Shown: one piece after another, positions 1 to 64,000 of the stretch
How positions within the stretch are numbered: the first letter of the stretch is position 1
Layout of the letters: every line of letters begins with the position of its first letter
Assembly: GCA_012689375.1 (NCBI GenBank)
Contig: JAAZLO010000028.1
Coordinates: 25,665 to 89,664, forward strand
Direction of reading: 5' to 3'
Source of the DNA: Bacillota bacterium
Lineage (GTDB): Bacteria > Bacillota > SHA-98 > UBA4971
DNA length: 64,000 nt
Made by a program: the position numbers and the translations under genes
Notes under the pieces: model-generated
What the model was told of the DNA's origin: nothing
The model's input: the letters and a program-made list of their open reading frames with translations, nothing else
Databases searched by the model: none

Positions 1-24
1 ACCAAGGGATATTTTACTGAACAT

Positions 25-1458
25 TTACTTTGGGTATCCCTGATTTGAAACACACCGGCATAAGGCTTCGCTCACCTTGGCCCTGACTCCGGCTGATATC
101 TTATCCAAGTGTCCCGGCCTTGTGGCCTCAAATCTAAGAACAAGAGCAGGCTGGGTATTTGAAGCCCTCACAAGGCCCCACCCGTGGGGGAATTTAATTC
201 TCGCCCCGTCTATGCGGGAAACATGCAAGTCTTCGGAAAATGCATCTGCCACATATTCAACTACTATCTTCTTCAGTTCTTCAGGACATTCGATTCTGAT
301 TTCAGGGGTATTATATGTTTTAGGTAGGGTGTTTGCAAGCTCTTGGAGAGTAATCTCAGAACGTGATAATAATTCTAAAAGCCTTGCACCTGCGTATATT
401 GCGTCATCATATCCGTAGTACATATCTGCAAAAAAGAGGTGACCGCTCATTTCCCCTGCAAGCACGGCCTTTTCTTCCTTTAACTTTGCCTTTATGAGAG
501 AGTGGCCGACCCTCCACATAATGGATTTACCCCCGAGTCTTTCAATTTCTTCAAATAATGCTTCTGAACATTTCACTTCTCCGATAATTTTTGCTCCGGG
601 CCGTCTTGCAAGAACATCCCGTGCAAAAAAGATAAGCAGTTGATCCCCCCAAAGAATATCACCGCTCCCGGTTACAACCCCCATGCGATCACCGTCTCCG
701 TCAAATGCAATCCCGACCTCGGCACCGATTTCCGATACCTTTGCAATAAGATCCTCAAGGTTTTCAGGGACTGTCGGATCAGGATGGTGATTTGGGAACT
801 CAGGATCAGGCTTAGAATACAACTCTGTAATGTCATGGCCCATACATCTGTAGAGACTAGGTGCGATAATATTGCCTGTGCCGTTACCTGCATCTACCAC
901 TGCCTTTATTCTGCGCACTCCTTGACAGGTACTGAGGCTTTTGCAAATTTCATCAATGTATTCCCTATTCAAAGAAATCTGAGCGCAGTTACCTTTCCTC
1001 CCTGAAACAAAATCTCTATGAATCATAATTTCCCTGATATTCCTAATTGCCCGGCCATAAATAGTAGACTTGCCAAGGCATATTTTAAAACCATTTTCAT
1101 TCGGGGGGTTATGGCTCCCTGTAATCATTACACCCCCGTCTATATCAAGATTAAATAATGAATAATAAAGGACAGGTGTAGGAACAAGTCCGATATCAAA
1201 GACATCAACTCCGCTTTCTGTAAGCCCGCAAATAATTCTCTCACTGAATCTGCCAGAGCTGGCTCTGGCATCCCGTCCTACAGCCGCAGTTTTTATGTTT
1301 TCGTCTTTATAAAGCTTACCTAAAGCCCTTCCCAACAAATACGCAAATTCGTCAGTCAACTCCTCGCCTACAACCCCACGAATATCGTACTCTCTAAAGA
1401 CATGATCAGGAATATTAACAGTATTTTTATCTGTAATAACATCGCTTACATAAACCAT
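25..1458 (-). CDS. Phosphoglucomutase/phosphomannomutase (alpha-D-phosphohexomutase family)
   Basis: 477 aa. The active-site serine loop TGSHNPPNENGFK is present. The N-terminus has typical PMM/PGM organisation. The sequence AGGGGGAAG sits just upstream of the ATG. Confidence 0.8.
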   Translation of the reverse strand: MVYVSDVITDKNTVNIPDHVFREYDIRGVVGEELTDEFAYLLGRALGKLYKDENIKTAAVGRDARASSGRFSERIICGLTESGVDVFDIGLVPTPVLYYSLFNLDIDGGVMITGSHNPPNENGFKICLGKSTIYGRAIRNIREIMIHRDFVSGRKGNCAQISLNREYIDEICKSLSTCQGVRRIKAVVDAGNGTGNIIAPSLYRCMGHDITELYSKPDPEFPNHHPDPTVPENLEDLIAKVSEIGAEVGIAFDGDGDRMGVVTGSGDILWGDQLLIFFARDVLARRPGAKIIGEVKCSEALFEEIERLGGKSIMWRVGHSLIKAKLKEEKAVLAGEMSGHLFFADMYYGYDDAIYAGARLLELLSRSEITLQELANTLPKTYNTPEIRIECPEELKKIVVEYVADAFSEDLHVSRIDGARIKFPHGWGLVRASNTQPALVLRFEATRPGHLDKISAGVRAKVSEALCRCVSNQGYPK

Positions 1459-1661
1459 TGGCTTCCCCCTGGATATAGATGTCAGAAAATAATAGGTTAG
1501 GATTCCTTATACATTTGTCCCTTATTATCCTCCCCAGACCGGCAAAAGAAAATGTCTGCACCCCCGCCTCCGGATGAATCTTAACAATATCTTAACATTT
1601 TCCAGACTGAACCTTAAAAGTTTTAGTCTATAATAGATTTTAAAAGGAGGTGGACGAAGCT

Positions 1662-2153
1662 ATGAAGCCCACATTGAAAAACTATGCTAACAGTATTACA
1701 GTCTCATGCATTATCTTGTTAGTAATAATATCCGCGGCAGGTCTGACTTTTGCAGAAGGGACTCCACAACCAGGACAATCTGTATTGACGGAAATGCCGA
1801 TGGCAGCCAGGATTGCGTCAATTATCAATATGGAAACAGAAGATTTGATTGCTGCTAGGTACGAAGGCAAATCTTTTGTGGAAATCGCTGCGGAAAGAGG
1901 CATCAGTGAGGAACAACTCATTAATTCCCTAAAAGAGGAAACGATCGCACTGATAGAGGAAAACCTCAGGGCCGCGCTTAACTGTAGGGCATCCTGCCCA
2001 TTTGGGGCCAGGTTAAACATTAACCGAAACATCAGCCTCAAAAACATGTCCCGGAATCATGGAGCAGGCCATAGGCGTACAGGCGGCAGACATAGCCCCC
2101 GGGGAACCCATTGCCCTTTTTTTACGGGAATTGAAAAATCCTCAGATAATTAA
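1662..2153 (+). CDS. Hypothetical secreted/membrane-anchored protein upstream of the two-component system
   Basis: The ribosome binding site AAGGAGGTG lies 9 nt before the ATG at 1662. The N-terminal hydrophobic signal or anchor is SITVSCIILLVIISAAGLTFA. The basic, low-complexity C-terminus may be an over-extended frame. The tracker start at 1650 sits inside the ribosome binding site. Confidence 0.4.
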   Translation: MKPTLKNYANSITVSCIILLVIISAAGLTFAEGTPQPGQSVLTEMPMAARIASIINMETEDLIAARYEGKSFVEIAAERGISEEQLINSLKEETIALIEENLRAALNCRASCPFGARLNINRNISLKNMSRNHGAGHRRTGGRHSPRGTHCPFFTGIEKSSDN

Positions 2154-2255
2154 CGTTGATATCCTACACAAGGGAAGGTACATAACCTTCCCTTGCATGT
2201 TTTTTCAGTATAGGTAAAAATAGAAACAACTATCAGAATCAGGGGTGAATCCTTT

Positions 2256-2942
2256 ATGGACGGCATAAAGATTCTCGTGGTCGAAGATGAATCGACCCTT
2301 GGAAATCTTGTCAAGAATTATTTAGAAGCCCAAGGATACAAGGTGTCCTGGGTAAAGGACGGGATTTCTGCAATCCATAGATTTCAGGAAATAAACCCTG
2401 ATCTTATTATTCTTGATCTCATGCTCCCCGGGAGGAGTGGCTTCGAAGTTTGTAAGGGGCTCCGCAAAGACAGCAATGTACCGATAATTATGCTAACGGC
2501 AAAAGCAGATGAAATTGATAGGATCCTCGGATTAGAGCTTGGGGCTGATGATTACGTGACAAAGCCCTTCAGCCTAAGGGAACTAGCTGCACGGGTCGGT
2601 GCGGTGCTCAGACGTGCGGGAAAAGAAACAAAAGATCGAAGAAATGTTTTAAGAATCGGAGATATAATAATAGACGTTGAAGGTCATCAAGTAACAGTTG
2701 AAGGCAAAAAAGTGGCCTTAACACCTACTGAATTTTCCATACTTTTATTCCTTGCAGAAAAACCAGGTAGAGTAGCCGGTCGTCTTCAGCTGGTCGCCGC
2801 GTCTCTTGGGGACGCCTATATAGGATACGAAAGATCTATTGACACCCATATTAGTAATTTGCGCAAAAAGATTGAAAAGGATCCCAAAAACCCCACGCGT
2901 ATTCAAACAGTCTATGGAATCGGGTATAAATTAGTTCCCTGA
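2256..2942 (+). CDS. OmpR-family DNA-binding response regulator
   Basis: Receiver domain (ILVVEDE, the phospho-acceptor Asp region ILDLMLPG, and TAK) followed by a winged-helix C-terminus (TPTEFSIL...VYGIGYKL). The ribosome binding site AGGGGTGA is present. Confidence 0.9.
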   Translation: MDGIKILVVEDESTLGNLVKNYLEAQGYKVSWVKDGISAIHRFQEINPDLIILDLMLPGRSGFEVCKGLRKDSNVPIIMLTAKADEIDRILGLELGADDYVTKPFSLRELAARVGAVLRRAGKETKDRRNVLRIGDIIIDVEGHQVTVEGKKVALTPTEFSILLFLAEKPGRVAGRLQLVAASLGDAYIGYERSIDTHISNLRKKIEKDPKNPTRIQTVYGIGYKLVP

Positions 2943-2996
2943 GAAATCCGCCTGTTATAAAATAAGGCGGACATTTAAAAAGGCGGTACGATAACG

Positions 2997-4391
2997 GTGA
3001 CAATTAAACGAAAACTCCTTATTGCATTTTTATCTATTGCATTACTAACTTCTTTAGTAATGGCTGTCCTCTGGAGCCTTACCACGCGATCACTGTTTGA
3101 TTGGTACGTACGCAGTAATATCGAGGCCAGAACGATGCAATGGCAGGGCTTACTCACTGCATACTACATTGAAAAAGGTTCATGGGATGGTGTCAATGCC
3201 TTAATAAAAGCCTCCCAGCCCACAGGAGGTAGGGGATCCCCCAGGCGTCTTATTATGTCTTCCATAACAGCCGAGCCTGACAGAGTTATACTTGAAGACG
3301 AAACAAACAAAATAATTGCTGACTCTGATGTAATAGGTATCAGGATAGCCCCGACTAATAAGACTAACCTATTTAAACTTCCTATTACAGTTAACGGAAG
3401 GGTTGTAGGTTCTGTTTCAGTAGTATCAGCATTTCAAAGGGGGCTTGCGACTTTAGAAGCAGCATTCCTCAGCCGTATGTCTGCTACATCTATGATAGGG
3501 GGGAGTATCGTTGCCTTGATTGGGATAATACTCGCCTTTGCTTTTTCCCGCCATTTATCCCGACCCCTCTGCGGATTGGCGGCGGCAGCCCGTCAAATAG
3601 CTTTAGGGGACTTTAATGTCAGTCTTCGAGTTTCGACAGGCGATGAAATAGGTGATGTGGCAGATGCCTTTAATTATATGAAAGATAGCCTAAAGGCTAA
3701 TGAAGAAGCCCGACATAAACTTGTGGCTGATGTGGCCCATGAACTACGGACTCCTTTATCAGTACTTCGGGGAAACTTTGAGTCTATACAGGACGGTATT
3801 ACAGAATTATCCCAAGAGATCATTGTTTCCCTTCATGATGAGGTAATCAGATTATCCAGGATTGTCCAGGATCTTCTTAATCTGGGTCAAATGGAATCCG
3901 GGGCATTTCCCCTTAGCTTAGAAACTACCGATCTTAGAGAAGTAATAGAAAAAGCAACTTCCGTCTTTACCTCAGAGACTGAAACAAGGGGAATTAGCCT
4001 AGAAATAAATATACAGGAGGCTTCCCCTAAAATTCAGGCTGATCCGGATCGTATAACCCAAGTCCTTATTAATTTGTTGGCAAATGCTGTACATCATACT
4101 CCCGATAATGGAGAGATTTCTGTTTCTCTGTCCGCTTCAGAGAACAGCGTCAATATATCTATAAAGGATTCAGGCCCTGGGATTCCTAAAAAGGATTTAC
4201 CTTATATTTTTGATCGCTTCTATAGGACTGACAGGGCCCGTCATCGGGCTGCAGGCGGTACAGGGCTTGGTTTGGCTATTGCAAAGGGTATTATAAACGC
4301 GCATAAAGGGTCAATACAGGTTAAAAGCGGGGAAGGGCCCGGCACTGCATTTATAATTAATCTACCAATTTCCCATAATTCAAAAAGTTAA
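2997..4391 (+). CDS. Sensor histidine kinase (TM-HAMP-HisKA-HATPase)
   Basis: Two N-terminal transmembrane segments. H-box is HELRTPLS. N, G1 and G2 boxes are LLANAVHHT, DSGPGIP and GGTGLGLAI. It sits immediately downstream of the response regulator. Confidence 0.85.
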   Translation: MTIKRKLLIAFLSIALLTSLVMAVLWSLTTRSLFDWYVRSNIEARTMQWQGLLTAYYIEKGSWDGVNALIKASQPTGGRGSPRRLIMSSITAEPDRVILEDETNKIIADSDVIGIRIAPTNKTNLFKLPITVNGRVVGSVSVVSAFQRGLATLEAAFLSRMSATSMIGGSIVALIGIILAFAFSRHLSRPLCGLAAAARQIALGDFNVSLRVSTGDEIGDVADAFNYMKDSLKANEEARHKLVADVAHELRTPLSVLRGNFESIQDGITELSQEIIVSLHDEVIRLSRIVQDLLNLGQMESGAFPLSLETTDLREVIEKATSVFTSETETRGISLEINIQEASPKIQADPDRITQVLINLLANAVHHTPDNGEISVSLSASENSVNISIKDSGPGIPKKDLPYIFDRFYRTDRARHRAAGGTGLGLAIAKGIINAHKGSIQVKSGEGPGTAFIINLPISHNSKS

Positions 4392-5327
4392 CATCTCCGC
4401 TATAAACATGCCTGCAATTATCAAGGCAGCCCCTATTATTTGAATCTTTGTTAAGACATCACCTAAAACCCACCAGCCGAAAATACCTGCAAATACCGGT
4501 TCAGTGGAAAATATAATTGCTACATGGGTAGGGCTTGTAAACCTTTGGGCAATATTTTGAACTAATACAGGTAATGCCGTTGCGAGGATTCCCAGAAACC
4601 CGATACCCACCAAATCTGTACTTACAGGCTCCAACAGCAAGGTACGTCCGAATACGAATACCTGCATTGCCGCCATGATAAAGGCAGCAATAGTCACAAT
4701 CCAAAGCTGTGTAACCACTAAAGTTTTTACATCATATAGAGGGGCAAATTTTGCCACGACTACTATATGAAACCCAAAAGCCACAGCACCTGCCAAAGAC
4801 AGTAAATCCCCGGTTTGAAGCAGTGTCGCTTCGGAAAAATTAAGACTCAAAAATGCTAAACCCAAAGCAGCGAACCCTACTCCGATTAAAGAAGGAATAC
4901 CAGGTGCTTTACGTAAAAGAATAGCAGAAAAAACAGGAACCAAAACCACTGACAGCCCTGTGATAAAACCACATTTAGATGCAGTGGTATATTCTAAACC
5001 GATAGTCTGTAGCACGTATCCTGCAAAAAGAATAAGGCCAATTAATACACCGGCCTTTATCGCTGTCCTATCCATCTGTGGAATTCGCCTAGCTAAAATT
5101 AAAGTCATAATAAGGGATGCCACAAGGAATCTCATTCCTATTAATACAATAGGATCAACCCTTGCAAGTATAGTCTTTACAACTACGAATGTGGTACCCC
5201 AGATGACTGTTACAGACAAAAGCAGACCATTGGCGATCCAACGTCGGTAGGCAGCTTGTGATTGGAGCCTTCCTTCACCTGTATGATTATCGGCACTTGC
5301 TGCCACCCTCGCTTTATCCCCTTTCAC
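4380..5327 (-). CDS. DMT-superfamily (EamA-like) transporter
   Basis: About 10 predicted transmembrane helices with duplicated EamA-type halves. The exact start is uncertain, because the N-terminal ~40 aa are hydrophilic. Confidence 0.65.
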   Translation of the reverse strand: MKGDKARVAASADNHTGEGRLQSQAAYRRWIANGLLLSVTVIWGTTFVVVKTILARVDPIVLIGMRFLVASLIMTLILARRIPQMDRTAIKAGVLIGLILFAGYVLQTIGLEYTTASKCGFITGLSVVLVPVFSAILLRKAPGIPSLIGVGFAALGLAFLSLNFSEATLLQTGDLLSLAGAVAFGFHIVVVAKFAPLYDVKTLVVTQLWIVTIAAFIMAAMQVFVFGRTLLLEPVSTDLVGIGFLGILATALPVLVQNIAQRFTSPTHVAIIFSTEPVFAGIFGWWVLGDVLTKIQIIGAALIIAGMFIAEMLTF

Positions 5328-5384
5328 TGATAGGAATTATGCTGCAAATCAGTTAATTATAAATACACAAAGACTACTGTATGG

Positions 5385-6830
5385 TTAGTTCTCACCGGCT
5401 AAACGCTGACGTAATAGTTCATTTACCATTTGGGGATTAGCACGCCCTTTTGTTTCTTTCATAACTTGACCTACAAGAAAACCAATAGCTCTGTCTTTCC
5501 CTGCTTTCACTTGTTCAACAACTTTTTGATTGTCCTGTATTACGAGGTCTACTATTTTAGTCAGCTCATCCTCGTCTGCTATTTGTACAAGCCCTTTTTC
5601 CTTTACTATATCTCCAGGAGATTTTCCCTGGGTAAACATTTCCTCAAATACAGTTTTTGCAATTTTACCGCTGATTGTTCCTTTGTCGATCATTTTTAAC
5701 ATAGCAACAAGATCACAAGGTCTAATTTTTACTGATTCTATTCCTATACCAGTTACATTCATAAGCCTTAGAAGCTCTCCCATAATCCAATTGCTTACAG
5801 TTTTTGCATGGCCGTATTCTTTGGCAGCCTCCTCAAAATAATCAGCCAATTGCTGTGTATCCGTTAAAAGTGATGCGTCATATTCCGGAAGTTCATAATC
5901 ACGTATAAAACGCGCTTTACGTTCTCCGGGAAGTTCAGGGAGATCCGACCTTACTTTTTCAATCCAGGATTCCCCGATAATAAGCCTAGGGAGATCTGGA
6001 TCAGGAAAGAATCTGTAATCTTCTGCAAGCCCTTTCCGCCTCATACCTACGGTAGTTTGGCCTTCCTCATCCCAATGCCTGGTTTCCCTGATTATTTCCT
6101 TATTTTCCGAGGCCAGCTCTGATTGACGCTTAACTTCATATTCAAGGCTTCTTTCAACAGCTCTGAAAGAATTCAGGTTTTTAAGTTCCACCAGGGTTCC
6201 AAAACTATCTGAACCCTTAGGCCGTACAGAAATGTTAACATCGCATCGTAAAGAACCTTCCTCCATTTTACAATCGGACACCCCAAGGTAAAGGAGGGTC
6301 CGCCTGAGCATTGAGAGGTACTCATATGCTTCCTTAGGGGATCTTATATCAGGCTCACTCACAATTTCCAAAAGGGGTACGCCTGCACGGTTATAGTCTT
6401 CCAGTGAAAATACGGCACCTGTGATATCGCCCCCCTCGTGGATAGATTTACCGGCATCCTCTTCCAGATGAACCCGTTTAATACGTATTCTGCGGGTCTC
6501 ATCATCAATTACCACATCAAGATACCCATTAACTCCGACAGGGGAAGCCTGTTGAGTAATTTGGTAATTCTTAGGGAGATCAGGATAAAAATAGTTCTTC
6601 CTGTCAAATCCTGAAATCTCCGCCACTTTACAATTAAAGGCTAAAGCCGTTCTAATTCCGTACTCAAAGGCTTTTTTATTCAGAACAGGCAAAGTCCCAG
6701 GCAGTCCAAGACAAACAGGGCATGTATTAGAATTTGGGGATGCACCGAACCTGGCAGAGCATGAACAAAACAGCTTTGACTCGGTTTTAAGCTGGGCATG
6801 AACTTCAATTCCTATTACCGGCTCAAACAT
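5385..6830 (-). CDS. gatB: Asp-tRNA(Asn)/Glu-tRNA(Gln) amidotransferase subunit B
   Basis: The canonical GatB N-terminus [16 protein letters not shown]...CSCS is present, along with a C-terminal YqeY-like tail. I moved the start to the internal Met, giving an 8-nt overlap with the gatA stop. The tracker ORF carries a non-homologous 40-aa extension. Confidence 0.9.
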
Positions 6831-8331
6831 TTCGATCACCTCTTGTTGACTCTGATCCACAATCGTATTTCTGCAACTGTGGTTTCTTTTTGTGGAAATC
6901 CGTAGCCTGTTCAAAAGTGTATGCAACCTGAAGTAAAGTTGCTTCATCAAATTGCTTAGTTATTATCTGTAAACCAATAGGCATACCCTCTTCATCAAAG
7001 CCGCATGGTATTGATATCCCTGGGAGCCCGGCTAAGTTAGGAGGTACAGTATAGACGTCAGAAAGATACATTTCCAACGGATCCCTGATTTTCTCCCCGA
7101 TTCTAAATGCTACAGTAGGTGAAGAAGGGCAGACAAGACAGGTACACTCCTTGAAAATCTTCTCGAAATCCCTGAAAATTAAGGAGCGGATTTTAAGAGC
7201 GTCATTAAAATATTTCTCGAAATTCCCTTTGGATAATATATGAGTCCCCAGGACTATCCTACGTTTTACCTCGGACCCAAATCCTTTTCCCCTTGATATT
7301 GCTGTCATAGATGCAGAATCTTCACACCCGGCAGCACGATATCCATACCTTATCCCATCCAACCTGGCCAGATTAGAACTGGCTTCCGCAGAGGATATAA
7401 CATAATAAGCAGCAAGGGCATGATCTGAATGGGGTAACGAAACCTCAACAACCTTGGCACCAAGCCCCTCTAATTTATTTAAAGCTTTCATAAACGCATC
7501 TTTCACAGATTTTGAAAGCCCTTTATTGAGAAACTCCTTAGGAACACCGACTATGACCTCATTTATATCGGGGATTAGAAATTGAGTATAGTCAACAGGC
7601 TCTCCTGTATAGGATTGAGCATCTTTCGGATCATGCCTTGCGATTACATTTAGAAGCATTGCACAATCCCTGACATTTTTAGTCATAGGACCAATTTGAT
7701 CCATTGATGAAGCATATCCGATTAGCCCGTATCTTGATACCAAACCATATGTAGGTTTTAAGCCTACAATTCCACAAAAAGCTGCAGGCTGACGAATTGA
7801 TCCCCCGGTATCGGAGCCAAGGGCAAAAACAGCCTCATCGGCTATGACAGCGGCAGCACTGCCCCCGCTGGAACCCCCAGGCACCCTCTGCAGATCCCAT
7901 GGGTTTTTAGTGGGAAACATAGCGGAACTCTCCGTAGACGATCCCATGGCAAGTTCATCTAAATTAGTTTTTCCCACAATTATTGCACCTGCATCTTCCA
8001 GCAGCCTGACAACAGTGGCATCATAAGGAGGTACAAAATCTTCCAGATACACTGATGCACCGGTAGTCTTTATCCCTTTAGTACATATATTGTCTTTTAT
8101 CGCAACAGAAAGCCCTTCCAACGGCCTTGGGGGTTTACCTTCGTTAAGTCTTAAATCGGCTTCCTTCGCTCTTTGCAATGCATGCTCATTTGTAACTGTA
8201 ATATATGCCTGAATATCCCTGTCTACAGCCTTTATTTTATTAAGTATCCCAACAGTCGCCTCTTCTACTGAGACCTCTTTCCTTTTTATCATAGGAAGAA
8301 GTTCGAAGGCTCCCAGTTCACTTAATTTCAA
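6823..8331 (-). CDS. gatA: Glutamyl-tRNA(Gln) amidotransferase subunit A
   Basis: Amidase signature [11 protein letters not shown]. The N-terminus matches GatA (the LSEL..LL.KKEVS pattern). Confidence 0.9.
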
Positions 8332-8359
8332 TCATGTCCCCTCCCAGCAACCTATTTCT

Positions 8360-10701
<2,342 letters not shown>

Positions 10702-10721
10702 CTATCAATCAAAAATAATGA

Positions 10722-12914
10722 TTAACCTTCAGAAACCCGCTCCAGCGGAGCAATTGCAGCAAGAAGCCGCTTAACGCCTTGATCGGGAAAAGCCACTGAA
10801 ATAATAAGTTTATCTCCTTCACCTTCTGTTGCAATTACAGTCCCGATACCCCAGTGAGGAGATTTCACCTTATCGCCTGTTTGATAAGATTTATTATCAC
10901 AGTCATATGGTGTGATAACGCCTATTAATGATTCTGTTCCTGTAGGATACGTTTTAGTTATTCTGTATCCTGCATATTTTTTACCGGCAGTAAGAAGATC
11001 CTTCGGCACATCCTTAAAAAACCTTGACGGGCTACACATCATCAGTTCCCCATAGAGCATACGTTGGGAGGCAAATGTGAAGTACAATATTTTTTCAGCC
11101 CTGGTAATTCCTACGTAGCATAATCGCCTTTCTTCTTCAAGCTCGTTATCGTCAATCAATGCGCGGGAATGCGGTAAAAGGCCCTCTTCCATACCTACCA
11201 AAAACACCCTTGGAAATTCCAAACCCTTGGCAGAATGAAGAGTCATCAGGGTGACCCCTTCCTGCCCTTCATCAAAGGTATCAACATCAGCTATAAGCGC
11301 GGCTTCTTCTAAAAACCCGGCAACCCCGCGATTTTCAATATCTCTGATGTCATATTCTTTTGCCACGGAAAGAAGTTCTTTAACATTCTCTACCCTGGAC
11401 ATAGCTTCAACTGTTTTTTCATCTTCCAAAGCTTCGATGTATTTTGAAGCATCCAGCAAGTCGTTGAGAATCTCAGTAAGGGATTTATCATGGATTTTTG
11501 TATTTAGCGCTTTAACGAACTTACTGAATTCAGTAAGAGCTTGTTTTGTCTTATCGGGGACACCCGGAATTCCGGCACCCTCTTCAAAGGCATCAAGCAA
11601 ATGGATATTTTGTTCCTTTGCATAACCCATATACTTAGATAAAGTGGCAGCCCCGACTCCGCGCCTTGGTACATTAACAATACGATTGAGGCTTATCATG
11701 TCGTCGGGGTTAAGAATAAACCTTAAATAAGACAAAATATCTTTGATTTCTTTTCTTTCGTAGAATTTAAGCCCGCCGACAACTTTGTACGGAATCCCAC
11801 AATTCACAAATACTTCTTCAAAGATACGTGATTGAGCGTTTGTACGATATAATACTGCAATATCCCCATAATCACATGGGGAGGAACCTTCCTTCACAGA
11901 TCTTTCGATTTCTTCAGCTACAAATGAGGCTTCATCCCGCTCGTTATAAGCTTCATAATATACCGCCTGGCGCCCTTCCCCGTTTTCCGTCCATAAATCC
12001 TTTTCTTTCCTTGACGGATTCCTAGATATTACGCTGTTAGCGATATCCAGGATTGTTTGGGTGGATCTATAATTTTGTTCAAGTTTAATAATCTTTGCGT
12101 CCGGATAATCCGACTCAAATCCAAGGATATTTCTTATATCCGCGCCTCTCCATTTATAAATGGATTGATCCGGATCCCCGCATACGCAGAGATTCCGGCT
12201 TTCTTCCGCCAGTATATTCACAAGCTCGTACTGGGCCTTGTTAGTATCTTGATATTCATCTACAAGAATATACCTAAATTCCTCTCTATACCGTTGAAGA
12301 ACTGAAGGAAATTCCCGGAACAATCTTACCGTTTCCATTAAAAGATCGTCAAAATCAAGGCCGTTATTTTCTCGGAGGATATCCTGATAAACAGGATAGA
12401 GCCTTGCCACTGTTTTTTCCCAAAACCCACCGGCCTTATTTGCATATTCTCTTGCAGTGATAAGTTCGTTTTTTGCATTACTTATCTCATTCAATACCGC
12501 AACCGGCCGGAAATTTTCTTCGTTTAAATTTAGACTGCACAGGGCTTTCTTAATAGCAGCTCTCTGATCCGAAGAATCAAAAATTGTAAAGTTTCCAGAG
12601 ATACCAAGCTTGCTGATATCGCGTCTCAGCACCCTCGCACAAAATGCATGAAATGTGCTGACCCAAATAGTCTTACTCCACGGACCTACAAGAGTCTCAA
12701 CACGCCCGTACATTTCACGGGCAGCCTTATTTGTAAATGTGACAGCCAGAATATTATCTGGGGGTACACGTTTTTCCCTAATAAGATAAGCAATTCTATG
12801 CGTCAACACCCTAGTTTTTCCGCTCCCTGCCCCTGCAATTATAAGTAGCGGCCCGTCAGTATGACAGATCGCCTTTTTTTGCATAGGGTTGAGCCCACTT
12901 AAAATATCGTCCAT
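10722..12914 (-). CDS. pcrA: ATP-dependent DNA helicase PcrA/UvrD family
   Basis: Walker A motif AGAGSGKTRVLTHRIAYL. Superfamily-1 helicase motifs (DEYQDTN, VGDPDQSIY). 730 aa, immediately upstream of ligA as in Bacillus. Confidence 0.9.
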   Translation of the reverse strand: MDDILSGLNPMQKKAICHTDGPLLIIAGAGSGKTRVLTHRIAYLIREKRVPPDNILAVTFTNKAAREMYGRVETLVGPWSKTIWVSTFHAFCARVLRRDISKLGISGNFTIFDSSDQRAAIKKALCSLNLNEENFRPVAVLNEISNAKNELITAREYANKAGGFWEKTVARLYPVYQDILRENNGLDFDDLLMETVRLFREFPSVLQRYREEFRYILVDEYQDTNKAQYELVNILAEESRNLCVCGDPDQSIYKWRGADIRNILGFESDYPDAKIIKLEQNYRSTQTILDIANSVISRNPSRKEKDLWTENGEGRQAVYYEAYNERDEASFVAEEIERSVKEGSSPCDYGDIAVLYRTNAQSRIFEEVFVNCGIPYKVVGGLKFYERKEIKDILSYLRFILNPDDMISLNRIVNVPRRGVGAATLSKYMGYAKEQNIHLLDAFEEGAGIPGVPDKTKQALTEFSKFVKALNTKIHDKSLTEILNDLLDASKYIEALEDEKTVEAMSRVENVKELLSVAKEYDIRDIENRGVAGFLEEAALIADVDTFDEGQEGVTLMTLHSAKGLEFPRVFLVGMEEGLLPHSRALIDDNELEEERRLCYVGITRAEKILYFTFASQRMLYGELMMCSPSRFFKDVPKDLLTAGKKYAGYRITKTYPTGTESLIGVITPYDCDNKSYQTGDKVKSPHWGIGTVIATEGEGDKLIISVAFPDQGVKRLLAAIAPLERVSEG

Positions 12915-13190
12915 TTTAACCCTCCGGATTCTATTTTAACCGAACCCGTGTTCATAGACAACTCAGCCGGCTCCTTTGTATAATATTATCGAAACCCCGG
13001 ATGCAACAGCATTAATAAGGTTGGCTGGGAAACAACTAAAGAATAGGATTATCGGGTAATAGGGGAATAATGAAAGAAGCAGGGAATTATTGCCCTGCGT
13101 AGAAGTTATTGCTTTGTGCTTTTATTTTTTCCCAAGATCCAAATATTCACCCTACACCGGCTATAGTAAAGATGCGGAAAGGAAGATATC

Positions 13191-14348
13191 ATGGAAAACG
13201 TCAAAGATTCACGTCGAACCCCGTTTCGACATGTTCCCATGGCCAAGCCGTACCATAGCCCGAAAATTGAGGATTCCGTTATATCGGTGTTACAGTCGGG
13301 CAGATTGGTACAAGGTCAAAGGGTAGAAGACTTCGAAAATGCACTTGCCCATTATATCGGTTGCAAACATGTAATAGCCGTCAGTAGCGGAACTGCGGCC
13401 TTGCATTTAGCATTTCTAGCCCTCGGAATCGGGCCCGGTGATGAGGTCATCACTACGCCTTTTAGTTTTATGTCATCCGCAGGCGCAATTCTATACTGCG
13501 GCGCCACACCGGTTTTTGTGGACATTGATCCAAAAACATTCAATATCAATCCTGCCCTCATTGAAAAGAGCATAACAAAAAAAACAGTGGGGATTGAACC
13601 TGTCCACTTATATGGACAACCTGCAGATATGGAACACATAGAGGCCATTGCAGAAAAACATGGCCTTTTTATTGTTGAAGATGCCGCCCAAGCCATAGGC
13701 GGAGAGTACAAGCAAAGAAAAATCGGTACTATCGGAGATATTACATGTTTTAGTACATATACGACAAAAAACCTTCAAACAATGGAAGGCGGCTTCCTTA
13801 CGACCCAAGATCATGAAATTGCCGGACGGTTAAGATGTCTTAGAAACATAGGCCAAATGGGTAAGTACAATCATATTTTAACCGGGTATAACTACCGCAT
13901 GACAGAACTTTCAGCTGTTATAGGTACGGAGCAGATAGGGCTCATTGATGAGTTTTCGCATCTGAGGCAAAGAAATGCAATGTACATTACTGAGAAACTA
14001 AGTCTCCTTGGAATAGACGGTATTACATTGCCTTATATTGCCCCTTATTCAAAACATGTGTTTCATCAGTACACTATTACAGTTGATCCGGATAAAACAG
14101 GCTTCTCCAGAAATGCTTTGGCAGAATGCCTCAGGACTTTCGGAGTAGAGACCGGGGTCCATTACCCAGATCCGATTTATTCCCAACCATGTTTCAAAGG
14201 GCAGCTTAATTCCTTTGCTCTCTCCTGCCCCGTGACGGAAAAGGCCTGCAGGGAAGTGCTCTCCCTGCCTGTACATCCCGGTCTTGTGGCAGAGGATCTT
14301 GATCATATGATTTTAGCTTTTAAAACTTCAACGGACAACTTAGTATAA
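13191..14348 (+). CDS. DegT/DnrJ/EryC1/StrS-family PLP-dependent sugar aminotransferase
   Basis: The DegT-type block ...ALAHYIGCKHVIAVSSGTAALHLA... is present. About 370-385 aa. The start could be the downstream Met (MAKPY) at 13239. Confidence 0.75.
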   Translation: MENVKDSRRTPFRHVPMAKPYHSPKIEDSVISVLQSGRLVQGQRVEDFENALAHYIGCKHVIAVSSGTAALHLAFLALGIGPGDEVITTPFSFMSSAGAILYCGATPVFVDIDPKTFNINPALIEKSITKKTVGIEPVHLYGQPADMEHIEAIAEKHGLFIVEDAAQAIGGEYKQRKIGTIGDITCFSTYTTKNLQTMEGGFLTTQDHEIAGRLRCLRNIGQMGKYNHILTGYNYRMTELSAVIGTEQIGLIDEFSHLRQRNAMYITEKLSLLGIDGITLPYIAPYSKHVFHQYTITVDPDKTGFSRNALAECLRTFGVETGVHYPDPIYSQPCFKGQLNSFALSCPVTEKACREVLSLPVHPGLVAEDLDHMILAFKTSTDNLV

Positions 14349-14446
14349 TAAATTTACTTAATCAAAGGCAAGCCCCGTTACAAAAGGTTTTGCCGGCTTT
14401 TCACCGAACATATAAACCTGGGGGAATTATTTAAGGAGGTCGCAGA

Positions 14447-15784
14447 ATGACTAACTCGAAAGCTTCAACGGCAGATAATAGTTTTTTTGAACGTATGTTT
14501 CAGCTTAAAACTAACGGCACAGATGTAAGGACCGAGTTGCTCGCCGGCATTACTACGTTCATGACAATGGCATATATTATAATTGTTAATCCGTCAATAC
14601 TCGGTGTCACAGGGATGGATAAAGGCGCGGTAATGGTGGCGACTATTCTCGGCGGTGTTGTAGGTACACTCCTTATGGCATTTCTCTCTAATTATCCCTT
14701 CGCGTTGGCTCCTGGCATGGGCCTTAATGCTTTTTTTGCATATACAATTGTTATGGGAATGGGAATCAGCTGGAAGGTTGCACTTGCAGCAGTATTTATA
14801 GACGGTGTAATATTCCTCATCCTGTCGCTGCTTCCGGTCAGAAGAAGAATAGTAAATGATATACCGATGACACTCAAACTCGCAGTCAGTGTAGGTATCG
14901 GCCTATTTATAGCATTTATCGGTCTTCAATCGGCAGGGGTAATTGTTGGAGATCCAGCAACTCTCCTGAGTCTGGGAAGTATATCATCACCTAATGTTTT
15001 GCTTTTCGTTGTCGGCCTTGCAATAATGGGAGTCTTAGTCGCCTACAGAGTAAAAGGTTCCCTCCTGCTTGGTATTCTTATTACAACGGCAATTAGTATG
15101 ATTTTCGGGCTGAGCCCTCATCCTACAGGGATTACAGATATCGTAAGCAAACCACCGAGCTTGATTCCTACGTTTATGCAAATGGATTTCCGAGGACTGT
15201 TTGACGTGGGATTAATAGCCGTCATATTTACATTTACGTTTGTTGATATGTTTGATACAGTCGGAACGCTTATCGGTGTATCGGCAAAGGCAGGATTCCT
15301 CGATAAAAAGGGAGAGTTGCCAAAGGCAGATCAGGCATTGCTTGCAGATGCCCTAGGTACAATTGCAGGGGCTGTGTTTGGGACAAGCACAGTAACTACA
15401 TATGTTGAAAGTGCATCCGGTGTTGCAGACGGGGGCAGAACAGGGTTAACAGGAGTAACTGTTGCGGTTTTATTTCTGCTGTCACTTTTCTTCGCACCTT
15501 TGGTTGAACTTATTCCCGGGGCTGCTACAGCGCCTGCCCTTGTTATCGTAGGAATATATATGATGGAACCGGTAGTTAAGATTGATTTCAGCGATTTTAC
15601 AGAAGCAATCCCCGCATTTTTAACTATTGCAATGATGCCTTTTGCATACAGCATAGCAGAAGGACTTGTTTGGGGAATTCTCGGATATGTTATTATTAAG
15701 TTTTTCGCACGGCGTACCAAGGAAATCAGTGTAACCATGTGGGTACTGGCAATCCTGTTTATCATTAGGTTTATCGCTTCATAA
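14447..15784 (+). CDS. pbuG: NCS2/AzgA-family purine (hypoxanthine/guanine/adenine) permease
   Basis: The N-terminal motif FFERMFQLKTNGTDVRTELLAGITTFMTMAYIIIVNP is characteristic of the AzgA/PbuG family. About 13 transmembrane helices. The ribosome binding site AAGGAGG is present. Confidence 0.8.
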   Translation: MTNSKASTADNSFFERMFQLKTNGTDVRTELLAGITTFMTMAYIIIVNPSILGVTGMDKGAVMVATILGGVVGTLLMAFLSNYPFALAPGMGLNAFFAYTIVMGMGISWKVALAAVFIDGVIFLILSLLPVRRRIVNDIPMTLKLAVSVGIGLFIAFIGLQSAGVIVGDPATLLSLGSISSPNVLLFVVGLAIMGVLVAYRVKGSLLLGILITTAISMIFGLSPHPTGITDIVSKPPSLIPTFMQMDFRGLFDVGLIAVIFTFTFVDMFDTVGTLIGVSAKAGFLDKKGELPKADQALLADALGTIAGAVFGTSTVTTYVESASGVADGGRTGLTGVTVAVLFLLSLFFAPLVELIPGAATAPALVIVGIYMMEPVVKIDFSDFTEAIPAFLTIAMMPFAYSIAEGLVWGILGYVIIKFFARRTKEISVTMWVLAILFIIRFIAS

Positions 15785-15824
15785 AAACAAATGAACCGAA
15801 GACTCGGATAACAAAGCCCACTAT

Positions 15825-15867
15825 GTACAGCCCTTTCCTTCTACAGGTAGGGGCTGTATTTTATTCC
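15825..15867. terminator. Bidirectional intrinsic terminator between convergent pbuG and guaA
   Basis: An 8-9 bp GC-rich stem (GTACAGCCC / GGGCTGTAT), then TTTTATT on the plus strand. The T-run overlaps the guaA stop codon. Confidence 0.45.
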
Positions 15868-17162
15868 CATTCAATAGTGCCCGGCGGCTTTGAAGTTATA
15901 TCATAAACCACACGATTTACACCTTGGACCTCATAGGTGATACGGGAGGATATCTTTTCAAGTACAGAGTGGGGTAATTCAGCCCAATTACATGTCATTC
16001 CGTCAGAGCTATTAACTGCACGGATTACAATGGGTCTCTCATAGGTGCGCATACCGGAGGTTACTCCTACACTTCTGACATTAAGTAATACTGCAAAGGC
16101 TTGCCATAATTCATTATAGAGACCGGCATTCCCAATTTCCTCTTCAACAATAGCATTGGCTTCTCTTACAATATCAAGGCTTTCTTGGTTTACCTCACCC
16201 ACAATTCTGACACCAAGGCCCGGACCAGGGAAAGGATGCCTTTTCAAGACATGGCCGGGAATACCGAGCTTTTCACCGACTTCCCGTACTTCATCCTTAA
16301 ATAAGTACCGCAGCGGCTCTATAAGTTTAAATCGGATATTGTCAGGCAGTCCCCCGACATTATGATGAGACTTAACCCTAGTTTCCCCTATACCAGTGCC
16401 GGATGTGCTTTCCAACACATCAGAATAAAGAGTACCCTGTACAAGGAAATCTGTATTTCCCTCTAATTTAATAACCTCATCTTCAAAAACCTTAATGAAT
16501 TCACTGCCTATCCGCTTCCGCTTTTCTTCAGGATCCGTAACCCCTTTCAGAGTCTGGAGGAATCTGGCTTTTGCATCTACTATCCGGAGGTTCATTTTGA
16601 AGCCTTCCCCGAATATAAGCTTTACATCACTTGCTTCATTCTTACGCAAAAGACCTGTATCCACAAAGATACAGGTTAGTCTGTTACCAATAACTTTTTG
16701 TACCAGGACTGATGCAACAGATGAATCAACGCCTCCGGATAACCCGCAAATCGCCCGGTTGTTACCAATCTCGGATTTAATTTCCCTGAGTGAACGGGCA
16801 ATAAAATTTTCTGTAGTCCAATTCCCCGGGAAACCACATGTATCAAAAAGAAAATGTGAAAGCTCCTTATCCCCCTCACATGATCCCATTATGTAGTTTG
16901 GGTATGTAAAATCAGGAAGTCCACAGTTTACCCCTGCCACAGGGATACCAAGATCGAAGATCTCCCTGTCAAATACATCTGAAACATTGGAAGACACCTT
17001 AGGATCCGGATAGCCCGATAAAATAATTCCCTTGGGCTTTAAAGCTTCTAATTCTTCCTTACGAATACTGTAGGGAACAATTTGGGAATATACATGGAGC
17101 CCTCGGGCCTTTCGGGCAAGGGCCATACTGATCTGTAAATCAAAACTGACAATTAACAGCAT
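15861..17162 (-). CDS. guaA: GMP synthase, with a conserved ATP-pyrophosphatase/dimerisation part but a degenerate, internally deleted glutamine amidotransferase domain
   Basis: PP-loop SGGVDSSV. The C-terminus is near-identical in pattern to bacterial GuaA, ending ...KPPGTIEWE. The N-terminal amidotransferase region aligns only in part (LARKARGLHVYSQIVP, GIILSG). About 75 aa are missing between the GxCxG region and the FxFxxCxxEGxW linker, including the HPE catalytic block. Confidence 0.8.
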   Translation of the reverse strand: MLLIVSFDLQISMALARKARGLHVYSQIVPYSIRKEELEALKPKGIILSGYPDPKVSSNVSDVFDREIFDLGIPVAGVNCGLPDFTYPNYIMGSCEGDKELSHFLFDTCGFPGNWTTENFIARSLREIKSEIGNNRAICGLSGGVDSSVASVLVQKVIGNRLTCIFVDTGLLRKNEASDVKLIFGEGFKMNLRIVDAKARFLQTLKGVTDPEEKRKRIGSEFIKVFEDEVIKLEGNTDFLVQGTLYSDVLESTSGTGIGETRVKSHHNVGGLPDNIRFKLIEPLRYLFKDEVREVGEKLGIPGHVLKRHPFPGPGLGVRIVGEVNQESLDIVREANAIVEEEIGNAGLYNELWQAFAVLLNVRSVGVTSGMRTYERPIVIRAVNSSDGMTCNWAELPHSVLEKISSRITYEVQGVNRVVYDITSKPPGTIEWE

Positions 17163-17698
17163 TTGTTGTATACTTCCTCTTTCAAAACCCCCACCTCAGG
17201 CAGGTTCCTATAGTATTCAGCATAATCAAGACCGTAACCTACTACAAATTTATCAGCTATTGAAAACCCGCAATAATCAGGTTTAAATTCTACCTTTCTC
17301 CTTGAAGGCTTATCAAGGAGTGTGCAAACTTTAATGGATAAAGGTTTTCTCGCTTCAAGGTTACGAACTAAATAATGCATAGTCAAACCTGTATCAACAA
17401 TATCTTCGACAATCAAAACATGCCTGCCTTCTATAGGTTGATCCAGGTCTTTGAGTATCCTGACGACACCTGAGGTATCAGTGGAAACCCCGTAACTTGA
17501 TACAACCGCAAAATCCATGAGGACCGGTATTTTTATGTATCTGATAAGATCAGCCATAAACATAAGTGCACCTTTTAGGATACCTACAACAACAAGATCA
17601 CAATCCTTATAATCATCAGTGATCCTAGCACCAAGCTCTTTCACTTTCTCCCCGATTTCTTCTTTGGTTAAAAGTATTTGTTCGAGATCGTTTACCAC
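17153..17698 (-). CDS. hpt: Hypoxanthine-guanine phosphoribosyltransferase
   Basis: PRPP-binding motif HVLIVEDIVDTGLTM. Length and order are typical of Hpt. GTG start with an AGGGGG ribosome binding site. It overlaps the guaA start by 10 nt. Confidence 0.85.
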   Translation of the reverse strand: MVNDLEQILLTKEEIGEKVKELGARITDDYKDCDLVVVGILKGALMFMADLIRYIKIPVLMDFAVVSSYGVSTDTSGVVRILKDLDQPIEGRHVLIVEDIVDTGLTMHYLVRNLEARKPLSIKVCTLLDKPSRRKVEFKPDYCGFSIADKFVVGYGLDYAEYYRNLPEVGVLKEEVYNKCC

Positions 17699-17769
17699 GT
17701 CGTCCTAGCCCCCTGTAAACCTCAAAATATACTCCCGAACCATGATTTTAGGATATAAAGAACATATTC

Positions 17770-17798
17770 ATTATACGTTGGGTTATTCATTAAGACAA
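17770..17798 (-). promoter_or_regulatory. Candidate sigma-A promoter for hpt-guaA
   Basis: On the minus strand, TTGTCT, a 17-nt spacer, then TATAAT, about 70 nt upstream of the hpt GTG start. Confidence 0.35.
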
Positions 17799-17818
17799 GC
17801 GTGATGCTTTAATCCGGG

Positions 17819-18742
17819 CTATTGGTACTCCCAACCCCGGATTATTTCCACTGCATGAGGAAGCGCATGTAAGATTGAATCAAGGCCTTCTTTAACTGCC
17901 TTCGGGTTTCCCGGCAAATTAATAATAAGAGTCCCCCCTCTTAACCCTGCTGTTGCCCGGCTAAGCATTGCATGGGGAGTTTTCCCAAGGCCTGATTGGA
18001 GCATTGCATGGGGAATTCCGGGAACTAATTTCTCTGACACTTCAATTGTGGCCTCCGGAGTAACGTCACGCGGACCTAAACCTGTCCCGCCCGTAGTAAG
18101 TATAAGATCCACATCAACAATATCCGCCATACGCTTAAGTTCATTTACAATCTTATCGTAATCATCAGGGATAAGTTCCCTGTCTGTTACTCTCCCTATA
18201 GATTTTATCGCATCCTCTATGACATCACCGCTTGTATCAACCCTTTCACCGCTGTACCCCCTGTCGCTTATCACAAGGATACCACAACGTACAGGAAAGC
18301 CTACCCTGATTATATCGCCTTGCTTTACTTCTCCGCCTCTGATTACTTTCGTAAAAATGCCCTCTTTCGGCATGATACATTTCCCGACTTGTTTCAATAT
18401 GGCACACCCGGAATGACATTCCTTCCCAATCTGGGTTACTTCAAGAATTACTTTTTCACCTATTCTCAACCAGACCCCTATAGGTAATTTAGGTAAATCA
18501 ATCCCGCGGACTGTTATGTTTTCGGCAAAAATTCCGGGGAATGCATCAAGACCGATATCAACCATTTTTTGTATGCTTCCCTCAGACAAAAGACTTATTT
18601 GCCTGTGCCAGGGACCCCCGTGGGCATCATTCTCCAATCCGTATCCATCGATAACTTTTGCCTTGCCTACGTCATGCTTAACTGTACCCTTTTCCCGGCT
18701 GATGCAAACTGCAGTAACTATTCCTTCGATTATGTGCCCCAT
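17819..18742 (-). CDS. MOSC-domain protein fused to MogA/MoaB-type molybdopterin adenylyltransferase
   Basis: The N-terminal ~145 aa carry the MOSC pattern (KVIDGYGLENDAHGG...RQISLL...ENITVRGIDL). The C-terminal ~160 aa are MogA/MoaB-like (GILVISDRG...LILTTGGTGLGPRDVTPEA...INLPGNP). Confidence 0.7.
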   Translation of the reverse strand: MGHIIEGIVTAVCISREKGTVKHDVGKAKVIDGYGLENDAHGGPWHRQISLLSEGSIQKMVDIGLDAFPGIFAENITVRGIDLPKLPIGVWLRIGEKVILEVTQIGKECHSGCAILKQVGKCIMPKEGIFTKVIRGGEVKQGDIIRVGFPVRCGILVISDRGYSGERVDTSGDVIEDAIKSIGRVTDRELIPDDYDKIVNELKRMADIVDVDLILTTGGTGLGPRDVTPEATIEVSEKLVPGIPHAMLQSGLGKTPHAMLSRATAGLRGGTLIINLPGNPKAVKEGLDSILHALPHAVEIIRGWEYQ

Positions 18743-18745
18743 ATT

Positions 18746-19249
18746 TTATTCCTCCCCAGGCCGAATAAATTCCCCGGTTTTTCCCCCGGACTTCCGTACC
18801 AACCTCAAATCACTGACTGTCATAGATCTGTCTACTGCTTTACACATATCATATACAGTGAGGGCAGCAACTCCTGCGCCCAGGAGAGCTTCCATTTCTG
18901 CACCGGTTTTTCCCACTGATTCAACGGTAACCCGAACCTCAATAATACCGTTTTCATCATCTGATTCAAATGATACATCTATACCTGTAACCTCAATGGA
19001 ATGACACAACGGAATAAGATCCGGGGTTTTTTTACAAGCCATAATTGCAGCAATTCTGGCTGTCCCAAAAACCTCACCTTTAGGGCCGGTACCGCTTTTA
19101 ATCATATTAAGGGTGGATTCAGACATAATAATTTTACACTTAGCCGTCGCCACACGCTGGGTATCCGCTTTAGAAGAAATACTTACCATTCTTGCAAAGC
19201 CTTCTTCATCAAGATGTGTAAGGACTCTTTCCGGCTTATTCAGTTCCAT
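18746..19249 (-). CDS. moaC: Cyclic pyranopterin monophosphate synthase MoaC
   Basis: 167 aa with conserved MoaC blocks (KADTQRVATA..., DLIPLCH, GVEMEAL-like). Confidence 0.9.
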   Translation of the reverse strand: MELNKPERVLTHLDEEGFARMVSISSKADTQRVATAKCKIIMSESTLNMIKSGTGPKGEVFGTARIAAIMACKKTPDLIPLCHSIEVTGIDVSFESDDENGIIEVRVTVESVGKTGAEMEALLGAGVAALTVYDMCKAVDRSMTVSDLRLVRKSGGKTGEFIRPGEE

Positions 19250-19296
19250 ACTTTACGCCTCTCTTATGCATAATTAGCTACCCTTAACCTTATTTC

Positions 19297-20325
19297 TCAG
19301 CCGCCGATTTTTGAAAGAGAAGGGTTTCCCCCGGAGCATGCCACTTCAACCTGGGCTATCTCACCGTTTTCAGGCTTTAGACTTACAGCCTTACGTATCA
19401 ACCCTGCGATAAATCCATCATCAGCCCCATCACGAAGGGGAGTCCTAAGATCAACGGATATATTAGAAAGTAAGCAAGGCAAAAGAAGGCCGTCAGCAGT
19501 CAGGCGAATCCGATTACAATTGGAACATATATGATCTCTCAAGGATATGAAGCCGATGCTTCCCTTAAATTCCGGAAACTTTATATAATTCGCAGGGCCT
19601 TTCCCTGCCTGATCCCTTTGATTATTTTCCCCGGCATTAGGATTAATAACGTATGCACCACGGGCTATCATTTCATTTCTTATCTCGCTTATAGGCATCA
19701 CATATCCGGCACCGAATTTCCACCCGTTATTCCAAAAGGGCATAAATTCAATGAACCGCACGATCCAGGGATGATCCTTCGTAAGCATCGCTAAATCCCG
19801 AATTTCATCATGGTTTACACCTTTCATTACTACCGTGTTAATTTTAATGGGAGAAAGTCCCGCACCTTCAGCTGCCTCCAACCCGGCAAGGACAGATTCA
19901 AGCTTTCCATGCCTGGTAATCCTCTTAAATCTTTCAGGCTTTAGAGTATCTAATGAAACATTTACCCGGTTAAGGCCCGCCTGGGATAATCTTGTGGCGA
20001 ACTTAGATAAAAGAACGCCGTTTGTACTCATGGATAAATCGCAAATACCGGGGATTTCAGATAAAAGAGAAACTAATGCCAAAATCCCCTGTCTTACAAG
20101 AGTTTCGCCTCCGGTAAGTCTGACACGGGTTATTCCAAGTCCGGATGCTATATTCACAATTCTTGCTAGTTCCTCAATGCGAAGGATATCAGAATGAGAT
20201 TTTAGTTTAACCCCTTCTTCAGGCATACAATAAATACATCTTAGATTACACCTATCTGTAACCGATACCCTAAGATATGTGATTTCCCGCCCAAACGGAT
20301 CTATAAGTTTAGTCATCCTTCCCAC
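19297..20325 (-). CDS. moaA: GTP 3',8-cyclase MoaA (radical SAM)
   Basis: The N-terminus reads YLRVSVTDRCNLRCIYCMPEEG (a CxxxCxxC radical-SAM cluster) and there is a C-terminal second cluster region. 342 aa. Confidence 0.9.
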   Translation of the reverse strand: MGRMTKLIDPFGREITYLRVSVTDRCNLRCIYCMPEEGVKLKSHSDILRIEELARIVNIASGLGITRVRLTGGETLVRQGILALVSLLSEIPGICDLSMSTNGVLLSKFATRLSQAGLNRVNVSLDTLKPERFKRITRHGKLESVLAGLEAAEGAGLSPIKINTVVMKGVNHDEIRDLAMLTKDHPWIVRFIEFMPFWNNGWKFGAGYVMPISEIRNEMIARGAYVINPNAGENNQRDQAGKGPANYIKFPEFKGSIGFISLRDHICSNCNRIRLTADGLLLPCLLSNISVDLRTPLRDGADDGFIAGLIRKAVSLKPENGEIAQVEVACSGGNPSLSKIGG

Positions 20326-22247
20326 ATTACCTCCCCACTGGAAGACACATCATACCCGCCAAGGGATGATACCTGATCTTTAAATTTTTCAGAGGACATG
20401 ATTTCCAGAAGCTTGTCCATGGATGACGAAGATAAAAACTCCTTAATAACAAGTAAATCATAACGCTCCCAAGCAACAGGGACAAAGTCCAAACCTAAAG
20501 CATTAGCCGCGGATTTTATACCGAGACCCACATCAGCCACGTTGTTTGCAACCGATGCAGCAACACCCATGTGAGTATATTCCTCATGCCCGTACCCGGG
20601 AATCTCATCTTGATCTATACCAAGTTTTTTAAGCTCAAGATCCAGAAGAATTCTTGTACCTGCCCCACGCTGCCTGTTTACAAAGGATATATCCAGGTTC
20701 GCAAGATTCGGGATTCCCTGGATATTCTTTGGGTTCCCCGGTTGAACAATCAATCCTTGTTCACGGGAAACAAGATTCACAAGGGCAAAGTTTTTTGGAT
20801 CAAGATACCGCTTTATATAAGGTACATTGTACTCCCCTGTCTCTTCGTCTAAGAGATGAACCCCTGCTATATGGGCTTCTCCTCTCCGCATTGCCATTAT
20901 ACCACCCATACTGCCTACATGTGTAGAAGATAAACTGATGCCAGGATATTCGGCTGCTAAAAAACTTCCCAGGATATCCAAAGCTAAATCATGGCTGCCG
21001 ATAGCAACAATTGCATTGTCTATCTCACTGAGATCCCTCAGTAGGTTTACAATAACCTCTGATGATTCGGGGATTCCCTGAGATGAACCGGGGATCTCCA
21101 CATAACCATCTGCCCTCACGAGAGACATTACGGCACCTGCTCCCCTAGCAAGGGGGGAAGCCACGTACCTGTCCCTAACCTTACCTACTTTAACCCTTAT
21201 AAATTCATCTACCCCGGGTGTGGAAACAATCCTTCGGGCGGAGACTGCCTTAACAATCGGCCTTTGTCTAGTTCTTTGTCCTAACAGCTTTGCTAAAAGA
21301 GGAAGGAGAAAAAGCCCACAGGACAAGGCTGCAGAAACCGGGTACCCCGGGATCCCGAGAAAAGGTTTATCGTTTATAATTCCTAAAATTGTAGGTTTCC
21401 CGGGTTTAATTGCAACTCCATGAATAATAAGCTCACCAATGGATTTTACAACATCTGATGTATAGTCTTCCCTGCCTGCAGATGAACCTGCATTTACCAC
21501 AATAATATCACCCATGGAGGAGGCCTTGTTGATAGATTCAGCCAAAGCTTCAGGTTCATCAGGGACAATATCTAAAAACACAGGCTCCCCTCCCCATTCT
21601 TTGACAAAACCTCCGATGATTCTCGAATTAAATTCAGTTATATCCCCGGTTTTAGGCGTAACTCCCGGAGAAATAAGTTCATCACCTGTAGGGATTATTA
21701 CAACTTTCGGCTTCCTGCGGACTACCACCTGGGTTATACCAGCAGCTAGCAATGCCCCTAAATCCACTGCGCGGATCCTATGATTTTCAGGGAGGACAAG
21801 CTCAGTCCTGACAATATCTTCTCCTACAGTCCGAACGTGTTGCCATGGTGTTGAAGGAGCAATTATCACAACTTCGTCTGCGGTAATCTCCACTAAATCT
21901 TCCATCATAATAACTGAATCAAAAGCCTTAGGAAGCGGATCCCCCGTATCTACAAATACCGCTTCTTCCCCTAACCTGAGTTTTAAAGGTTTAGTTTCAC
22001 TTGCACCAAAAGTCAGACGTGAGCGTGTTGCAATCCCATCCATGGCACATGAGTGATAGGCAGGTTGTGATAACCCGGCAAAGACAGGCTCGCCGGTCAC
22101 CCTAAAAAGAGCTCCCACGTCCACAGGGACAGTTTCACTTTCTATGCGGGAATCTAACCCACGCTTTTCCAACTGCCTAAAAAACTTGTCTTTTGCCTCT
22201 TGAAGCGGTGTTCCAATTAAATAGACGTCTTGCTTCTTCAATTTCAA
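20313..22247 (-). CDS. moeA: Molybdopterin molybdenum/tungsten-transferase MoeA fused to a C-terminal periplasmic-binding-protein-like (oxyanion-binding) domain
   Basis: The N-terminal ~400 aa are MoeA (SCAMDGIA, GDELISPG, GIPGYPVSA). The C-terminal ~230 aa form a PBP-like domain (IGSHDLALD...VGSMGGIMAMRRGEAHIAG...VNRQRGAGTR). It overlaps the moaA start by 13 nt. Confidence 0.75.
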   Translation of the reverse strand: MKLKKQDVYLIGTPLQEAKDKFFRQLEKRGLDSRIESETVPVDVGALFRVTGEPVFAGLSQPAYHSCAMDGIATRSRLTFGASETKPLKLRLGEEAVFVDTGDPLPKAFDSVIMMEDLVEITADEVVIIAPSTPWQHVRTVGEDIVRTELVLPENHRIRAVDLGALLAAGITQVVVRRKPKVVIIPTGDELISPGVTPKTGDITEFNSRIIGGFVKEWGGEPVFLDIVPDEPEALAESINKASSMGDIIVVNAGSSAGREDYTSDVVKSIGELIIHGVAIKPGKPTILGIINDKPFLGIPGYPVSAALSCGLFLLPLLAKLLGQRTRQRPIVKAVSARRIVSTPGVDEFIRVKVGKVRDRYVASPLARGAGAVMSLVRADGYVEIPGSSQGIPESSEVIVNLLRDLSEIDNAIVAIGSHDLALDILGSFLAAEYPGISLSSTHVGSMGGIMAMRRGEAHIAGVHLLDEETGEYNVPYIKRYLDPKNFALVNLVSREQGLIVQPGNPKNIQGIPNLANLDISFVNRQRGAGTRILLDLELKKLGIDQDEIPGYGHEEYTHMGVAASVANNVADVGLGIKSAANALGLDFVPVAWERYDLLVIKEFLSSSSMDKLLEIMSSEKFKDQVSSLGGYDVSSSGEVMWEG

Positions 22248-22280
22248 AACCTCTCATTTCCGGAGCCCGGGATTATAACA

Positions 22281-23510
22281 CTAAAACAATATTACACTGA
22301 CCCAATCACCTTTTTCCACACCTTCAGCATGCTCAGGAACGATCATTACACCGTCAGAACTGATAAGCCCGGAAATCGCGGCGGATTTACTGAAGATCGG
22401 TTCAGCCCATACTTCCCCTTTTTCTCTAAAGAGTCTGACACTAAGGTAGTCCTCCCGCCCTGCGGCAGAAGCTACATTTCGGATGACCCTGGCCTGTATG
22501 GTCTGTCTGTAAAGCGTTCCCCCCATCCATCTTGCAATTGCAGGGGCAACAAAAAGGTTAAACACAATCATACAGGACATAGGGTGGCCGGGTAAACCGA
22601 TAATAGGTTTTTCATTGGCTACAGCGAGGATAGTGGGTTTCCCGGGTTTTATCGCAATACCATGAGTAATCACACCTGGACTGCCCAATGTCTGAATGGC
22701 ATTACGCGTAAAGTCCCGTTCCCCTATGGAACTCCCGCCGGATACAACAACCATATCCGATTCTTTATGGGCTTTAGCTATCATATCCTGCATGGAAGCA
22801 CAATCATCTTTTACAATACCCCATAGCTTCGGTATACCACCTATTGCTTGGATCCCGCTGTAAAGAGAATAAGCATTCATATCCCTGACCTGCCCCGGGC
22901 GGGGAATTTCATAAATATCGGTGAGCTCATCTCCGGTAGAAATTATCGCAACCCTAGGCCCTTGCGCAACTTCCACCTCGGTGATCCCTGTGGCTGCCAA
23001 AGCCGCTATATCAACAGGGCGTAGCCGCTTCCCCCGGGGAAGCATCAATGATCCGACGGGAATATCCTCTTCGGCACTTAGAACATTTTCCCCCGGTGCC
23101 ACTGAATCAGCCACTGCAATAATTTTATCATCCATTGCCTCGCACATTTCTACCATTATTACCGAATCCGCACCCTCAGGCATCATACCGCCTGTGGCTA
23201 TTTCCGCACATTCATGAGGATTAAGGGATAAATCGGTATGTTCACCCATACGAATTGAACCGACCAATGTAAGAAGAGCGGGGAGCCCTTCGCTTGCACC
23301 GAAAGTTGAGGATGCCGGGACTGCATAACCATCCTTGGTAGATCTGGCAAACCCGGGTAAATTCACAGGGGATATAATATCCTGAGCCGTAATACGGTTA
23401 ACGGCATTGCAAATATTAACTGTTTCAGTTTCATTCGGTCCGGCTTTGATATATTGCTTAAACTGATTCCACGCTTCGGCACGTGGAGTCAGAGACAGAA
23501 ACATTGTCAT
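22281..23510 (-). CDS. moeA: Molybdopterin molybdenum/tungsten-transferase MoeA, second paralog
   Basis: MoeA blocks are present (KDGYAV, ISTGDEL, GLPGHPMS). I set the start at MTMFLSL, which has a GGTGGA ribosome binding site 7 nt upstream. The tracker ORF extends further upstream. Either start overlaps the tupC 3' end by about 50 nt. Confidence 0.75.
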   Translation of the reverse strand: MTMFLSLTPRAEAWNQFKQYIKAGPNETETVNICNAVNRITAQDIISPVNLPGFARSTKDGYAVPASSTFGASEGLPALLTLVGSIRMGEHTDLSLNPHECAEIATGGMMPEGADSVIMVEMCEAMDDKIIAVADSVAPGENVLSAEEDIPVGSLMLPRGKRLRPVDIAALAATGITEVEVAQGPRVAIISTGDELTDIYEIPRPGQVRDMNAYSLYSGIQAIGGIPKLWGIVKDDCASMQDMIAKAHKESDMVVVSGGSSIGERDFTRNAIQTLGSPGVITHGIAIKPGKPTILAVANEKPIIGLPGHPMSCMIVFNLFVAPAIARWMGGTLYRQTIQARVIRNVASAAGREDYLSVRLFREKGEVWAEPIFSKSAAISGLISSDGVMIVPEHAEGVEKGDWVSVILF

Positions 23511-24273
23511 ATTGTTTTCCACCATCTTCCCGGAGAAGCCAATTAGCAGAACCTGCAAGTTGTGATAATGCACCACGCATTTCTTTATACAGCACCTGGC
23601 GCACATGACCGTCTGCTATAATTTTTCCGCCTTCCATAATTACTGTCCTGTCAGCAAGAAACGGGATCTCTGTAACATCATGAGTGACAAATACCGTTGT
23701 TACTCCGGTTTTTTTGATTATCCGCCCTAATTCCGTAAGAAGCGCCATCCTCGTGGGCACATCCAATGAACTCATGGGTTCATCAAGAAGTAGGAGTTCA
23801 GGTTTTAAAACCATGGCCCGCGCCAGGCTTACTCTTTGGCTTTCCCCTCCAGAGAGAGCGCGTCCATGCCGTTTCGCCAAATCTCCGATCCCGAAAAGAT
23901 CAAGGGTTTCATTAACTCTAGCTTCTACTTCGTTCTTAGGCACGCCTCTCATTCTAAGCCCAATAGCAACATTTTCGAAAACTGTGATATCCAGGAGGTA
24001 CGGCCTTTGTAGGACCATGGCCATGCGCCTCCTGGCTTCAATTACATTAATATCTTTGCCTACAATGCGCCCTCCGACACATACTTTACCTTCCCCCGGG
24101 TTGAGGAGGCAAGCTATTATCTGCAAGAGGGTACTTTTACCCGCACCGTTTGCACCTATCACAGCAACGTTTTCCCCGGGTAATACCTTAAAATCCGGGA
24201 CATCCAGGGTTATCCTTTGGCCCCTTTTAAGTTTAATATCCTCAAGTTCGATAATAGCCTGCCTCATATTCAC
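23458..24273 (-). CDS. tupC: ABC transporter ATP-binding protein (tungstate/molybdate uptake, TupC-like)
   Basis: Walker A motif GANGAGKST, signature LSGGESQRVSLARA, Walker B motif LLLLDEP. It has a ~40-aa C-terminal extension. Confidence 0.75.
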   Translation of the reverse strand: MNMRQAIIELEDIKLKRGQRITLDVPDFKVLPGENVAVIGANGAGKSTLLQIIACLLNPGEGKVCVGGRIVGKDINVIEARRRMAMVLQRPYLLDITVFENVAIGLRMRGVPKNEVEARVNETLDLFGIGDLAKRHGRALSGGESQRVSLARAMVLKPELLLLDEPMSSLDVPTRMALLTELGRIIKKTGVTTVFVTHDVTEIPFLADRTVIMEGGKIIADGHVRQVLYKEMRGALSQLAGSANWLLREDGGKQYDNVSVSDSTCRSVESV

Positions 24274-24311
24274 ACCTTTGTTTTCCTTTCCACTTACGCC
24301 CGAAATCTTAC

Positions 24312-25003
24312 TCAGCTCCGCTGTTGAATTCGGGTAAGGCTTGCATTAATAACATAGGTAATCGCCACTAAAATAATACTCAGTGCAATTGCAAATCCGA
24401 AATTACCTTTTGATACTTCCATGGAAGTTGCTGTGGTAAGCACCCTGGTTTGACCAAGCAGGTTGCCACCTACCATCATGGAAGCACCGACCTCTGCGAC
24501 TACTCTGCCGAATCCTGCCATAATTGATGCAAGCACAGAAAGCCTTGCCTCACGTATAAGAATGTACAGCAACTGCCACGGTGATGCTCCGAGGGAGAGC
24601 ATCTGCAGGCGTATACCTGGATCTAGCTGACCGACACCTGCCATAGTAAAACCTGTTATTATCGGCAAGGCTATCGCTGTCTGGGCAATAACCATGGCAG
24701 TCGGCGTATACATTATCCTAAGAAACCCCAAGGGTCCGGTCCGCCAAAGGAATATACTGACCCAGAGCCCGGCAACAACAGGGGGAAGGCCCATCCCGGT
24801 ATTGACAAGCCCTGCTATCCGTCGCCTTCCCCGATATGACCACAAGGAAAGCGCCGTTCCGAAAGGGACACCAATTACAGCACCAATTATGGTGGCAAGT
24901 CCGGAAACCCTGAGAGTCAGAAGGGCAATACGGAGCACTTCAGGGTCTCTGCTGATAAAAAGCTGAAAAGCGCCGGTAACCCCTTCTGCAATCAGATCCA
25001 ATT
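24312..25003 (-). CDS. tupB: ABC transporter permease (TupB-like)
   Basis: A 5-6 transmembrane-segment permease carrying the EAA-type loop. The likely start is a TTG 6 nt after a GGGTGAG ribosome binding site, immediately following the tupA stop. The tracker ORF extends upstream into tupA. Confidence 0.7.
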
Positions 25004-25008
25004 TTTTC

Positions 25009-25857
25009 TCACCCTTCGAGATCTTCCATGCTCTTATCTGCATCAGGGAAGAACAACGGGCTTCCGTACTTATCAACACCGAAGTCCTTGACAATACTTT
25101 GGACTTCTTCTGATACCATGAATTCTACAAATGCCTGTCCGCCACGTCCGTCCACAACTTTGTGCTTGTCCGGATTAACCTGCATAACGTGATAAATATT
25201 AAGAAGAATCGCATCCCCTTCCACTAATATTTCGAGGTCTAAGCGATCTTTCATTGAAAGGTACGTCCCCCGATCAGTTAGACAATATGCCAATTTTTCA
25301 TTGGCGATATTAAGTGTATTTGCCATCCCGGTCCCGGCTTCCAGGTACCATTCCTTACCTGACGGTTCAAACCCGAGCTTATTCCAGACTTGCAACTCTT
25401 TCTTATGTGTGCCTGAATCATCAGCCCTGGAAACGAATGTTGCTTTCGCATCTACGATCTTTTCCAAAGTTCCCAAAGCGGATTTAAGGCCTTTAACTCC
25501 TGCGGGATCCTCAGGCGAGCCTACAATTACGAAGTCATTATGCATTACAAGTTGCCTGTTAATTACATCCCCGGCTTCAACCAGTTCCATTTCTGCAGCG
25601 GGAGCATGACAAAGAAGTACATCTGCCTCACCCTTCTGACCAAGGGCAAGGGCTGCACCAGTTCCTACTGCAATTGTTTTTACATTGTATCCGGTTTTCT
25701 CTTGGAAGATTGGGAGAAGGACATCTAGAAGGCCGGTGTCCCTCGTGCTAGTGGTGGTTGCGAGTATGAGTTCCTTCGGGGCTCCGATGGCTGTAAATCC
25801 TACGCAGGCTAAAATCATTAAGGCAATAACGGAAATCAACATGAATCGTCTTGGCAT
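25009..25857 (-). CDS. tupA: Tungstate ABC transporter substrate-binding protein (TupA-like)
   Basis: Signal peptide followed by the diagnostic TupA motif ATTTSTRDTGLLD. 282 aa. The ribosome binding site AGGAGA is present. Confidence 0.8.
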   Translation of the reverse strand: MPRRFMLISVIALMILACVGFTAIGAPKELILATTTSTRDTGLLDVLLPIFQEKTGYNVKTIAVGTGAALALGQKGEADVLLCHAPAAEMELVEAGDVINRQLVMHNDFVIVGSPEDPAGVKGLKSALGTLEKIVDAKATFVSRADDSGTHKKELQVWNKLGFEPSGKEWYLEAGTGMANTLNIANEKLAYCLTDRGTYLSMKDRLDLEILVEGDAILLNIYHVMQVNPDKHKVVDGRGGQAFVEFMVSEEVQSIVKDFGVDKYGSPLFFPDADKSMEDLEG

Positions 25858-25865
25858 TTAATAAC

Positions 25866-26000
25866 ATCTCCTTTCCAAGTATGGGAGGCTGCCAGGTTCC
25901 CCTGGGAGCCCTCGGATCACACCTGTAATTGTGTGATCGCCGGTCAACTTGCCATTACCGTGTTCTTTGAGGCAAGATGACTCGGAGAAAAACTTATTGT
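25866..26000 (-). promoter_or_regulatory. Molybdenum-cofactor (Moco/Tuco) riboswitch candidate in the tupA leader
   Basis: The minus-strand leader reads ...CUCCGAG...CCGAGGGCUCCCAGGGGAACCUGGCAGCCUCCCAUACUUGGAAAGGAG AUG. The E. coli moaA Moco aptamer 3' half reads CCAGGGCGAAGG...GCCUCCCGUAUCUGGAAAGG. In both, the terminal CCUCCC...GGAAAGG overlaps the ribosome binding site. Confidence 0.55.
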
Positions 26001-26030
26001 CTGTCCCCCAGAATCACCCCCTACTGTTTC

Positions 26031-27497
26031 CTAATACAGCATAAATCTAATATGGTAATTGCGAACGGTTTGGGTATATTCCCTATCATCCCCACAAATA
26101 TCAGGAGGAACCGTATCGCCTGTCTTTACATCCTTTTCGTCACTATCATACACAAATTGCGGAGGATTGCAAGAAGCCAAAGTTATATCCCCCCGGGAAA
26201 TATTATAATTATCAACTAATTCCGTGCCAGGATAATAATGCTGTAGTATATCAATATAATCATAGATAGGGGTCCCGTCCCTTGTACACATGAGAGCCAT
26301 ACCTTGTGCCCCCCACTGGCTTAAACCGACACCGTGACCGCTCCCTACACCGTCGAACACCAAAACAGTTGAAGATTTGATTTCCTTTATACCATTAATA
26401 ATTATCTCCTGCCCGTCACTTTTACGCACGGCAATATCAAATCTGGGGCTTGCCAAACCAATCCTGTGACGAATTTGTTCCCTGGTAAAACTTACTGTTT
26501 TGTCCCCGGTGCGAAAATTATATGCCAGTATCTTATCGCCTGATCGAATGGAAGGTTCAATCCAGCCTGAACCATTAAGAGGTAATCCTATCTTTTTAAA
26601 GAGATCCTCACCTTTTAAAACAAGGGGCTTATCCCAGCGGTAGTAAGGGGACATCCAGTCGAAATCTTCCCTTGCGATAAGGTAGGGCTCGTTACTTCCC
26701 CCTAACCATACCTCCTCATCACCTTCGGTTTTTCCGCCTCCTGAAGAAAAATAATGAGCTTTGATAGGGATATCCTCATAAATTAGGACTTCGCCATAGG
26801 TTTCGTGAACTGCATCCTTAAATGCCCTAATTTGATTTTCTCCTGTATACACTTGGGATAATACAGTATCGTCTACATCAAAACTACAAGACGCTTTTTC
26901 AAACTTTTGCCTTAAAGCATAAGTCCTGGATGCAACAGCTTGGGCTTTAAGCGCCTCAGGTGCCCATGTAGAATATACCTCTCCCGCGAGCACGCCTTCA
27001 GTATAGGTTTCTAAATCTACAAGATTAATTATAATTATCTCAGGGGATCCTGACTGCGAAATCCCGTACGATATTTGAAGCCCTCCCGGATAGCATCTGT
27101 CTCCTATTTGGAAGGAGGAGCATCCGTACCGAACAGGCTCAATACGTAACCCATCGAAAAAAGAAACAGACTCACCAGATGGACAACAAAGGATAATTTC
27201 CTTTAGTATATTGTCTGTTTTTATTGTGAAAGGACTGTTTGATCTGGTAAGAGTCATTTGTTGATCTGTACTTTCTCCCTTATATAACAAGCCCTTATCC
27301 ATATCCTTATATTCCGTGGGTGTTAATGGGAAAACACAGGCATCTTCTTTCAGATAAAACTGAAACGGAGGGGTTACGGATAATGCAACCCTCATAATAA
27401 TCCGGGGCTCCCCTCCCAATACTGATCTGCAGCAAACTATAATAAAAACAATTATCATGATTGCCGGGAAAACAATCCTACGCATGAATTCTTTCAT
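26031..27497 (-). CDS. SpoIID/LytB-domain protein with an extra N-terminal domain
   Basis: The C-terminal ~300 aa carry SpoIID/LytB signatures (AVASRTYAL, YFSSGGGKTEG). N-terminal transmembrane segment. At 488 aa it is longer than canonical SpoIID. Confidence 0.7.
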   Translation of the reverse strand: MKEFMRRIVFPAIMIIVFIIVCCRSVLGGEPRIIMRVALSVTPPFQFYLKEDACVFPLTPTEYKDMDKGLLYKGESTDQQMTLTRSNSPFTIKTDNILKEIILCCPSGESVSFFDGLRIEPVRYGCSSFQIGDRCYPGGLQISYGISQSGSPEIIIINLVDLETYTEGVLAGEVYSTWAPEALKAQAVASRTYALRQKFEKASCSFDVDDTVLSQVYTGENQIRAFKDAVHETYGEVLIYEDIPIKAHYFSSGGGKTEGDEEVWLGGSNEPYLIAREDFDWMSPYYRWDKPLVLKGEDLFKKIGLPLNGSGWIEPSIRSGDKILAYNFRTGDKTVSFTREQIRHRIGLASPRFDIAVRKSDGQEIIINGIKEIKSSTVLVFDGVGSGHGVGLSQWGAQGMALMCTRDGTPIYDYIDILQHYYPGTELVDNYNISRGDITLASCNPPQFVYDSDEKDVKTGDTVPPDICGDDREYTQTVRNYHIRFMLY

Positions 27498-28230
27498 CCC
27501 CCGAGAGATTCATAGCTACAATATGACCGCCGCGAAACACAGGAACCACCTGGACACAATCGATTTTCGACGCTGCCGTAACATCCATACCGAACCCTGC
27601 ATTAATAAGATTTTGACCATGGGTCGTTTGGGATAATGCCTTTTCCAGTTGGTTCTGTAAAGTGTTGTAAAGAAGATGAGCAGTGTGGTACCCGTCAGTC
27701 CCTTCAATGTCCCCAGGCATTAAGGTATTAAACCTTTCTGCAAATCCCCCTGCGCAAATCGCATCTTCCATCGCAAAGTTCCCATCCTGACCTGCGCAAA
27801 CAATAAGAATATCCTTTTTAAGGCCTACAGCAACCTCACAACAAGCAGATATATTCCAAAATCCGCCTACTATTACTTCATAAGCTGCTTTTACAAGTCT
27901 TATTGCTTTTGTCCCGTTTGTCGTTGTCATTATAAGCTTCTTACCCTGCACCCGGTCTTTACTAAATTCCAACGGGGAGTTACCAAGATCAAAACCCTCA
28001 ATTTTCTGGCTTTTTCTTTCTCCACATAAAAGATAGTCGTCTCTGACATAGGCCCTGGATATATCCATGGCTTCCTCTACAGAGACAGTAGGAATTACCC
28101 CGTTACAGCCGTTAGCAATGGCATTTGCTATACAGGTACCTGCCCTCAGGACATCAATAACAATTACCGTGATGTCCTCCAGATTTTTACCCCCGATTTC
28201 CTGAGGCACTAATGCCACATCAACATACAC
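27478..28230 (-). CDS. 2-phosphosulfolactate phosphatase family protein (ComB-like)
   Basis: About 250 aa with the ComB-family pattern (VIVIDVLRAGT, GNSP, MTTTNGT). Confidence 0.6.
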   Translation of the reverse strand: MYVDVALVPQEIGGKNLEDITVIVIDVLRAGTCIANAIANGCNGVIPTVSVEEAMDISRAYVRDDYLLCGERKSQKIEGFDLGNSPLEFSKDRVQGKKLIMTTTNGTKAIRLVKAAYEVIVGGFWNISACCEVAVGLKKDILIVCAGQDGNFAMEDAICAGGFAERFNTLMPGDIEGTDGYHTAHLLYNTLQNQLEKALSQTTHGQNLINAGFGMDVTAASKIDCVQVVPVFRGGHIVAMNLSGDERIHA

Positions 28231-28272
28231 GCCTTACGCGACCTCCTCCCACACTCCGACAATACCTAGGGG

Positions 28273-29214
28273 TTAACTGTCGAATCCCTGAGTCATATCA
28301 TCTATCATTTCTTGCAGTGCACCTTTGTTAGGTACCCAATATTGCTTAGAAAAATCCCCGGGCATAGTCTCAGTAAATACATTTCCCCGTGTCTTGATAA
28401 CGAACCATCCCGCTGAAGCCATGTCTCGCTGGGATAAATCCGTGTTTACATATTCCAGCAAAATCTTGGCCAATTGGGGTATTTTACGTATATTTTCACG
28501 GTTTGCAATCTCACCGATGACGGTTCCGATTAGATTCTGTTGCCTTCCCACACGGGTTATGTCTCCAAGGACATCTGCCCTGAACCGAACATATTGAAGG
28601 GCTTTTTCGCCGTCTAACATCTGTTTCCCCTTTTTAATATCGACTTTAAGCCCACCTGCTTTATCTACGTAATGCATATCCCTGTCTACTTCTACTTCAA
28701 TACCGCCAATGGCATCTATAACTCCGATAAACCCCTGAAAGTCCACCTCTGCATAGCGATCTACAGGCATCCCAATAAGTTCTTCTACAGTCTTTATAAT
28801 TAACTCAGGACCTCCGTAAACATAAGACGCATTAACTTTGCCAATCCCCCGCCCCGGAATATTAACCCTGGTATCCCTGGGTATTGATATTACATACGAT
28901 TTACCCTGTTTAGGATTCATGGAGACAATAATAATGGTATCAGCACGCCCCGGGCCTTGCATTACCCTACCCTTGTCATCATAGCTTTGATCTATTCCAA
29001 GCAGCAAAAAGTTTATGGGCCTGTCCTTAACTTTAAAGGTAGATGTAAGAGATAAATAGGATCCCACAACCATGAGAAAGGTTATTATAAGAACACCTAT
29101 ACATACGGCGACCATAAATATAATACGACCGGATGTAGGTTTATAAGGCTCTTTTTGTTGTTCCAAAGGGGCGGAAGAATTGTCTTCCGGATCACCGAGT
29201 TTAGATTGTGTCAT
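28273..29214 (-). CDS. LytR-CpsA-Psr (LCP) family cell-envelope phosphotransferase
   Basis: N-terminal transmembrane anchor followed by an LCP core (LLLGIDQS...GRADTIIIVS...ISIPRDT...VNASY). Confidence 0.8.
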   Translation of the reverse strand: MTQSKLGDPEDNSSAPLEQQKEPYKPTSGRIIFMVAVCIGVLIITFLMVVGSYLSLTSTFKVKDRPINFLLLGIDQSYDDKGRVMQGPGRADTIIIVSMNPKQGKSYVISIPRDTRVNIPGRGIGKVNASYVYGGPELIIKTVEELIGMPVDRYAEVDFQGFIGVIDAIGGIEVEVDRDMHYVDKAGGLKVDIKKGKQMLDGEKALQYVRFRADVLGDITRVGRQQNLIGTVIGEIANRENIRKIPQLAKILLEYVNTDLSQRDMASAGWFVIKTRGNVFTETMPGDFSKQYWVPNKGALQEMIDDMTQGFDS

Positions 29215-29258
29215 ATTGACGTACTCCTTCGTATTATCCCGGGTTTTCCATTAAAGTT

Positions 29259-30284
29259 TTATTCTAAGGAAAGGCTAGGCGAAGCTGGCAAATCCAAGGG
29301 ACTACTTCCTTTAAGCAATAACTGAAAATATCCTACACAAGTCACCATTGCGGCATTATCCGTACATAAAATAGGCGAAGGATACTTAACATCCACACCT
29401 CTCTCTTGTGCACGTAAATACAATTCCTGTCTTAGCCTGGAATTGGCTGCCACTCCACCGGCCAAAGCAACAATAGGTGTATGTTTTTTAGAAGCGGCTT
29501 TCAAAGTCTTGTCCACAAGGACATCAACTACTGCTTCTTGAAAACTTGCCGCAATATCCGGCACAGATATTTCCTCACCCCCTGACTGTGCTTTGGCCAA
29601 ATAATTTACTACTGATGTTTTTAGGCCGCTAAAACTAAAATCATAAGAGCCTGCCTCAAGGAATGCCCTGGGGAAACGTACGGCTGAGGGATTACCGCCT
29701 TTCGAAACCTCATCTATTGCCGGACCTCCAGGGTAATCCAGGCCAAGAGCTCTGGCAACTTTATCAAAAGCCTCACCTGCAGCATCATCCCTGGTTCTGC
29801 CTAAGACTTCATAATCTCCATAGTCTCTTAAGTATATCAGATCACTGTGACCCCCTGAAACCACCAAACAAACAAACGGAGGCCTAAGATGGGGATGTTC
29901 AAGAAAGTTCGCGTACATATGGGCCTCTATATGATTCACCCCTATAAAAGGTATGTTTAACGCCACTGCAAGAGCTTTTGCAGCAGATAGACCTACAAGC
30001 ACTGCACCTACCAGGCCAGGGCCGTAGGTTGCCGAGACAGCAGTAATATCCGGGAGGGTTACCCCTGCCTTGTCCAGGGCTTTCTCAATTACAGGAATAA
30101 TTGTTTCCACGTGCTTGCGGGAAGCCACTTCAGGGACAACACCGCCAAATTGTCTATGCAACTTAACTTGTGATGCAATTATATTAGATCTGAGATTAAG
30201 ACCGGAAGGAGAAAGATCTCCTGTACCTTCCAATACTGCCACAGCTGTTTCATCACAGCTTGTTTCAATACCGATGATAATCAT
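29259..30284 (-). CDS. tsaD: tRNA N6-adenosine threonylcarbamoyltransferase TsaD (Kae1/YgjD)
   Basis: The N-terminus MIIIGIETSCDETAVAV is present, along with metal-binding His residues (HIEAH). 341 aa. Confidence 0.9.
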   Translation of the reverse strand: MIIIGIETSCDETAVAVLEGTGDLSPSGLNLRSNIIASQVKLHRQFGGVVPEVASRKHVETIIPVIEKALDKAGVTLPDITAVSATYGPGLVGAVLVGLSAAKALAVALNIPFIGVNHIEAHMYANFLEHPHLRPPFVCLVVSGGHSDLIYLRDYGDYEVLGRTRDDAAGEAFDKVARALGLDYPGGPAIDEVSKGGNPSAVRFPRAFLEAGSYDFSFSGLKTSVVNYLAKAQSGGEEISVPDIAASFQEAVVDVLVDKTLKAASKKHTPIVALAGGVAANSRLRQELYLRAQERGVDVKYPSPILCTDNAAMVTCVGYFQLLLKGSSPLDLPASPSLSLE

Positions 30285-30751
30285 TTAATATCTGGATTCC
30301 TCCACATTATTACAGCGTCTTCCCCGTCATCCCGGTAATAGCCCGGCCTTATCCCTACGCTTACAAACCCTGTTTTCCTATAAAGCCTTTGGGCCACGGT
30401 ATTAGACGCCCTTACTTCAAGAGTTATAGAATTTACCCCCTGGGATTCAACGTAGTCGATAGCGGTTACCAAGAGTTTTTCTCCGATCCCTTTTTTGCGG
30501 AAATCTGGATGGACCGCAATGTTGGTAATATGGGCCTCACCTAATATCAACCATACCCCCACATATCCGACTACTGCCCCGTCTGCTTTATCTTTGGCTA
30601 CGAAATAACGGGCTCTTTTATTATCATAAAGTTCTGCCAGAAAAGCATATCGTGACCACGGAGTGGAAAACGAAACCTTTTCGATCTCAATGACCGCCCT
30701 AAGATCCGCCCTTTTCATAGGGATGATTTCTACTTCCATTACCCTTAACAT
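30281..30751 (-). CDS. rimI: Ribosomal-protein-alanine N-acetyltransferase (GNAT)
   Basis: 156-aa GNAT fold with the acetyl-CoA motif (RKKGIGEKLL). It sits between tsaB and tsaD, as in the Firmicutes t6A operon. Confidence 0.75.
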   Translation of the reverse strand: MLRVMEVEIIPMKRADLRAVIEIEKVSFSTPWSRYAFLAELYDNKRARYFVAKDKADGAVVGYVGVWLILGEAHITNIAVHPDFRKKGIGEKLLVTAIDYVESQGVNSITLEVRASNTVAQRLYRKTGFVSVGIRPGYYRDDGEDAVIMWRNPDIK

Positions 30752-30773
30752 ACTCCTTCAGTTTATATCGGAT

Positions 30774-31478
30774 TTAAGTCCCCTCCGCGCTTGACTTACC
30801 CATATAGAAAGGTACAAGATCGCGTGGATCCGTAATATCTCCGGCATTTATCTTGGACTGTCCCATGATTGCAACTACCGAAGGCTTGGGACCTAAATAC
30901 CAGGGAGGGCCTATAACAGCCTGTTCCATAAGGTTTTCTTGAATAAATTGTTTGTGCCGTACAGCACCGTCACCGAGAAACATAATTTTGCAGTCTTCAG
31001 AATTGTATATATAGCCCTTTTCTTTAATATTGTTAATTACCTCGTCTATTTTTCCTACGCTGTATTCTGCTGCCCGTTGGATATCCGACCCATCTATGTT
31101 ATATACAGCATTATAGACGATATTCCTTCTGGCACAAATAAGGGGGCATACAGGTATTTTCATAAACGGGACATTTGCTGCAACAGCATCAAGGGTAACC
31201 ACTGCACTAATGGGGATATTCAACGAATAGCCAAGGACTTTTGCCATTGTAACCCCAATTCGCGTACCAGTAAAAGAACCAGGCCCTACAGACACGGCAA
31301 TGCCTTCCAGATCTTTTGTGTTCCAATCTAAGTCTTTCAGCATCCTGTCAAGGACACCCATAAGGCCTTCTGAATTTCGCCTGGTAATATAAGCGTTAAA
31401 TTCAGATACAATTTGCCCGTTATCAATAAGGGCTATTCCCCCTGTAAATGTCGACGTGTCAATCCCCACGACACGCAA
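30774..31478 (-). CDS. tsaB: tRNA threonylcarbamoyladenosine biosynthesis protein TsaB (YeaZ)
   Basis: The N-terminus MRVVGIDTSTFTGGIALI shows an inactive Kae1-like fold. 234 aa. Confidence 0.8.
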   Translation of the reverse strand: MRVVGIDTSTFTGGIALIDNGQIVSEFNAYITRRNSEGLMGVLDRMLKDLDWNTKDLEGIAVSVGPGSFTGTRIGVTMAKVLGYSLNIPISAVVTLDAVAANVPFMKIPVCPLICARRNIVYNAVYNIDGSDIQRAAEYSVGKIDEVINNIKEKGYIYNSEDCKIMFLGDGAVRHKQFIQENLMEQAVIGPPWYLGPKPSVVAIMGQSKINAGDITDPRDLVPFYMGKSSAEGT

Positions 31479-31941
31479 TACTACTCAACTCCTTGATCAT
31501 GTGCTCATATTTTTGCCCATATGGTTTAATAATGATTTCCCTAACGTTGTCATCTTCTCCATCCGGATGCCTTATTGTAATATCTAATCTCTCATCAGGC
31601 AAAATTGATAATACTTGATCAGCCCATTCTAAGACCACCACACCGTCACCATATAAATAGTCCTCAATTCCTATGGTTTCGATATCAGCGGGCGTTGTTA
31701 ACCTATACACATCTACGTGATAAAGGGGGATCCTGCCCATATGTTCATGAATAAGGGTAAATGTAGGGCTGGTAATATTACCCTTTATATTCATTCCTTT
31801 TGCAATCCCCTGAGTAAATACGGTCTTGCCCGCACCAAGATACCCAATAAGCCCTATTACATCGCCTGGGGTAAGAAGCCTGCCTGTCAGCTCCCCAATT
31901 CTCCTGGTTTCTTCGGGACTAAATGTCTTAATAACAAACAA
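31459..31941 (-). CDS. tsaE: tRNA threonylcarbamoyladenosine biosynthesis ATPase TsaE (YjeE)
   Basis: P-loop GYLGAGKT. 160 aa. It overlaps the tsaB start. Confidence 0.8.
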   Translation of the reverse strand: MFVIKTFSPEETRRIGELTGRLLTPGDVIGLIGYLGAGKTVFTQGIAKGMNIKGNITSPTFTLIHEHMGRIPLYHVDVYRLTTPADIETIGIEDYLYGDGVVVLEWADQVLSILPDERLDITIRHPDGEDDNVREIIIKPYGQKYEHMIKELSSIACRGD

Positions 31942-31987
31942 GCACTAAACCTCCTGCCTACAAATTCAAAAAGATTATACCATACTG

Positions 31988-32102
31988 GTGACAGGGGCGG
32001 TGGGGGCGGTGACAGGGGGACGGGGTTACTGTCACATCCTGTACATCAACCGGGTGGTTTATGTGACAGTAACCCCGTCCCCCTGTCACGTCCCCCTGTC
32101 AC
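31988..32102. repeat. Perfect 29-bp inverted repeat plus GTGACAGGGGG iterations in the tsaE/ade divergent intergenic region
   Basis: GTGACAGGGGGACGGGGTTACTGTCACAT at 32009-32037 is the exact reverse complement of 32061-32089, with a 23-nt loop. Additional GGTGACAGGGG copies lie at 31988 and, as the reverse complement, at 32092-32102. Each arm is itself palindromic (GTGACAG...CTGTCAC). Confidence 0.7.
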
Positions 32103-32120
32103 CAAGGGAGGGAGAAATTT

Positions 32121-33923
32121 ATGTCACTGTATCCGATAAGAAAACATCTTTACGAGATAGGCCATGAGCTGGTAGCTACTGCAACAGGAAGAACCCCGGC
32201 TGATGTCATTATTCGATCCGGGCGTTTAGTTAATGTTATAACACGTGAGATCCTTGATGGGCCGGATATTGCAATACGTTTTGGGCGGATTGCCCTAGTC
32301 GGGGATGCCTCAAAATGCAGAGGTAGGGATACTTTGGTTATAGATGCAAAGGGATCTTATCTGGTCCCGGGGTTTCTTGATGGTCATGTCCATATAGAAA
32401 GCAGCATGGTTACAGTGGGCCAGTTTGCCAAAGCAGTGCTCCCCTATGGAACCACCGCCGTCTTTATGGACCCCCATGAAATTGCAAATGTTCTTGGTAT
32501 GAAAGGGATCAAGTTAATGATAGAGGAGGGAAAAAATCTCCCGCTCAAAGTTTATACTACAATGCCGTCATGTGTCCCTGCGGCCCCGGGTTTTGAAGAT
32601 ACAGGAGCAGAAATTACCCCGGATGATATCAGTACTGCAATGGCCTGGGATGAAGTAGTGGGTTTAGGAGAAATGATGAATTTCCCCGGGGTTTTAGCGG
32701 GGGATCCTGATGTACACAAAAAAATTGCATCCACGTTGAAGGCAGGTAAAGTCGTCACTGGTCATTATGCTGTCCCTGATCTCGGTCCGAATTTATCCGG
32801 TTATGTATCGTGCGGTATTTTATCTTGCCACGAATCTGTCACTTGTCAGGAAAGCCTTGCTAAACTCAGGTTGGGGATGTATGCAAAACTCAGGGAGGGT
32901 TCAGGCTGGAAGAATATTAAAGAAACCATCAAAACCTATACTGAAGCAGATGCTGATCCTCGTCGTATAGTCTTGGTTACAGATGATGTCCATCCTGATA
33001 CCTTATTAACTTTAGGCCATATTAATCATGTGGTGAAACGGGTAATTGAAGAAGGAACACAGCCTATTACAGCTATTCAAATGGCTACCATTAATACTGC
33101 AGAATGTTTCGGGATGAGCCGCGATTTAGGAAGCATTACTCCGGGTAAGTTTGCGGATATTTTATTTATTGAGGATCTTGCAAATCCGTATCCTGAAAAG
33201 GTTATGGCGGACGGGAAGGTAATTGCTGAAAACCGGAAGATGCTCATGGAAATCCCGGTAGGGACCTACCCCAGGTATGCAACTAAATCTATGAATCTTG
33301 CGCGCTCTGTAGTCCCGGATGATTTTTATATTAGTTCAGGATCCCCGGGTAAAAGTGTTAGAATCCGGGTTATACAGGTTATAGAAGGCCAAGCCATAAC
33401 AAAACAGGTAGAAGTGGGAGTCTGCTCCGATAAAAATGGAGGAATTAATGCATCTCGCAATCAGGATTTAGCGAAGGCGGCTGTTATAGAAAGGCATAAG
33501 GGCACAGGTAAAATAGGGTTGGGTTTTGTTAAAGGGTTCGGGCTTCAATCCGGGGCAGTGGCTTCTACAGTCGCCCATGATAGCCACAACCTGCTTGTCA
33601 TGGGTATGGATGATGATGATATGGCTGTTGCAGCCAATACTTTGGCTGAAGTCGGCGGTGGAATGGTTGTTGTAAAACGGGGTGAAGTGATAGGCCTCCT
33701 TCCTTTACCTGTTGCGGGTCTTATGTCAAACAAACCGGTAGAGGAAGTCCAATTAAAGGTAGAAAGCCTGGCACAGGCATGGAAGGATTTAGGGTGTACC
33801 CTGACATCACCCTTTATGACTATGGCCATTCTTTCCTTACCTGTCATCCCTGAACTTCGCCTGACAAACCGAGGATTAGTTGATGTTGAAAAGTTCTGTT
33901 TTGTTCCTTTAGTGATTAGCTGA
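32121..33923 (+). CDS. ade: Adenine deaminase (amidohydrolase superfamily)
   Basis: 600 aa. Metal-binding block VPGFLDGHVHIESSM, and ADGKVIAEN in the second domain. The architecture is typical of Ade. Confidence 0.8.
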   Translation: MSLYPIRKHLYEIGHELVATATGRTPADVIIRSGRLVNVITREILDGPDIAIRFGRIALVGDASKCRGRDTLVIDAKGSYLVPGFLDGHVHIESSMVTVGQFAKAVLPYGTTAVFMDPHEIANVLGMKGIKLMIEEGKNLPLKVYTTMPSCVPAAPGFEDTGAEITPDDISTAMAWDEVVGLGEMMNFPGVLAGDPDVHKKIASTLKAGKVVTGHYAVPDLGPNLSGYVSCGILSCHESVTCQESLAKLRLGMYAKLREGSGWKNIKETIKTYTEADADPRRIVLVTDDVHPDTLLTLGHINHVVKRVIEEGTQPITAIQMATINTAECFGMSRDLGSITPGKFADILFIEDLANPYPEKVMADGKVIAENRKMLMEIPVGTYPRYATKSMNLARSVVPDDFYISSGSPGKSVRIRVIQVIEGQAITKQVEVGVCSDKNGGINASRNQDLAKAAVIERHKGTGKIGLGFVKGFGLQSGAVASTVAHDSHNLLVMGMDDDDMAVAANTLAEVGGGMVVVKRGEVIGLLPLPVAGLMSNKPVEEVQLKVESLAQAWKDLGCTLTSPFMTMAILSLPVIPELRLTNRGLVDVEKFCFVPLVIS

Positions 33924-33932
33924 TTAATAAAA

Positions 33933-34664
33933 TTAGCCTGGTCCGATCCCCATTTGAAGTTGTGTTAGTTTGGATGTCAGATGTGCGCTCCAAGCGGATA
34001 ACGCTATCACAAGGGCCCACATTATAATGGTGATTGCAGCCGATTTTGATATTTTTACATTCCATAGCCTGGAAAGAGCAATTGAACTTAAGATAATATA
34101 TATAATACTGAATATGTTTATACTTGACAATATAATTCCCCATGGAGTAGTAAGTTGGTCAGGTGTGAGGGTTATTCCGAACCCTAGAACAACTGCCTGA
34201 CCTGTGACAGCAACTGTTATGGCAGTAATTATTCCGGACAGTACCAGAGTTATATTCAGATATCCTGAGACTGCCAGGCTCTTCTTAAAATCAATCCTTG
34301 AACCTATGAGTGCCCCTGCCCCCACAAAGATTAATGCCCGCAGAGGCCACCAAATAAATTGTGAAACGATAAAGGCAGTTGAGGCTGTTCCCATTGCGGC
34401 TGATTTTGATAGTTCTGATGTGCTAGGCGGCATTAATTCGGGCATTGTACCAAAACTATGACTTAAAGGTACTAAGCCTAATATACCTGAGAGAACGATA
34501 AATATAACAGGTAAAACAAAGTCCGGCTTTTTAATTATATCTTCAAATGTAGATGCAGAGTCTGTAAGTACGCCTATTGCGCGGGCAAGCAGATTTTTAT
34601 CATGAGGGGGATCGGATATGGACATACCCGGAAACAGCTCCTTTTGCGATATTATGAAGTCCAT
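33933..34664 (-). CDS. Yip1-family integral membrane protein (YknW-like)
   Basis: 243 aa with 5 transmembrane segments after a cytoplasmic N-terminus. ATG start with a GGGGAA ribosome binding site. It is divergent from the HlyD-ABC-FtsX genes. Confidence 0.5.
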   Translation of the reverse strand: MDFIISQKELFPGMSISDPPHDKNLLARAIGVLTDSASTFEDIIKKPDFVLPVIFIVLSGILGLVPLSHSFGTMPELMPPSTSELSKSAAMGTASTAFIVSQFIWWPLRALIFVGAGALIGSRIDFKKSLAVSGYLNITLVLSGIITAITVAVTGQAVVLGFGITLTPDQLTTPWGIILSSINIFSIIYIILSSIALSRLWNVKISKSAAITIIMWALVIALSAWSAHLTSKLTQLQMGIGPG

Positions 34665-34874
34665 ATAATATATTCCCCGAAACTATAGGGTTTCCTTTGG
34701 CAGGAAGCTGAATTTCTAAAATCGGACTACTACTAACTCACGTAACCCGGAATCAAAAGAAGGGTTTTGATTAAAAGCAGATTATAAAGGAAAGACAGAG
34801 GCAATGGGCGAAATGAAATAAAAAGTATTACCATAGATTAAATAGGATACGGTTTTTGAAAGGGGCCGCTGAAA

Positions 34875-36308
34875 TTGGCACGACGAAAGACTGTCTTAGT
34901 AGTGATTGGACTAATTCTCATATGTATAGTAACTATTATTATAGGAAAGAAATTAGGGACGGATAAAACTGCTGTGCCTGTTGATGCCATCCGAATTTCA
35001 TCCGGGCCTTTCAGTGTTTCTATATCTGCAGAAGGAACTATTGAACCTGCCGAAACCGTAGAAGTCAGAGCCGGGGTAACCGGAAAGGTAGCGGAATTCT
35101 TTGTTAAAGAGGGGGATATTGTAAAAGCAGGTCAGCGGCTTGCAAGGCTTGAGAACCTAGATCTGGAGGCACAACTGCAACAAGCAAAGTCTCAGTTAGC
35201 TGCGGCTGAGGCTGATCTGATTCAGTTTGAATCTGAGATTACCACACAATTCGGCAAGACCTTCGCTGTTCGGCAAAATGAAACCCAGCTCCAGGCTGCA
35301 AAAGTAAGACTTCAAGAGGTCCTGAAAGGGCCGCCTGAAGGGGAAATTGCTCAGGTTAAAGCCCAGTTTACCCAGGCTGATATAGAAATGGAAGATGCAT
35401 TGCGTCAGCTTGAAGTAATGGAAGCCCTTTATAAAGAAGGGGCTGTATCGAAGTCTTCTGTAGAAGATGCAAAAGGAAGGGTAAAAATAGTAAGGGCTCA
35501 GTTGGAGGCAGCCAAAAAACAATACAAATCCCTTTGTGATTTACCCGACAAGGAACAGGTGGAACTTGCTGAAGCCCAAGTAAAAGAGGCTGAGATAGCA
35601 TTGAGTCTTGCAAAGGAACAAGAGATTTCAAAGGAAAAGGGCAGGGAGGCTGCCAAGGCCCGCCTGGCCCAGGCAAATGCAGCTCTTCGTATAATCGAAT
35701 CCTCCATTGCCATGACTATGACGACTTCCCCTGAAGACGGGATTGTTACAAGTATTCCTGTAACTGCGGGGGCTGTTGTTACAGAAGGCACACCCATCAT
35801 TATAATTGCCAAAGCCGGGGGTATGCGCGTAAAGGCTAGGGTTGACGAGACTGATATTGCCGGCGTAAAAGTGGGGCAACCGGTGAAATTCTCCACAGAT
35901 GCTATTTGGGATGCAGAGTTCTCTGGAACAGTTTCGAAAATTTCGCCTCAGGCGGTATACAGCAATTTAATACCTGGATTTACAGTTCTTATAGATATAA
36001 ACGATCCTAGGACAGATCTCCGTCCGGGAATGAGCGCTGATGTAGAAATTATTACATATTTTAAGGAAGATGCCCTCACTGTACCGATTCAAACTATTAT
36101 TGAGGACAGTGGTAAAGAGGCGATTTTTACAGTTAATGAGGACGATTCAACTGCCTTTATAACACAGGTGACCACAGGGCTTACCGATGCAATAAACATT
36201 GAAATTCTAGAGGGAATTAAAGAAGGGGATTTGGTGATAACAGGGGATTATGATGCTCTTCATACACTTTGCGATGGCAGGCAAATAAAGCTGAATAATG
36301 AGAAATAG
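34875..36308 (+). CDS. HlyD/membrane-fusion-protein-family efflux adaptor
   Basis: N-terminal transmembrane anchor, a long coiled-coil (an A/E/Q/L-rich ~200-aa segment), and a C-terminal beta-barrel. TTG start. Confidence 0.8.
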   Translation: MARRKTVLVVIGLILICIVTIIIGKKLGTDKTAVPVDAIRISSGPFSVSISAEGTIEPAETVEVRAGVTGKVAEFFVKEGDIVKAGQRLARLENLDLEAQLQQAKSQLAAAEADLIQFESEITTQFGKTFAVRQNETQLQAAKVRLQEVLKGPPEGEIAQVKAQFTQADIEMEDALRQLEVMEALYKEGAVSKSSVEDAKGRVKIVRAQLEAAKKQYKSLCDLPDKEQVELAEAQVKEAEIALSLAKEQEISKEKGREAAKARLAQANAALRIIESSIAMTMTTSPEDGIVTSIPVTAGAVVTEGTPIIIIAKAGGMRVKARVDETDIAGVKVGQPVKFSTDAIWDAEFSGTVSKISPQAVYSNLIPGFTVLIDINDPRTDLRPGMSADVEIITYFKEDALTVPIQTIIEDSGKEAIFTVNEDDSTAFITQVTTGLTDAINIEILEGIKEGDLVITGDYDALHTLCDGRQIKLNNEK

Positions 36309-36319
36309 GGTGACACCAA

Positions 36320-37045
36320 ATGATAGTTGTGGAAGACGTTGAAAAAATCTATCAGACCGGCACAGTTCAGGTAGCGGCATTAAGGGGGGTGTCTCTTTCT
36401 GTGGAATCCGGTGAATCTTTGGCCATTATAGGTCCTTCGGGCTCCGGTAAATCCACTTTGATGAATATTATCGGGTGTCTCGACAAGCCTACGACAGGCA
36501 GGTACTACCTTGACGGCAAACTTGTAAATGAACTATCCGATGATGAACTTGCCCGGGTTCGCAACAGAAAGATTGGGTTTGTATTTCAAACGTTTAACCT
36601 TTTGCCCCGGGCTACGGCTTTAGAAAACATTGAACTCCCCTTGATATACTCAGGGGTTCAACCTGCAACCCGCAGAAAACGGGCTTTATCCGCATTGGAA
36701 AGGGTTGGTCTCGGGGCTCGTAAAAATCACAGACCAAATGAACTTTCCGGGGGTCAGGCACAAAGAGTAGCTGTTGCCAGGGCGTTAGTAACGGAACCTT
36801 CTATAATCCTTGCTGATGAACCTACAGGAAACTTAGATACTAAATCCGGCCTTGAGGTTATTAAAATCTTAGACGAGCTCCATGAACAGGGGATAACAAT
36901 AGTGCTTGTTACCCATAACCCGGAAATTGCGGCCAGGGCCTACCGGATTATTGAAATACGGGATGGTTTGATTGTCAGGGATACAAGGACGTGTGATGTT
37001 TCGGGGGAATCGAAAATTGAAGAAAGGGACGAAGAAAGGATATGA
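36320..37045 (+). CDS. ABC transporter ATP-binding protein (MacB/LolD/FtsE type)
   Basis: Walker A motif GPSGSGKST, signature [14 protein letters not shown], Walker B motif [11 protein letters not shown]. Confidence 0.9.
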
Positions 37046-38238
37046 GCTTCTATGAGTGTATGAAGCTTGCGTTATCCAGCTTGAGAGGGAATAAATTAAG
37101 ATCCGCCCTGACACTCCTGGGTATAGTCATCGGGATTGCATCAGTTATATCTATGATGTCTATAGGCGAAGGTGGTAAACGCCTTATTACTACGGAGCTC
37201 GCAGGGCTTGGTTCAAACTTAATTTTTGTACAACCTGATTATGGGACTGATACTGTATCCAAAGGTCGGTTTGAACCACTGACTTATAAGGATGCCCAGG
37301 CTATGCGTAAAGGGTGTCCCGCCTTATCCACAGTCAGTGTAACACGGATGGGAATGGTAACAATAAAGTACGGCCGGGAACGTTATAATATTAATGCAAC
37401 TTTTACAGACGAAGGTCTTGCTTCTACTCAGGAAGCAGGACTGAAAGAGGGAAGGTTTTTTTCCGAATTTGATGTACGAACACAGAGACAGGTGGCAGTT
37501 ATAGGAGGGGAATTAGAGAATAAATTATTCGGGAATGAACCCGCCATAGGCGGTAAAATTAAAATAAACGGACAGAGTTTTATAATAATCGGAGTTATGA
37601 AAGAACAAGGGAGAACAATGTTTGGGGAAAATCCCCAGGATATGTCGGTTCATATTCCGATAAGCCATGCCAAGCGTATGACAGGCAGTGATGACGTAGC
37701 CTATATATCCTGTGAGGCCCATGACGCGAAACAGGTGAAGGCGGCTATGGATCAAATAAAGGCAATCCTCCGGCAACAGCATGGGAAAGATTCTTCCTTT
37801 AATGTTATGAGCAGTGCCTCTATTTTGGAAACCACTGAGACTATAACACGGATCTTTACAGTAATCCTCGGAGGCATAGGAGGGATATCATTATTCGTCG
37901 GTGGAATCGGTGTTATGAATATTATGCTTGTTTCAGTCACTGAGCGTACCCGTGAGGTGGGAATCAGGAAAGCAGTTGGTGCTAAAAAAGGCGATATCCT
38001 AAGGCAGTTTTTGTTTGAGGCCATAGCTCTTTGTTTAGTAGGCGGGAGCATGGGGATTGTCTTTGGATGGATAGGGGCTGCCTTAGTCGCAAAAGTAGCT
38101 AAATGGCCTACTTATGTATCACTATTTTCTATCATTATAGCCTTTGCTTCAGCATCCTTTGCAGGCGTCGCATTTGGTGTTTATCCTGCATATAAAGCTG
38201 CAAATCTCGATCCTATTGAAGCATTAAGATATGAATGA
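37042..38238 (+). CDS. ABC transporter permease, FtsX/MacB type
   Basis: N-terminal transmembrane segment, a large extracytoplasmic MacB-PCD-like domain, and a C-terminal 3-transmembrane FtsX domain. It is translationally coupled to the ATPase by a 4-nt overlap. Confidence 0.85.
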
Positions 38239-38325
38239 TCGGAGGGCCGCCCTTGATTACTACTGTGGCCGCCCGTGTATCAATGAAACATATCCGAAAA
38301 ATGTTTAGCGGAGATATTTGAACCG

Positions 38326-38937
38326 CTATTGAAACAGGAGTTTGATACGGGGCAACATTCCTGATATGGAAAGTGCTGCGTAAAGCAGAAGCAGCGCCAT
38401 CCCGATATTCAATAATTTTTGATGTTGACCGAAAAACCGCTGAATGGCAGTTCCGAATAATGTCCAACATGAGGCTGATGTAGCTGAACAGCATGCCAAG
38501 AATGTGCAAAGGAGGAGTATGGCTGTGAAGGAACTGTAATAAGGAATAATAAAATTAGCGGTAATTGTTAAACCATAAAGAAGCAACTTTATGTTAACGA
38601 ACTGTACAGCGACACCTACGGCAAAAGTAGTGCTATGAGTATTTCCGCTGATTTTGGTTGTATCGCTTTTGAGGGCTCGTATAGCCAGATATACCATATA
38701 TAATCCGCCTAATATCTCAGCCACCGGTTTAAAGCCGGGAATAAATCCGGCAAGGGAAAAATTCAGGTAACTAAATCCGACCATTATTACTATAACCCCG
38801 ACAAAAAGGCCTGCAATAAAGGGAAGGTTTTGTCTGAAACCAAACTTACCCCCGTTAACAAGGCACATCATATTATTCGGACCGGGTGTAAACGTCATAA
38901 TAAACATGTAGGATATAAATGCAAATATATCAGGCAT
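38326..38937 (-). CDS. LysE/RhtB-family amino-acid exporter
   Basis: 203 aa. The N-terminal pattern MTFTPGPNN is characteristic of the LysE/RhtB family. 6 transmembrane segments. Confidence 0.75.
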   Translation of the reverse strand: MPDIFAFISYMFIMTFTPGPNNMMCLVNGGKFGFRQNLPFIAGLFVGVIVIMVGFSYLNFSLAGFIPGFKPVAEILGGLYMVYLAIRALKSDTTKISGNTHSTTFAVGVAVQFVNIKLLLYGLTITANFIIPYYSSFTAILLLCTFLACCSATSASCWTLFGTAIQRFFGQHQKLLNIGMALLLLYAALSISGMLPRIKLLFQ

Positions 38938-39435
38938 GCAACAGTCCCTCCCTTAATTATTCAACAGTGAATATTAGATTTCAACTGCGAACTCATTGTA
39001 TCTTCCATGTTGTGAATTATATGCAACATTCGACGCTTTGGATAAGTTGCCTTTATTTTCTTATATTAACACAGATATAAATTTTCCCATAAGAAAATTC
39101 GCAAGATCAGTCAAACGCTTCCTCCATATGGCATAGTTCTTTATTGAAATTTTAAATTACCCTACTGCTTTTTGCAGGAGTTTAGTCCGGGCCGGATCTT
39201 TTGTATTTAGGGGTTAACCTCCGTTTTATCAAAGTATTGAGACGGTATTGGATATTGTTGCTTGCTCTTGCAATAGGAAACGGACTTTTGGAAAATTCGG
39301 AGACTGCTTGCCGCAAGATTCTTTCGCGGGCAGTACAATTTCCGTCAGGTTCCTCCCGTATGTCTATGGTAGTATCGCAGCAGTTACCTAAACATAGGAC
39401 AACCCATTGTTGTTAAATGAAGGAGGAGCCGGTAA

Positions 39436-42005
39436 TGGACAAGGAAGTCAGGCGTACGATCTCCCATGGTTCCGGACGCACTGTTAATTTTGGCCGGAAC
39501 AAAAAATATCAGGTATCTCCCCGCAGTGCTGAACAAGGGCATACAATAAAAAATATCAGCCGAACCCGAAATTTTTGGGTGCACGCACTTTCGCCGGGAG
39601 CAGTACTTTGCGGTCTTATCGGAATGATTTTGGGACGGGCGAAGTTTTTCGGTATCAACGCCCCCTTCTGCCTGGCATATTTAGGAGTGATTACCGCGTT
39701 CCGTGGCCCCTTTGCACCCTTAGCTGCATTCGGTAGTTTTTTTGGGATGGTAGGGCCGGTTTTGGGATCAGATATGATATGGTCTGCCGTTCCATTGGTT
39801 TTAGTAGTGATTTCAGCACGGATTTTTTCCCGTAAAGTAGAAGCCAGACCTTTTGTATTACCCGTAAGTATAATGGTATCCGGTTTTATTATTCCTCAGG
39901 TTCTGAAGATAGTTATCGGTGTTTCTTTGCCTTCAGCAACCATAATCGTATTAGAGGCTTTTATAGGCGGGCTTTCAGCTGCAATTTTCAGTTGGGGCGG
40001 AGTGGGCCGGGGGTTTTCATCTTTACCGCGGCGGGGTGTTCCGGGTCCTGAACAAGCAGCCTCATTTGGGTTGTTATGCGCAGGGATCACTATGGGACTT
40101 TCAGGTATTGAGGTGTACGGGATATCTTTAGGAGCAGTAGCGGCAGGCATCGCAACGACTACTATAGCCTATTCAGGGGGTATAAGTTATGGAGCAGCGG
40201 CAGGGGCTTTAACCGGGCTGACATGTGCGGTTTCAGGTCAGGGGTTGGCCCCTATTGTAGGCGCATATGCCCTTGGTGGGCTTTTAGCAGGCAGTCTGCG
40301 AAGCTACGGTAAATTTGCCACAGCTGTCGGGTTTGCGTCAGGTGCGGGACTCTTGGTATTTCAAATATCCGGAAGGTACGAGGTGCTGATGTTTATTGCG
40401 GAGTTAGGAATATCAGGCGCTATATTCCTCTTTATCCCAAGAAAAAGCCTGCGGGCTATGGCAAGGCTGTTGCCTGTTTTCCAAAAGAAATCCGGGGACA
40501 GTGGGGGGGCCTACGCCAGAAGGGTTCAACAACTTCTGTCTAAGAAGCTCTTGGGTTTTTCCCAAGTCTTCGGTGAGCTTTCATCCATGTTAAAGCAGGT
40601 TCCATATGATCCGGAACTTACTGAACAAGCAGATGTTGCCCATATACTTCACGAAATTTCTTCATCTGTATGCAGCGGATGCAGGGCTTATCTTTTCTGC
40701 TGGGGGGATTCTTTCCATAGGACTTTTAGGGATGTCCTCAATCTTGTGGCTCTTGCCGAATTAAAGGGTGTAATAGAAATGTCAGAAGTCAAATCCCAGC
40801 TTAATTGGAAGTGCCTTAATGTACCGGGATTGGTTGCCGCTGTAAACGGATCCACAGGATCTTACAAACAAAACTTGGCATATGCTAGGCGGCTTACTGA
40901 AGGGAGGCATATGTTTTCTGGACAATTACAGGGAATTGCAGGTATCCTAGACAGTCTGGGAGAGGATGTTTGGGCATGTGTTGAAATGGAGACTGGTTCC
41001 GAGAAAAGAATTATCCGTGAGTTGTCCCGTCTTGGCCTTGGGATTACAGAAGTTAGTGTTGTGGCAGGAAGGAGAGGGCGGTTGGATGTCACAGTTAAGA
41101 AGGCGGCATGCTGCGGGGAGCGGGAATGTAAAAATGCAGTAGGGCCTTTAATTTCCCGGCTACTTGGTCGAAACCTGGAAGTATCTAAGGTAAGATGTGG
41201 AAACAGGGGGGGGCAACCTACGTGTGAAATAGTGTTCTCCCAGGCAAAAGTATATAGAATTACAGGCGGGGTTGCGTGTTGTGCCAAATATGGTGCTGAT
41301 ATTTCAGGTGATGCCCATTCTATGTTAGAGCTTGCCGATGGTAGAGGGGTCTTTATTATCAGTGACGGCATGGGGACAGGGAGGGGAGCCGCAATAGAAA
41401 GCTCTACTGCAGTAAGTATGCTGGAAAAGCTACTTGAGGCGGGTTTTGATGATGAGTTTGCAGTAAAAACTGCAAATCTGATTTTACTCCTCAGATCTCC
41501 CGGGGAATCCTTTGCTACTTTGGATGTGGCTACCATTGATATGGTTACAGGAGAGGTCTGGTTTATAAAGGCAGGTTCACCCAGAAGTTTTATTAAACGC
41601 GGGCGCCAGGTAAGAGTTATTGAGTCTCCATCCTTGCCTGCAGGGCTTTTCGATGCAATAGAAATCGAAAGGACCCGGCGAAAATTAAGTGACGGGGATC
41701 TTTTGGTTATGGTTAGTGACGGAGTTTTAGATTCAACCTCCCGTCTTCGTAGTTCCGCCGTCCCTGTATATGCGCCTGACGATTGGATAGAGAGGCTGAT
41801 CACAACGATTACCACTGAGCGTCCTGATGAAATAGCCGGATTAATTCTTAACCGTGCAAAGCAGTACGCAGGTGGGAAAACTCCTGATGACATGACTGTT
41901 CTTGTAGTCAGGATCCATAAGAGAGGAGCCGGTATCGGTAATTTAAAGAAATTTCCCACTGATGATACAATGCCGAAATTGAGTAATATAGGCTTGTCCA
42001 TATAA
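39436..42005 (+). CDS. spoIIE: Stage II sporulation protein E (PP2C phosphatase with polytopic N-terminus)
   Basis: About 10 N-terminal transmembrane helices, a central regulatory region, and a C-terminal PP2C domain (GDAHSMLEL...IISDGMGTG...VSDGVLD). I placed the start at the ATG 7 nt after GGAGGAG. The tracker's earlier ATG lies inside the ribosome binding site. Confidence 0.85.
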
Positions 42006-42065
42006 ACTTTGCCTCTATGGTATAATTTCTTTAGGAGTTGTTTTCGTAATAAGCGGGGTATAGGC

Positions 42066-43544
42066 ATGAATTTTGGGAAAGACCGGTTTATTAAAGATGT
42101 GAAATTTACCATTAAACGGTTTGCCATGTTCGCCATGGGGGATCAGGTCATTGTGGGGGTATCGGGAGGACCTGATTCAGTTGCACTCTTGCATGTGTTG
42201 TACAAGTTGCAAAATGAGTTTGATATATCACTTCATGTAGCCCACCTGAATCATATGCTCAGGGGAGAAATCGCAGACGAGGAGGCAAGATATGTAAAGG
42301 ACTTTGCCAAAAGACTCGGTCTTAGCTGTACAATTGAATCAATTGATGTCAGAGATTATGCCTTCAAAAAAAGTATATCCACGGAACTGGCAGCCCGTGA
42401 TCTGCGTTATGATTTTTACATGCGTACAGCTATACGTGAAGGTGCCTCAAAGGTAGCATTGGGACATCATGCCGGTGATCAGGCTGAAACTGTACTTTTG
42501 AGGCTTATTCGCGGGACCGGGTTGACAGGTCTCCGGGGCATACCGGCTGTAAGGCCCCTTAACACAACAAGGAATATTACAATAGTCCGACCTTTAATTG
42601 AGTTAGTTCCTTCAAAAATTCTTACCTATTGCAATGAGACAGGACTTAAATATTACATAGACGCTTCAAATATCAATCCTGACTATTCTAGAAATAGAAT
42701 TAGGCATGAACTGATTCCCCGGCTTGAACAGGATTATAATCCTAAAGTGATTGAGGCTTTAGTTAACACTGCAGAATTAATACAAAAAGATGAGGATTAT
42801 ATGATCCGTAAAACCAAGGAGAAATTCAAGAAAGTGGTGGAATTCAAGTCCTCATGTAACGTAGTGATTAAAACAGCCGCCTTAAACAAGCAGCATGTGG
42901 CAATCCAAAGAAGAATCATAAGACAGGCAGTTCTGTATCTTACTGGCAAACTCGATGATTTCCAATTTATCCATGTAGAAAGTATTTTAAAGTTGGCTGC
43001 GTCAGGAAAGACCGGCTCTGTGATTTCATTGCCAGAAGAACTTCGGGGAAGGCTTGAGTATGGGCGAATTATAATAGAACGGACAGACAGGATTAAACCT
43101 CAGACATGTCCGGTTTTTGAATACAAGCTCAAAATCCCCGGGAAAACTGAAATTCCGGAGGCTTGTACAATAATAGAGGCCAATGTATTAAGTATCCTAA
43201 ATGCACCGGGTTTACCTGATCTTTTAGAATCAATAGTCTTTACCGGTAATGATGAGGCATATTTTGATATGGATATTATCGACGAGGACCTCACCGTAAG
43301 AAACAGGAGGCCGGGGGACAGGTTGTCACCTTTAGGGATGAAAGGGCATAAAAAGCTCAAGGATATCTTTATCGATGGGAAAATACCCAGGAACATAAGG
43401 GACTGTGTTCCCGTTATTGTATGGAGAGGGAAAATACTTTGGGTGGCAGGGATATGTATGGATGGTTTTGCAAAGCTTACCCCTGCTACTCAAAGGGTCC
43501 TTCATCTGAGGACTACACGCAGGTATCGTAGTTGTGATCAGTAG
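42066..43544 (+). CDS. tilS: tRNA(Ile)-lysidine synthetase
   Basis: PP-loop VGVSGGPDSVALLHVL about 30 aa from the chosen Met. The C-terminal TilS substrate-binding domain is present. The tracker start at 42009 would add a non-conserved 19-aa extension. Confidence 0.8.
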   Translation: MNFGKDRFIKDVKFTIKRFAMFAMGDQVIVGVSGGPDSVALLHVLYKLQNEFDISLHVAHLNHMLRGEIADEEARYVKDFAKRLGLSCTIESIDVRDYAFKKSISTELAARDLRYDFYMRTAIREGASKVALGHHAGDQAETVLLRLIRGTGLTGLRGIPAVRPLNTTRNITIVRPLIELVPSKILTYCNETGLKYYIDASNINPDYSRNRIRHELIPRLEQDYNPKVIEALVNTAELIQKDEDYMIRKTKEKFKKVVEFKSSCNVVIKTAALNKQHVAIQRRIIRQAVLYLTGKLDDFQFIHVESILKLAASGKTGSVISLPEELRGRLEYGRIIIERTDRIKPQTCPVFEYKLKIPGKTEIPEACTIIEANVLSILNAPGLPDLLESIVFTGNDEAYFDMDIIDEDLTVRNRRPGDRLSPLGMKGHKKLKDIFIDGKIPRNIRDCVPVIVWRGKILWVAGICMDGFAKLTPATQRVLHLRTTRRYRSCDQ

Positions 43545-43653
43545 TACCCTGTGTTATAATGTGCTTGCAATTTGTCGATTAAGTGGTTGAATAGGGTATT
43601 AATGAGATTTTTATGCGCCTGATGCGTGGTGGTGACCAATGGGAGGAAATCAA

Positions 43654-45618
43654 TTGAACAAGGTACTGAGAACGCTTGGGCTATGGCTTTTATTGGGTCT
43701 TATGGCTGTATCAATTGCCAGCACTTTTTATGGTCAGAAATCGACCCCGACAAAGATTGGCCTAAGTACATTTATGGACAACCTTGATTCCGGCAATATC
43801 ACAAAACTCAATATTATCGGTGATGATAAGATTGAGGGGCAATTAAGGAGCGGTGAGGATTTTGAAACGCACGTTCCTGATATAACTCTTGTTACTGATA
43901 AGCTGAAAGACAAGGAAGGCCCACTTGCAGGAATTGAGGTAGTATCTGAACCGAAGCCTGCTTCACCGTGGTGGTACACGGTATTACCACAGGTAATCTC
44001 AATGTTGTTTTTTATCGGGTTATGGTTCTTTCTCGTTAACCAAATGCAAGGCGGCGGTAATAAGGCCCTCTCTTTCGGAAAAAGCAGAGCAAGGCTTCAT
44101 ATGGAAGAACGCGGGAAAACTACTTTTGCGGATGTAGCCGGAATTGATGAAGCCAAGGAAGAGCTTGCGGAAATCGTGGAATTCCTTAAACATCCCAGAA
44201 AGTTTGTGGAATTGGGGGCTCAAATACCAAAGGGAGTTCTCCTTGTAGGGCCTCCGGGGACCGGGAAGACTCTCCTTGGACGGGCTGTTGCAGGCGAAGC
44301 AGGGGTCCCGTTTTTTATTATCAGCGGATCGGACTTCGTAGAGATGTTTGTGGGTGTAGGTGCTTCCAGAGTACGGGATCTTTTCGAACAAGCTAAGAAA
44401 AACGCCCCATGTATCATATTTATTGATGAAATCGATGCTGTCGGCAGGCAACGCGGTGCAGGCCTCGGTGGAGGTCATGATGAAAGGGAACAAACGCTGA
44501 ACCAACTTCTTGTGGAAATGGATGGGTTCGAATCCAATACAGGCATAATTCTCTTGGCTGCAACGAATAGGCCTGATGTCCTAGATCCTGCTTTACTCAG
44601 GCCGGGACGTTTCGATCGGCAAGTAGTTGTGGATATGCCGGATATCAAAGGTAGAGAGGGAATCCTACGGGTGCATGCCCGTAACAAGCCTTTGTCAAAA
44701 GATGTAGATCTTCTTTTTATAGCCCAAAGAACACCTGGGTTTACCGGAGCCGATCTGGAGAACGTTCTTAATGAAGCTGCAATCCTGGCAGCAAGACGTG
44801 GAAGTAAAACTATTACAATGGATGATTGTGATGAAGCAATAGATCGAGTTATAGCAGGTCCGCAGAAAAAGAGCAGGGTTATGAGTGACAAAGAAAGGGA
44901 TTTGGTGGCATTTCATGAGGCAGGCCATGCTCTGGCAGGAAAGCTTTTGCCGAACGTAGATCCTGTTCAAAAGGTATCAATAATTCCCAGGGGAAGAATG
45001 GGCGGATATACGCTGATGCTTCCGGAGGAAGACAGATTCTTTAGAACAAAATCCGAAATGCTCGATAATATAGTGGTAACCCTTGCGGGAAGGGTCGCTG
45101 AGGAAATAACATTTGATGAGATATCCACAGGGGCAGAAAATGATTTAAGCAGGGTTGCAAAGGTAGCCCGCAAGATGGTTACCGAATACGGTATGAGTGA
45201 AGAATTAGGCCCGTTATCCCTCGGGGGCCGCCGCGAAGAGCTTGTATTCCTTGGGCGGGATTTGGCCCATGACAGAGATTATAGTGAGGAAGTGGCTGCA
45301 TTAATTGATCGTGAGGTCAGAAGGATTGTTGATGAATCCTACGATCGAGCCAGGAGCCTCCTGATAAATAATAAGGACAAATTAATCAGGCTTGCCAATG
45401 CTTTGAGGGAAAGAGAAACCCTTGACGGAGACGAAATTGATGAAGTGTTAGCTGATAAGGCCGGGGCGGATGCAATAGATACAGAAGAGACAGTTGCCCA
45501 CTCGCCTGCTGCAATTCTTGTGGACGAAGAAGCAGATTCAAGGGAACAAGTTGATGCAGGCAAACCCAGGGTCTCATCAAGGAGGCCGAAGTTTGCGGAG
45601 AGCCCGGGCGGGGCATAA
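43654..45618 (+). CDS. ftsH: ATP-dependent zinc metalloprotease FtsH
   Basis: Walker A motif GPPGTGKT, Walker B motif IIFIDEID, second region of homology motif [19 protein letters not shown], and zinc motif [11 protein letters not shown] start with a GGGAGGAAA ribosome binding site gives the N-terminus MNKVLRT, matching the Bacillus FtsH pattern MNRVFRN. Confidence 0.9.
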
Positions 45619-45638
45619 CAGAATTATACCGGTTTAGG

Positions 45639-45685
45639 AACGGACAAAGGCTTAGCATAGGAAGGCCCTTGTCCGTTTTATTTTA
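45639..45685 (+). terminator. Intrinsic terminator after ftsH
   Basis: The stem AACGGACAA...TTGTCCGTT is followed by TTTTATTTT. Confidence 0.55.
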
Positions 45686-45695
45686 ACATAAAGAG

Positions 45696-47354
45696 GTGAA
45701 AGGTGTGGCTCGCATAATAAAAGCCCCCCGGGGTTCGGAAATTTCATGTAAAGGCTGGCAACAAGAAGCTGCCATGCGAATGCTTATGAATAATCTGGAT
45801 CCTGATGTTGCTGAGAATCCACAGGAGCTCGTTGTATATGGTGGTCGAGGTAAAGCTGCACGTAACTGGGATGCCTTTGAAGCTATAGTGGGAAGTCTTA
45901 AAGCTCTTGAAAATGATGAAACCCTCCTCGTTCAATCAGGAAAACCTGTAGGTGTATTTCGTACCCATAAGCTTGCCCCAAGAGTGTTAATATCAAATTC
46001 AATGCTTGTTCCGAAATGGGCTACATGGGATGATTTCTGGGAGCTTGAAGAAAAAGGCCTTACCATGTACGGGCAGATGACTGCAGGAAGTTGGATTTAT
46101 ATTGGTACACAAGGCATTCTGCAGGGGACATATGAGACTTTTGCGGAAGCTGCAAAGCAACATTTCGGTGGGAGCCTGGCAGGGAAATTAACTTTAACCG
46201 CCGGCTTGGGCGGAATGGGCGGAGCTCAGCCTTTAGCCGTTACCATGAACGATGGTGTTGCTATCGTAGTTGAAGTAAATGAGGATCACATAAAACGAAG
46301 GCTGGAGACTGGGTATTGTGACACAATGACAACAAGTATTGATGAGGCTGTGGAACTTGCCCGTAAAGCACAAAAGGATAAAAGGCCGCTTTCCATAGCA
46401 TTGCTTGGTAATGCAGCTGTAACTCATCCCGAGTTTGTGAGGCGCGGGGTGATCCCTGATGTAGTTACAGATCAAACTTCAGCCCATGATCCGCTCGGCG
46501 GCTATATCCCCATAGGTCTTTCTTTAGAGGAGGCAAAGGAATTACGGGAGTGTGACCCTAAAGGCTACATAAAGCAGGCTATGAAATCCATGGCGATCCA
46601 AGTTGAGGCTATGCTTGAAATGAAAAGCAGAGGGGCCGCAGTTTTTGATTACGGCAATAACATAAGGCAGCAAGCCTATGATACAGGAGTGAAGGATGCA
46701 TTTTCTTATCCTGGGTTTGTGCCTGCTTATATTAGGCCCCTTTTTTGTGAAGGTAAAGGACCTTTCAGGTGGGTGGCACTTTCTGGAGATCCGGCTGATA
46801 TTTACAAAACCGATGAAGTTGTATTAAAGGAATTCCCCGATGATAAGCATTTAACCCAATGGATTACATTTGCCCGTGAAAAAGTGCAATTTCAGGGATT
46901 ACCTTCTAGAATATGCTGGCTGGGATATGACGAGCGGGCAAGATTTGGTAAGGCAATAAATAATTTAGTAAGGCGCGGCGAAATATCGGCCCCTATTGTA
47001 ATAGGAAGGGATCATCTTGATACAGGTTCAGTTGCATCCCCGAATCGAGAAACGGAAAGCATGAAAGACGGGAGCGATGCCATAGCCGATTGGCCGATTT
47101 TAAATGCACTGTTGAATGCAGTATCCGGTGCCTCCTGGGTATCGGTCCATCATGGTGGAGGCGTTGGAATAGGATATTCAATTCACGCAGGAATGGTAGT
47201 GGTTGCAGACGGGAGCGATGATGCGGATTTCCGTTTAGAACGGGTACTTACCACTGATCCGGGTTCCGGAATAATCCGTCATGCTGATGCAGGATATGAT
47301 AAGGCTGTTGAAACTGCGCGAAAGTGGGGTATTAAAATCCCGATGCGGGGTTAA
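45696..47354 (+). CDS. hutU: Urocanate hydratase
   Basis: 552 aa. The N-terminus [33 protein letters not shown] matches the HutU pattern in B. subtilis, and the NAD-binding core is present. The start is probably GTG (45696 or 45708). Confidence 0.85.
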
Positions 47355-47370
47355 TTAACTTCGCCGAGAT

Positions 47371-47402
47371 GTACAGCTGCCCGGGTTCCGGGCGGCTGTA
47401 CA
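47371..47402. terminator. GC-rich hairpin between convergent hutU and nfu (possible bidirectional terminator)
   Basis: GTACAGCTGCCCGG, loop gttc, then CCGGGCGGCTGTAC: a 14-bp stem with one mismatch. There is no clear U-tract. Confidence 0.3.
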
Positions 47403-47434
47403 CTTGTCCTGTTCGGCGATATAAGAGATCACGC

Positions 47435-47704
47435 TTATTCAGCCTCCACCCTTTCTATTTCGGGGATTTCTTCCTTGAGGACTCTTTCCACACCGTTTTT
47501 TAAGGTCATTCTTGAAAAAGGACAGCCTCCGCAAGCACCGGTGAGTCTCACCTTTACCACGTTATTCTCAACACTGACAAGTTCCACATTCCCACCGTGT
47601 GCCTTAAGGGCGCCCCTGACTTTTTCCAGGGCTTGCTCCACTCGATCGTACAAAATGTTTGCCTCCTTCGTCGGTTGGTTGTTCCGGTGTTTTACTGTAA
47701 ACAT
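47435..47704 (-). CDS. NifU-like (Nfu-type) Fe-S cluster carrier domain protein
   Basis: The C-terminal Nfu motif LTGACGGCPFSRMTLK..GVE is present. I chose the ATG (MFTVKH) as the start. The tracker used an upstream GTG. Confidence 0.6.
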   Translation of the reverse strand: MFTVKHRNNQPTKEANILYDRVEQALEKVRGALKAHGGNVELVSVENNVVKVRLTGACGGCPFSRMTLKNGVERVLKEEIPEIERVEAE

Positions 47705-47760
47705 CTTAGCCCATATTAACATTATATACACAATATTAATTATACAATGAAAGTCCGTTG

Positions 47761-48594
47761 TTATACAATTTCAATTTGGAGGCTGAGCCTGACCCCAGTT
47801 CCTGTATTGACTGCTGTAACAGTATAGCTCCCTGGGGAAACAGGGATTCCCTTATTTGTTGTCTGATTCCATATTTGAATGTGAAGCAGACGTTGGCCTG
47901 CACCTAAAGTAATCCTTTCTACGGCGAATGTAAAAAAGCGCCCTTCAGACCAACCCCAAACCACTCTTCCTGCCCGTGTTACAATAAAATCATATCTTTG
48001 GCTTGATCTGTAAGTAATAGATACAGGGTTCCCTGAAACATTTGTCTTGCTGAGGCTGAGCCGTATAGGCTCACCCTTTGGAGATGTTGTCCTATTAACC
48101 ATAAAAGTATGCCTAATCCCATCCCTGATCACAGATACCTGATTTGCCCCTGTGACAGGTGGCCCAGGCGGTCTCGGAGGAGCTGGCGGTGCAGGGGATG
48201 GGGTAGATATAACTACAGTAGGTGTTACAGGGACAAATAATACCTGTCCTGTGGATATGATGTTATGATCCGGGATTCTATTCACTCTTACCAGAACTTG
48301 CACTGTTGTTCCGAAACGCCTTGCAAGACCTGTTAAAGTATCCGCAGGCTGTACCATATAAAGCCTAAACCCCTCAGGTATTGCAATGGAAGGAGGCATT
48401 GGATCCGGTATTGTCGGTGCAGGTGTCAGAGTCACGGGAGGTGTGCCTGATATCGGTACTTGAAGCACTTGCCCTACAAAAATAAGATTTGGATCCGGAA
48501 TATTATTGGCTGAAATTATTGCATCCACCGTAGAACCAAGCTTCTCTGCGATTAAAGCAAGGGTATCACCGGATTGGATAATATATGTGATCAT
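47761..48594 (-). CDS. LysM (x2) peptidoglycan-binding protein with a C-terminal BsuPI-like (intracellular proteinase inhibitor fold) domain
   Basis: Two LysM repeats (YIIQSGDTLALIA... and YMVQPADTLTGLA...) separated by Pro-rich linkers. The C-terminal ~110 aa match the BsuPI pattern (SQRYDFIV..., W.W, PGSYTV). ATG start with an AGGGGGAG ribosome binding site. Confidence 0.65.
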   Translation of the reverse strand: MITYIIQSGDTLALIAEKLGSTVDAIISANNIPDPNLIFVGQVLQVPISGTPPVTLTPAPTIPDPMPPSIAIPEGFRLYMVQPADTLTGLARRFGTTVQVLVRVNRIPDHNIISTGQVLFVPVTPTVVISTPSPAPPAPPRPPGPPVTGANQVSVIRDGIRHTFMVNRTTSPKGEPIRLSLSKTNVSGNPVSITYRSSQRYDFIVTRAGRVVWGWSEGRFFTFAVERITLGAGQRLLHIQIWNQTTNKGIPVSPGSYTVTAVNTGTGVRLSLQIEIV

Positions 48595-48769
48595 ACTGAC
48601 TCCCCCTTGGTGAGACGTCTTCACCATATGTTATTCCGGTATTTGCCGGATGTTACCATATATTAATATTAGGATTCATAGTCAGGGGCCGTGAAGGAAT
48701 CGTACATCGGAAGCAGAACTTAAACCACAATGGTCGTGTCCGGTTAATTGTAAAAGGGGATTTCATCTT

Positions 48770-49465
48770 ATGTCAGTGAAAGGAAGAACAAATTACGGTT
48801 TCGTCAGCTTTTTTATTATCTTTACACTTGTTGTGCTTATTATTTCAAGCTTTGTCTTAAAAATAAATGCCGGTAGCCCTGGGGATGACGCCTTGGGTAT
48901 ATTAAAGGCTTCGCGCTCCCCTGCCTTGGAAAGGGAAGTGTTGGATATAGCCAGGGCCTCTGTAGCCAGAGTCATCCTGGGGGAAACAACAGAACTGAAA
49001 CTTAAAAGTCCTGATCGGATTATAACAGGCCAACTTTGTAAAATACAGGCCGGAGTGTTTGTTACGTTAATAATTGACGATAAAATCAGAGGATGCATGG
49101 GGCGGATTTATCCGGCTGAATCCAATTTAAAGGATGAGATTGCTTCAGCCGCGGGAATGGCGGCTACTATGGACACACGGTACCCTCCGATTAGTGCGGA
49201 GGAAATATGCAAATTGGATTTTTGTATATCGATAGTAGGCAGGATTAGAAGGGAAAGCCCAAATATCCAAGTTAATCCGCGGCTTGAAGGGATATTAGTA
49301 AAAGCCTGCGGACTCTCTGGGGTGATTCTTCCGGGGGAAGCGAAAACCGCAGCATATCAAAGGGGATGGGCTTTGAGAGAAGCCGGTATAAAGTCAGGTG
49401 TTCCATATGAATTATATGTTTTTGAAACGGAAAGGTTTGGGAAAACTCTACCGGTCAGGGGGTAA
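48770..49465 (+). CDS. AMMECR1-domain protein with N-terminal membrane anchor
   Basis: The AMMECR1 motifs GVFVTL and IRGCMG (the LRGCIG equivalent) are present, preceded by one transmembrane helix. Confidence 0.55.
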   Translation: MSVKGRTNYGFVSFFIIFTLVVLIISSFVLKINAGSPGDDALGILKASRSPALEREVLDIARASVARVILGETTELKLKSPDRIITGQLCKIQAGVFVTLIIDDKIRGCMGRIYPAESNLKDEIASAAGMAATMDTRYPPISAEEICKLDFCISIVGRIRRESPNIQVNPRLEGILVKACGLSGVILPGEAKTAAYQRGWALREAGIKSGVPYELYVFETERFGKTLPVRG

Positions 49466-49471
49466 ATTCGC

Positions 49472-52400
49472 ATGAAAACGGAGTTTTGCCGAAAGACTTT
49501 TTTAACAGGTATTATTATTGCTCTATTGATAGGAATCGCTTTTACTGTCAAATCGTTTCCAGTTAACGGCAAATCAATTAAAAATTATATGTATATGCAT
49601 GTGGATGATCGCGTCCTTTCATTTTCTGAGAATGCTTTGCTTTATGTAAGGGGGAAAGGGTTGACAAGGATTGACTTCCGTATATGGAAGTTCAATCCGA
49701 ATCTTTATTACAGAAGCCATGGGTCATTATCCCTATGCCTGGAGCGGATGCCGGAAAATGCAAAGCTAATCCAGGAATTTTCAGAATACCCCCGCCTGAA
49801 AAAAGCTGGTGAGGAATTTTCCGTGAATATAAAAATTCACCCTGAGGGCCCAGGGGGGTACTTGATTAAGGCCCGGGATAATGAAGGGCGTGAAGTATGC
49901 GAATGGTTTCTTGTAACTGAACTTGGGCTTATAACAAAACAAAGCCAAGATAAGCTTTTAGTGTACGCCTGCGCGTTTGATAAAGGTGAACCACAAACCG
50001 GTGTGGATATTACAGTATATGACGGGAGTATGGAGGTAATCGGGAAAGGTATTACCGATGGTAACGGGTTCTATATCCTAAATGCAAAAGATATCCCTGA
50101 AGGGGGTATTTCTATAGTCGGTACCAAGGGGGACCCCGGAACAGAGAGTTTTGCCGAAGTAAAGTCATGGAATTATTGGGAAAATGCTGGCTATAATGTG
50201 TACATTTATACTGACAGGCCTATATACAGACCTGGTCAGAAAGTATCATGGAAAGGTATTCTCAGGGAAAGTACCGGTGGGGGGTTTAAGGTTTTAGGTG
50301 GGGAGGAAATCAGTGTTGAAATCAGGGATCCCAAAGATGCATGTATATATAAAATAGAGGCTGAAACCAATAATTACGGGTCCTTCACTGGAGATGTTAT
50401 ATTAGGGGATGAGCCATCTTTAGGTACTTATAGGGTCCTTGTCAAAGTCAGGGGGAGTGTCCATTATGGCCGATTTAAAGTAGCTGAATACAGAAAACCT
50501 GAGTATGAAATTAAAGTGAATACTGACAAGCAGGTGTATATTGCAGGTGATGATATATCCTGTAAAATTGAGGCTGCTTATTATTTTGGGAAACCTGTCC
50601 CTGATGGGAAAGTAAAATATGCAGTTTATTCTCAAACGTATTACCGGCCTTTTCGTTCTACAGAGGACCTGGGCTACTTTTCAATTACAGATGATGATTA
50701 CGGGTATTATGGGGAATTGGTGGATTCAGGGGAAGGAGTAACGTCAGGGGACGGAACCATGGGATTTACTATAAAGACAGGAAGGACAGAAAGGACCAAA
50801 AGGCTGTTTATTGAGACAACAGTTACAGACGAAAGTCATAGGGAGGTTACAGGCAGGGCTTCAATAATATTAGCCAGGGGCCTTTTTGATTTAACGGCCC
50901 AACCTACAGAATATATTGTATCACCGGGGGGTTCGGCGGAAATTCATGTAAAAGGGGTTACCCTTGAAGAAAAGCCTTATTCCGTAGAATTCACGTGGCA
51001 ATCCATGAGAATCACATGGGATGGTAATAAATCAATAAGGTGGAAGGAGCAATCCGGAGTAGCGACCACAGGTATCGACGGTAAGGGTGTCTTCGAATTT
51101 ACTCCGGAAGAGGAAGGTTCGTATGTGGTGGAAGTATCCGCGACTGATGCCAGAGGTAACCATATAGTTGAAGAAGCATACATCTGGGTGGCAAGCAGTA
51201 CAGGCAGGCAATGGAATTACGGAGGAACTGAAATTGAAATAGTGTCTGATAAGGATGTTTACGAATTAGGAGATACAGCTAAAATCCTTGTGAATACGAC
51301 TCTTGACGATACTTGGGCAATTATTACTGTGGAAGGCCGGGATCTCCTTTTTTATGAAGCATTAAAGCCTACAGGATGCATGCGCCTGTTTGAAATCCCG
51401 ATAACTGAGGAATTCTGTCCTAATTGTTTTTTTACCGTGACACTCGTTCGGGGGAAGCAGTTTTATTCCCGGGAAAAAACTATATATGTCTCAATGAAGG
51501 ATAAGTTCCTAGATGTATCCATAATCCCCGATAAGGAAATATACAGCCCCGGTGAAAAGGGTTCTTATACAATTAAGATCCGAGATCACAAAGGTCGCCC
51601 TGTTCAGGCAGAGCTTTCCTTGGGTGTTGTCGATGCATCTATATATGCCGTACAAAAAGAACTTGCTCCTGATATCAGAAAAGCATTTTACGGTTCGGTT
51701 TGGAATATGACAGTTACAAACTATTCCTTCCCTCAATGGTATTTTGGGGGTGCAGATAAAGAGGGGGATGCATCAGAGATTCGTAAGGATTTTCCTGATA
51801 CTGCCCTTTGGGAGCCTATAATTCTCACTGACAAAAAAGGCACGGCGAGAATCAATTTCCAAATGCCTGATTCCTTAACTACGTGGAAAGCCACTGTACG
51901 GGCGCATACCCGGGAAACTCAGGTAGGGTTTGCTACAAATGATGTAATAACTACAAAGGATTTCATTTGCAGGCTGTCCACACCAAGATTCTTTACTTTG
52001 GGTGATACGGCCTATGTATCCACTATTATCCACAACTATACTGAAAACAGGGTGAATGCGGAGGTTAAACTTAGGGCTGAGGGAATAACGCTATGTGACA
52101 AGGATAAGCGCACTGTGGTACTGTCTGCAGGAGAGCAGGTATCCCTGGATTGGAAAGTTATATGTGATAAAGCAGGGATAGCAAAATTCACCGTCTTAGC
52201 TAAAGCAGGGAGAGCACAGGATGCCTTAGAGCTCAGTGTACCCGTAATCCCTTTCGGTAGAAGTATAAGAGAGTTTAAAAGCGGTGAAATAGGAGATAGC
52301 CCAGGAAATAACGATAAAGCACATATTGAATTTAATATCCCTGAAGATGTTCTGGATAATACGACAGATGTTGAAGTAAGGCTTGCCCCGTCAGTGGCAG

Positions 52401-54508
52401 CAACTGCATTGGGGGCACTGGAATATCTTACATCTTACCCGTATGGGTGTGTTGAACAAACAATGAATTCATTTCTTCCTAATATTATTGTATCTGGGAC
52501 CCTTGGGGAACTTGGCATTGAAATACCGGAAATTACGAAAGATCTTCCGAAAATGGTTGAGGCGGGCCTTGCCCGAATATACAGGTATCAGCATTATGAA
52601 GGCGGTTGGGGTTGGTGGGAATTTGATAAGCCTAATTCAAGGATGACAGCCTATGCAGTATATGGCCTTGAACTTGCAAAAAGAGCAGGTTTTAATGTTG
52701 ATGAAGAAGTGTTTATGCGAGGCAGAAGGGCCTTAGGGAATTTCCTTGATACCCCGCGGAATGTTGATGATCTCATATATAATTTATTTGTTATGTCTGA
52801 AACCGGGGAAAAAGCTTTGCCTCGTCTTGATGAGATGATTCTGAGAAAAAGGGAGGCCTCTAATTATTCCCTTGCCCTTCTTGCTTTAACTCTGAAAAAC
52901 ATAGGCAGACAGGATGATGCAGCACTATTATGCAAGGATCTGCTCAGGCTTTCCCGGAGTGACGGGATCAGTACCTACTGGGAATCTTCTGTCAACGAAT
53001 GGTACTGGGCTGATAATCGTGTTGAAACAACTGCATACGCACTTTTAGCTATGCTTTCTATAGATCCCGGTAACCCCAGGGCTTCTCAGGTTGTGCGGTG
53101 GTTATCAGGGGAGCGTTTGGGTATAGCCTGGAATTCCACAAAGGACACAGCCATTGCTGTTATGGCTTTAACTGAATATATGAAGGTCCATGGGGATTTA
53201 GGATCGAATGTATCCGCTGCGATAGAACTTAACGGGAGGCGGGTTAAGGGGATAAAGTTCACCCAAAAGAATTTATGGGATAAAGAACAGATAATCAAAA
53301 TAGATCCGAGCCAGTTAGTGAAAGGGAAAAATGAACTTATTATTGAGAAAACAGGGGAAGGAAGGCTCTATTATTCCGTTGCAAGTAAATACTATACACC
53401 CTCTGAAATTATTATGCCTGAAGAAGGCGGCCTTAGGGTAAGGCGGGGTTATTATTACAAAACACAGGATGACAGTGTTTATGAGCCTGTCACAGGCCCT
53501 GTGAAACCAGGGGATGAGATAATAGTCAGGATTACTATAAAAACGGAGAGTCCCCAAACGTATATTATGATTGAGGATCCTGTCCCGTCAGGATTTGAGG
53601 TAGTGGATACGTCTTATGATATTTACAGTTGGGATTTTTGGTACGGCCGTAAGGAAATCCATGATACGAAAGTAGCCGTTTTCAGTGCTTATCTTGAAGA
53701 AGGTGAGAATGAAATAATATATTCCATCAGGGCGGAGCGGCCGGGTGAATATAAAATAATGCCTACAAAAGCTTGGGGAATGTATGCGCCTGATATTTAC
53801 GGCAGCTCGGAAAGTTCAGAAATAGTATGCCAAGTACCGGTATTGGCTGCATTTTCCACCACTGTTAAAGAATCTGAATTAAACCGGAATCATAATATAG
53901 CCCTTGCTTCTTCTGTAGTTAATGGATCTGTTATTCAGCCCGGAGAGATATTTTCCCTTGACAAGGCTCTCGGACCAAGATCGGAATCCAATGGTTATAA
54001 AAATGCCCGTATTCTTTCAGGGGGGAAAAGCTTGCCCGGGACGGCAGGGGGGATCTGTCAAGTATCCACAACGCTGTACAATGTTGCTTTAAGAGCAGGC
54101 TTGGAAATAATTGAACGCCACCCTCATTCACAGCCTATAGACTATGTATCTCCTGGGCTTGATGCTACAATCAGTGATGAAGCCGGGCTTGATTTACAAT
54201 TTAAAAACCGGTTAGATGTACCTCTCATCATTAATATGCATATAGAGGGTGCAAGGCTTATTGCCGAAATAAAAGGGAAAGTTTCTAAGCCTCAAAACGT
54301 ATACATTACAACTGAAATCCTAAACGTGGAGAGGCCTCGCCTTTTGGGGGACAGTTCCGATGATTTTAAGGTCTCAGGCGGGAGAAATGGAATTCGGGTT
54401 GCCGTATGGCGAACTATGGATACCTGTGGTACAATTCAACGGGAGCTTATATCGGAGGATTATTACAAACCTATCCATGCGTTGGCATGGGGTATGAGAC
54501 AATATTAA
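49472..54508 (+). CDS. Bacterial alpha-2-macroglobulin-family protein (thioester-type) with a C-terminal VanW-like domain
   Basis: 1678 aa with an N-terminal signal anchor. The thioester region YPYGCVEQTMNSFLPNII (compare human A2M, PYGCGEQNMVLFAPNIY) is embedded in MG-domain-like beta-rich repeats. The last ~200 aa carry VanW-type blocks: PGEIFSLD, GGICQVSTTLYNVAL, ERHPHS and GLDATISDEAGLDLQFKN. Confidence 0.7.
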   Translation: MKTEFCRKTFLTGIIIALLIGIAFTVKSFPVNGKSIKNYMYMHVDDRVLSFSENALLYVRGKGLTRIDFRIWKFNPNLYYRSHGSLSLCLERMPENAKLIQEFSEYPRLKKAGEEFSVNIKIHPEGPGGYLIKARDNEGREVCEWFLVTELGLITKQSQDKLLVYACAFDKGEPQTGVDITVYDGSMEVIGKGITDGNGFYILNAKDIPEGGISIVGTKGDPGTESFAEVKSWNYWENAGYNVYIYTDRPIYRPGQKVSWKGILRESTGGGFKVLGGEEISVEIRDPKDACIYKIEAETNNYGSFTGDVILGDEPSLGTYRVLVKVRGSVHYGRFKVAEYRKPEYEIKVNTDKQVYIAGDDISCKIEAAYYFGKPVPDGKVKYAVYSQTYYRPFRSTEDLGYFSITDDDYGYYGELVDSGEGVTSGDGTMGFTIKTGRTERTKRLFIETTVTDESHREVTGRASIILARGLFDLTAQPTEYIVSPGGSAEIHVKGVTLEEKPYSVEFTWQSMRITWDGNKSIRWKEQSGVATTGIDGKGVFEFTPEEEGSYVVEVSATDARGNHIVEEAYIWVASSTGRQWNYGGTEIEIVSDKDVYELGDTAKILVNTTLDDTWAIITVEGRDLLFYEALKPTGCMRLFEIPITEEFCPNCFFTVTLVRGKQFYSREKTIYVSMKDKFLDVSIIPDKEIYSPGEKGSYTIKIRDHKGRPVQAELSLGVVDASIYAVQKELAPDIRKAFYGSVWNMTVTNYSFPQWYFGGADKEGDASEIRKDFPDTALWEPIILTDKKGTARINFQMPDSLTTWKATVRAHTRETQVGFATNDVITTKDFICRLSTPRFFTLGDTAYVSTIIHNYTENRVNAEVKLRAEGITLCDKDKRTVVLSAGEQVSLDWKVICDKAGIAKFTVLAKAGRAQDALELSVPVIPFGRSIREFKSGEIGDSPGNNDKAHIEFNIPEDVLDNTTDVEVRLAPSVAATALGALEYLTSYPYGCVEQTMNSFLPNIIVSGTLGELGIEIPEITKDLPKMVEAGLARIYRYQHYEGGWGWWEFDKPNSRMTAYAVYGLELAKRAGFNVDEEVFMRGRRALGNFLDTPRNVDDLIYNLFVMSETGEKALPRLDEMILRKREASNYSLALLALTLKNIGRQDDAALLCKDLLRLSRSDGISTYWESSVNEWYWADNRVETTAYALLAMLSIDPGNPRASQVVRWLSGERLGIAWNSTKDTAIAVMALTEYMKVHGDLGSNVSAAIELNGRRVKGIKFTQKNLWDKEQIIKIDPSQLVKGKNELIIEKTGEGRLYYSVASKYYTPSEIIMPEEGGLRVRRGYYYKTQDDSVYEPVTGPVKPGDEIIVRITIKTESPQTYIMIEDPVPSGFEVVDTSYDIYSWDFWYGRKEIHDTKVAVFSAYLEEGENEIIYSIRAERPGEYKIMPTKAWGMYAPDIYGSSESSEIVCQVPVLAAFSTTVKESELNRNHNIALASSVVNGSVIQPGEIFSLDKALGPRSESNGYKNARILSGGKSLPGTAGGICQVSTTLYNVALRAGLEIIERHPHSQPIDYVSPGLDATISDEAGLDLQFKNRLDVPLIINMHIEGARLIAEIKGKVSKPQNVYITTEILNVERPRLLGDSSDDFKVSGGRNGIRVAVWRTMDTCGTIQRELISEDYYKPIHALAWGMRQY

Positions 54509-54718
54509 CGCCGGAATCGGTTTTCTGTAATAAATCTTAGTATTAAATGGCTGCAACTGATTTTTCGGATTGTCTTTACCAAGCCTCCACTGCATGTTAG
54601 CATATTAAAGCCTATTACTTTTGTTAGGGGCCTACTAAAACACTTCCCCTTGTGAAGGGAATTTGGCATATAAAAGGCATAATGTTTGCAGCGATATTTA
54701 TTCTTTTGGGGGGAAATT

Positions 54719-56086
54719 GTGACAGGTATTATTGCGGCTTTTACAAAACGTAAATCTGATCCTGGTTTAGACAGAGAAATATTAAAACTTGCTTGGCCTG
54801 CTATAACTGAAATGGTGCTCCATACCTTTATTTGGGTGGTAGACACTACCATGGTAGGGCGTTTAGGGGCGGAAGCCCTTAGTGCCGTAGGCCTCTCAGG
54901 GAGTGTTTACTGGAATGCTGTGTGGGTATTTTCCGCTGTTTCTATAGGTGCTATGGCTATTGTCGCCCGCTTTATCGGAGCTGAGGATGTACGTGGTGCA
55001 GCCCACTCTGCCGGACAAGCCCTTATTATCTCGATTATGTTGGGGGTTGCCTTTACAGTAGGGACACATTTCTCGGCACCTCTTATATTTCGGATTGGTG
55101 GGTTTGAAAAAAATGTAACCATCATGGGTATTGATTACCTTCGTATAGTCGGGGCAGGATCTGTATTACTTGTTCTGACAAAAGTTGGGACGGGGATTCT
55201 AAGGGGTGCAGGCGACACCCGCACACCGATGTTTATAGCTATTTGTGGGAACACAATAAATGCATTAGGCGATTATGTTCTTATTTTCGGCTTGATGGGA
55301 TTTCCTAGATTGGGAGTAAAAGGGGCAGCCATTGCCACACTTGTAGCCAATGTGATTGCAGGTATTCTTACTATTATTGCCCTGTTTTCTAAAAAATCAA
55401 AGCTTCCTATCAGTGTCCGTGATCTTCTCAGAATTGATATCCCCGTTATGAAGACCCTTGCAAATCTCAGTGCCCCGTCAGCCATGGAAGAGGTGCTGAT
55501 GAGTACGGCCAGGATATTGTCATCGTTTATGGTAACATCTTTAGGGACAGTGGCCTTTGCAGCCCATCAGGTAACTATGGCTGCAGAATCCCTTTCTTTT
55601 ATGCCTGGATCAGGGATTGCAACTGCGGCGGGGGTCCTTGTAGGGCAAAACCTTGGTGCAAAGGAACCCTCCCGTGCCAGAGCAGTTGTGTACCGTTCAA
55701 TTAGGTACGCCGTTATTGTAATGGGTGGTTGTGCCCTTATCTTTTTTGCTATACCAAAGATTGTCGTATCATTCTTTACAGGCGACCCCGAGGTTATGCT
55801 TTTGGCCTCGACTTGTTTACAAATAGCCGGACTAGAACAAATATTCATCGGAGTAGCTGATACCTTTCGGGGCTCATTGAGAGGTGCGGGTGATACAAGA
55901 TCTGCCTTAAGGATAACTGCTGTCGGGGCATGGCTCATACGCCTCCCTGTTGTTGCAGTTATCATATATGTTTTTCATCTTCCCCTTCCCGCGGTATGGC
56001 TGGGAATTTGCTTGGAATGGGTAGTTCGGGCATGGTTAGGCTCGAGGTACTTCGCTTGTGATAATTGGGAACATATTAAAGTCTGA
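54719..56086 (+). CDS. MATE-family efflux transporter
   Basis: 12 transmembrane segments with duplicated MATE halves (LRGAGDTRTPM... and LRGAGDTRSAL...). GTG start 5 nt after GGGGGG. The tracker start is upstream. Confidence 0.8.
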   Translation: MTGIIAAFTKRKSDPGLDREILKLAWPAITEMVLHTFIWVVDTTMVGRLGAEALSAVGLSGSVYWNAVWVFSAVSIGAMAIVARFIGAEDVRGAAHSAGQALIISIMLGVAFTVGTHFSAPLIFRIGGFEKNVTIMGIDYLRIVGAGSVLLVLTKVGTGILRGAGDTRTPMFIAICGNTINALGDYVLIFGLMGFPRLGVKGAAIATLVANVIAGILTIIALFSKKSKLPISVRDLLRIDIPVMKTLANLSAPSAMEEVLMSTARILSSFMVTSLGTVAFAAHQVTMAAESLSFMPGSGIATAAGVLVGQNLGAKEPSRARAVVYRSIRYAVIVMGGCALIFFAIPKIVVSFFTGDPEVMLLASTCLQIAGLEQIFIGVADTFRGSLRGAGDTRSALRITAVGAWLIRLPVVAVIIYVFHLPLPAVWLGICLEWVVRAWLGSRYFACDNWEHIKV

Positions 56087-56277
56087 TAAACATGTTACGG
56101 GATTATCCTTCAATTTGCGGCAAATTTTCGGGAGAGGAAGGGAAAATTATCCGTGATAGGGAAATCTAAACCTAGTACAACAGTTCCTGATATCAATAAC
56201 CTTACAAGAACTTCTATGATGATTTGTTCGTTTGTTGAGAATTTCATTAGAGGTTTTATTTATTAGGGGGAATCCTT

Positions 56278-58788
56278 GTGAAGCCAGATTTATCGTTACC
56301 GGAACCTGAGTTATCACCGAATGCCATAACTGTGTTGGAGAGCCGTTATTTAAGCAGGGATGAGTCAGGGAACGTTATAGAGACCCCCAAAGAGATGATG
56401 TGGAGAGTTGCAAAGAATATTGCACTTATGGATGCATTATATATCCTTGCGGAAAATAAGATAAAGCCGGCAAACCCCCGGGAATTGCCTGGTTTAGAAG
56501 AATTCTCTATACCTGTACCGGAATTCTCCCAGTGGGATTGGGATGCACTCAATCAAGGGTTCCGGGATTTGGCATCCGAAAGCCTTGTAGATGTAACATG
56601 GGAGGATATAAAAGCAGCGGTGGATAAAAACATGTCATTGCTTGCTCAAACGGCGGTAACGTTTTACTTGCTTATGGCAGAATGTAAGTTTCTTCCGAAC
56701 TCGCCCGCATTAAGTAATGCCGGAAGGGAGCTCCAACAGCTTTCTGCATGTTTTGTTCTGCCGATTGAAGATTCTATGATAAGTATATTCGAAACTTTAA
56801 GGAACGCAGCCTTGATTCATAAATCCGGGGGAGGAACAGGTTTTTCCTTCAGTGAACTGCGTCCGAAGAATGATGTAGTAAGAACAACAGGGGGAGTTGC
56901 ATCAGGCCCGATATCCTTTATGAAGGTGTTTAATGCAGCCACGGAAGCAATAAAACAGGGCGGGGTCAGACGTGGTGCAAATATGGGGATATTACGTGTG
57001 GATCACCCGGACATTCTTGAGTTTATCACTGTAAAGAATGATATAAATGAATTAACAAATTTTAATATATCTGTGGCAGTTACTGAAGCCTTCATAGAAG
57101 CCCTACAATCAGACAGTGAATATGAACTTATAAATCCCAGGAATAAGGAAGTCAGCGGAACTCTCCGGGCAAGGGATGTCTTTGATCTGATAGTACAATC
57201 TGCATGGAAAACAGGAGAGCCGGGTATTGTTTTCATTGATCGGCTTAATCAATTTAATCCTACCCCTAATGTAGGCATGTATGAAGCAACAAATCCCTGT
57301 GGCGAGCAAATGTTACTACCGTATGAGGCATGTAATTTAGGTTCTATTAATGTGGGTAAATTTGTAACTGAAGTAGATGGTTCCGCAATGGTTAACTGGG
57401 AGAGTTTAAGAGAAACGGTTCATGTGGCCATCCATTTTTTAGACAATATGATTGATGCAGGCATGTACCCGCTAGAAGAAATCTCAAGAATGCATAAGGG
57501 TAATCGTAAAATTGGCCTTGGTATAATGGGGTGGGCTGATCTTCTTATGCAACTTGGGATTGCGTATGATTCTGATGCCGCAGTGGATCTTGCCGAAGAT
57601 TTAATGGGGTTTATCCATGCAGAAAGTAGAGCTGCATCTGAAGAGCTTGCTGAGATTAGGGGGGTATTTCCTAATTGGAAAGGGAGTAGGCGGGAAGCAG
57701 AAAATCTTAGAATAAGGAATGCCACAACCACAACTATTGCCCCTACAGGTACTATTAGTATTATAGCAGGTGCGTCCTCAGGAATAGAGCCTATCTTCAG
57801 CCTTGCTTTTACCAGGCATGTGCTGGATGGGACTTCTCTTCGCGAAGTCAACCCTGTATTTGAGCGTTTATCAAAAGAAATGGGGTTCTACTCAGAGGAT
57901 TTCATGGACGAAGTCGCCCAAAAAGGTGTTTTAACGGATATTGACGGTATACCTGAGGAAATTAAAAAGGTGTTTGTTACAGCCCATGAAATAGAACCTG
58001 AATGGCATATTCGGATGCAAGCCGCATTTCAGAAGTACACTGACAATGCAGTATCCAAAACTGTAAACTTCCCTAAAGGCGCAACTCCGGATGATGTTGA
58101 GAATGTGTTTAGGCTTGCGTACGATCTGGGTTGTAAAGGCGTAACAGTCTATCGGGATGGCAGCCGGGGGGAACAGGTCCTTACTGTGGGTACGGAAGCA
58201 CCCCACATGGCAGATGATGTGCCCGGGGATGCCTATTCCCAAATGGCACCGACTGGTATTCACCACTGTATAAACGGTGTTTGGGGTAGGCTCCGCCCGG
58301 TGGACAGGCCGGCACGGTTGGATGGATTTACTGATGTCAGAGCTACCCCCTTAGGCAAGTTGTTTGTCACCCTGAATACAATCGAGGGCCACCCTATAGA
58401 ATTGTTTGCGCAGATAGGTAAGGCGGGCAGTGATATAAGTGCATTTACTGAGGCTATAGCAAGGCTAATATCGATCTCCCTTCGGTCAGGTATTGATCCC
58501 CATGAGATTGCAGCTCAACTCACGGGAATCGGCGGATACAGGAGTATTGGGTTTGGTCCCGGCAGAGTCAGATCTGTACCTGATGCCATCGGGCAATTCC
58601 TTGCCAGATACCTTAATGCATGGGAGGAGAAAACTGGCTCTGAATATATACAGGAAGGTGACGGATCTCTGGGGCAGGATACTGACTCTGCACAATTGTT
58701 CAGCTTATGTCCGTCATGTGGAACTTGGAATGTGATTCATGTTGAGGGGTGTCTCAAATGTATGGCTTGTGGGTACACCGAATGTTAA
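56278..58788 (+). CDS. nrdJ: Class II adenosylcobalamin-dependent ribonucleoside-triphosphate/diphosphate reductase
   Basis: 836 aa. The N-terminus ITVLESRYL..DE.G...E.P.EM..RVA is present, with conserved active-site Cys regions. C-terminal zinc ribbon CPSCG...CLKCMACG. GTG start with an AGGGGGAA ribosome binding site. Confidence 0.85.
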   Translation: MKPDLSLPEPELSPNAITVLESRYLSRDESGNVIETPKEMMWRVAKNIALMDALYILAENKIKPANPRELPGLEEFSIPVPEFSQWDWDALNQGFRDLASESLVDVTWEDIKAAVDKNMSLLAQTAVTFYLLMAECKFLPNSPALSNAGRELQQLSACFVLPIEDSMISIFETLRNAALIHKSGGGTGFSFSELRPKNDVVRTTGGVASGPISFMKVFNAATEAIKQGGVRRGANMGILRVDHPDILEFITVKNDINELTNFNISVAVTEAFIEALQSDSEYELINPRNKEVSGTLRARDVFDLIVQSAWKTGEPGIVFIDRLNQFNPTPNVGMYEATNPCGEQMLLPYEACNLGSINVGKFVTEVDGSAMVNWESLRETVHVAIHFLDNMIDAGMYPLEEISRMHKGNRKIGLGIMGWADLLMQLGIAYDSDAAVDLAEDLMGFIHAESRAASEELAEIRGVFPNWKGSRREAENLRIRNATTTTIAPTGTISIIAGASSGIEPIFSLAFTRHVLDGTSLREVNPVFERLSKEMGFYSEDFMDEVAQKGVLTDIDGIPEEIKKVFVTAHEIEPEWHIRMQAAFQKYTDNAVSKTVNFPKGATPDDVENVFRLAYDLGCKGVTVYRDGSRGEQVLTVGTEAPHMADDVPGDAYSQMAPTGIHHCINGVWGRLRPVDRPARLDGFTDVRATPLGKLFVTLNTIEGHPIELFAQIGKAGSDISAFTEAIARLISISLRSGIDPHEIAAQLTGIGGYRSIGFGPGRVRSVPDAIGQFLARYLNAWEEKTGSEYIQEGDGSLGQDTDSAQLFSLCPSCGTWNVIHVEGCLKCMACGYTEC

Positions 58789-58841
58789 TCTGATCTCCCC
58801 TCCATGCCGGTTTAGAAAAATTAAACAATAGAAAAGGATTA

Positions 58842-59732
58842 TCAGGGGTAGGCAAAGTCCATTTGTACAGTGTCTATTTTACCGTTATCAGCTACCTGAA
58901 AGACTACAGGGATTGAAGGTAAAATCCTCTTTTCAGTATTTACGGAAATTTCTGCAAGGTATATACCTTCTTTAAGAACTGGGGCATTAATATACCCGGT
59001 TATATTTCGTTTATACCCCGGCAAGCATATTGCCGGATCTAGTTGTGTATCGGAGATCACTTGCCCCAGGTGGGATTTGATAGTCGCAGTTCCGGAAAGA
59101 TTTGCGTGGATATTCCCCCGATTTTCACAGGTTGCGGAAATTTTTACGGATTTGCTCTGAGGATCCTGAAAGATTGCGACGGATGTGATGTTTGCCTGCT
59201 CGGAGATGTCCCCTTGGTTTTGGTCAGATATAACAGTAATTAAAGTAATCACTCCTATTTGGGAGCTCGTGTGGAATTCTCTCTCTGTTTTTTCATCCAA
59301 TGGTTGCCCGCGGAAAAATATGATAGGATAGATGCCCCCTGGGGCAGCCCCGTTTATCCGGGCTATGACTTTGACAGATTCTGATTCTCCCGGCATAAGC
59401 TTAAATTCGGCAGGTTCTGGAGTTAGGAAGGCTTTATCGGTTTGGGTGTTGTTTGATGAATCTGAAATAATAGGGATCCCGTTTATGTCATGACCTCCTT
59501 CACTTATGAAGCCTCTTATTTTTAAAGGGACAGGGCCTGTATTGGATACAGTTATCGGTCCGATTAAACCTTCGTCGTTCACTTCAGTCACAATATAGGT
59601 GGGGCTTATATTCATTGATACGTCTATTTTTGATGCAGCACATATTGTAAGGTGGTGGGGATAAGAAAACACCGTCAGGCTTGTGAGTACTGTCATTATT
59701 GTAACTACGGCAAACATTAATTTCCGATACAT
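58842..59732 (-). CDS. Hypothetical secreted protein with two beta-sandwich-like repeats
   Basis: ATG start with a GGAGGCGG ribosome binding site. Signal peptide. It has repeated patterns of the type F.L.PGES..V.V, in PEPAEFKLMPGESESVKV and again in its second domain. There is no membrane anchor. It begins 25 nt downstream of the preceding gene, so it is probably co-transcribed. Confidence 0.4.
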   Translation of the reverse strand: MYRKLMFAVVTIMTVLTSLTVFSYPHHLTICAASKIDVSMNISPTYIVTEVNDEGLIGPITVSNTGPVPLKIRGFISEGGHDINGIPIISDSSNNTQTDKAFLTPEPAEFKLMPGESESVKVIARINGAAPGGIYPIIFFRGQPLDEKTEREFHTSSQIGVITLITVISDQNQGDISEQANITSVAIFQDPQSKSVKISATCENRGNIHANLSGTATIKSHLGQVISDTQLDPAICLPGYKRNITGYINAPVLKEGIYLAEISVNTEKRILPSIPVVFQVADNGKIDTVQMDFAYP

Positions 59733-59757
59733 ATAAACCGCCTCCGATTTAATTTGA

Positions 59758-60321
59758 TTAATAGGTTTGTATGGCTGTAAGCGTCACTTCAATTTTGTAA
59801 TTGTTCCCCGGGCTTAAGATTGGAGAATCACCGTAGGAAATATATTGCCTGAATCTTATACCTATAGCTGTCCCGTCCTCATCCGTAGGTTGACCTCCCT
59901 CTATTACTAACTCTTCGTTTCCTGTTATTCGATTAAATATACTTTCTGAATCAAGTTGCCATTCCAGCGGGGAAGAGAGGATTCTGTCTGCATATTCTGT
60001 CCCGGTCCATTCTTGCATACGCCCATCCGGTGAATCGCTTTGAATTTTCAGTGCCCATTCTGTATTAGACCAGACTTTCATATACTGTAAATCAGACAGC
60101 ACGTAGGATCCGGATCTTTTAAAATCAGGAGCGATACTACCCAGCTCCAGCTCTGTAGGAAATGAAATTCCAATAGCCGGCAGTATATTACAGGTTATAG
60201 CCATAGTGGATGTGTTATTGTTTGCCGCACAAATACCCTGGCTTAGAAGAAGGGTAAATACAATCAGGAATACCCAGGGGGTTCTTATAGATCCTAAAAA
60301 CTTCAAAACATATAACTTCAT
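59758..60321 (-). CDS. Hypothetical secreted protein (first gene of a two-gene operon)
   Basis: ATG start with an AAGGAGT ribosome binding site. The signal peptide MKLYVLKFLGSIRTPWVFLIVFTLLLSQGICA is followed by an N/T-rich segment. Two W-x-L motifs (TEWALKI, LEWQLD). The mature protein is about 155 aa. Confidence 0.4.
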   Translation of the reverse strand: MKLYVLKFLGSIRTPWVFLIVFTLLLSQGICAANNNTSTMAITCNILPAIGISFPTELELGSIAPDFKRSGSYVLSDLQYMKVWSNTEWALKIQSDSPDGRMQEWTGTEYADRILSSPLEWQLDSESIFNRITGNEELVIEGGQPTDEDGTAIGIRFRQYISYGDSPILSPGNNYKIEVTLTAIQTY

Positions 60322-60557
60322 TGATCACTCGACTCCTTAAATTAATAATTTCTCACCCGACAATGTTTATGGTTTTATCTGTAACTTATGGATTATACTT
60401 CAAATACCTTCCTGCTTATGGGTGACATTGGGGTGTGAAATTTTAATTTTCATGTTCTGTTTAGCCATGTATAAGTCATAAGACGAAAACCGGCGACATA
60501 GGGTAGTTTTAAGCTGATGAGCAGGGGATGTCCTACCATTGAAGTGCAGGTGATCTT

Positions 60558-61856
60558 ATGATCATCACCCGTAAAAAGCTGATAGCTATTGTTGTAGGAA
60601 TATGTATTTCTGTAATAATTCCAATTATTACAAGCAGGCATTTATCTCTGTCTGTTACAAGCAGGATATATACGAGGTTAAATAGGTATCCTGAGATTAT
60701 ATTCATTCCGAATTATACTGAGGGACCTCATTTAGCGGCAAGATCCGCTGTATTGATTGAGGCTTTGACAGGTACAGTAATTTACGGAAAAAATGAGCAT
60801 ATGCGTATGCATCCTGCCAGTACAACGAAGATAATGACTGCCCTTCTTGCAATAGAGCTCGGAGATATTGAATCCACTGTGATTGTCAGCGAAGATGCAG
60901 CAAGGGTTGGGGGATCTTCTTTATGGCTGAGAAAAGGCCAAAAAATAAAACTTGGGGATCTTATCCGAGGGGTAATGCTTAAATCAGGCAATGATGGCTG
61001 TGTTGCTATTGCCCAACACATAGCAGGCAAGGAAGAAAGTTTTGTAAGAATGATGAATTTGAAAGCCCAAAAGCTGGGCGCAGTTAATACGAAGTTCTCC
61101 AATACCCATGGCTTAACTGAGCCGGATCATTATTCCACTGCATTCGATTTAGCCCTTATGGCCGGATATGGGTTGAAATATCCATTATTTGCAGATATAG
61201 TAAGCACACGGGAAGCAGAAATAACTATAACCCAGGGGGAATCTGACGAAAAGCGCAAGCTTGCCAACACCAATTGGTTGCTCTGGTCTTTTGAAGGTGC
61301 AGATGGTATAAAAACAGGGACTACAGCAGCTGCTGGCTATTGTCTTGTAGCATCGGCTACCCGCAACAATGTCCAATTTATATCAGTGGTGTTGGATTCA
61401 GATGCAAGATGGTCTGATTCTGCGGCACTTTTAAATTACGGTTTTGAGAAGTTCCGTGTCATGACTTTTGCCGAAAGGGGTTCCACCGTTACTGGGATCG
61501 GTGTTGAAAAAGGAATGGAACCTGAAATCAAGGTAATGGCATCAGATAATATGAGGCTTGTGATTCCACGGGATCTTTCTCATTTGTTTGAGCAAAGGAT
61601 TATCCTTGATGAACCAGTCATTGCACCTGTTTTTCCAGGCCAAACAATAGGCAGGTTGGTAATTATATTTGATGAGGCTGAATTAGCGTCAGTGGATTTG
61701 ATTGCGGAAACAGGTGTAGCCAGGTTGACATTGCCCCGTGTAATAATAAGGAAATTTAAAGATATTATGGTAGGACGAAGGTATAGGAATGCTTCAGTAA
61801 ACACCGGAGGTGAGCTATTTTGGGATTCTCTAAAAGCAAGGTTACCGATGTTATAG
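60558..61856 (+). CDS. D-alanyl-D-alanine carboxypeptidase (PBP5/DacB/DacF type)
   Basis: The SxxK motif is ASTTK, the SxN motif is SGND, and the KTG motif is KTGTT. It has the C-terminal PBP5-type beta domain. N-terminal anchor or signal. Confidence 0.8.
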   Translation: MIITRKKLIAIVVGICISVIIPIITSRHLSLSVTSRIYTRLNRYPEIIFIPNYTEGPHLAARSAVLIEALTGTVIYGKNEHMRMHPASTTKIMTALLAIELGDIESTVIVSEDAARVGGSSLWLRKGQKIKLGDLIRGVMLKSGNDGCVAIAQHIAGKEESFVRMMNLKAQKLGAVNTKFSNTHGLTEPDHYSTAFDLALMAGYGLKYPLFADIVSTREAEITITQGESDEKRKLANTNWLLWSFEGADGIKTGTTAAAGYCLVASATRNNVQFISVVLDSDARWSDSAALLNYGFEKFRVMTFAERGSTVTGIGVEKGMEPEIKVMASDNMRLVIPRDLSHLFEQRIILDEPVIAPVFPGQTIGRLVIIFDEAELASVDLIAETGVARLTLPRVIIRKFKDIMVGRRYRNASVNTGGELFWDSLKARLPML

Positions 61857-62758
61857 TTATAGGTGCAGGTCCTTCAGGGCTTTCGGCTTCTCTTTATGCA
61901 GGACGGGCTAAACTTTCAACTATTGTAATAGAAAAAGGCGTGCCTGGGGGTTTGGCAGCCACAACCCATTGGATTGAAAATTACCCAGGATTTCCGGAAG
62001 GGATTTCCGGATCTGATTTAATGCAGAAAATGGTTGAACAGGTAGAAAGATTCGGCTCGGAATTCGTATACAGTTCTGTAAACAGTGTCTCAACAGATAA
62101 TAAAAGTTATTTTTCAGTAGCCTCTGACAGTGGAGTATTCACATCGAAAGCAGTGATTATTTCTACAGGGACAAACCCTTTAAATCTTGATGTCCCAGGT
62201 GAGGACAGGCTCAGGGGGCTCGGGGTTTCTTATTGTGCCACTTGTGACGGGCCGTTCTTTCGCGGGAAAGACCTGTTGGTGATAGGAGGGGGAGATTCAG
62301 CTATAGCTGAGGCCTTGTTCCTCACGAGATTTGCATCTAAGGTCACTGTCGTTCATAGGCGGGATCAACTGAGGGCTGCAAAATCTATACAAGATCATGC
62401 TTTTAATAACCCTAAAATAGAATTCCGTTGGGATTCTGTGGTTAATGAGATCCTTGGGGAGGCCAAAGTCGAGGGTGCGGTATTAAAGGACGTACGGACA
62501 GGCAGGGTTGAATCTATAAAGACAGACGGAATATTTGTGGCAATAGGCAGCCGTCCTGATACAGGATTTATAAAGGTGAAGGTAGACAAAGATGAAAGGG
62601 GTTATATTCTGACTGATGAACGAATGAGGACCCCGACTCTCGGGTTATTTGCTGCAGGGGATGTTAGGGCGAAGTCATTAAGACAGGTTGTAACTGCTGT
62701 AAGTGATGGGGCTATAGCTGCTGTGGAAGCAGAACAATACCTCGCAGCGGGCAAATAG
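61820..62758 (+). CDS. trxB: Thioredoxin-disulfide reductase
   Basis: FAD motif VIVIGAGPSG, redox-active CATC, NADPH motif GGGDSA. TTG start 6 nt after GGAGGTGA. It overlaps the 3' end of the carboxypeptidase gene by 37 nt. Confidence 0.85.
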   Translation: MGFSKSKVTDVIVIGAGPSGLSASLYAGRAKLSTIVIEKGVPGGLAATTHWIENYPGFPEGISGSDLMQKMVEQVERFGSEFVYSSVNSVSTDNKSYFSVASDSGVFTSKAVIISTGTNPLNLDVPGEDRLRGLGVSYCATCDGPFFRGKDLLVIGGGDSAIAEALFLTRFASKVTVVHRRDQLRAAKSIQDHAFNNPKIEFRWDSVVNEILGEAKVEGAVLKDVRTGRVESIKTDGIFVAIGSRPDTGFIKVKVDKDERGYILTDERMRTPTLGLFAAGDVRAKSLRQVVTAVSDGAIAAVEAEQYLAAGK

Positions 62759-62874
62759 TCTTCGTGTAAGAAGTAATTATAAAGGCGGGAACCGCCCGGC
62801 TTCCTGGCCTTGGGGCATAACATTCCAGGGGGCGATTCCCGCGGTTTCAGGGTGGTTCATTGAGTGGATATACC

Positions 62875-62902
62875 GGAGGCATCGACGCAGCCTCCTTTTA
62901 TT
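62875..62902 (+). terminator. Intrinsic terminator downstream of trxB
   Basis: GGAGGC atcgacgca GCCTCC is followed by TTTTATT. Confidence 0.5.
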
Positions 62903-63142
62903 GGGGAAGTTTGAATACTTATTCTGCTTCCATAACTATGGAACGTAACTCACGAATTTCAGTTCCCTCGGACCGTCAAATTCTTTTAAGATGAGTATTT
63001 TAGAGGATATAAGCTATTTCCCGCGAATAAATACAAACATCGGGCTACAAATTCATACTAAAATATAATGAATACCGGATTTATTGTTCCGGAGGCATGG
63101 GAGTTGTCTCGGATCGCCGGGGAATCCCAATGCTTTCTTATT

Positions 63143-63169
63143 GTTGTCATATTTTAATTTATGCTATAA
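63143..63169 (+). promoter_or_regulatory. Candidate promoter of the V-type ATPase operon
   Basis: Either TTGTCA with a 15-nt spacer, or TTGTTG with an 18-nt spacer, then TATAAT. It lies about 50 nt upstream of the first gene. Confidence 0.3.
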
Positions 63170-63217
63170 TGTACGGCAATGTACAATGCAATTGAGATTT
63201 GATTGGAGGTGATAATC

Positions 63218-63544
63218 TTGGCATACGGAGCTCTAAAAGAGCTTCAGGAGACGGAATCCCATGCTGATGAAAAGGTAAGGCAAGGGGAAGAACAGGCAAA
63301 GGGAATCTTGCGGGACGCTAAAGATGCTGCAAGGGTTCTAATTGAAAACGCAAGGGCTAAAACAATTACTGAAAGGAAATCCATAATTGAGGCGGAGGAG
63401 GCGAAAGCACAGGCTAAAGCCGATAAATTATTAGAGCAAGCAAATGATGAATGCGACCGGCTATATAATGCGGCGAGAAGTAGAATTCCCCGCGCTGTTG
63501 ACTTAGTAGTGGAGAGGATAGTGACGCAAAGTGGCAATCGCTAA
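63218..63544 (+). CDS. V/A-type ATP synthase peripheral-stalk subunit G/H (NtpF-like)
   Basis: About 108-aa all-helical coiled-coil protein (EEQAKGILRDAKDAA...AEEAKAQAKADKLLEQA) immediately preceding subunit I. TTG start 5 nt after GGAGGTGA. Confidence 0.55.
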   Translation: MAYGALKELQETESHADEKVRQGEEQAKGILRDAKDAARVLIENARAKTITERKSIIEAEEAKAQAKADKLLEQANDECDRLYNAARSRIPRAVDLVVERIVTQSGNR

Positions 63545-63545
63545 A

Positions 63546-64000
63546 ATGAAAAAGGTGTCGCTTATTGCGCCTGTATCTTGTGCCGACGGGATTATTGAAG
63601 TTTTACAGGACATCGGCGTAGTCGAAATTGAAAGAACCCGGGTTGAACCTGAAAAGTATTCGTTCAGAAACCTACCCCAAGCAATTGAAGATTTCGGTGA
63701 TAAACAAAGTGAACTGTCAGAGATCCTTACCGAACTACAATTCTGCATAGATTTTTTCAACAAATTCGAGTGGATCCAAAAAAATATTGTTGAGCAGTTT
63801 GCTGGGGGAAAGGTATATATTTCCGGGTCGACCTTTGATGATCTCGGAACCAAGGTTGAAGAAGGCCGTGAAATTTATAAAAAGTGTCGGGAAATTGATG
63901 ACGGACTTTCTAAGAGAAGTAATGAAAAATCCCGCCTTTTGGACAACTATAACCAACTTATAAACTGGGAATGGTTGGATATACCCATTTCTGAACTTAC
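63546..64000 (+). CDS. V/A-type ATP synthase subunit I (5' partial, continues beyond window)
   Basis: This ORF is not in the tracker because it is open at the window end. Its N-terminus MKKVSLIAPVSCADGIIEVLQDIGVVEIE matches the subunit I (NtpI) start pattern MKK.SLIG....D.IL..LQ.LGVVEI. Confidence 0.65.
   Translation, partial: MKKVSLIAPVSCADGIIEVLQDIGVVEIERTRVEPEKYSFRNLPQAIEDFGDKQSELSEILTELQFCIDFFNKFEWIQKNIVEQFAGGKVYISGSTFDDLGTKVEEGREIYKKCREIDDGLSKRSNEKSRLLDNYNQLINWEWLDIPISEL

Follow-up and report, generated by a model that had tools for sequence, protein, structure and literature searches.

The window analysed here, a 64,000-nucleotide stretch of Bacillota DNA, encodes a variant of a known enzyme: a GMP synthetase whose glutaminase half has been excised. 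The gene, guaA, lies on the minus strand (15861..17162), opens with an ATG codon and closes with a stop codon at 15861-15863. Its 433-aa product, which carries an internally deleted glutamine amidotransferase (GATase) domain, was identified from the ORF list, Pfam/NCBIfam profiles, and sequence matches to GMP synthetases in the PDB (phmmer E = 2e-122 to 5e-115). On balance, the protein is probably a working GMP synthetase fed by free ammonia, with what is left of the GATase domain serving as a structural buttress.

Conservation of the synthetase half

The ATP pyrophosphatase (ATPPase, PP-loop) catalytic domain spans aa 119-320 (16203..16808, minus strand) and is followed by the dimerisation (GMP_synt_C) domain at aa 321-433 (15864..16202, minus strand), which ends in KPPGTIEWE. 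TIGR00884, the profile for the C-terminal part of guaA, is matched at 469.2 bits and passes its curated threshold of 338.75, and PF00958 (GMP_synt_C) is matched on aa 341-432 with E = 7e-42 (141.8 bits vs a cut-off of 27), while residues ~92-433 correspond to positions 171-512 of the 512 positions of NF000848. The P-loop, S142-G-G-V-D-S-S148 (SGGVDSS; 16719-16739), occupies columns that are invariant in an alignment of 57 sequences. The motifs defined for the lid, alpha11, and alpha12, IK(T/S)HHN, DxxES, and KD(D/E)V(K/R) (bioRxiv 10.1101/808618), are all found in the ATPPase domain, as VKSHHNVGGLP, SDVLES, and KDEVR, where the Ile to Val replacement in VKSHHN is a clade-specific change. The C-terminus of the window protein also agrees with KPPxTxE(F/W)x, the C-terminal signature of GMP synthetases (PMC9312489). 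All residues reported for catalysis and for XMP and ATP binding are kept: the P-loop, the alpha11 Asp, KSHHN, the K/K of alpha12, and KPPxTIEWE. The claim of an earlier note on this DNA that the synthetase and dimerisation portion is well conserved therefore stands, and the motifs, the dN/dS values given below, and the AF2 model all indicate that this half is functional.

Loss of the glutaminase half

The Pfam GATase profile (PF00117) matches the protein solely at profile positions 3-81 of 190, with 24 bits vs a cut-off of 22.8, and TIGR00888, which describes the N-terminal part of guaA, fails at 51.5 bits vs a cut-off of 172.15. A GATase HMM that we derived from 97 full-length homologues is covered at positions 3-84 and 174-203 and has no match at positions 85-173, so that ~89 profile positions are gone, with ~11 junction residues in their place. 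The GATase part measures 118 aa vs ~205 in full-length enzymes, and the net loss is 76 aa with respect to the enzyme of the sister lineage (509 vs 433 aa), which bears out both the ~120 aa instead of ~200 and the ~75-aa gap put forward in the earlier note. Also as claimed there, the HPE block is absent: in every clade member, the catalytic His and Glu fall within the deleted segment, and the alignment shows no intact triad.

The motif G77-V-N-C-G-L-P83, already remarked on in the earlier note, is the former nucleophile elbow. In the pairwise HMMER alignment and the 57-sequence alignment, Asn79 (codon 16926-16928, minus strand) lies at the nucleophile Cys column and Cys80 (codon 16923-16925, minus strand) at an invariant Tyr column, but one MAFFT alignment pairs Cys80 with the catalytic Cys via a 3-residue gap, making the register ambiguous. 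The nucleophile column holds Cys in 98% of the full-length sequences in the 57-sequence alignment. Cys80 is kept in 10 of 10 clade members, whereas Tyr is invariably found there in full-length enzymes. Most members have lost the second Gly of the SGGP motif, with Tyr in its place in the window protein and Ser elsewhere. With no triad and with SGGP altered in most members, the glutaminase activity is, judged from the sequence, dead.

The junction itself (aa 79-94, NCGLPDFTYPNYIMGS; 16881..16928, minus strand) comprises what used to be the nucleophile elbow and helix, and was delimited from the alignments and from low pLDDT. The 76-aa deletion that took the His/Glu block sits at its end. The junction is 60% conserved in the clade, with a pLDDT of 54-77 in the AF2 model. 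The Cys-rich junction of some members (e.g., INCKACGLSC in P0002) was considered as a metal site, an idea rejected because Cys80 alone is conserved and the other cysteines are missing from the window protein and from P0013.

The equivalog NF000848 (glutamine-hydrolysing GMP synthase) is matched at 561.5 bits vs a cut-off of 400, in two separate stretches. Because this cut-off is passed, annotation pipelines will label the protein glutamine-hydrolysing, and the JGI annotation of three clade members (P0011-P0013) carries this label. Since the catalytic triad is absent, EC 6.3.5.2 is unsuitable for this protein on sequence grounds. A systematic annotation error is exposed here, in which an equivalog cut-off is passed by a protein apparently unable to hydrolyse glutamine.

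Fold and selection of the GATase remnant

What remains of the GATase domain consists of aa 1-78 (16929..17162, minus strand), which align to GATase HMM positions 3-84 and are modelled as beta1-alpha1-beta2-alpha2-beta3-alpha3-beta4, and of the last GATase helix with the interdomain linker at aa 95-118 (16809..16880, minus strand), which align to HMM positions 174-203 and include an AF2 helix at aa 95-108. Within the first segment, AF2 places strands at aa 2-6, 26-30, 45-49, and 75-78, and helices at aa 9-21, 35-41, and 60-71, so that the remnant is predicted to form a small alpha/beta fold. The AF2 model of the whole protein has a pLDDT of 82.9, and Foldseek gives it a TM of 0.81-0.84 vs two-domain bacterial GMP synthetases and 0.65 vs ATPPase-only chains. 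The interface helix alpha1 (aa 9-21) carries the motif R17-K-A-R20-G, where R17 and R20 of the (K/R)(K/R)xRE motif are invariant in 57 sequences. Conservation of alpha1 within the clade (86%) equals that of the ATPPase domain (86%), and alpha1 and the beta strands fall at 77-86%.

The dN/dS values were taken from less diverged pairs inside the clade; pairs with the window gene were left out because their dS is saturated against most other members. In these pairs, dN/dS is 0.17-0.27 for the remnant vs 0.05-0.13 for the synthetase part. Upper 95% bootstrap bounds for the remnant are <= 0.57, with 1 never reached in the replicates, and the remnant exceeds the C-terminal value in 92-100% of bootstrap replicates. 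Among seven divergent genes, the N-terminal 118 codons contain zero indels and zero stops. The remnant is under purifying selection that is relaxed, yet it is not free to vary. The earlier idea that selection has been maintained for one domain and has slackened for the other is accordingly supported, with the refinement that the slackened part is still constrained.

An old and monophyletic variant

At least 13 protein clusters, 67-75% identical to the window protein, share the 433-aa form, which also turns up in the MAGs of five GTDB species among the matches listed and in dozens of independent assemblies (JGI, ENA, NCBI, Logan) made with different assemblers, with deletion boundaries that are identical across clusters, MAGs, and assemblies. 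In a neighbour-joining tree of the C-terminal 315 aa, with support given as bipartition frequencies, the truncated clade is monophyletic at 100% bootstrap. In the sister lineage, the matching locus position is occupied by an intact guaA of 509 aa; this sister relation has a bootstrap of only 61% and is backed by synteny. The truncated form is real, old, and long kept in the clade, and the gene, the positional orthologue of the intact sister gene, is probably the clade's regular guaA. The clade also has its own replacements at near-invariant positions (P247S, I263V, M368S/T, D370G, and H155Q). Of these, P247S adjoins the catalytic Asp of alpha11, I263V changes the lid motif, and M368S/T and D370G both fall within the GVMGD hairpin.

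Reviews describe bacterial GMP synthetases as fused two-domain, glutamine-using enzymes (PMC10526850, PMC9312489), and of 73 further complete bacterial loci compared here, 71 carry a full GATase domain. Loci at which tblastn had matched residues 91-433 alone were suspected of lacking the GATase, and all of them proved to have a complete GATase domain. The architecture is thus unusual for Bacteria, as had been proposed, but it is not unique, as a termite-gut lineage described below also shows it. We found no specific description of a truncated or ammonia-dependent bacterial guaA in the literature, and none on the MAGs UBA5449, UBA4981, AS23ysBPME_252, and AMR_MDS_2058.

Genomic context

Synteny across the clade runs Moco genes-hpt-guaA-permease-aminotransferase-pcrA-ligA-gatCAB. 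Upstream of guaA lies hpt, a purine phosphoribosyltransferase gene (17153..17698, minus strand), and convergent with guaA is a gene for a permease of the purine/xanthine-uracil family (14447..15784, plus strand); both were assigned from the ORF list and from Pfam matches (PF00156 Pribosyltran and PF00860 Xan_ur_permease, respectively) in the identical genes of L092 and in relatives. The stop of hpt overlaps the start of guaA by 10 nt, an overlap kept in both the clade and its sister clade; hpt and guaA are therefore probably organised as one operon. A sigma-70-like match upstream of hpt (TTGTCT-17-TATAAT; 17770..17798, minus strand) came from a consensus scan in which the count of such matches is not above the shuffled expectation, and it is a possible but weakly supported hpt-guaA promoter. 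An Rfam gathering scan of the window gave no purine riboswitch or T-box near hpt-guaA, its sole match being a Moco riboswitch at 25852-25999.

Neither a second guaA nor a stand-alone GATase was found in the 64-kb window when six-frame translations were searched with our own GATase and ATPPase HMMs, and neither a second guaA nor a guaA-type GATase occurs within the 10-kb flanks of relatives, including a six-frame search of L001-L012. An upstream 433-aa ORF at L093 was considered as an inverted second copy and rejected; its product, truncated where the contig stops, is an unrelated protein of helicase/restriction type.

A second lineage in termite guts

In termite-gut Clostridiales, guaA forms a series of erosion with lengths of 521, 422, 338, and 317 aa. 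P0121-P0126 have 422-433 aa, and P0199, P0240, and others have 317-340 aa. The 422-aa forms keep beta1-alpha1 (RRVRE)-beta2-beta3 and the last GATase helix, with deletion boundaries that differ from those of the window clade (only GATase HMM positions 1-57). Here, the context is VanY-guaB-guaA, and some members are without any GATase domain; the GATase-less guaA starts 11-12 nt after guaB (317-aa forms in the guaB-guaA pair). The nearest full-length relatives of these genes are from Anaerovoracaceae/Family XIII. While the two groups are alike in the loss of the glutaminase, they are unlike in lineage, deletion boundaries, and context, and the loss in the termite-gut group is independent of that in the window clade.

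Free ammonia as the probable nitrogen donor

We propose that the ancestor of this Bacillota lineage lost ~76 codons in a single in-frame deletion, and with them the latter half of the class I amidotransferase fold, catalytic His and Glu included; decay of the nucleophile Cys column and of the oxyanion motif would have come after the deletion. The intact ATPPase domain would then adenylate XMP and aminate it with free cellular NH3/NH4+ in place of channelled ammonia (XMP + ATP + NH3 -> GMP + AMP + PPi). In this arrangement, alpha1 of the 118-aa remnant would dock on alpha11/alpha12 and the lid loop, acting as a buttress and taking no part in catalysis.

The earlier note left two options for the physiological donor, dependence on ammonia or service by a separate glutaminase; the first is favoured by the biochemical literature and by where these bacteria live. 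All GMP synthetases studied use external ammonia, and in none of them does ATPPase activity depend on the GATase (PMC10526850). The Cys-dead PfGMPS mutants C89A and C89A/C113A keep their NH4Cl-dependent activity, with a lower Km in the double mutant (PMC9312489). Anaerobic-digester, biogas, and fermentation metagenomes are the sources recorded for members of this uncultured clade other than the window's own sample (ENA ERZ27280802). Total ammonia nitrogen in digesters is 1.7-3, sometimes >4 g N/kg (PMC7334858), or ~120-290 mM, and because anaerobic digesters hold about 0.1-0.3 M ammonium, loss of the glutaminase would be tolerable there. Characterised enzymes have a high Km for NH4+ (26 mM in M. 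tuberculosis, 103 mM in E. coli, and 174 mM in human; PMC10526850), a point that counts against ammonia as the donor.

The buttress role is suggested by mutants of a distant homologue together with the AF2 model: in the alpha1 mutants K24L and H20, the NH4Cl-dependent kcat is halved (bioRxiv 10.1101/808618). Of the remaining observations, we counted the conserved Cys80 against the reading with ammonia and a buttress, and the parallel erosion in termite guts for ammonia, as convergence.

Alternative explanations

An artefact of assembly, or a decaying pseudogene still in frame by chance, is refuted. An in-frame deletion in a single contig would look alike, and one such case occurs in the sister clade (P0015), but the boundaries recur unchanged in at least 13 clusters, in the MAGs of five species, and in dozens of assemblies, the N-terminal 118 codons are free of indels and stops, and dN/dS is far below 1 in both parts. 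The check for an assembly deletion called for in the earlier note is answered by the many independent assemblies, and its view that this is no dead pseudogene is upheld by the monophyly of the clade and by the dN/dS of the synthetase. The gene might also be a redundant or sub-functionalised paralogue beside a normal guaA, for instance a high-ammonia or salvage isozyme co-expressed with hpt. The salvage setting, with hpt and a purine permease adjoining the gene, fits this idea, which is rather improbable given that the sole guaA seen at the sister-lineage locus is the gene's positional orthologue, that the synthetase has been under strong purifying selection (dN/dS 0.05-0.13) over a long divergence, and that 0 of 5 GTDB MAGs appear twice among the best 80 loci listed (a search with query-specific peptides that was not exhaustive).

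It is also unlikely, if conceivable, that the protein belongs to a two-component enzyme, in which a separate glutaminase encoded elsewhere (an archaeal-type GuaA-A or another class I GATase) docks on the alpha1 remnant or on an exposed alpha11/alpha12 surface. Archaeal GMP synthetases have two subunits that associate only transiently (PMC10526850), and the interface motifs of alpha1 and alpha11/alpha12 are conserved. However, neither the 64-kb window nor the 10-kb flanks of the gene in relatives contain a GuaA-type GATase ORF, the termite-gut GATase-less guaA has no adjacent GATase gene, and reviews know the bacterial enzyme only as the fused two-domain type (PMC10526850, PMC9312489). In the model, moreover, the remnant would fill the alpha11/alpha12 spot that a GATase acting in trans needs (TM 0.84 vs 0.65). 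A change of chemistry, with another nitrogen donor or adenylation substrate and with the Cys80-bearing remnant newly catalytic or regulatory, seems very unlikely. The clade-specific replacements (P247S, I263V, M368S/T, D370G, and H155Q) and the presence of Cys80 in 10 of 10 members, in place of the constant Tyr of full-length enzymes, would suit such a change, but all reported catalytic and XMP/ATP-binding residues are kept, the genomic context is purine salvage, and the absence of the other junction cysteines from the window protein and P0013 leaves no conserved metal site.

Implications

One bacterial lineage and a second, independent one keep guaA under strong selection without a glutaminase. 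If the synthetase is fed by free ammonia as proposed, ammonia would probably be the clade's physiological nitrogen donor for guanine nucleotides, and the clade would offer a natural experiment in which the contribution of the GATase to the synthetase can be viewed apart from its supply of ammonia. The part kept by evolution is the sheet with alpha1, the helix that mutagenesis has already tied to ATPPase turnover. Tied to an environmental variable, the ammonium load of digesters, the architecture may also serve as a genomic marker of ammonia-adapted populations.

More tentatively, glutaminase loss could be a recurrent adaptive response of anaerobes living where ammonia is plentiful, digesters and termite hindguts among such places, proceeding stepwise from the two-domain enzyme through a docking remnant with alpha1 to a bare ATPPase; we regard this as possible but doubtful. 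If true, both lineages would have natural ammonia-dependent bacterial GMP synthetases. In a more exotic version, the remnant with its invariant Cys80 may have gained a gating or regulatory role.

Comparison with known systems

The window protein shares its ATPPase and dimerisation domains with canonical two-domain GuaA (E. coli 1GPM, A. baumannii 7SBC, and N. gonorrhoeae 5TW7), and its N-terminal strands, alpha1, and last GATase helix are homologous to theirs. Unlike these enzymes, it misses ~89 GATase positions that include the His and Glu, and its SGGP motif is changed. The archaeal ATPPase subunit (P. horikoshii PH1347, 2DPL/3A4I; M. jannaschii, 6JP9) is likewise without a fused active glutaminase, is 46-50% identical to the window protein with a target TM of 0.94-0.95 over the shared part (Foldseek), and, when isolated, forms GMP in vitro with ammonia supplied externally (PMC10526850). 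However, the archaeal subunit has no GATase remnant and has a dedicated GATase partner gene, whereas the window protein retains a fused and conserved 118-aa remnant and its guaA has no partner GATase gene nearby. In the PfGMPS mutants C89A and C89A/C113A (4WIO, 7ZU9), glutamine no longer supports activity but GMP is still formed with NH4Cl (PMC9312489), a behaviour like that proposed for the window protein. These mutants are laboratory point changes in a complete GATase fold, while the window clade carries a natural deletion that leaves half a fold.

Two further enzymes share the logic of a synthetase using free ammonia, although enzymes and reactions are different. NadE is an NH3-dependent NAD+ synthetase of the same PP-loop superfamily as GMP synthetase (1XNG, 2E18); its match to the window protein is weak (E = 1e-6), and it is also found by Foldseek. 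Vertebrate carbamoyl-phosphate synthetase I retains a dead GATase-like domain for structure or regulation, with the Cys alone replaced in a complete GATase fold. Where carbamoyl-phosphate synthetase I keeps the whole fold, the window protein has had half of it excised.

A GMP synthetase with a deleted amidotransferase core

The window guaA gene (15861-17162, minus strand; 433 aa from an ATG start in the ORF list) begins 10 nt inside the end of the upstream phosphoribosyltransferase gene hpt (17153-17698, minus strand) and is convergent with a purine-type permease gene (14447-15784, plus strand). Judged by profile, residues ~119-433 are a textbook GMP synthetase (GMPS) ATP-pyrophosphatase (ATPPase) and dimerisation module, with TIGR00884 scoring 469 bits (cut-off 339), PF00958 matching at E = 7e-42, and bacterial GMP synthetases as the closest solved relatives (E = 2e-122); the module belongs fully to the GMP synthetase ATPPase family. 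Within the N-terminal 118 residues, only the first ~80 positions of the class I amidotransferase (GATase) profile and its last helix are matched. A GATase HMM derived from 97 full-length homologues shows positions 3-84 and 174-203 kept and 85-173 lost, with ~11 residues in their place. The catalytic His/Glu block falls within the deleted segment, Asn79 stands, in the pairwise HMMER and 57-sequence alignments, where 98% of full-length sequences have Cys, Cys80 lies in an invariant Tyr column, and most members of the truncated clade, the relatives that share this short form, have another residue for the second Gly of SGGP. By none of the tests that define a class I amidotransferase does the N-terminus appear to be one. 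The earlier note had described just such a shortened and gutted domain, and its expected gap of ~75 aa is 76 aa when measured against the closest intact enzymes (433 versus 509 aa). The NCBIfam equivalog for glutamine-hydrolysing GMP synthase nonetheless scores 561 on the protein (cut-off 400), and relatives carry that name in their source annotation; on sequence grounds, the name is wrong.

The short form is old, shared across a clade and under selection

In the protein collection, the window protein has an exact match (P0001), followed by 12 more short-form clusters (P0002-P0013) at 67-75% identity, of which ten are 433 aa long, one is 434 aa and one is a 421-aa partial; the normal 509-515-aa enzymes rank below all of them. 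Their contigs derive from JGI, ENA, NCBI and Logan assemblies; P0002 appears in 27 of the collection's index blocks, with 24 contigs read, and there are 19 contigs for P0013, including one of 1.45 Mb. Five GTDB species representatives also carry the form, each being the MAG of an uncultured member of the Bacillota (UBA5449, UBA4981, AMR_MDS_2058, SBF912LR0HQ0073 and AS23ysBPME_252). In a tree of the C-terminal 315 residues, all 200 bootstraps recover the short forms as one clade, and the window protein branches first. Because seven divergent genes of the clade align without a gap over their first 118 codons, the deletion boundaries are common to the clade, which indicates a single ancestral deletion; saturated dS between the window gene and most other short-form genes makes this event an old one.

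Selection was compared by Nei-Gojobori dN/dS, using only pairs with unsaturated dS. In the truncated clade, values are 0.05-0.13 for the synthetase part (codons 119-433) and 0.17-0.27 for the N-terminal 117 codons, while the same N-terminal columns give 0.045 in an intact sister pair. Upper 95% bootstrap bounds for the N-terminus are at most 0.57, none of 1000 replicates reached 1, and the N-terminal value exceeds the C-terminal one in 92-100% of replicates. The remnant is thus relaxed some two- to four-fold and clearly still under purifying selection, which refines the proposal that selection was kept on the synthetase and relaxed on the GATase domain: both halves hold, with the relaxed part still constrained. 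Within-clade identity averages 80-86% in helix alpha1 and strands beta2-beta4 and 86% in the ATPPase domain, falling to ~60% in the remnant loops, junction and last helix. An assembly artefact or pseudogene is refuted by the 13 clusters, multiple assemblies, five MAGs, complete monophyly and purifying selection, and the reading of the gene as something other than a dead pseudogene is borne out.

The gene also sits where guaA should. Every long short-form contig has the order molybdenum-cofactor genes, hpt, guaA, permease (opposite strand), aminotransferase, pcrA, ligA and gatCAB. Intact guaA occupies exactly the same position, hpt overlap included, in the closest clade of full-length enzymes, which are 509 aa long, ~66% identical in the synthetase part and derived from biogas-fermenter MAGs; the two clades group in 61% of bootstraps, a grouping that the common synteny supports. 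The truncated gene is therefore a positional orthologue of normal guaA, deleted in place, and is the organism's regular guaA. The surrounding hpt, purine permease and adenine deaminase (32121-33923, plus strand) genes are consistent with purine salvage feeding IMP and XMP. In the window, tilS (42009-43544, plus strand) is followed directly by ftsH (43639-45618, plus strand), two genes that hprT separates in Bacillus and many Firmicutes. The only hpt seen is that of the guaA operon, which suggests its relocation to this locus. A Moco (molybdenum/tungsten cofactor) riboswitch (25852-25999, minus strand; 66.9 bits, gathering score 36) lies upstream of the substrate-binding/ABC transporter and MoeA/MoaA/MoaC block preceding hpt-guaA. 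Elsewhere, a 1678-aa protein (49472-54508, plus strand) joins alpha-2-macroglobulin domains (MG2, bait region, A2M, TED, bMG10) to a C-terminal VanW domain, an unusual fusion.

Predicted role of the remnant

An AlphaFold2 model from a 57-sequence alignment (mean pLDDT 82.9, pTM 0.83) folds the remnant as beta1-alpha1-beta2-alpha2-beta3-alpha3-beta4 followed by a long helix (95-108), with pLDDT of 83-90 over the first 50 residues and lower at the junction. The deletion is thereby predicted to take the second, mostly antiparallel half of the GATase sheet, leaving the parallel four-stranded half and closing helix. Query TM scores are 0.81-0.84 against two-domain bacterial GMPS structures and 0.61-0.65 against ATPPase-only archaeal subunits, so the remnant probably sits at the usual GATase place. 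In PfGMPS, the 0-degree interdomain interface pairs GATase alpha1, (K/R)(K/R)xRE, with ATPPase helices alpha11 (DxxES) and alpha12 (KD(D/E)V(K/R)), which also bear catalytic residues, and alpha1 mutants at K24 or H20 halve kcat of the NH4Cl-dependent, glutaminase-independent reaction (bioRxiv 10.1101/808618). Most of the truncated clade has RKARE as its alpha1 motif, the window protein has RKARG, none of the 57 aligned sequences departs from R17 or R20, and SDVLES and KDEVR are kept. What the remnant preserves is thus precisely the part known to contact and modulate the synthetase, and we infer that the remnant may serve as a structural buttress.

Ammonia as the probable nitrogen donor

External-ammonia biochemistry and a digester habitat together lead us to read the window protein as probably an ammonia-dependent GMP synthetase. 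Every GMP synthetase and isolated ATPPase subunit studied so far accepts external ammonia, the ATPPase reaction does not depend on GATase, and Km(NH4+) is 26 mM in M. tuberculosis, 103 mM in E. coli and 174 mM in human (PMC10526850). In PfGMPS, Cys-dead mutants still work with ammonia, and Km is lower in the double mutant (PMC9312489). Truncated-clade sequences come from anaerobic-digester, biogas and fermentation metagenomes, and reactors of this kind typically contain 1.7-3 g N/kg of total ammonia nitrogen, sometimes more than 4 g N/kg, roughly 120-290 mM (PMC7334858), which is at or above the reported Km values. Adenine deaminase and urocanase (45696-47354, plus strand) genes mark purine salvage and amino-acid catabolism in the window; these routes free ammonia in the cell, which is consistent with an ammonia-rich physiology and not evidence for it.

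Glutamine could still be used if a glutaminase encoded elsewhere served the enzyme in trans, which we consider unlikely, or if the genome held a second, full-length guaA, which seems rather improbable. No GuaA-type GATase was found in the 64-kb window or in the 10-kb flanks of relatives, and both ideas must contend with the positional orthology, the strong selection on the synthetase part and a docking face that, in the model, the remnant already occupies. The pointers to changed chemistry are the conserved Cys80 and clade-specific replacements at positions 85-98% conserved in full-length enzymes: P247S (16422-16424), just before the alpha11 DxxES motif; I263V (16374-16376) in the lid motif IKSHHN; M368S/T (16059-16061) and D370G (16053-16055) in the GVMGD hairpin of the dimerisation domain; and H155Q (16698-16700). 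Such a change is nevertheless very improbable, as every residue reported to be catalytic or substrate-binding is intact, and the replacements may instead be adjustments to the lost GATase partner surface.

Parallel losses and comparison with known systems

GuaA glutaminase has been lost at least twice in anaerobic Bacillota, completely in one lineage. The GATase domain is complete in 71 of 75 other bacterial loci fetched; two of the remaining four are cut by a contig end or carry a 42-residue insertion, and two are exceptions. One, P0015 (L091 1355-2701, a single Logan contig), is a 448-aa form in the otherwise intact sister clade, whose in-frame deletion of 63 positions (GATase HMM 116-178) removes His/Glu and keeps Cys and SGGP. 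Its N-terminal dN/dS against P0020, a full-length member of that clade, is still 0.045. The form reflects either a deletion that arose recently and independently or an error of assembly. The other, at locus L016 (802-2214; termite-gut Clostridiales MAG Nt197P3bin80), is a 422-aa GuaA retaining only GATase positions 1-57, including alpha1 (RRVRE), and the last helix. Searching with it recovered a clade of 422-433-aa forms at 69-82% identity, 411- and 465-aa forms, and 317-340-aa proteins 75-81% identical over the synthetase part, so that the domain in this lineage is eroded or wholly gone; the nearest full-length relatives are 521-aa Anaerovoracaceae/Family XIII enzymes. Those forms whose context was looked up (further loci L104 3162-4115, L105 3655-4671 and L107 8001-9269) all show VanY-guaB-guaA with a guaB-guaA gap of 11-12 nt, and no GATase gene lies in the available 7.5-8 kb downstream or 3-8 kb upstream. 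Two are named glutamine-hydrolysing GMP synthase at NCBI. A Family XIII-like match, P0232 (448 aa, 11880-bp contig), has a shortened guaA that still gives a GATase Pfam match and may be a further partial deletion.

Reviews describe bacterial GMPS as two-domain enzymes only (PMC10526850, PMC9312489), and our text search of the literature returned no account of such truncated bacterial forms. Rather than a new kind of system, truncated guaA offers a natural experiment that is clean, conserved and recurrent and from which clear biochemical predictions follow. Its proposed action resembles that of the archaeal ATPPase subunit assayed alone and of engineered Cys-dead PfGMPS, and its logic would be that of NH3-dependent NadE or of CPS I with its dead GATase-like domain.

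Follow-up and report, generated by a model that had tools for sequence, protein, structure and literature searches.

The window analysed here is a stretch of 64,000 nucleotides from an uncultured spore-forming Bacillota (Firmicutes) MAG. On its minus strand, an operon that begins with the tungstate-binding protein gene tupA is preceded by a leader that a sequence-only reading had proposed as a Moco-type riboswitch candidate of the tungsten-cofactor-associated subclass, which is reported to lack the P3 stem. The locus raises the question of whether the leader is such an RNA and, if so, which metal form of the cofactor it senses.

The RF01055 (Moco/Tuco) riboswitches have been a known class since 2008, and the present copy would be detected by any annotation that uses Rfam. 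In the survey by Regulski et al., 58 of the 176 RNAs have no P3; the P3-containing RNAs were found "exclusively" with genes for MPT/Moco synthesis and Moco enzymes, whereas the P3-lacking RNAs accompany Tuco-related genes, with tupA and tupB as tungsten-cofactor markers (PMC2408646). The E. coli moaA riboswitch was repressed in experiment by Moco, not by the tungsten form (PMC2408646). Whether P3 is present continues to serve as the criterion for assigning molybdenum- or tungsten-cofactor sensing, for example in the 2024 study of E. limosum, which described P3-lacking RNAs before tupABC and named P3 a signature of Mo-dependent switches (PMC11725836). The tupA leader of the window is a genuine and ordinary member of this family, in its P3-containing form. 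The existence of one more riboswitch is not news; the interest of the locus is narrower and lies in a mismatch between architecture and gene association. Its one unusual feature is that P3, thought to mark the molybdenum-sensing versions, stands before a tungstate-uptake operon.

A full-length RF01055 aptamer in the tupA leader

The cmscan search against Rfam 15 showed a match to the full RF01055 model at 25999..25852 on the minus strand (66.9 bits, E = 6.3e-14). The match covers model positions 1-135 of 135, is not truncated and lies far above the gathering score of 36, which places the leader in the family and bears out the proposal of a Moco-type riboswitch. A cmsearch with RF01055 had been named as the test that could refute that proposal, and the Rfam scan is this test. 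No other RNA family and no second copy of RF01055 was found in the 64-kb window, either at the gathering score or at E <= 0.05. The 166-nt leader is also more stable than each of its 200 dinucleotide shuffles (z = -3.9).

The location given earlier, 25866-26000, is correct for most of the element: the aptamer lies inside these coordinates plus 14 nt downstream. The accompanying description covered the 3' half alone, since the RNA quoted there, CCGAGGGCUCCCAGGGGAACCUGGCAGCCUCCCAUACUUGGAAAGGAGAUG, is located at 25913..25865 on the minus strand. The E. coli moaA stretch cited for comparison agrees with the real moaA leader that was retrieved.

Architecture of the aptamer and the P3 stem

The full-length aptamer (25852..25999, minus strand, as are all features of the aptamer and the operon) comprises five helices, which were located by the cmscan alignment and the folds. 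P1 pairs UCUCC (25984..25988) with GGAGA (25867..25871), and its outer extension pairs AAUAA (25998-25994) with UUAUU (25864-25860). The P2 hairpin, GUCAUCUUGCC ... GGCAAGUUGAC, spans 25943..25981 and is supported by covariation in the relatives. The P3 hairpin at 25915..25938 is formed by GAUCACAC (25938-25931) and GUGUGAUC (25922-25915) around the loop AAUUACAG, and is seen in the cmscan alignment, the MFE structure and the covariation. P4 (25886..25911) pairs GGGCU-C-CCAGG with CCUGG-C-AGCCU and is capped by a GGAA tetraloop (25900-25897). P5 is a mini-hairpin, CC-CAUACUU-GG (25875..25885), whose 7-nt loop was placed by cmscan and by loop comparison. The junction nucleotides CUCCGAG, AGGG, GCCUCCC and UGGAAAGGAG are all found, together with P1, P2, P4 and P5, in the cmscan alignment, the MFE folds and RNAalifold, indicating that the leader can adopt the Moco aptamer junction, as the sequence-only reading had demanded of it.

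The single-sequence MFE structure of 25999..25840 contains P2-P5, a P1-type helix and the outer extension, and buries the GGAG of P1. Its P1 is a few nucleotides off the Rfam register and covers the same GGAG; the fold of a construct from 25990 onward adopts the Rfam register of P1. The P4 loop of the window, GGAA, belongs to the GNRA type but is not GAAA, which is found in E. coli and in all ten close relatives (alignment A2). The receptor bulge in P2 is degenerate, with CCUCAA/UAAUGG versus CCUAAG/UAUGG. The deviations of tetraloop and receptor may be a co-change, and the pair of them resembles the GCAA/no-receptor cases of Regulski et al. (PMC2408646).

P3 is the element in which the window RNA departs from the earlier description. 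Folding had been called for to decide on the presence or absence of P3, and it showed a strong helix of 8 bp, GAUCACAC/GUGUGAUC, at the P3 positions of the model and in every fold. P2 and P4 lie 28 nt apart, compared with 3-4 nt in bona fide P3-lacking RNAs, and the helix carries compensatory changes in the relatives. Membership in the P3-lacking, Tuco-associated structural subclass is thus refuted on structure. The gene context, with tupA downstream, is the one point in favour of that membership, which we regard as extremely improbable. Of the two properties that define the P3-lacking ('Tuco') subclass, the window RNA shows the association with the tungsten genes tupA, tupB and tupC and does not show the absence of P3; the presence of P3, which defines the P3-containing ('Moco') subclass, is shown by it.

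Just 5' of the aptamer, the G-run UGGGGGA (26004-26010) can form pairs with two aptamer segments, CUCC in P1 and CCC in P5, and so release the Shine-Dalgarno sequence. At -59.8 versus -57.1 for the P1-enforced fold, this conformer is favoured by 2.7 kcal/mol, and on the computed energies it could, speculatively, be a candidate for the ligand-free ON state. An ORF with a SpoIID/LytB domain (26031-27497, minus strand, 488 aa, the domain ending near residue 428) stops 31 nt before the aptamer. With so short a distance, the promoter of the riboswitch lies inside the 3' tail of this ORF, or else the leader is transcribed by read-through. A consensus scan found promoter-like sites at 26172-26145 and 26230-26202, both at chance level.

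Conservation in relatives

A set of 80 tupA loci, one genome per species, was collected via an alignment of 16 TupA proteins, and all the loci were scanned with Rfam. The scan gave 23 RF01055 matches in 20 of the 80 loci. P3 is present in five of the 23 (L001, UBA4981; L002, DTU025; L003; L004; L005), and these five are exactly the loci that have the tupA-tupB-tupC order of the window. The aptamer abuts the tupA start in all five. The next gene is moeA in L001, L002, L004 and L005, and the contig of L003 ends inside tupC; L001 additionally has the comB and spoIID genes that lie upstream in the window. The remaining 18 matches, which belong to Pelotomaculum, Desulfofundulus, Caldanaerobacter, Dehalococcoidales and others, show just the two hairpins P2 and P4.

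When metagenomes were scanned with the TupA of the window, 11 more contigs were obtained, with TupA identities of 68-85%, and the riboswitch abuts tupA in every one of them. P3 is visible in all ten contigs that are long enough, L084 being cut by the contig end. The sequence of L094 is that of L002. The genome and metagenome sets overlap, and their counts are not independent. Another 11 metagenome matches, ahead of more distant tupA genes, are without P3. Taken over both sets, P3 occurs in none of the ~30 tupA-linked riboswitches outside the clade. Three long matches (L143, L162 and L122a) were considered as P3 carriers outside the clade and were rejected, since their extra length comes from P2 insertions or a short duplication. 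In L143 (1580-1805) and L162 (1752-1923), an insertion of 50-100 nt in the distal part of P2 mimics a P3-containing RNA when judged by length alone.

Tandem pairs of P3-lacking RF01055 aptamers occur upstream of tupA in L008 (1124-1414), L009 (1995-2273), L103 (600-914) and L122 (626-923), and recall those described for Syntrophomonas wolfei. In L008, a second and more divergent tupA paralogue lies between the tandem aptamers and the main tupA.

Within the clade, P3 varies in sequence, with GAUCACAC/GUGUGAUC in the window and GGCCAC/GUGGCC, AGCCGC/GCGGCU and GAGGUGC/GCACCUC in relatives, and in length between roughly 24 and 100 nt. Covariation was analysed in an alignment of 12 P3-containing sequences, comprising E. 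coli moaA and 11 tupA-linked sequences. Unguided RNAalifold predicted P1-P5 from this alignment. The pair count showed that 94.2% of the cells are paired and that 15 of the 33 pairs have changes on both sides, compared with 5.1 on average in the shuffles; in 500 shuffles the count never came to 15, and slid controls gave 3 or fewer. Five of the six P3 pairs are compensatory. Alignment A2, made with MAFFT, puts the 3' strand of the window P2 four columns off register, and some of the "unpaired" P2 cells are therefore alignment artefacts.

These results bear on the explanation that the resemblance arose by chance or that the leader is a non-functional relic with no regulatory role. A family match with E = 6.3e-14, covariation above that of all 500 shuffles and of all slid controls, and a riboswitch position and synteny that are kept down to 62% TupA identity leave hardly any probability for it. 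We regard it as nearly certain that the tupA leader carries an RF01055 translational OFF riboswitch.

The Shine-Dalgarno sequence lies within P1

The GGAG at 25871-25868 is the only Shine-Dalgarno sequence ahead of the downstream ORF, and it sits within the 3' strand of P1, in agreement with the sequestration of the ribosome binding site that had been proposed. The start codon is a different one from that proposed. The AUG that directly follows the GGAG (25867-25865) is out of frame with tupA, and a stop codon follows in the tupA frame; the start of tupA is the ATG at 25857, 10 nt past the GGAG, which opens a 282-aa ORF (MPRRFMLISV...ILATTTSTRD). The out-of-frame AUG at 25867 was considered as the start of a uORF and rejected, since it abuts the Shine-Dalgarno sequence and its conservation is accounted for by the P1 pairing AUCUCC/GGAGAU. 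GGAGAUG is kept in 10 of the 11 tupA-linked P3-containing sequences. In the 12-sequence alignment, GGAAAGGAG occurs in each of the 11 tupA-linked sequences, with GGAAAGGUG in its place in E. coli moaA; in the tupA-linked sequences the start codon follows after 5-12 nt.

A search for terminator-like hairpins in the stretch from the aptamer to the start codon found no intrinsic terminator. With no terminator and no room for one, control is thus placed at translation initiation, by direct sequestration of the Shine-Dalgarno sequence in P1. The alternative is that the aptamer works on transcription, through termination that is intrinsic or depends on Rho, or on the stability of the mRNA, and not primarily on translation initiation. 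Terminators are used by many Firmicute riboswitches, including some RF01055 members, and untranslated mRNA is often exposed to Rho or RNases. However, no terminator-like site is present from the aptamer to the start codon, only 10 nt separate the Shine-Dalgarno sequence in P1 from the AUG, and the design with the Shine-Dalgarno sequence in P1 is kept in all the relatives and is identical to that of E. coli moaA. We therefore consider control at the level of transcription or mRNA stability very unlikely.

We infer the following course of regulation by translational control. The aptamer, with P1-P5 arranged around a multi-stem junction, would bind a metal-pyranopterin cofactor. Binding would stabilize P1, whose 3' strand contains the tupA GGAG, and the outer extension of P1 would cover the sequence up to position -3 of the tupA AUG. 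When the cofactor is plentiful, the ribosome binding site would be buried and tupA would not be translated.

The tungstate-uptake and cofactor operon

The operon begins, as had been stated, with a TupA-type binding protein carrying the TTTST motif, which occupies residues 34-38, and continues with TupB, TupC and cofactor genes. The tupA gene (25009..25857) encodes a tungstate-binding protein of 282 aa, identified by its NCBIfam and PDB matches and its pocket residues. Its best and only NCBIfam match is NF041772 (E = 7e-70), with 235.4 bits below the equivalog cut-off of 400. Among the solved structures, TupA matches D. alaskensis TupA (PDB 5MY5, E = 4e-59) and PDB 3LR1 (E = 1e-57). The pocket residues T34-S37 (TTTS), H84, R144, T150 and D195 are invariant in the 16-protein TupA alignment, and all the equivalents in the D. 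alaskensis TupA pocket, TTTS, His59, Arg118 (R144 here), Thr124 and Asp170, are retained.

The permease gene tupB (24312..25001) has an inferred TTG start at 25001, 8 nt past the tupA stop, which was obtained from a start scan; its product scores 248.8 bits against NF038017, over the cut-off, and matches the TupB model NF041773 with E = 2e-47, under the equivalog cut-off. The ABC ATPase gene tupC (23458..24273) was identified by PF00005, and its best NCBIfam match is the tungstate ATPase WtpC. Two moeA paralogues follow. The first (22281..23510; MoeA_N, MoCF_biosynth and MoeA_C) has an inferred start near 23510 that overlaps the end of tupC and is based on a start-codon scan and on where the homologue alignments begin. 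The second (20313..22247; NF011068, 745.8 bits, cut-off 534) is fused to a PBP_like (PF12727) domain of the oxyanion-binding type. The moeA pair directly behind tupABC may be a metal-selective insertase pair. Next are moaA, encoding GTP 3',8-cyclase (19297..20325; TIGR02666, 338 bits, above the cut-off), moaC (18746..19249; PF01967 and TIGR00581, above the cut-off) and a gene identified by its domain matches as a fusion of a MOSC domain with a MogA/MoaB-type MoCF_biosynth domain (17819..18742). This fusion gene is probably the last gene of the operon; a 120-nt gap with a promoter-like site, not above chance, separates it from the next gene.

The RF01055 aptamer is thus located in the 5' leader of transport and cofactor genes for molybdenum or tungsten and is joined to an expression platform. 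The operon holds moaA, moaC, mogA-type and moeA genes, yet it opens with tupABC, the Tuco marker of Regulski et al. (PMC2408646). Comparison of 38 ORFs of the 64-kb window with Pfam showed no molybdenum or tungsten enzyme and no modABC, and the remainder are housekeeping and sporulation genes, which give no pointer to the metal used by the organism. The largest ORF of the window encodes 1678 aa (49472-54508, plus strand).

Repression of tupA would probably reduce the downstream genes along with it. The genes tupB, tupC, the two moeA, moaA, moaC and MOSC-mogA would fall with tupA through translational coupling, polarity or mRNA decay.

Which metal cofactor is sensed

The architecture of the RNA speaks for the Moco class, whereas the gene context, with tupABC first and the moeA paralogues adjacent, speaks for the tungsten cofactor. 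Throughout the clade, the locus and its relatives depart from the published gene-association rule that RNAs with P3 belong to Moco and those without P3 to Tuco. They form a counter-example from gene association to a rule that was itself built on gene association alone, and no published discussion of this mismatch in the clade was found in the literature searched. To our knowledge, ligand binding has been demonstrated for no P3-lacking RNA.

The structural evidence favours the molybdenum form. The P5 loop has 7 nt in all seven P3-containing RNAs compared, including E. coli moaA, and in 2 of 18 P3-lacking RNAs (Fisher p = 7.5e-5, for sequences that are not phylogenetically independent). As P3 and a P5 loop of 7 nt rather than 6 nt are both class marks in this sample, we lean towards an aptamer that senses the molybdenum form, Moco or Mo-MPT, with TupABC as the group-VI oxyanion importer of the cell. 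The moaA, moaC, mogA-type and moeA genes of the operon suggest the same, being the gene class reported for P3-containing RNAs, and so does the nanomolar affinity of known TupA proteins for molybdate, which for the D. alaskensis protein is 6 nM, next to 6 pM for tungstate (PMC5517513). Against Moco sensing stand the first position of tupABC, which are the tungsten markers of Regulski et al., and the absence of P3 from the E. limosum tupABC RNA and from the ~30 sampled tupA-linked RNAs. Given an RF01055 translational OFF riboswitch, specificity of the Moco type is the reading that we favour with modest confidence. As a whole, the locus is best explained, and somewhat probably so, as a P3-containing RF01055 OFF switch that resembles E. 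coli moaA and leans towards Moco. In such a cross-metal circuit, the molybdenum cofactor may shut off both tungstate uptake and the shared pterin synthesis.

The same RNA with the same OFF mechanism of Shine-Dalgarno sequestration could instead respond to the tungsten cofactor (Tuco, W-MPT) or to either metal form. P3 would then be no determinant of specificity, and the switch would simply let the end product feed back on the uptake of tungstate and the assembly of the tungsten cofactor. The first genes of the operon are tupABC, and all the pocket residues of the characterized tungstate-selective TupA are conserved. Two moeA paralogues directly follow tupABC, an arrangement that is tungsten-specific in Methylorubrum extorquens, where moeA clustered with tup genes forms a tungsten-specific insertion module (PMC13197769); feedback logic thus argues for the tungsten form as the sensed product. 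The length of P3, from ~24 to ~100 nt, and its unconserved sequence in the clade suit a peripheral element and not an element of the pocket, and the P3 rule is based on correlation of gene associations alone (PMC2408646). However, E. coli moaA, the only P3-containing RNA that has been tested, is untriggered by the tungsten form (PMC2408646). In addition, P3 goes together with a second difference, in the length of the P5 loop beside the conserved core, which suggests two structurally distinct classes, and every other sampled tupA-linked aptamer is without P3. We consider sensing of the tungsten cofactor or of both metal forms possible but rather unlikely. Tentatively, this RNA might be the first natural aptamer in which P3 is combined with a response to the tungsten cofactor. 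If it were, the widely used rule that P3 means molybdenum and its absence tungsten would be wrong. The tupA-linked aptamers with and without P3 are a natural pair for direct testing of metal specificity.

Comparison with known systems

The window RNA closely resembles the E. coli moaA riboswitch (PMC2408646). Both have five helices including P3, a 7-nt P5 loop and the conserved GCCUCCC...UGGAAAGG core; in both, the Shine-Dalgarno sequence lies in the 3' strand of P1 in a translational OFF design, and the controlled genes include those for cofactor biosynthesis, among them moaA and moaC. The differences lie mainly in the controlled genes and the host. The first genes controlled are tupABC and two moeA paralogues in the window and moaABCDE in E. 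coli. The P4 tetraloop is GGAA in the window, with a degenerate receptor, and GAAA in E. coli. The hosts are an uncultured spore-forming Bacillota and a gamma-proteobacterium, respectively, and no promoter context of the ModE or FNR type is evident at the window locus.

The P3-lacking tupABC RNAs of E. limosum (PMC11725836), Caldanaerobacter, Desulfofundulus, Pelotomaculum and Dehalococcoidales share with the window RNA the Rfam family, the core and the downstream tupA, tupB and tupC, and presumably the feedback logic. They have 3-4 nt at the place of the 24-nt P3 hairpin of the window and mostly a 6-nt P5 loop. Many of the P3-lacking RNAs are found at a distance of 150-1300 nt upstream of tupA, and some of them occur in tandem or ahead of a second paralogue of tupA, whereas the aptamer of the window abuts tupA. 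The expression platforms also differ: a separate RBS-sequestor hairpin serves the tupABC RNA of E. limosum (PMC11725836), and in the window P1 itself takes this role.

Symbiobacterium thermophilum (L082, 4792-5853), considered as a cultured relative, has a tupABC operon closely related to that of the window, with a TupA that is 67% identical. Upstream of it, a divergent gene encodes a fusion of a LysR-type HTH with a PBP domain resembling TupA. Judged from the genes, this regulator looks as if a protein takes the place that the riboswitch has before tupA in the window.

What the first reader, a model, noticed from the sequence alone, without database searches (positions are those of the whole stretch)
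31988..32102. Perfect 29-bp inverted repeat with nested palindromes and four GTGACAGGGGG copies in the tsaE/ade divergent promoter region
GTGACAGGGGGACGGGGTTACTGTCACAT (32009-32037) is repeated as its exact reverse complement at 32061-32089. Two more GGTGACAGGGG units sit outside it, at 31988 and as the reverse complement at 32092. Each arm contains its own GTGACAG...CTGTCAC palindrome. Chance is unlikely to leave a perfect 29-bp inverted repeat. It sits exactly between the divergently transcribed tsaE operon and adenine deaminase. That position suits a regulator operator array, a structured RNA at the ade 5' end ending 30 nt before the ATG, or a miniature repeat element. The motif does not appear elsewhere in the window.
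Basis: seen in the sequence. Interest (0 to 1): 0.5.

Follow-up and report, generated by a model that had tools for sequence, protein, structure and literature searches.

The report
REPIN-like mobile repeat, not an operator
The perfect inverted repeat between tsaE and the adenine deaminase gene is one copy of a small palindromic repeat scattered through this bacterium's genome and tied to a domesticated tyrosine transposase. This copy is a hybrid of two copies that sit at separate loci in other strains, so it marks a genome rearrangement rather than a dedicated regulatory site.

Summary
The arms 32009-32037 and 32061-32089 are perfect reverse complements inside a ~119-nt palindrome (31986-32104).

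It is not a locus-specific operator or riboswitch. The 27-nt unit GTGACAGGGGG-N9-CTGTCAC is a dispersed, mostly extragenic repeat in many anaerobic Bacillota and Coriobacteriia. It occurs as singletons and as inverted doublets with extra outer GTGACAGGGGG(AC) units, as here.

In five different orthologues, a Y1 HUH transposase gene of the RAYT/TIRYT type has this unit 1-9 nt after its stop codon. Its only PDB match is E. coli TnpA-REP. The window's own species has such a gene (NLS45482.1) at one fixed locus, plus at least five other copy loci.

In several other assemblies of the same species there are two separate, nearly identical doublets: thiT-[A]-ade and peptidase_C26-[B]-tsaE. The window's element is B on the tsaE side and A on the ade side. 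It is therefore a recombinant between two REPIN-like copies, or less likely an assembly chimera. The join removed ade's promoter-like site.

Verdict: a new member of a known kind (REPIN/RAYT group 1 = TIRYT). It is of moderate interest as evidence that this RAYT class does carry hairpin repeats in Gram-positive anaerobes.

The parts
31986..32104 (.). Whole REPIN-like element: an inverted doublet of two 27-nt REP/TIR units plus outer partial units.
   Evidence: I1, I2, I4. It folds as one long hairpin: DNA -52.9 kcal/mol, z = -11.2; RNA -93.5 kcal/mol.
31987..31997 (+). Outer partial unit GGTGACAGGGG, followed by a degenerate unit CGGTGGGGGC (31998-32007). This tsaE-proximal part is identical to 'copy B' of other strains.
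   Evidence: D5, D6; alignment A1.
32009..32035 (+). Left REP unit GTGACAGGGGGACGGGGTTACTGTCAC (G-rich orientation). The crossover between copy B and copy A lies between about 32008 and the spacer SNP at 32049.
32036..32062 (.). 27-nt spacer ATCCTGTACATCAACCGGGTGGTTTAT. Base 32049 = A is the copy-A allele; copy B has G.
   Evidence: window and L182 read ...ATCAACCGGG; L175 and L177 read ...ATCAGCCGGG.
32063..32089 (-). Right REP unit, inverted (reads GTGACAGTAACCCCGTCCCCCTGTCAC on the + strand).
32090..32102 (-). Outer partial 13-nt unit GTCCCCCTGTCAC, in direct tandem with 32077-32089. This ade-proximal part is identical to copy A.
   Evidence: D3.
31974..31982 (-). Extended -10 TGgTATAAT of the tsaE operon, just outside the element and kept in every arrangement.
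   Evidence: Read from the sequence. It is conserved in L001-L004 and L175-L177. This is an inference from consensus, with no mapped start site.
32104..32123 (+). ade Shine-Dalgarno sequence AAGGGAGGGAG and ATG (32121), abutting the element.

Best explanation
The element is a REPIN-like non-autonomous repeat. Two 27-nt hairpin-capable units (GTGACAGGGGGAC..CTGTCAC) sit in inverted orientation around a 27-nt spacer, with extra partial units outside.

It belongs to a family that is dispersed in this genome and in many anaerobic Bacillota and Coriobacteriia. That family is the cognate repeat of a single-locus Y1 HUH tyrosine transposase of the RAYT group 1 / TnpA-REP subclass 2.1 / 'TIRYT' type.

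Inferred mechanism, by analogy with E. coli TnpA-REP and IS200/IS605: the transposase recognises the units as single-stranded hairpins or sequence motifs during replication, then cuts and rejoins them. This copies whole doublets to new extragenic sites and changes the number of outer units.

Shown here: this particular copy is a hybrid of two sister doublets found in other strains, thiT-[A]-ade and peptidase_C26-[B]-tsaE. It therefore marks a rearrangement breakpoint, most simply explained by homologous recombination within the ~41-nt identical stretch.

A side effect (inferred): ade kept its ribosome-binding site but lost the promoter-like site it has in the copy-A arrangement. The tsaE extended -10 was kept.
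For: 1. Dispersed and multi-copy.
Many MAGs carry 3-12 loci each, and identical 27-mers recur up to 13 times.
- The exact window 27-mer lies at 15 or more unrelated flanks in metagenome contigs.

2. Extragenic. Only 29% of hits lie inside ORFs of 150 aa or more, against 84% of random positions (p = 8e-45).

3. Same architecture elsewhere. Inverted doublets with outer partial units occur in L015, L032, L073, L163, L141 and L193:9163-9283.

4. Transposase link.
- A 253-255-aa Y1_Tnp protein (Pfam 3.6e-15) gives a REP_Tyr_transpos match of 62-75 bits, E down to 7e-21.
- Its only PDB match is 4ER8 TnpA-REP, with the HUH and Y---NP motifs aligned.
- The repeat lies 1-9 nt after the stop codon, in the same orientation, in five orthologues of 44-100% identity (L193, L187, L108, L082, L043). 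A second, inverted unit lies 85-111 nt upstream of the start in L108 and L187.

5. The window's own species has the gene. P0090 = NLS45482.1 is in the same NCBI accession block as the window proteins NLS44552-44600. It occurs in the same samples with matching SPAdes coverage: 6.86 against 6.6-7.1, and 8.44 against 8.2-8.4. It has one gene context in all nine places, followed by GTGACAGTAACCCCGTCCCCCTGaCAC. Three more copy loci lie within 10 kb.

6. Hybrid origin. Copies A and B are at separate loci in ERZ925077, ERZ778607 and ERZ773357. Alignment A1 shows the window is B on the left and A from the spacer rightwards. Seven or more contigs from independent assemblies end inside the element.

7. 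Unit number varies between strains.
Against: - No transposition event or empty site was seen, so current mobility is only inferred.
- The unit lacks the GTAG tag of classical REPs.
- In the window's variant the hairpin of a single unit is weak: a 7-bp stem with a 13-nt loop, -5.6 kcal/mol. Recognition may therefore be by sequence (TIR-like) rather than by hairpin.
- The RAYT-like proteins score below NCBIfam's RAYT cut-off (62-75 against 80 bits).
- The species' own RAYT has no unit within 400 nt upstream.
- Copy density in this species is modest: one in the 64-kb window and none in about 20 kb of extra sequence beyond the window ends.
- The window comes from a metagenome-assembled genome. The tsaE-ade junction could be an assembly chimera. 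The reciprocal junction (thiT-element-C26) was not found.
Confidence: 0.85

Rival explanations
1. Operator array. The four GTGACAGGGGG units are binding sites for a transcription factor that co-regulates the divergent tsaE operon and ade.
For: - The units are short, repeated and arranged symmetrically in a divergent intergenic region.
- The element occupies the -35 and upstream region of the tsaE promoter.
- A degenerate unit supplies the -35 TTGACA of the thiT promoter-like site in copy A, so local effects on promoters are plausible.
Against: - tsaE and ade are not neighbours in most strains; each carries its own copy beside unrelated genes.
- The same unit sits at many unrelated loci and after stop codons in dozens of genomes.
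- Unit number varies between strains at over 99% identity.
- The conserved partner is a transposase gene, not a regulator.
Confidence: 0.04
2. Structured cis-regulatory RNA (riboswitch or attenuator) in the ade 5' leader.
For: - The RNA fold is very stable (-93.5 kcal/mol, z = -8.3) and ends just before the Shine-Dalgarno sequence.
- In the copy-A arrangement a promoter-like site lies upstream of the element (TTCAGA-18-TATGAT), so there the element would be transcribed as the ade 5' UTR. It could then affect mRNA stability or translation as a by-product.
Against: - No Rfam family reaches its gathering score; the only hits are generic miRNA-hairpin matches on both strands.
- A perfect palindrome has no ligand-pocket-like irregularity.
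- The same hairpin occurs at unrelated loci and in both orientations.
- In the window no promoter-like site lies upstream of it on the + strand.
Confidence: 0.05
3. The tsaE-element-ade junction in the window is an assembly chimera, made by joining reads of copy B and copy A across their shared repeat. The element is real, but its position between tsaE and ade is not.
For: - The window is from a MAG contig.
- Three assemblies show the A and B loci separately.
- Many contigs break inside the element.
- The reciprocal junction was not recovered.
Against: - An independent k=127 contig (L005) carries 22 nt of a different, allele-specific tsaE-side flank and outer units. These match L004 from the same run, and L005 runs through the whole element into ade.
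- The exact sequence shared with copy A as seen in other strains (L182; copy A of this strain was not recovered) is about 55 nt, well under the k-mer length. This is inference.
- The crossover point differs between the window and L005, which fits two natural recombinants.
Confidence: 0.2
4. End remnants (a MITE or PATE) of an autonomous IS200/IS605-type insertion sequence, rather than a RAYT-type system.
For: - The associated protein hits Pfam Y1_Tnp 'Transposase IS200 like'.
- IS200/IS605 ends are also subterminal hairpins.
Against: - The profile's only PDB hit is TnpA-REP (4ER8); no IS608 or ISDra2 TnpA appears at E <= 1.
- The Y---NP motif and the C-terminal helix-turn-helix are class 2 / subclass 2.1 features (PMC6006769).
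- The gene sits in one fixed context between tRNA-Ser and tRNA-Arg in all nine places across five or more assemblies.
- Homologues are almost absent from plasmids: 4 of 72,556 records, all under 35% identity.
Confidence: 0.05

Closest known systems
REPIN-RAYT systems of Pseudomonas and Enterobacteria (Bertels & Rainey 2011, PMC3116915; RAYT groups 2 and 3)
   Same: - Two short palindromic units in inverted orientation around a spacer, together forming a ~100-nt hairpin.
- Extragenic and multi-copy.
- Sister copies share the spacer (A and B differ by 1 SNP), so the doublet was copied as a unit.
- The cognate HUH/Y transposase is at a single fixed locus, with the repeat next to it.
   Different: - No GTAG tag.
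- The transposase belongs to another RAYT group (C-terminal HTH, 253 aa).
- The hosts are Gram-positive anaerobes.
- Copy numbers seem to be tens rather than hundreds.
- Outer tandem partial units are prominent.
TIRYT / TIRtron elements (Di Nocera et al. 2013, PMC3733652) = TnpA-REP subclass 2.1 (Quentin et al. 2018, PMC6006769) = RAYT group 1 (Bertels et al. 2017, PMC5581495)
   Same: - A RAYT-like Y1 protein with a C-terminal helix-turn-helix.
- The gene is flanked by inverted repeats containing a G-run motif. The published consensus is GGGGWSAS. Sister variants here read GGGGACAG (8/8); the window variant reads GGGGACGG (7/8).
- The repeats form moderately abundant families organised as singles, dimers and clusters.
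- Group 1 is reported in Clostridia.
   Different: - The published examples named in the text I read are Proteobacteria and Acidobacteria. Quentin et al. state that no REP-like sequences were found near subclass 2.1 genes.
- Here the flanking repeat is a 27-nt hairpin-capable unit, with a conserved position 1-9 nt after the stop codon and REPIN-like doublets.
- I could not place the protein in their tree directly.
Classical E. coli REP/BIME and TnpA-REP (PDB 4ER8)
   Same: - The only solved structure matched by the family profile (E = 1e-4), with HUH and Y motifs aligned.
- Known REP side effects (recombination hot spots, effects on mRNA stability and termination) fit what is seen here.
   Different: - The REP sequence is unrelated.
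- The GTAG guide tetranucleotide is absent.
- The protein here is longer, with an extra DNA-binding domain.
Other short dispersed palindromic repeats (MITEs generally; IS200/IS605-derived hairpin elements). This comparison is from my own knowledge, not tested here.
   Same: Small, palindromic, dispersed and extragenic. They can carry or disrupt promoters and promote rearrangements.
   Different: Typical MITEs derive from DDE-transposase insertion sequences, with terminal inverted repeats and target-site duplications. No target-site duplication is evident here, and the linked enzyme is an HUH/Y1 protein.

Membership tests
REP/REPIN | Short (20-40 nt) imperfect palindromic unit. | tested here: met
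   The unit is 27 nt with a GTGACAG/CTGTCAC stem. Common variants fold at -9 to -15 kcal/mol; the window variant is weak at -5.6.
REP/REPIN | Many copies per genome, predominantly extragenic. | tested here: met
   Six or more loci in about 190 kb sampled from this species, and 3-12 loci per MAG despite a truncated scan. 29% of hits lie inside long ORFs against 84% of random positions. The total per genome was not measured.
REP/REPIN | Inverted doublet with spacer that forms a long hairpin and is duplicated as a unit. | tested here: met
   Folds. Copies A and B share both units and the 27-nt spacer apart from 1 SNP.
REP/REPIN | Conserved GTAG (or CGTC) tag at one end of the unit. | tested here: not met
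   Units start with GTGAC, and no GTAG or CGTC tag is present. It is therefore not a GTAG- or CGTC-type REP in the sense of PMC3733652.
RAYT (TnpA-REP, class 2 Y1 HUH) | HUH motif plus catalytic Tyr in a Y---NP motif; closer to TnpA-REP than to IS200 TnpA. | tested here: met
   N-H-l-H-L-L and Y-I-F-Q-N-P are invariant in alignment A2. The only PDB hit is 4ER8. NCBIfam REP_Tyr_transpos gives E = 4e-17 to 7e-21.
RAYT (TnpA-REP, class 2 Y1 HUH) | Reaches NCBIfam's curated RAYT equivalog score (NF047646, 80 bits). | tested here: not met
   62.5, 69.9 and 74.6 bits. The protein is homologous but outside the curated equivalog, as expected for a different subclass.
RAYT (TnpA-REP, class 2 Y1 HUH) | Gene flanked by its cognate repeat (REPtron / TIRtron arrangement). 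| tested here: met
   Both sides are flanked in L108 and L187/L138. The 3' side is flanked in L193 (the window species), L082 and L043. The upstream unit is missing in the window species.
RAYT (TnpA-REP, class 2 Y1 HUH) | Single copy at a fixed chromosomal locus, not IS-like. | tested here: inconclusive
   P0090 has one context in all nine places across five or more assemblies, and homologues are rare on plasmids. No complete genome was available to count paralogues. Geosporobacter ferrireducens has at least two paralogues at about 70% identity.
TIRYT / subclass 2.1 | C-terminal helix-turn-helix extension. | tested here: inconclusive
   A conserved C-terminal motif LSIRQIERLTGISRGIIQR is present. 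Pfam HTH hits are only weak: HTH_19 E = 0.005, HTH_23 E = 0.2.
TIRYT / subclass 2.1 | Flanking repeats carry the GGGGWSAS motif. | tested here: inconclusive
   GGGGACAG is present in several sister variants. The window and most common variants read GGGGACGG or GGGGACGT, a 7/8 match.
REP/REPIN | Repeat is bound and cleaved by, and mobilised by, the cognate transposase. | not testable with these tools
   This needs biochemistry or population sequencing.

The most novel reading that the evidence does not exclude
Group 1 / subclass 2.1 RAYTs are the largest and most widely spread RAYT class. For them, no REP-like partner was found in the 2018 survey. They may in fact run a genuine REPIN-type system in Gram-positive anaerobes. 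That system would have a 13-nt core (GTGACAGGGGGAC) conserved across Bacillota and Coriobacteriia, a fixed position of the repeat 1-9 nt after the transposase stop codon, doublets copied as units, and measurable effects on genome structure in natural digester populations (strain-level rearrangements that swap promoters).
Probability: 0.5. Interest if true: 0.55.

Novelty: new member of a known kind. Interest (0 to 1): 0.4.

Why it matters
For genome annotation, this conspicuous palindrome should not be read as a tsaE/ade operator or leader RNA. It explains why metagenome contigs of this organism break here, and why gene order differs between strains.

For the field, REPIN-RAYT biology has been worked out almost entirely in Proteobacteria. 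For the largest RAYT class (group 1 / subclass 2.1 / TIRYT), a systematic survey reported no REP-like partner.

The data here give a concrete, testable pairing in Bacillota: a defined 27-nt unit, a defined 253-aa enzyme (NLS45482.1 and about 5000 homologues), and a conserved gene-repeat geometry. They also give a natural example of repeat-mediated rearrangement that separates a gene (ade) from its promoter-like site.

Tried and rejected
- Rfam in E-value mode gave only microRNA-precursor hits on both strands (best mir-1304, 39.9 bits against a gathering score of 90). I rejected these as generic long-hairpin matches. The gathering scan of the copy-A locus found nothing, including no TPP riboswitch upstream of thiT.
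- A full-text search for the 13-16-mers, as DNA or RNA, found no paper.
- The viral contig scan gave 7 scattered single hits, which I took as chance and did not pursue.
- No RAYT homologue lies in the 64-kb window. No further repeat copy lies in the loci overlapping and extending beyond the window ends, about 20 kb of new sequence.
- The Anaerovoracaceae RAYT (P0001), which carries the identical loop variant, is a different organism. It occurs in other samples, so I did not use it as the window species' enzyme.
- Exact-protein look-ups failed for TsaB, Yip1 and the RND adaptor, because the window alleles differ by at least one residue.
- I tried to recover the reciprocal junction (thiT-element-C26) through ThiT. 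The contigs in the informative samples end inside the element, and one shows a third, unexplained spacer.
- blastn of the element against plasmids found no match.
- A single-sequence phmmer search of the RAYT against PDB found nothing. Only the profile search reached 4ER8.
- The promoter scan of the window's intergenic region found no sigma-70-type site. The tsaE extended -10 was read by eye.

Full report
**Observation**

The sequence is as described. GTGACAGGGGGACGGGGTTACTGTCACAT lies at 32009-32037, and its exact reverse complement lies at 32061-32089 (no shuffle gave a match). The complementarity extends outwards to TGGTGACAGGGG (31986-31997) and CCCCTGTCACCA (32093-32104), which gives a palindrome of about 119 nt at 62% G+C in a 44% G+C window.

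Three GTGACAGGGGG copies are exact. The fourth, at 31988, is GTGACAGGGGC. The motif occurs nowhere else in the 64 kb.

The neighbours are a tsaE-tsaB-rimI-tsaD operon on the minus strand and adenine deaminase on the plus strand.

**First clue: the element is a break point**

Exact-protein look-ups found the same species (99.3-99.9% DNA identity) in several biogas-digester assemblies.

- Many of their contigs end inside the element: L002-L005, L178-L181, L185, L202-L204.
- In L001 the element lies upstream of tsaE, but the other side is a peptidase_C26 gene instead of ade. Identity to the window stops exactly at the element's edge, window 32103.

**The unit is a dispersed repeat family**

- Isolated hits in high-G+C genomes may be chance.
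- Many MAGs of Lachnospiraceae, Oscillospiraceae, Syntrophomonadaceae, unclassified digester Bacillota and Coriobacteriia hold 3-12 loci each.
- Identical 27-mers recur; for example, GTGACAGGGGGACGGTTCTCCTGTCAC occurs 13 times.
- The units occur as singletons, often just after a stop codon, and as inverted doublets with spacers of 5-80 nt. Extra partial GTGACAGGGGG(AC) units often lie outside, which is the same anatomy as the window element.
- The exact window 27-mer lies at 15 or more unrelated flanks in metagenome contigs.
- Hits avoid long ORFs: 29% against 84% for random positions, p = 8e-45.
- A full-text search for the sequence found no paper.

**The partner gene**

In L108 two inverted units bracket a 255-aa ORF that matches Pfam Y1_Tnp (3.6e-15). 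It also matches NCBIfam 'REP-associated tyrosine transposase' at 69.9 bits, below the curated 80.

Orthologues of 44-100% identity sit next to the unit in L082, L043, L132/L138 and L187-L189.

The geometry is constant:

- The C-rich orientation of the unit starts 1-9 nt after the stop codon.
- In L108 and L187 a G-rich unit lies 85-111 nt upstream of the start, ahead of a promoter-like TTGACA...TATTAT.

The family is large, with 4989 proteins at E <= 1e-10. NCBI names them 'transposase' and JGI names them 'REP element-mobilizing transposase RayT'.

A 17-sequence profile has invariant N-H-x-H-L-L and Y-I-x-x-N-P motifs and a conserved C-terminal LSIRQIERLTGISRGIIQR, with weak HTH hits. Its only PDB match is 4ER8, E. 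coli TnpA-REP (E = 1e-4). No IS608 or ISDra2 transposase appears. Homologues are nearly absent from plasmids.

**The window's own genome has the system**

The window proteins are NLS44552-NLS44600 of an NCBI 'Firmicutes bacterium' MAG, on a 104-kb contig. RAYT homologue P0090 is NLS45482.1, in the same accession block.

P0090 is found in the same samples as the window species, with matching SPAdes coverage:

- ERZ778607: 6.86, against 6.57-7.08 for the species' other contigs.
- ERZ773357: 8.44, against 8.22-8.41.

It always sits in the same context between tRNA-Ser and tRNA-Arg. The locus G+C is 43.9%.

Its stop codon is followed one base later by GTGACAGTAACCCCGTCCCCCTGaCAC, the window's loop variant, plus a partial unit. 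Within the same 10.7 kb there are two single units, and a doublet with three outer units on each side lies between convergent genes (L193 9163-9283). No unit lies within 400 nt upstream of the gene.

**This copy is a hybrid**

In ERZ925077, ERZ778607 and ERZ773357 the species has two separate doublets:

- Copy A lies between the divergent thiT and ade (L182/L183 about 2676-2785).
- Copy B lies between the peptidase_C26 stop codon and the tsaE promoter (L175-L177).

A and B share both units and the 27-nt spacer except for one SNP, so the doublet was copied as a unit.

Alignment A1 shows the window is identical to B from the tsaE side through the outer units. It is identical to A from the spacer SNP (32049) through to ade. 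The crossover therefore lies in the ~41-nt identical stretch starting at about 32008.

An independent k=127 contig from SRR3184554 (L005) also runs from a tsaE-side flank into ade. That flank is 22 nt of a different allele and matches L004. L005 has a B-type spacer, so its crossover lies further right.

This favours real recombinants over an assembly chimera. However, the window is from a MAG and I could not recover the reciprocal junction. The ThiT-side contigs end inside the element, and one (L202) shows a third spacer. I put the chimera at about 0.2.

**Local consequences (inferred)**

- tsaE keeps its extended -10, TGgTATAAT (31974-31982, minus strand), in all arrangements.
- In the copy-A arrangement two promoter-like sites lie just outside the doublet. 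TTCAGA-18-TATGAT points toward ade, and an 11/12 TTGACA-17-TATCAT points toward thiT. The -35 of the thiT site lies in a degenerate outer unit. The doublet would then be the ade 5' UTR.
- In the window these sites are gone, and the scan finds no promoter-like site. ade may therefore be poorly expressed in this strain.
- The element forms a very stable hairpin as DNA or RNA. This is a property of every doublet in the family.

**Comparison with known systems**

By function and anatomy this is a REPIN-RAYT system (PMC3116915, PMC3337134).

By protein type it matches three published descriptions of the same class:

- RAYT group 1, reported to occur in Clostridia and to be linked with only moderately frequent 16-mers (PMC5581495).
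- TnpA-REP subclass 2.1, which has a C-terminal HTH. Its authors state that no REP-like sequences were found near the gene (PMC6006769).
- The TIRYT/TIRtron class, whose flanking inverted repeats share GGGGWSAS and form moderately abundant families of singles, dimers and clusters (PMC3733652).

Sister variants here contain GGGGACAG (8/8 match). The window variant contains GGGGACGG (7/8).

The unit lacks the GTAG or CGTC tag, so it is not a classical GTAG or CGTC REP.

I therefore file it as a new member of a known kind. The hairpin-capable unit, its fixed position after the stop codon and its spread across Bacillota and Coriobacteriia are modest additions to what is published.

**Verdict**

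The finding is real, and it is explained as a REPIN-like repeat (confidence 0.85). The operator and riboswitch readings are not supported. Interest is 0.4.

Noticed in passing
window ~61,230 (inside ORF 60558-61856, PBP5-like); L173 and L174: Two independent assemblies (ERZ778607 NODE_1501 and ERZ925066 k127_724644) both start about 575-595 nt upstream of trxB, while two others read through. This may be another strain-variable point or repeat.
   Followed up: no
L182 2650-2678 (copy A of the same species): An 11/12 promoter-like site, TTGACA-17-TATCAT, points toward thiT. Its -35 hexamer lies in a degenerate outer unit of the repeat. Several family variants end in TTGACAC, so these repeats can donate -35 boxes.
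   Followed up: partly
L202 1-40 (ERZ27280802 k141_518211): The thiT-side unit is joined to a different spacer (gcctcattttat) from that in copies A or B. This points to a third arrangement at this repeat in that sample.
   Followed up: no
L187 1833-3551 versus L188 (Anaerovoracaceae RAYT locus): The two assemblies differ by an AAA_14/DUF4143 gene bounded by repeat units, an insertion/deletion polymorphism next to the RAYT gene.
   Followed up: no
L137, L142, L143, L145, L153, L155 (metagenome contigs): In these loci the 27-nt unit is followed directly by a second conserved repeat (about 70 nt, ...aagcaaccgNaatttaagcc...cggttgcc...). This suggests a composite repeat in that organism.
   Followed up: no
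L120 (Denitrobacterium detoxificans, NZ_SUUH01000006.1): Units bracket a repeated ~45-nt segment (cccactctggNcgccagcagcaaagagtcaccagctgccaaat). The same 27-nt core is thus present in an actinobacterial (Coriobacteriia) genome, which raises the question of horizontal transfer of the system.
   Followed up: no
L001/L175-L177, upstream of copy B: In strains with the peptidase_C26-tsaE arrangement, a HicB-like/RHH antitoxin and PemK toxin pair lies just upstream of the peptidase gene. These genes have no match in the window.
   Followed up: no
window 31993-32101: Rfam in E-value mode reports microRNA-precursor families on both strands (mir-1304 E = 2.6e-6, all far below their gathering scores). 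This is a generic artefact of long perfect hairpins.
   Followed up: yes
L193 4718-4812 and 5843-5918: The species' RAYT gene sits between tRNA-Ser(GCT) and tRNA-Arg(TCG). The upstream repeat unit seen in other orthologues is missing here.
   Followed up: partly

Follow-up and report, generated by a model that had tools for sequence, protein, structure and literature searches.

An uninterrupted reading frame of 1678 aa plus stop in the window, which is the whole stretch of 64,000 nucleotides that was analysed, encodes an alpha-2-macroglobulin (A2M) that continues into a VanW-family L,D-transpeptidase module, and the fusion is best read as the fused version of a conserved cassette formed by an exported AMMECR1-like protein, a putative thioester A2M and a predicted VanW L,D-transpeptidase. 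On the same best reading, AMMECR1-A2M-VanW would constitute a third type of bacterial A2M, with the locus described here as its fused form. No account of an A2M-VanW fusion was found in the searchable literature, in line with the original prediction. By a modest preference, the protein would be one exported envelope protein with two functions, namely a protease trap and, coupled to it, an L,D-transpeptidase for the repair or reinforcement of the cell wall.

The A2M body with a thioester region and macroglobulin-like repeats was recovered by Pfam as bMG3, MG2, MG3, A2M_BRD, A2M, TED and bMG10, and the VanW domain expected in the final ~200 aa as a full-length match (E 8.6e-45; 151.9 bits against a cut-off of 27; profile positions 1-129 of 130) with its core at residues 1471-1600 (nt 53882-54271). 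Every Pfam match of the fusion protein lies far over the gathering cut-off, and both the VanW and the A2M family assignments of the original prediction are thus upheld. The motifs quoted at that time are all present, namely YPYGCVEQTMNSFLPNI, PGEIFS (1490-1495), GGICQVSTTLYN (1526-1537), ERHPHS (1548-1553) and GLDATI (1562-1567). The TED_complement match falls into two stretches, the last one ending at 1236, and the helices of the thioester domain occupy residues 975-1240 in the AF2 model. This model of aa 480-1678, whose alignment was built without short VanW-only sequences, has a pLDDT of 81 and is all-beta except for the thioester domain, and its best structural matches in Foldseek are native ECAM (5a42; E 3.6e-50, TMq 0.51) and native Salmonella A2M, SaA2M (4u48; TMq 0.50), whereas protease-activated A2M forms fit it worse (TMq 0.28-0.39). 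The proposed check of the macroglobulin array, the bait region and VanW by structure prediction therefore returned an all-beta body, a disordered bait loop and, in the MG10-VanW model, a confidently folded VanW part (pLDDT 91.8, pTM 0.83).

Table 1. Positions of the A2M-VanW fusion gene, its parts and its upstream partner, as coordinates of the window.
Feature	Position	Strand	Basis
Exported AMMECR1-like protein, 231 aa, upstream operon partner	48770-49465	+	Pfam AMMECR1 E 1.4e-23
A2M-VanW fusion gene, whole	49472-54508	+	ORF, Pfam, recurrence in relatives
N-terminal Sec signal peptide or signal anchor, aa 1-27, MKTEFCRKTFLTGIIIALLIGIAFTVK	49472-49552	+	read from sequence
N-terminal macroglobulin domains: bMG3 148-206, MG2 243-337, MG3 339-387	49913-50632	+	Pfam
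A2M_BRD, bait-region domain, aa 588-726	51233-51649	+	Pfam E 3.7e-14
Predicted bait loop, aa 747-768, TVTNYSFPQWYFGGADKEGDAS	51710-51775	+	AF2 pLDDT
A2M domain, aa 777-867	51800-52072	+	Pfam E 7.2e-23
Thioester domain, approximately aa 965-1240, all-helical toroid	52364-53191	+	Pfam TED_complement E 1.1e-26
Thioester motif C993-V-E-Q996, with shielding Y989 and Y991 before it	52448-52459	+	sequence, alignments
bMG10, C-terminal macroglobulin domain, aa 1320-1441	53429-53794	+	Pfam E 1.3e-25
Fusion junction, aa 1442-1455, IYGSSESSEIVCQV	53795-53836	+	compared with L089, L007, L008
VanW-family L,D-transpeptidase module, aa 1456-1678	53837-54505	+	Pfam, NCBIfam, AF2
Catalytic triad codons C1529 (54056-54058), H1552 (54125-54127), D1564 (54161-54163)	54056-54163	+	conservation

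Judged from the sequence, the thioester of the fusion protein, motif plus shield, is intact and conserved. Residues C993, E995 and Q996 are invariant within the fused clade, and the region aligns with PYGCGEQNM of human A2M and with TEP1. Moreover, bMG10, whose model matches the C-terminal MG domain of ECAM and of Salmonella A2M (Foldseek, E 1e-7), bears the pair M1437-Y1438 within a WGMY motif, the presence of which was compared across the clade; in A2Ms, the Met-Tyr pair of the C-terminal MG domain shields the thioester (PMC4498604). The earlier doubt as to whether CVEQ can form a thioester is not borne out, since Val is the norm among the 118 motifs of the 120 closest A2M homologues (CVEQ 85, CTEQ 28, CLEQ 2, CIEQ 2, CAEQ 1), ECAM, the bacterial reference A2M, carries CLEQ (PMC4498604) and the shield formed by Y989, Y991 and M1437-Y1438 is present.

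The predicted bait loop (model residues 268-289) is the sole long disordered loop of the A2M body, with a pLDDT below 50, and sits right before FPDTALW, where the A2M domain starts. Its core (764-770) is variable and distant homologues have insertions at 760-764, but with about 20 aa the loop is short, and inside the fused clade it is fairly conserved, so the range of targets could be narrow. The fusion protein lacks a lipobox Cys after its N-terminal hydrophobic segment, as had been noticed, and so do all of 14 relatives. The "plain transmembrane signal anchor" first suggested is unproven, given that the N-termini of the relatives, when compared, look cleavable, with hydrophobic segments ending in a signal-peptidase-like manner (...PLSA, then DS); a cleavable Sec signal peptide seems at least as likely as an uncleaved anchor.

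The description of VanW as a domain of unknown function is outdated, because since 2024 VanW enzymes have been recognized as a second family of peptidoglycan L,D-transpeptidases (LDTs), whose catalysis resides in this domain and its Cys-His-Asp triad (PMC11348318, PMC12729407). The triad was defined in Ldt4 and Ldt5 of C. difficile, which form 3-3 cross-links in vitro and require the Cys for transpeptidation (PMC11348318). The three residues C1529, H1552 and D1564 are present in 263, 264 and 257 of 266 VanW domains, respectively, and the fused clade keeps them together with nearly all other family-wide conserved residues (G1526, G1527, Q1530, D1574 and N1579). The core is followed by a C-terminal beta subdomain common to stand-alone VanW proteins, which span about 90% of the 1456-1678 segment and share 40-50% identity with the fusion in their VanW domains. 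Ldt4, Ldt5 and YoaR of B. subtilis are alike in having the full VanW domain, the triad and the beta subdomain and in being extracytoplasmic; however, their N-terminal part is a TM-helix plus PG_binding_4, in place of which the fusion has an A2M of 1440 aa. PG_binding_4, present in about half of VanW proteins, is absent from the VanW module of the fusion.

The NCBIfam VanW models match the fusion protein below their cut-offs (vanW-gen: E 7.3e-19, 68.4 bits, under the equivalog cut-off of 365), which indicates a divergent VanW subfamily, and the module falls in a branch whose nearest members are A2M partners. A role as vancomycin-resistance accessory protein was considered and rejected, since the scores lie far under the cut-offs of vanW-gen, vanW-B and vanW-G and there are no van genes nearby. 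Neither a PDB sequence search with the VanW part nor Foldseek with the VanW half of the model matched a solved structure, consistent with the literature, in which the VanW fold is described as new.

Outside the fused clade, A2M and VanW occur as neighbouring genes. A separate exported VanW gene directly adjoins A2M in 11 of 80 sampled GTDB loci from other phyla (Omnitrophota, Armatimonadota, Desulfuromonadaceae, Obscuribacterales, Leptospirales and an unclassified bacterium), and a Saganbacteria locus and two sister Bacillota MAGs show the same arrangement; the VanW proteins of the cross-phylum pairs each bear their own signal peptide. At the loci of the closest stand-alone VanW (P0121) and of the nearest unfused A2M (P0015), the two genes are overlapping neighbours. 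The gene immediately before A2M encodes an AMMECR1-like homologue in every Bacillota relative, in Saganbacteria and in 8 of the 80 GTDB loci. Because many phyla encode A2M and VanW side by side as separate genes, preceded by an AMMECR1-like gene, a context that the original prediction missed, the fusion may be regarded as a Rosetta stone for a conserved cassette. Within the fused clade, synteny extends over the entire neighbourhood, so this clade alone tells little and the case rests on the cross-phylum pairs. In a distance tree, VanW-linked A2Ms group near each other, away from the Chloroflexota and DUF1175-linked groups, without forming an exclusive clade. PBP-transpeptidase and SpoIID genes recur near the same A2M family (32 of 88 loci), and DUF1175 is found upstream of the A2M gene at related Acidobacteriota loci.

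At the locus itself, the stop codon of the AMMECR1-like gene lies 6 nt ahead of the A2M start and the ribosome-binding site of A2M (AGGGGG) falls within the 3' end of that gene, whose product begins with a hydrophobic segment and contains an RGCMG motif. We know of no function established for the AMMECR1 domain in any kingdom. Assignment of the protein to AmmeMemoSam_A (TIGR04335) was discarded, as it reaches 75.5 against 99 bits, lacks Memo or radical-SAM neighbours and carries an export signal. No pbpC, other PBP or transglycosylase gene adjoins the fusion gene, the absence of a pbpC partner having been noted from the outset, and the neighbours are a LysM-BsuPI protein, AMMECR1, MatE and ribonucleotide reductase; within the window, there is no DUF1175-type or other mag-operon partner, nor a marker that decides between one and two membranes. 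By PcrA, the closest named relatives are MAGs labelled Bacillota bacterium, and cultured Bacilli stand at about 52-54% identity. Neither the fusion nor its AMMECR1 partner nor the LysM-BsuPI protein is matched by PADLOC, so the locus does not belong to the catalogued anti-phage systems. When the surroundings of the operon were scanned for promoters and terminators, the results stayed close to those expected from shuffled sequence and yielded no usable signal.

The proposed survey of homologues revealed that the fusion is rare and confined to a single lineage of uncultured Bacillota, where it recurs in 14 protein clusters counted at 90% identity (53-100% identity), drawn from independent assemblies of NCBI, ENA, JGI and Logan. 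Among the 150 best matches listed from a library of 1.84 billion representative proteins, two, both from this clade, span both MG10 and VanW and no independent A2M-VanW fusion occurs outside it, although a very divergent one scoring below about 133 bits could escape these 150. The junction stands in place of the A2M C-terminal tail and the VanW leader of unfused relatives; it is conserved in the clade and confidently modelled (pLDDT about 95).

In the mechanism that we slightly favour, the A2M part would act like ECAM after Sec export, so that cutting of the bait by a foreign protease or a wall endopeptidase would rearrange the A2M body, MG10 would free the thioester domain and the exposed thioester would bind a lysine of the attacker covalently. 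In the VanW module, C1529 would attack the DAP-D-Ala bond of a tetrapeptide stem and the acyl group would be handed to a neighbouring stem, and the resulting 3-3 cross-links would re-stitch or reinforce peptidoglycan where it is attacked, without new synthesis. LDTs alone are capable of re-joining endopeptidase-cut cross-links without de novo synthesis (PMC11348318), which makes them suited to repair. This trap-and-repair logic would be the same as that proposed for ECAM-PBP1c of E. coli, itself a hypothesis (PMC4498604), with the link made physical by the fusion; since VanW is a wall transpeptidase, the missing PBP1c partner would in effect be replaced by a built-in enzyme.

Of the two roles initially suggested for VanW, wall tethering and joint envelope defence, either may apply. 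Tethering, in which the VanW thioacyl intermediate would be resolved onto a protein amine and thereby staple the A2M or its protease adduct to the wall, seems unlikely, even if several features accord with it. The protein lacks a lipobox and its relatives' N-termini look cleavable, and if the N-terminal peptide is cleaved, tethering would keep the trap at the cell surface. Moreover, the linker between VanW and A2M is short and confidently modelled, and A2M-linked VanW proteins have no PG-binding domain of their own. Attachment of proteins to peptidoglycan by L,D-transpeptidases has precedents in Lpp, OMPs and OutB, which are handled by YkuD-type enzymes (PMC12729407, PMC12274547). Nevertheless, the fusion ends in ...GMRQY and unfused A2Ms in ...ERAE, ...ALTE and ...RIKE, none with a terminal Lys, and no Lpp-like C-terminal Lys box is found on A2M or fusion C-termini. 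Such a box is used by the protein substrates of tethering L,D-transpeptidases, and protein attachment is to our knowledge demonstrated for YkuD-type enzymes only, never for VanW. There is also no obvious need for tethering in the unfused systems, where A2M and VanW each come with a membrane anchor or signal.

It is less probable still that VanW is here not a transpeptidase but an L,D-carboxypeptidase, a D-amino-acid exchange enzyme or a stem-peptide-binding module that positions the trap. Ldt4 and Ldt5 also display carboxypeptidase and exchange activity, their Cys-to-Ala mutants retain some carboxypeptidase activity and four of seven foreign VanW proteins assayed in C. difficile gave no LDT signal (PMC11348318), and part of the VanW proteins may not be transpeptidases (PMC12729407); the sub-cut-off NCBIfam matches point the same way. 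However, preservation of the triad and nearly all family-wide conserved residues across the clade argues for retained catalysis, as pure binding would not need the Cys.

Another reading, with the A2M body as a thioester-based attachment or structural protein of the envelope or spore, whose thioester would react with amines of the wall, and VanW as an ordinary wall-remodelling enzyme fused to it by chance, is very improbable. In its favour, a thioester can react with whatever primary amine is accessible, the host is a spore former (SpoIIE, 39417-42005; SpoIID domain, 26031-27497) and the bait loop is short, but all elements of a trap are kept, including the bait-region domain, the disordered bait loop, the shielded thioester and the MG10 lock, and the AF2 model fits native trap conformations. 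Moreover, no sporulation-specific signal was found at the locus, with no clear sporulation-sigma promoter in the intergenic regions read by eye. Finally, a frameshift or assembly error that joined two neighbouring genes is hardly credible, because, although the genes overlap in the nearest unfused relatives and one indel might join them, the fused ORF recurs in independent assemblies, its conserved junction folds confidently in the model and the roughly 60-aa VanW leader and the A2M tail are missing there, which speaks for a clean deletion and not for read-through.

The favoured trap coupled to a transpeptidase resembles class 1 A2Ms most closely. ECAM (YfhM) and SaA2M are likewise monomeric thioester A2Ms with an MG array, a bait-region domain, a CxEQ thioester domain and a Met-Tyr shield, and they are exported and genetically coupled to a peptidoglycan transpeptidase, as the fusion is. 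Sequence identity to them is about 17%, and class 1 proteins carry the lipobox that the fusion lacks. Their partner PBP1c is a class A PBP that makes 4-3 cross-links and has glycosyltransferase activity, whereas the partner in the fusion is predicted to be an L,D-transpeptidase that would make 3-3 cross-links from a tetrapeptide donor within the same polypeptide. Unlike class 1, the fusion has an exported AMMECR1-like gene upstream and a spore-forming Bacillota host instead of a proteobacterium. With class 2, represented by MagD of P. aeruginosa and YfaS of E. coli, it shares a signal peptide without lipobox and an operon with other exported proteins, and relatives of the fusion are annotated by JGI as "YfaS (alpha-2-macroglobulin family)". 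However, MagD has neither the Cys nor a thioester (PMC3735191), whereas the thioester motif is conserved in the fusion, and the window contains no DUF1175 gene or six-gene mag/yfa operon. YkuD enzymes (ErfK, YbiS and YcfS with Lpp; Ldt03 and Ldt84 with OutB) employ the same thioacyl-enzyme chemistry on the DAP-D-Ala bond, but their fold is unrelated to VanW, and the fusion lacks an Lpp-like Lys box.

Since 2004, bacterial A2Ms have reportedly been proposed to form a guard-and-repair pair with the neighbouring PBP1c, an idea based on gene adjacency in proteobacteria only. The A2M-VanW fusion supports this old pairing of a protease trap with wall repair, in that both parts would act at one place and in fixed proportion, and the pairing of thioester A2Ms with VanW, an unrelated family of wall transpeptidases, across distant phyla provides an independent genomic line for it. 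Thioester A2Ms are thus present in spore-forming Bacillota, the biology of VanW L,D-transpeptidases would be widened past housekeeping cross-linking, and the conserved association with an exported AMMECR1-like protein offers a handle on AMMECR1 function. The single chain would also be a handy reagent for a direct test of the coupling. A more far-reaching proposal, which we regard as doubtful, is that the third class extends over at least seven phylum-level lineages and that trap and transpeptidase are one machine, in which bait cleavage and the release of MG10 from the thioester domain would switch on or reposition the VanW active site. If so, the wall would be cross-linked, or the trap-protease adduct stapled to it, only where and when a hydrolase attacks, and the cassette would represent a damage-sensing wall-repair switch and place an exported AMMECR1 domain in a functional context for the first time.

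The fusion gene is a single unbroken ORF, and its eight Pfam matches, all far above the gathering thresholds, run in order from an alpha-2-macroglobulin (A2M) body to a C-terminal VanW domain (see the table), which bears out the original prediction that both are encoded in one ORF; every motif block that it had cited was also found. Since VanW and A2M-family matches are both present, the A2M-VanW observation stands.

Features of the A2M-VanW protein, of the window and of compared A2M loci (L-numbers); strand in parentheses
Feature	Position	Details
A2M-VanW fusion	49472-54508 (+)	1678 aa
bMG3	aa 148-206 of fusion	Pfam E 9.8e-12
MG2	aa 243-337	Pfam E 1.2e-23
MG3	aa 339-387	Pfam E 1.8e-06
A2M_BRD	aa 588-726	Pfam E 3.7e-14
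A2M	aa 777-867	Pfam E 7.2e-23
TED_complement	two stretches, last residue 1236	Pfam E 1.1e-26
bMG10	aa 1320-1441	Pfam E 1.3e-25
VanW	aa 1471-1600	Pfam E 8.6e-45; profile 1-129 of 130
Exported AMMECR1-like protein	48770-49465 (+)	N-terminal signal or anchor; R-G-C-x-G motif; directly upstream of A2M
LysM-BsuPI protein	47761-48627 (-)	divergently transcribed; two LysM peptidoglycan-binding domains, BsuPI 'intracellular proteinase inhibitor' domain
SpoIIE	39417-42005	spore-former marker
S11 D-alanyl-D-alanine carboxypeptidase	60558-61856 (+)	6 kb downstream; PBP5 C-terminal domain
SpoIID-domain protein	26031-27497 (-)	
LytR-CpsA-Psr (LCP) wall-polymer ligase	28273-29214 (-)	
GC-skew switch	~31900-32150	negative to positive
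tsaE	31459-31941 (-)	
Adenine deaminase gene	32121-33923 (+)	
Ribonucleotide reductase	56278-58788 (+)	C-terminal TSCPD domain
ORF without Pfam match	58842-59732 (-)	family-less in source contig too
ORF without Pfam match	59758-60321 (-)	family-less in source contig too
ORF without Pfam match	24312-25094 (-)	
ORF without Pfam match	1650-2153 (+)	
AMMECR1-like gene upstream of thioester A2M	L007 8801-9823	
AMMECR1-like gene upstream of thioester A2M	L008 2228-2839	
DUF1175 gene, Acidobacteriota	L014 2-664	directly upstream of A2M
Fused PBP-transpeptidase-SpoIID protein	L043 13220-16024	downstream
Stretch after A2M-VanW, unfused Bacillota	L007 14860-21400	
Stretch after A2M-VanW, unfused Bacillota	L089 4975-11300	

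The statement that the function of VanW is unknown is out of date, as VanW is the catalytic domain of a group of L,D-transpeptidases (LDTs). Ldt4 and Ldt5 of C. difficile are VanW-domain LDTs that make 3-3 cross-links, with a Cys-His-Asp triad, a novel fold and a Cys that transpeptidation requires, and 3/7 foreign VanW proteins were active in the assay of the same study (Bollinger et al., PNAS 2024, PMC11348318); VanW proteins make up the second LDT family in a 2025 review (PMC12729407). In an alignment of 266 VanW domains, the column of C1529 holds Cys in 263, that of H1552 His in 264, and that of D1564 Asp in 257, and the further family-wide residues G1526, G1527, Q1530, D1574, and N1579 are retained; thus, by sequence, the LDT triad of the window protein is intact. 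Moreover, ~90% of the last 234 aa can be aligned with stand-alone VanW proteins, so that the module is complete, C-terminal beta subdomain included. The linker between MG10 and VanW is short and modelled at high confidence (aa 1300-1678, pLDDT 91.8, pTM 0.83, junction ~95), and the model suggests that the link is no floppy tether. Its MG10 half matches the C-terminal macroglobulin (MG) domain of E. coli ECAM and Salmonella A2M (E about 1e-7), and its VanW half found no PDB match, in agreement with the published novel fold (PMC11348318).

The structure prediction proposed as a check gave a model of aa 480-1678 (AlphaFold2, 55 sequences, mean pLDDT 81.1, pTM 0.62) with beta-sandwich domains, a thioester domain made up entirely of helices (~aa 975-1240) and, as its single long disordered stretch, a loop at aa 747-768. 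This loop directly precedes FPDTALW, where the A2M domain begins, and occupies the bait position of other A2Ms; sequence variation in the region peaks in the core of the loop, where distant homologues have insertions. The best PDB matches in Foldseek were the native forms of ECAM (5a42, E 3.6e-50, TMq 0.51) and Salmonella A2M (4u48, TMq 0.50), and protease-activated A2Ms fitted more poorly (TMq 0.28-0.39). C993-V-E-Q996 lines up with human A2M (PYGCGEQNM) and also with TEP1. The doubt raised over the thioester by the change of Gly to Val is unfounded: the ECAM motif is CLEQ (PMC4498604), and the best 120 homologues carry CVEQ (85), CTEQ (28), CLEQ (2), CIEQ (2), and CAEQ (1). Moreover, the protective hydrophobic pocket, formed by two Tyr just N-terminal of the Cys together with a Met-Tyr pair supplied by the C-terminal MG domain (PMC4498604), is represented by Y989, Y991, and M1437-Y1438 (WGMY), kept across the clade. 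The thioester very probably forms.

Homology establishes which domains are present and that the thioester apparatus and the LDT triad are intact, and all three cassette proteins (AMMECR1-like, A2M, and VanW) carry export signals. We lean, with some reserve, towards a trap coupled to repair, in which an attacking protease or wall endopeptidase would cut the bait, the A2M would capture the attacker by its thioester, as in ECAM, and the VanW module would next make 3-3 cross-links close by. An LDT would be a natural repair partner, since LDTs alone need no new synthesis to re-join cross-links that endopeptidases have cut (PMC11348318). Tethering of the trap to the wall by VanW is less likely, since A2M and fusion C-termini carry no Lpp-like Lys box and protein attachment is known for YkuD enzymes only. 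That VanW acts as a carboxypeptidase, an exchange enzyme or a binding module is doubtful, and it is very unlikely that the A2M, instead of being a trap, has a structural or attachment role. The original prediction, in which VanW either tethers the A2M or works with it in envelope defence, was right in part, but missed the VanW enzymology and also the conserved operon, from which the fusion takes its meaning.

The fused ORF is no assembly artefact, an explanation of vanishing probability given that the exact protein sequence is also recorded in ENA assembly ERZ773357 (contig NODE_82) and the same Pfam architecture in 13 further clusters (53-73% identity) from independent NCBI, ENA, JGI, and Logan assemblies. 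The proposed survey of homologues found the fused form within one clade: in a search of 1.84 billion representative proteins with aa 1300-1678, which cover the junction, as query, MG10 and VanW were both spanned by only 2 of the best 150 matches listed, the representatives P0214 (a fragment) and P0013, both members of the window's own clade, so that the fused form is restricted, as far as visible, to one uncultured Bacillota lineage. The window-encoded PcrA shows identities of 100%, ~75%, ~60%, and then ~53% to cultured Bacilli, in parallel with the fusion protein, and vertical inheritance of the fusion within a deep, uncultured, spore-forming lineage fits this gradation. P0015, an unfused A2M of 1619 aa from a Firmicutes MAG, is preceded by an AMMECR1 gene and followed by an overlapping, separate VanW gene, and the gene of P0121, the nearest stand-alone VanW to the window's domain, directly follows an A2M gene of 1580 aa, with which it overlaps. 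A distance tree groups the fused VanW domains in a single clade, whose sister group holds the partner VanWs of these two loci. The fusion, joined at ...SSEI to ...VLAAFSTT, has lost ~10 aa of A2M tail and a ~60-aa VanW leader comprising its own membrane segment and a Pro-rich linker. By sequence comparison, these nearest unfused relatives account for its origin.

The pairing extends far beyond this lineage. An A2M-alignment scan of GTDB species representatives yielded 80 loci from many phyla, with neighbouring genes scored by HMMs built for this analysis. A VanW gene, a separate ORF every time, immediately adjoins the A2M gene in 11/80 (Omnitrophota, six Armatimonadota, Desulfuromonadaceae, an unclassified bacterium, Obscuribacterales, and Leptospirales), an AMMECR1-like gene lies immediately upstream in 8/80, and VanW is present in 8/52 loci when only those flanked by 1.5 kb or more on both sides are counted. 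By an informal estimate, this adjacency is far over chance, because VanW occurs in only about 1-10% of genomes in these phyla (PMC11348318). Every partner VanW carries a signal peptide of its own, and AMMECR1-like partners have N-terminal hydrophobic segments and, in most cases, the R-G-C-x-G motif. At a Candidatus Saganbacteria locus, where the A2M has only 38% identity, the order is PBP-transpeptidase, SpoIID, AMMECR1, A2M, VanW; genes for PBP transpeptidase and SpoIID domains recur near this A2M family (32/88 loci). In the A2M distance tree, VanW- or AMMECR1-linked proteins neighbour one another without forming an exclusive clade, separate from two groups, one of Chloroflexota and one of Acidobacteriota with DUF1175 upstream; three unlinked leaves fall among them, two of which end without downstream flank. 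DUF1175 genes directly precede thioester-bearing A2Ms in 28 Acidobacteriota loci (L014-L074), many with a fused PBP-transpeptidase-SpoIID protein downstream.

Further loci with an AMMECR1-like gene upstream are L011, L028, L044, L059, L080, L081, L083, and L084, and together these loci represent several phyla. The window's AMMECR1-like protein falls short of the score cut-off for the cytoplasmic AmmeMemoRadiSam family, and neither Memo nor radical-SAM genes neighbour it; to our knowledge, extracytoplasmic AMMECR1 has no known function. The LysM-BsuPI gene content points to a second wall-associated, protease-inhibitor-like protein beside the A2M operon; homologues occupy the same position in all fused-clade loci examined (L001-L006) and are absent there from unfused relatives, so that the placement may be synteny only. 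S11 carboxypeptidases produce the tetrapeptide stems used by LDTs as donors, and the one encoded downstream is tied to the fusion by proximity alone. The LCP gene hints at a classical Gram-positive wall without settling the envelope type. In the unfused Bacillota L007 and L089, A2M-VanW is followed, unlike in the window, by genes for Com_YlbF, two DUF3006 proteins and one metallo-beta-lactamase-fold protein, and the other strand carries YpeB and SleB-like Hydrolase_2, a spore cortex-lytic pair. Elsewhere in the window, genes up to about 32 kb all lie on the minus strand and those beyond it mostly on the plus strand, and the skew switch lies there, between tsaE and the adenine deaminase gene; the pattern resembles an origin, though one unsupported by a dnaA gene, and may equally be a plain divergent junction. 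The N-terminal all-alpha domain of the ribonucleotide reductase matches a 77-position profile over its aa 11-152, from which an insertion of ~65 aa follows, and the four ORFs without Pfam match encode 167-296 aa.

Bacterial A2Ms have been sorted into two classes (PMC3735191, PMC4498604), and the window protein belongs to neither. Class 1 (ECAM/YfhM) is exported via a lipobox, has a CLEQ thioester and a bait, and neighbours pbpC; Class 2 (MagD/YfaS) has a signal peptide, no thioester (no Cys), and a six-gene operon. In contrast, the window protein combines an export signal without lipobox, a conserved CVEQ thioester, a fused VanW, and an exported AMMECR1-like partner. Full-text literature searches found no paper connecting VanW or AMMECR1 with bacterial macroglobulins, an LDT review (PMC12729407) does not mention the architecture, and public databases label these proteins only 'VanW family protein' or 'hypothetical'; the view that the fusion had not been characterised previously is upheld by these searches. 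The window protein adds a third genomic arrangement, here fused, to the A2M-plus-wall-transpeptidase theme. A Rosetta-stone fusion of this rarity allows a hypothesis of 20 years' standing to be tested directly on one protein, and it points to an undescribed cassette across many phyla.
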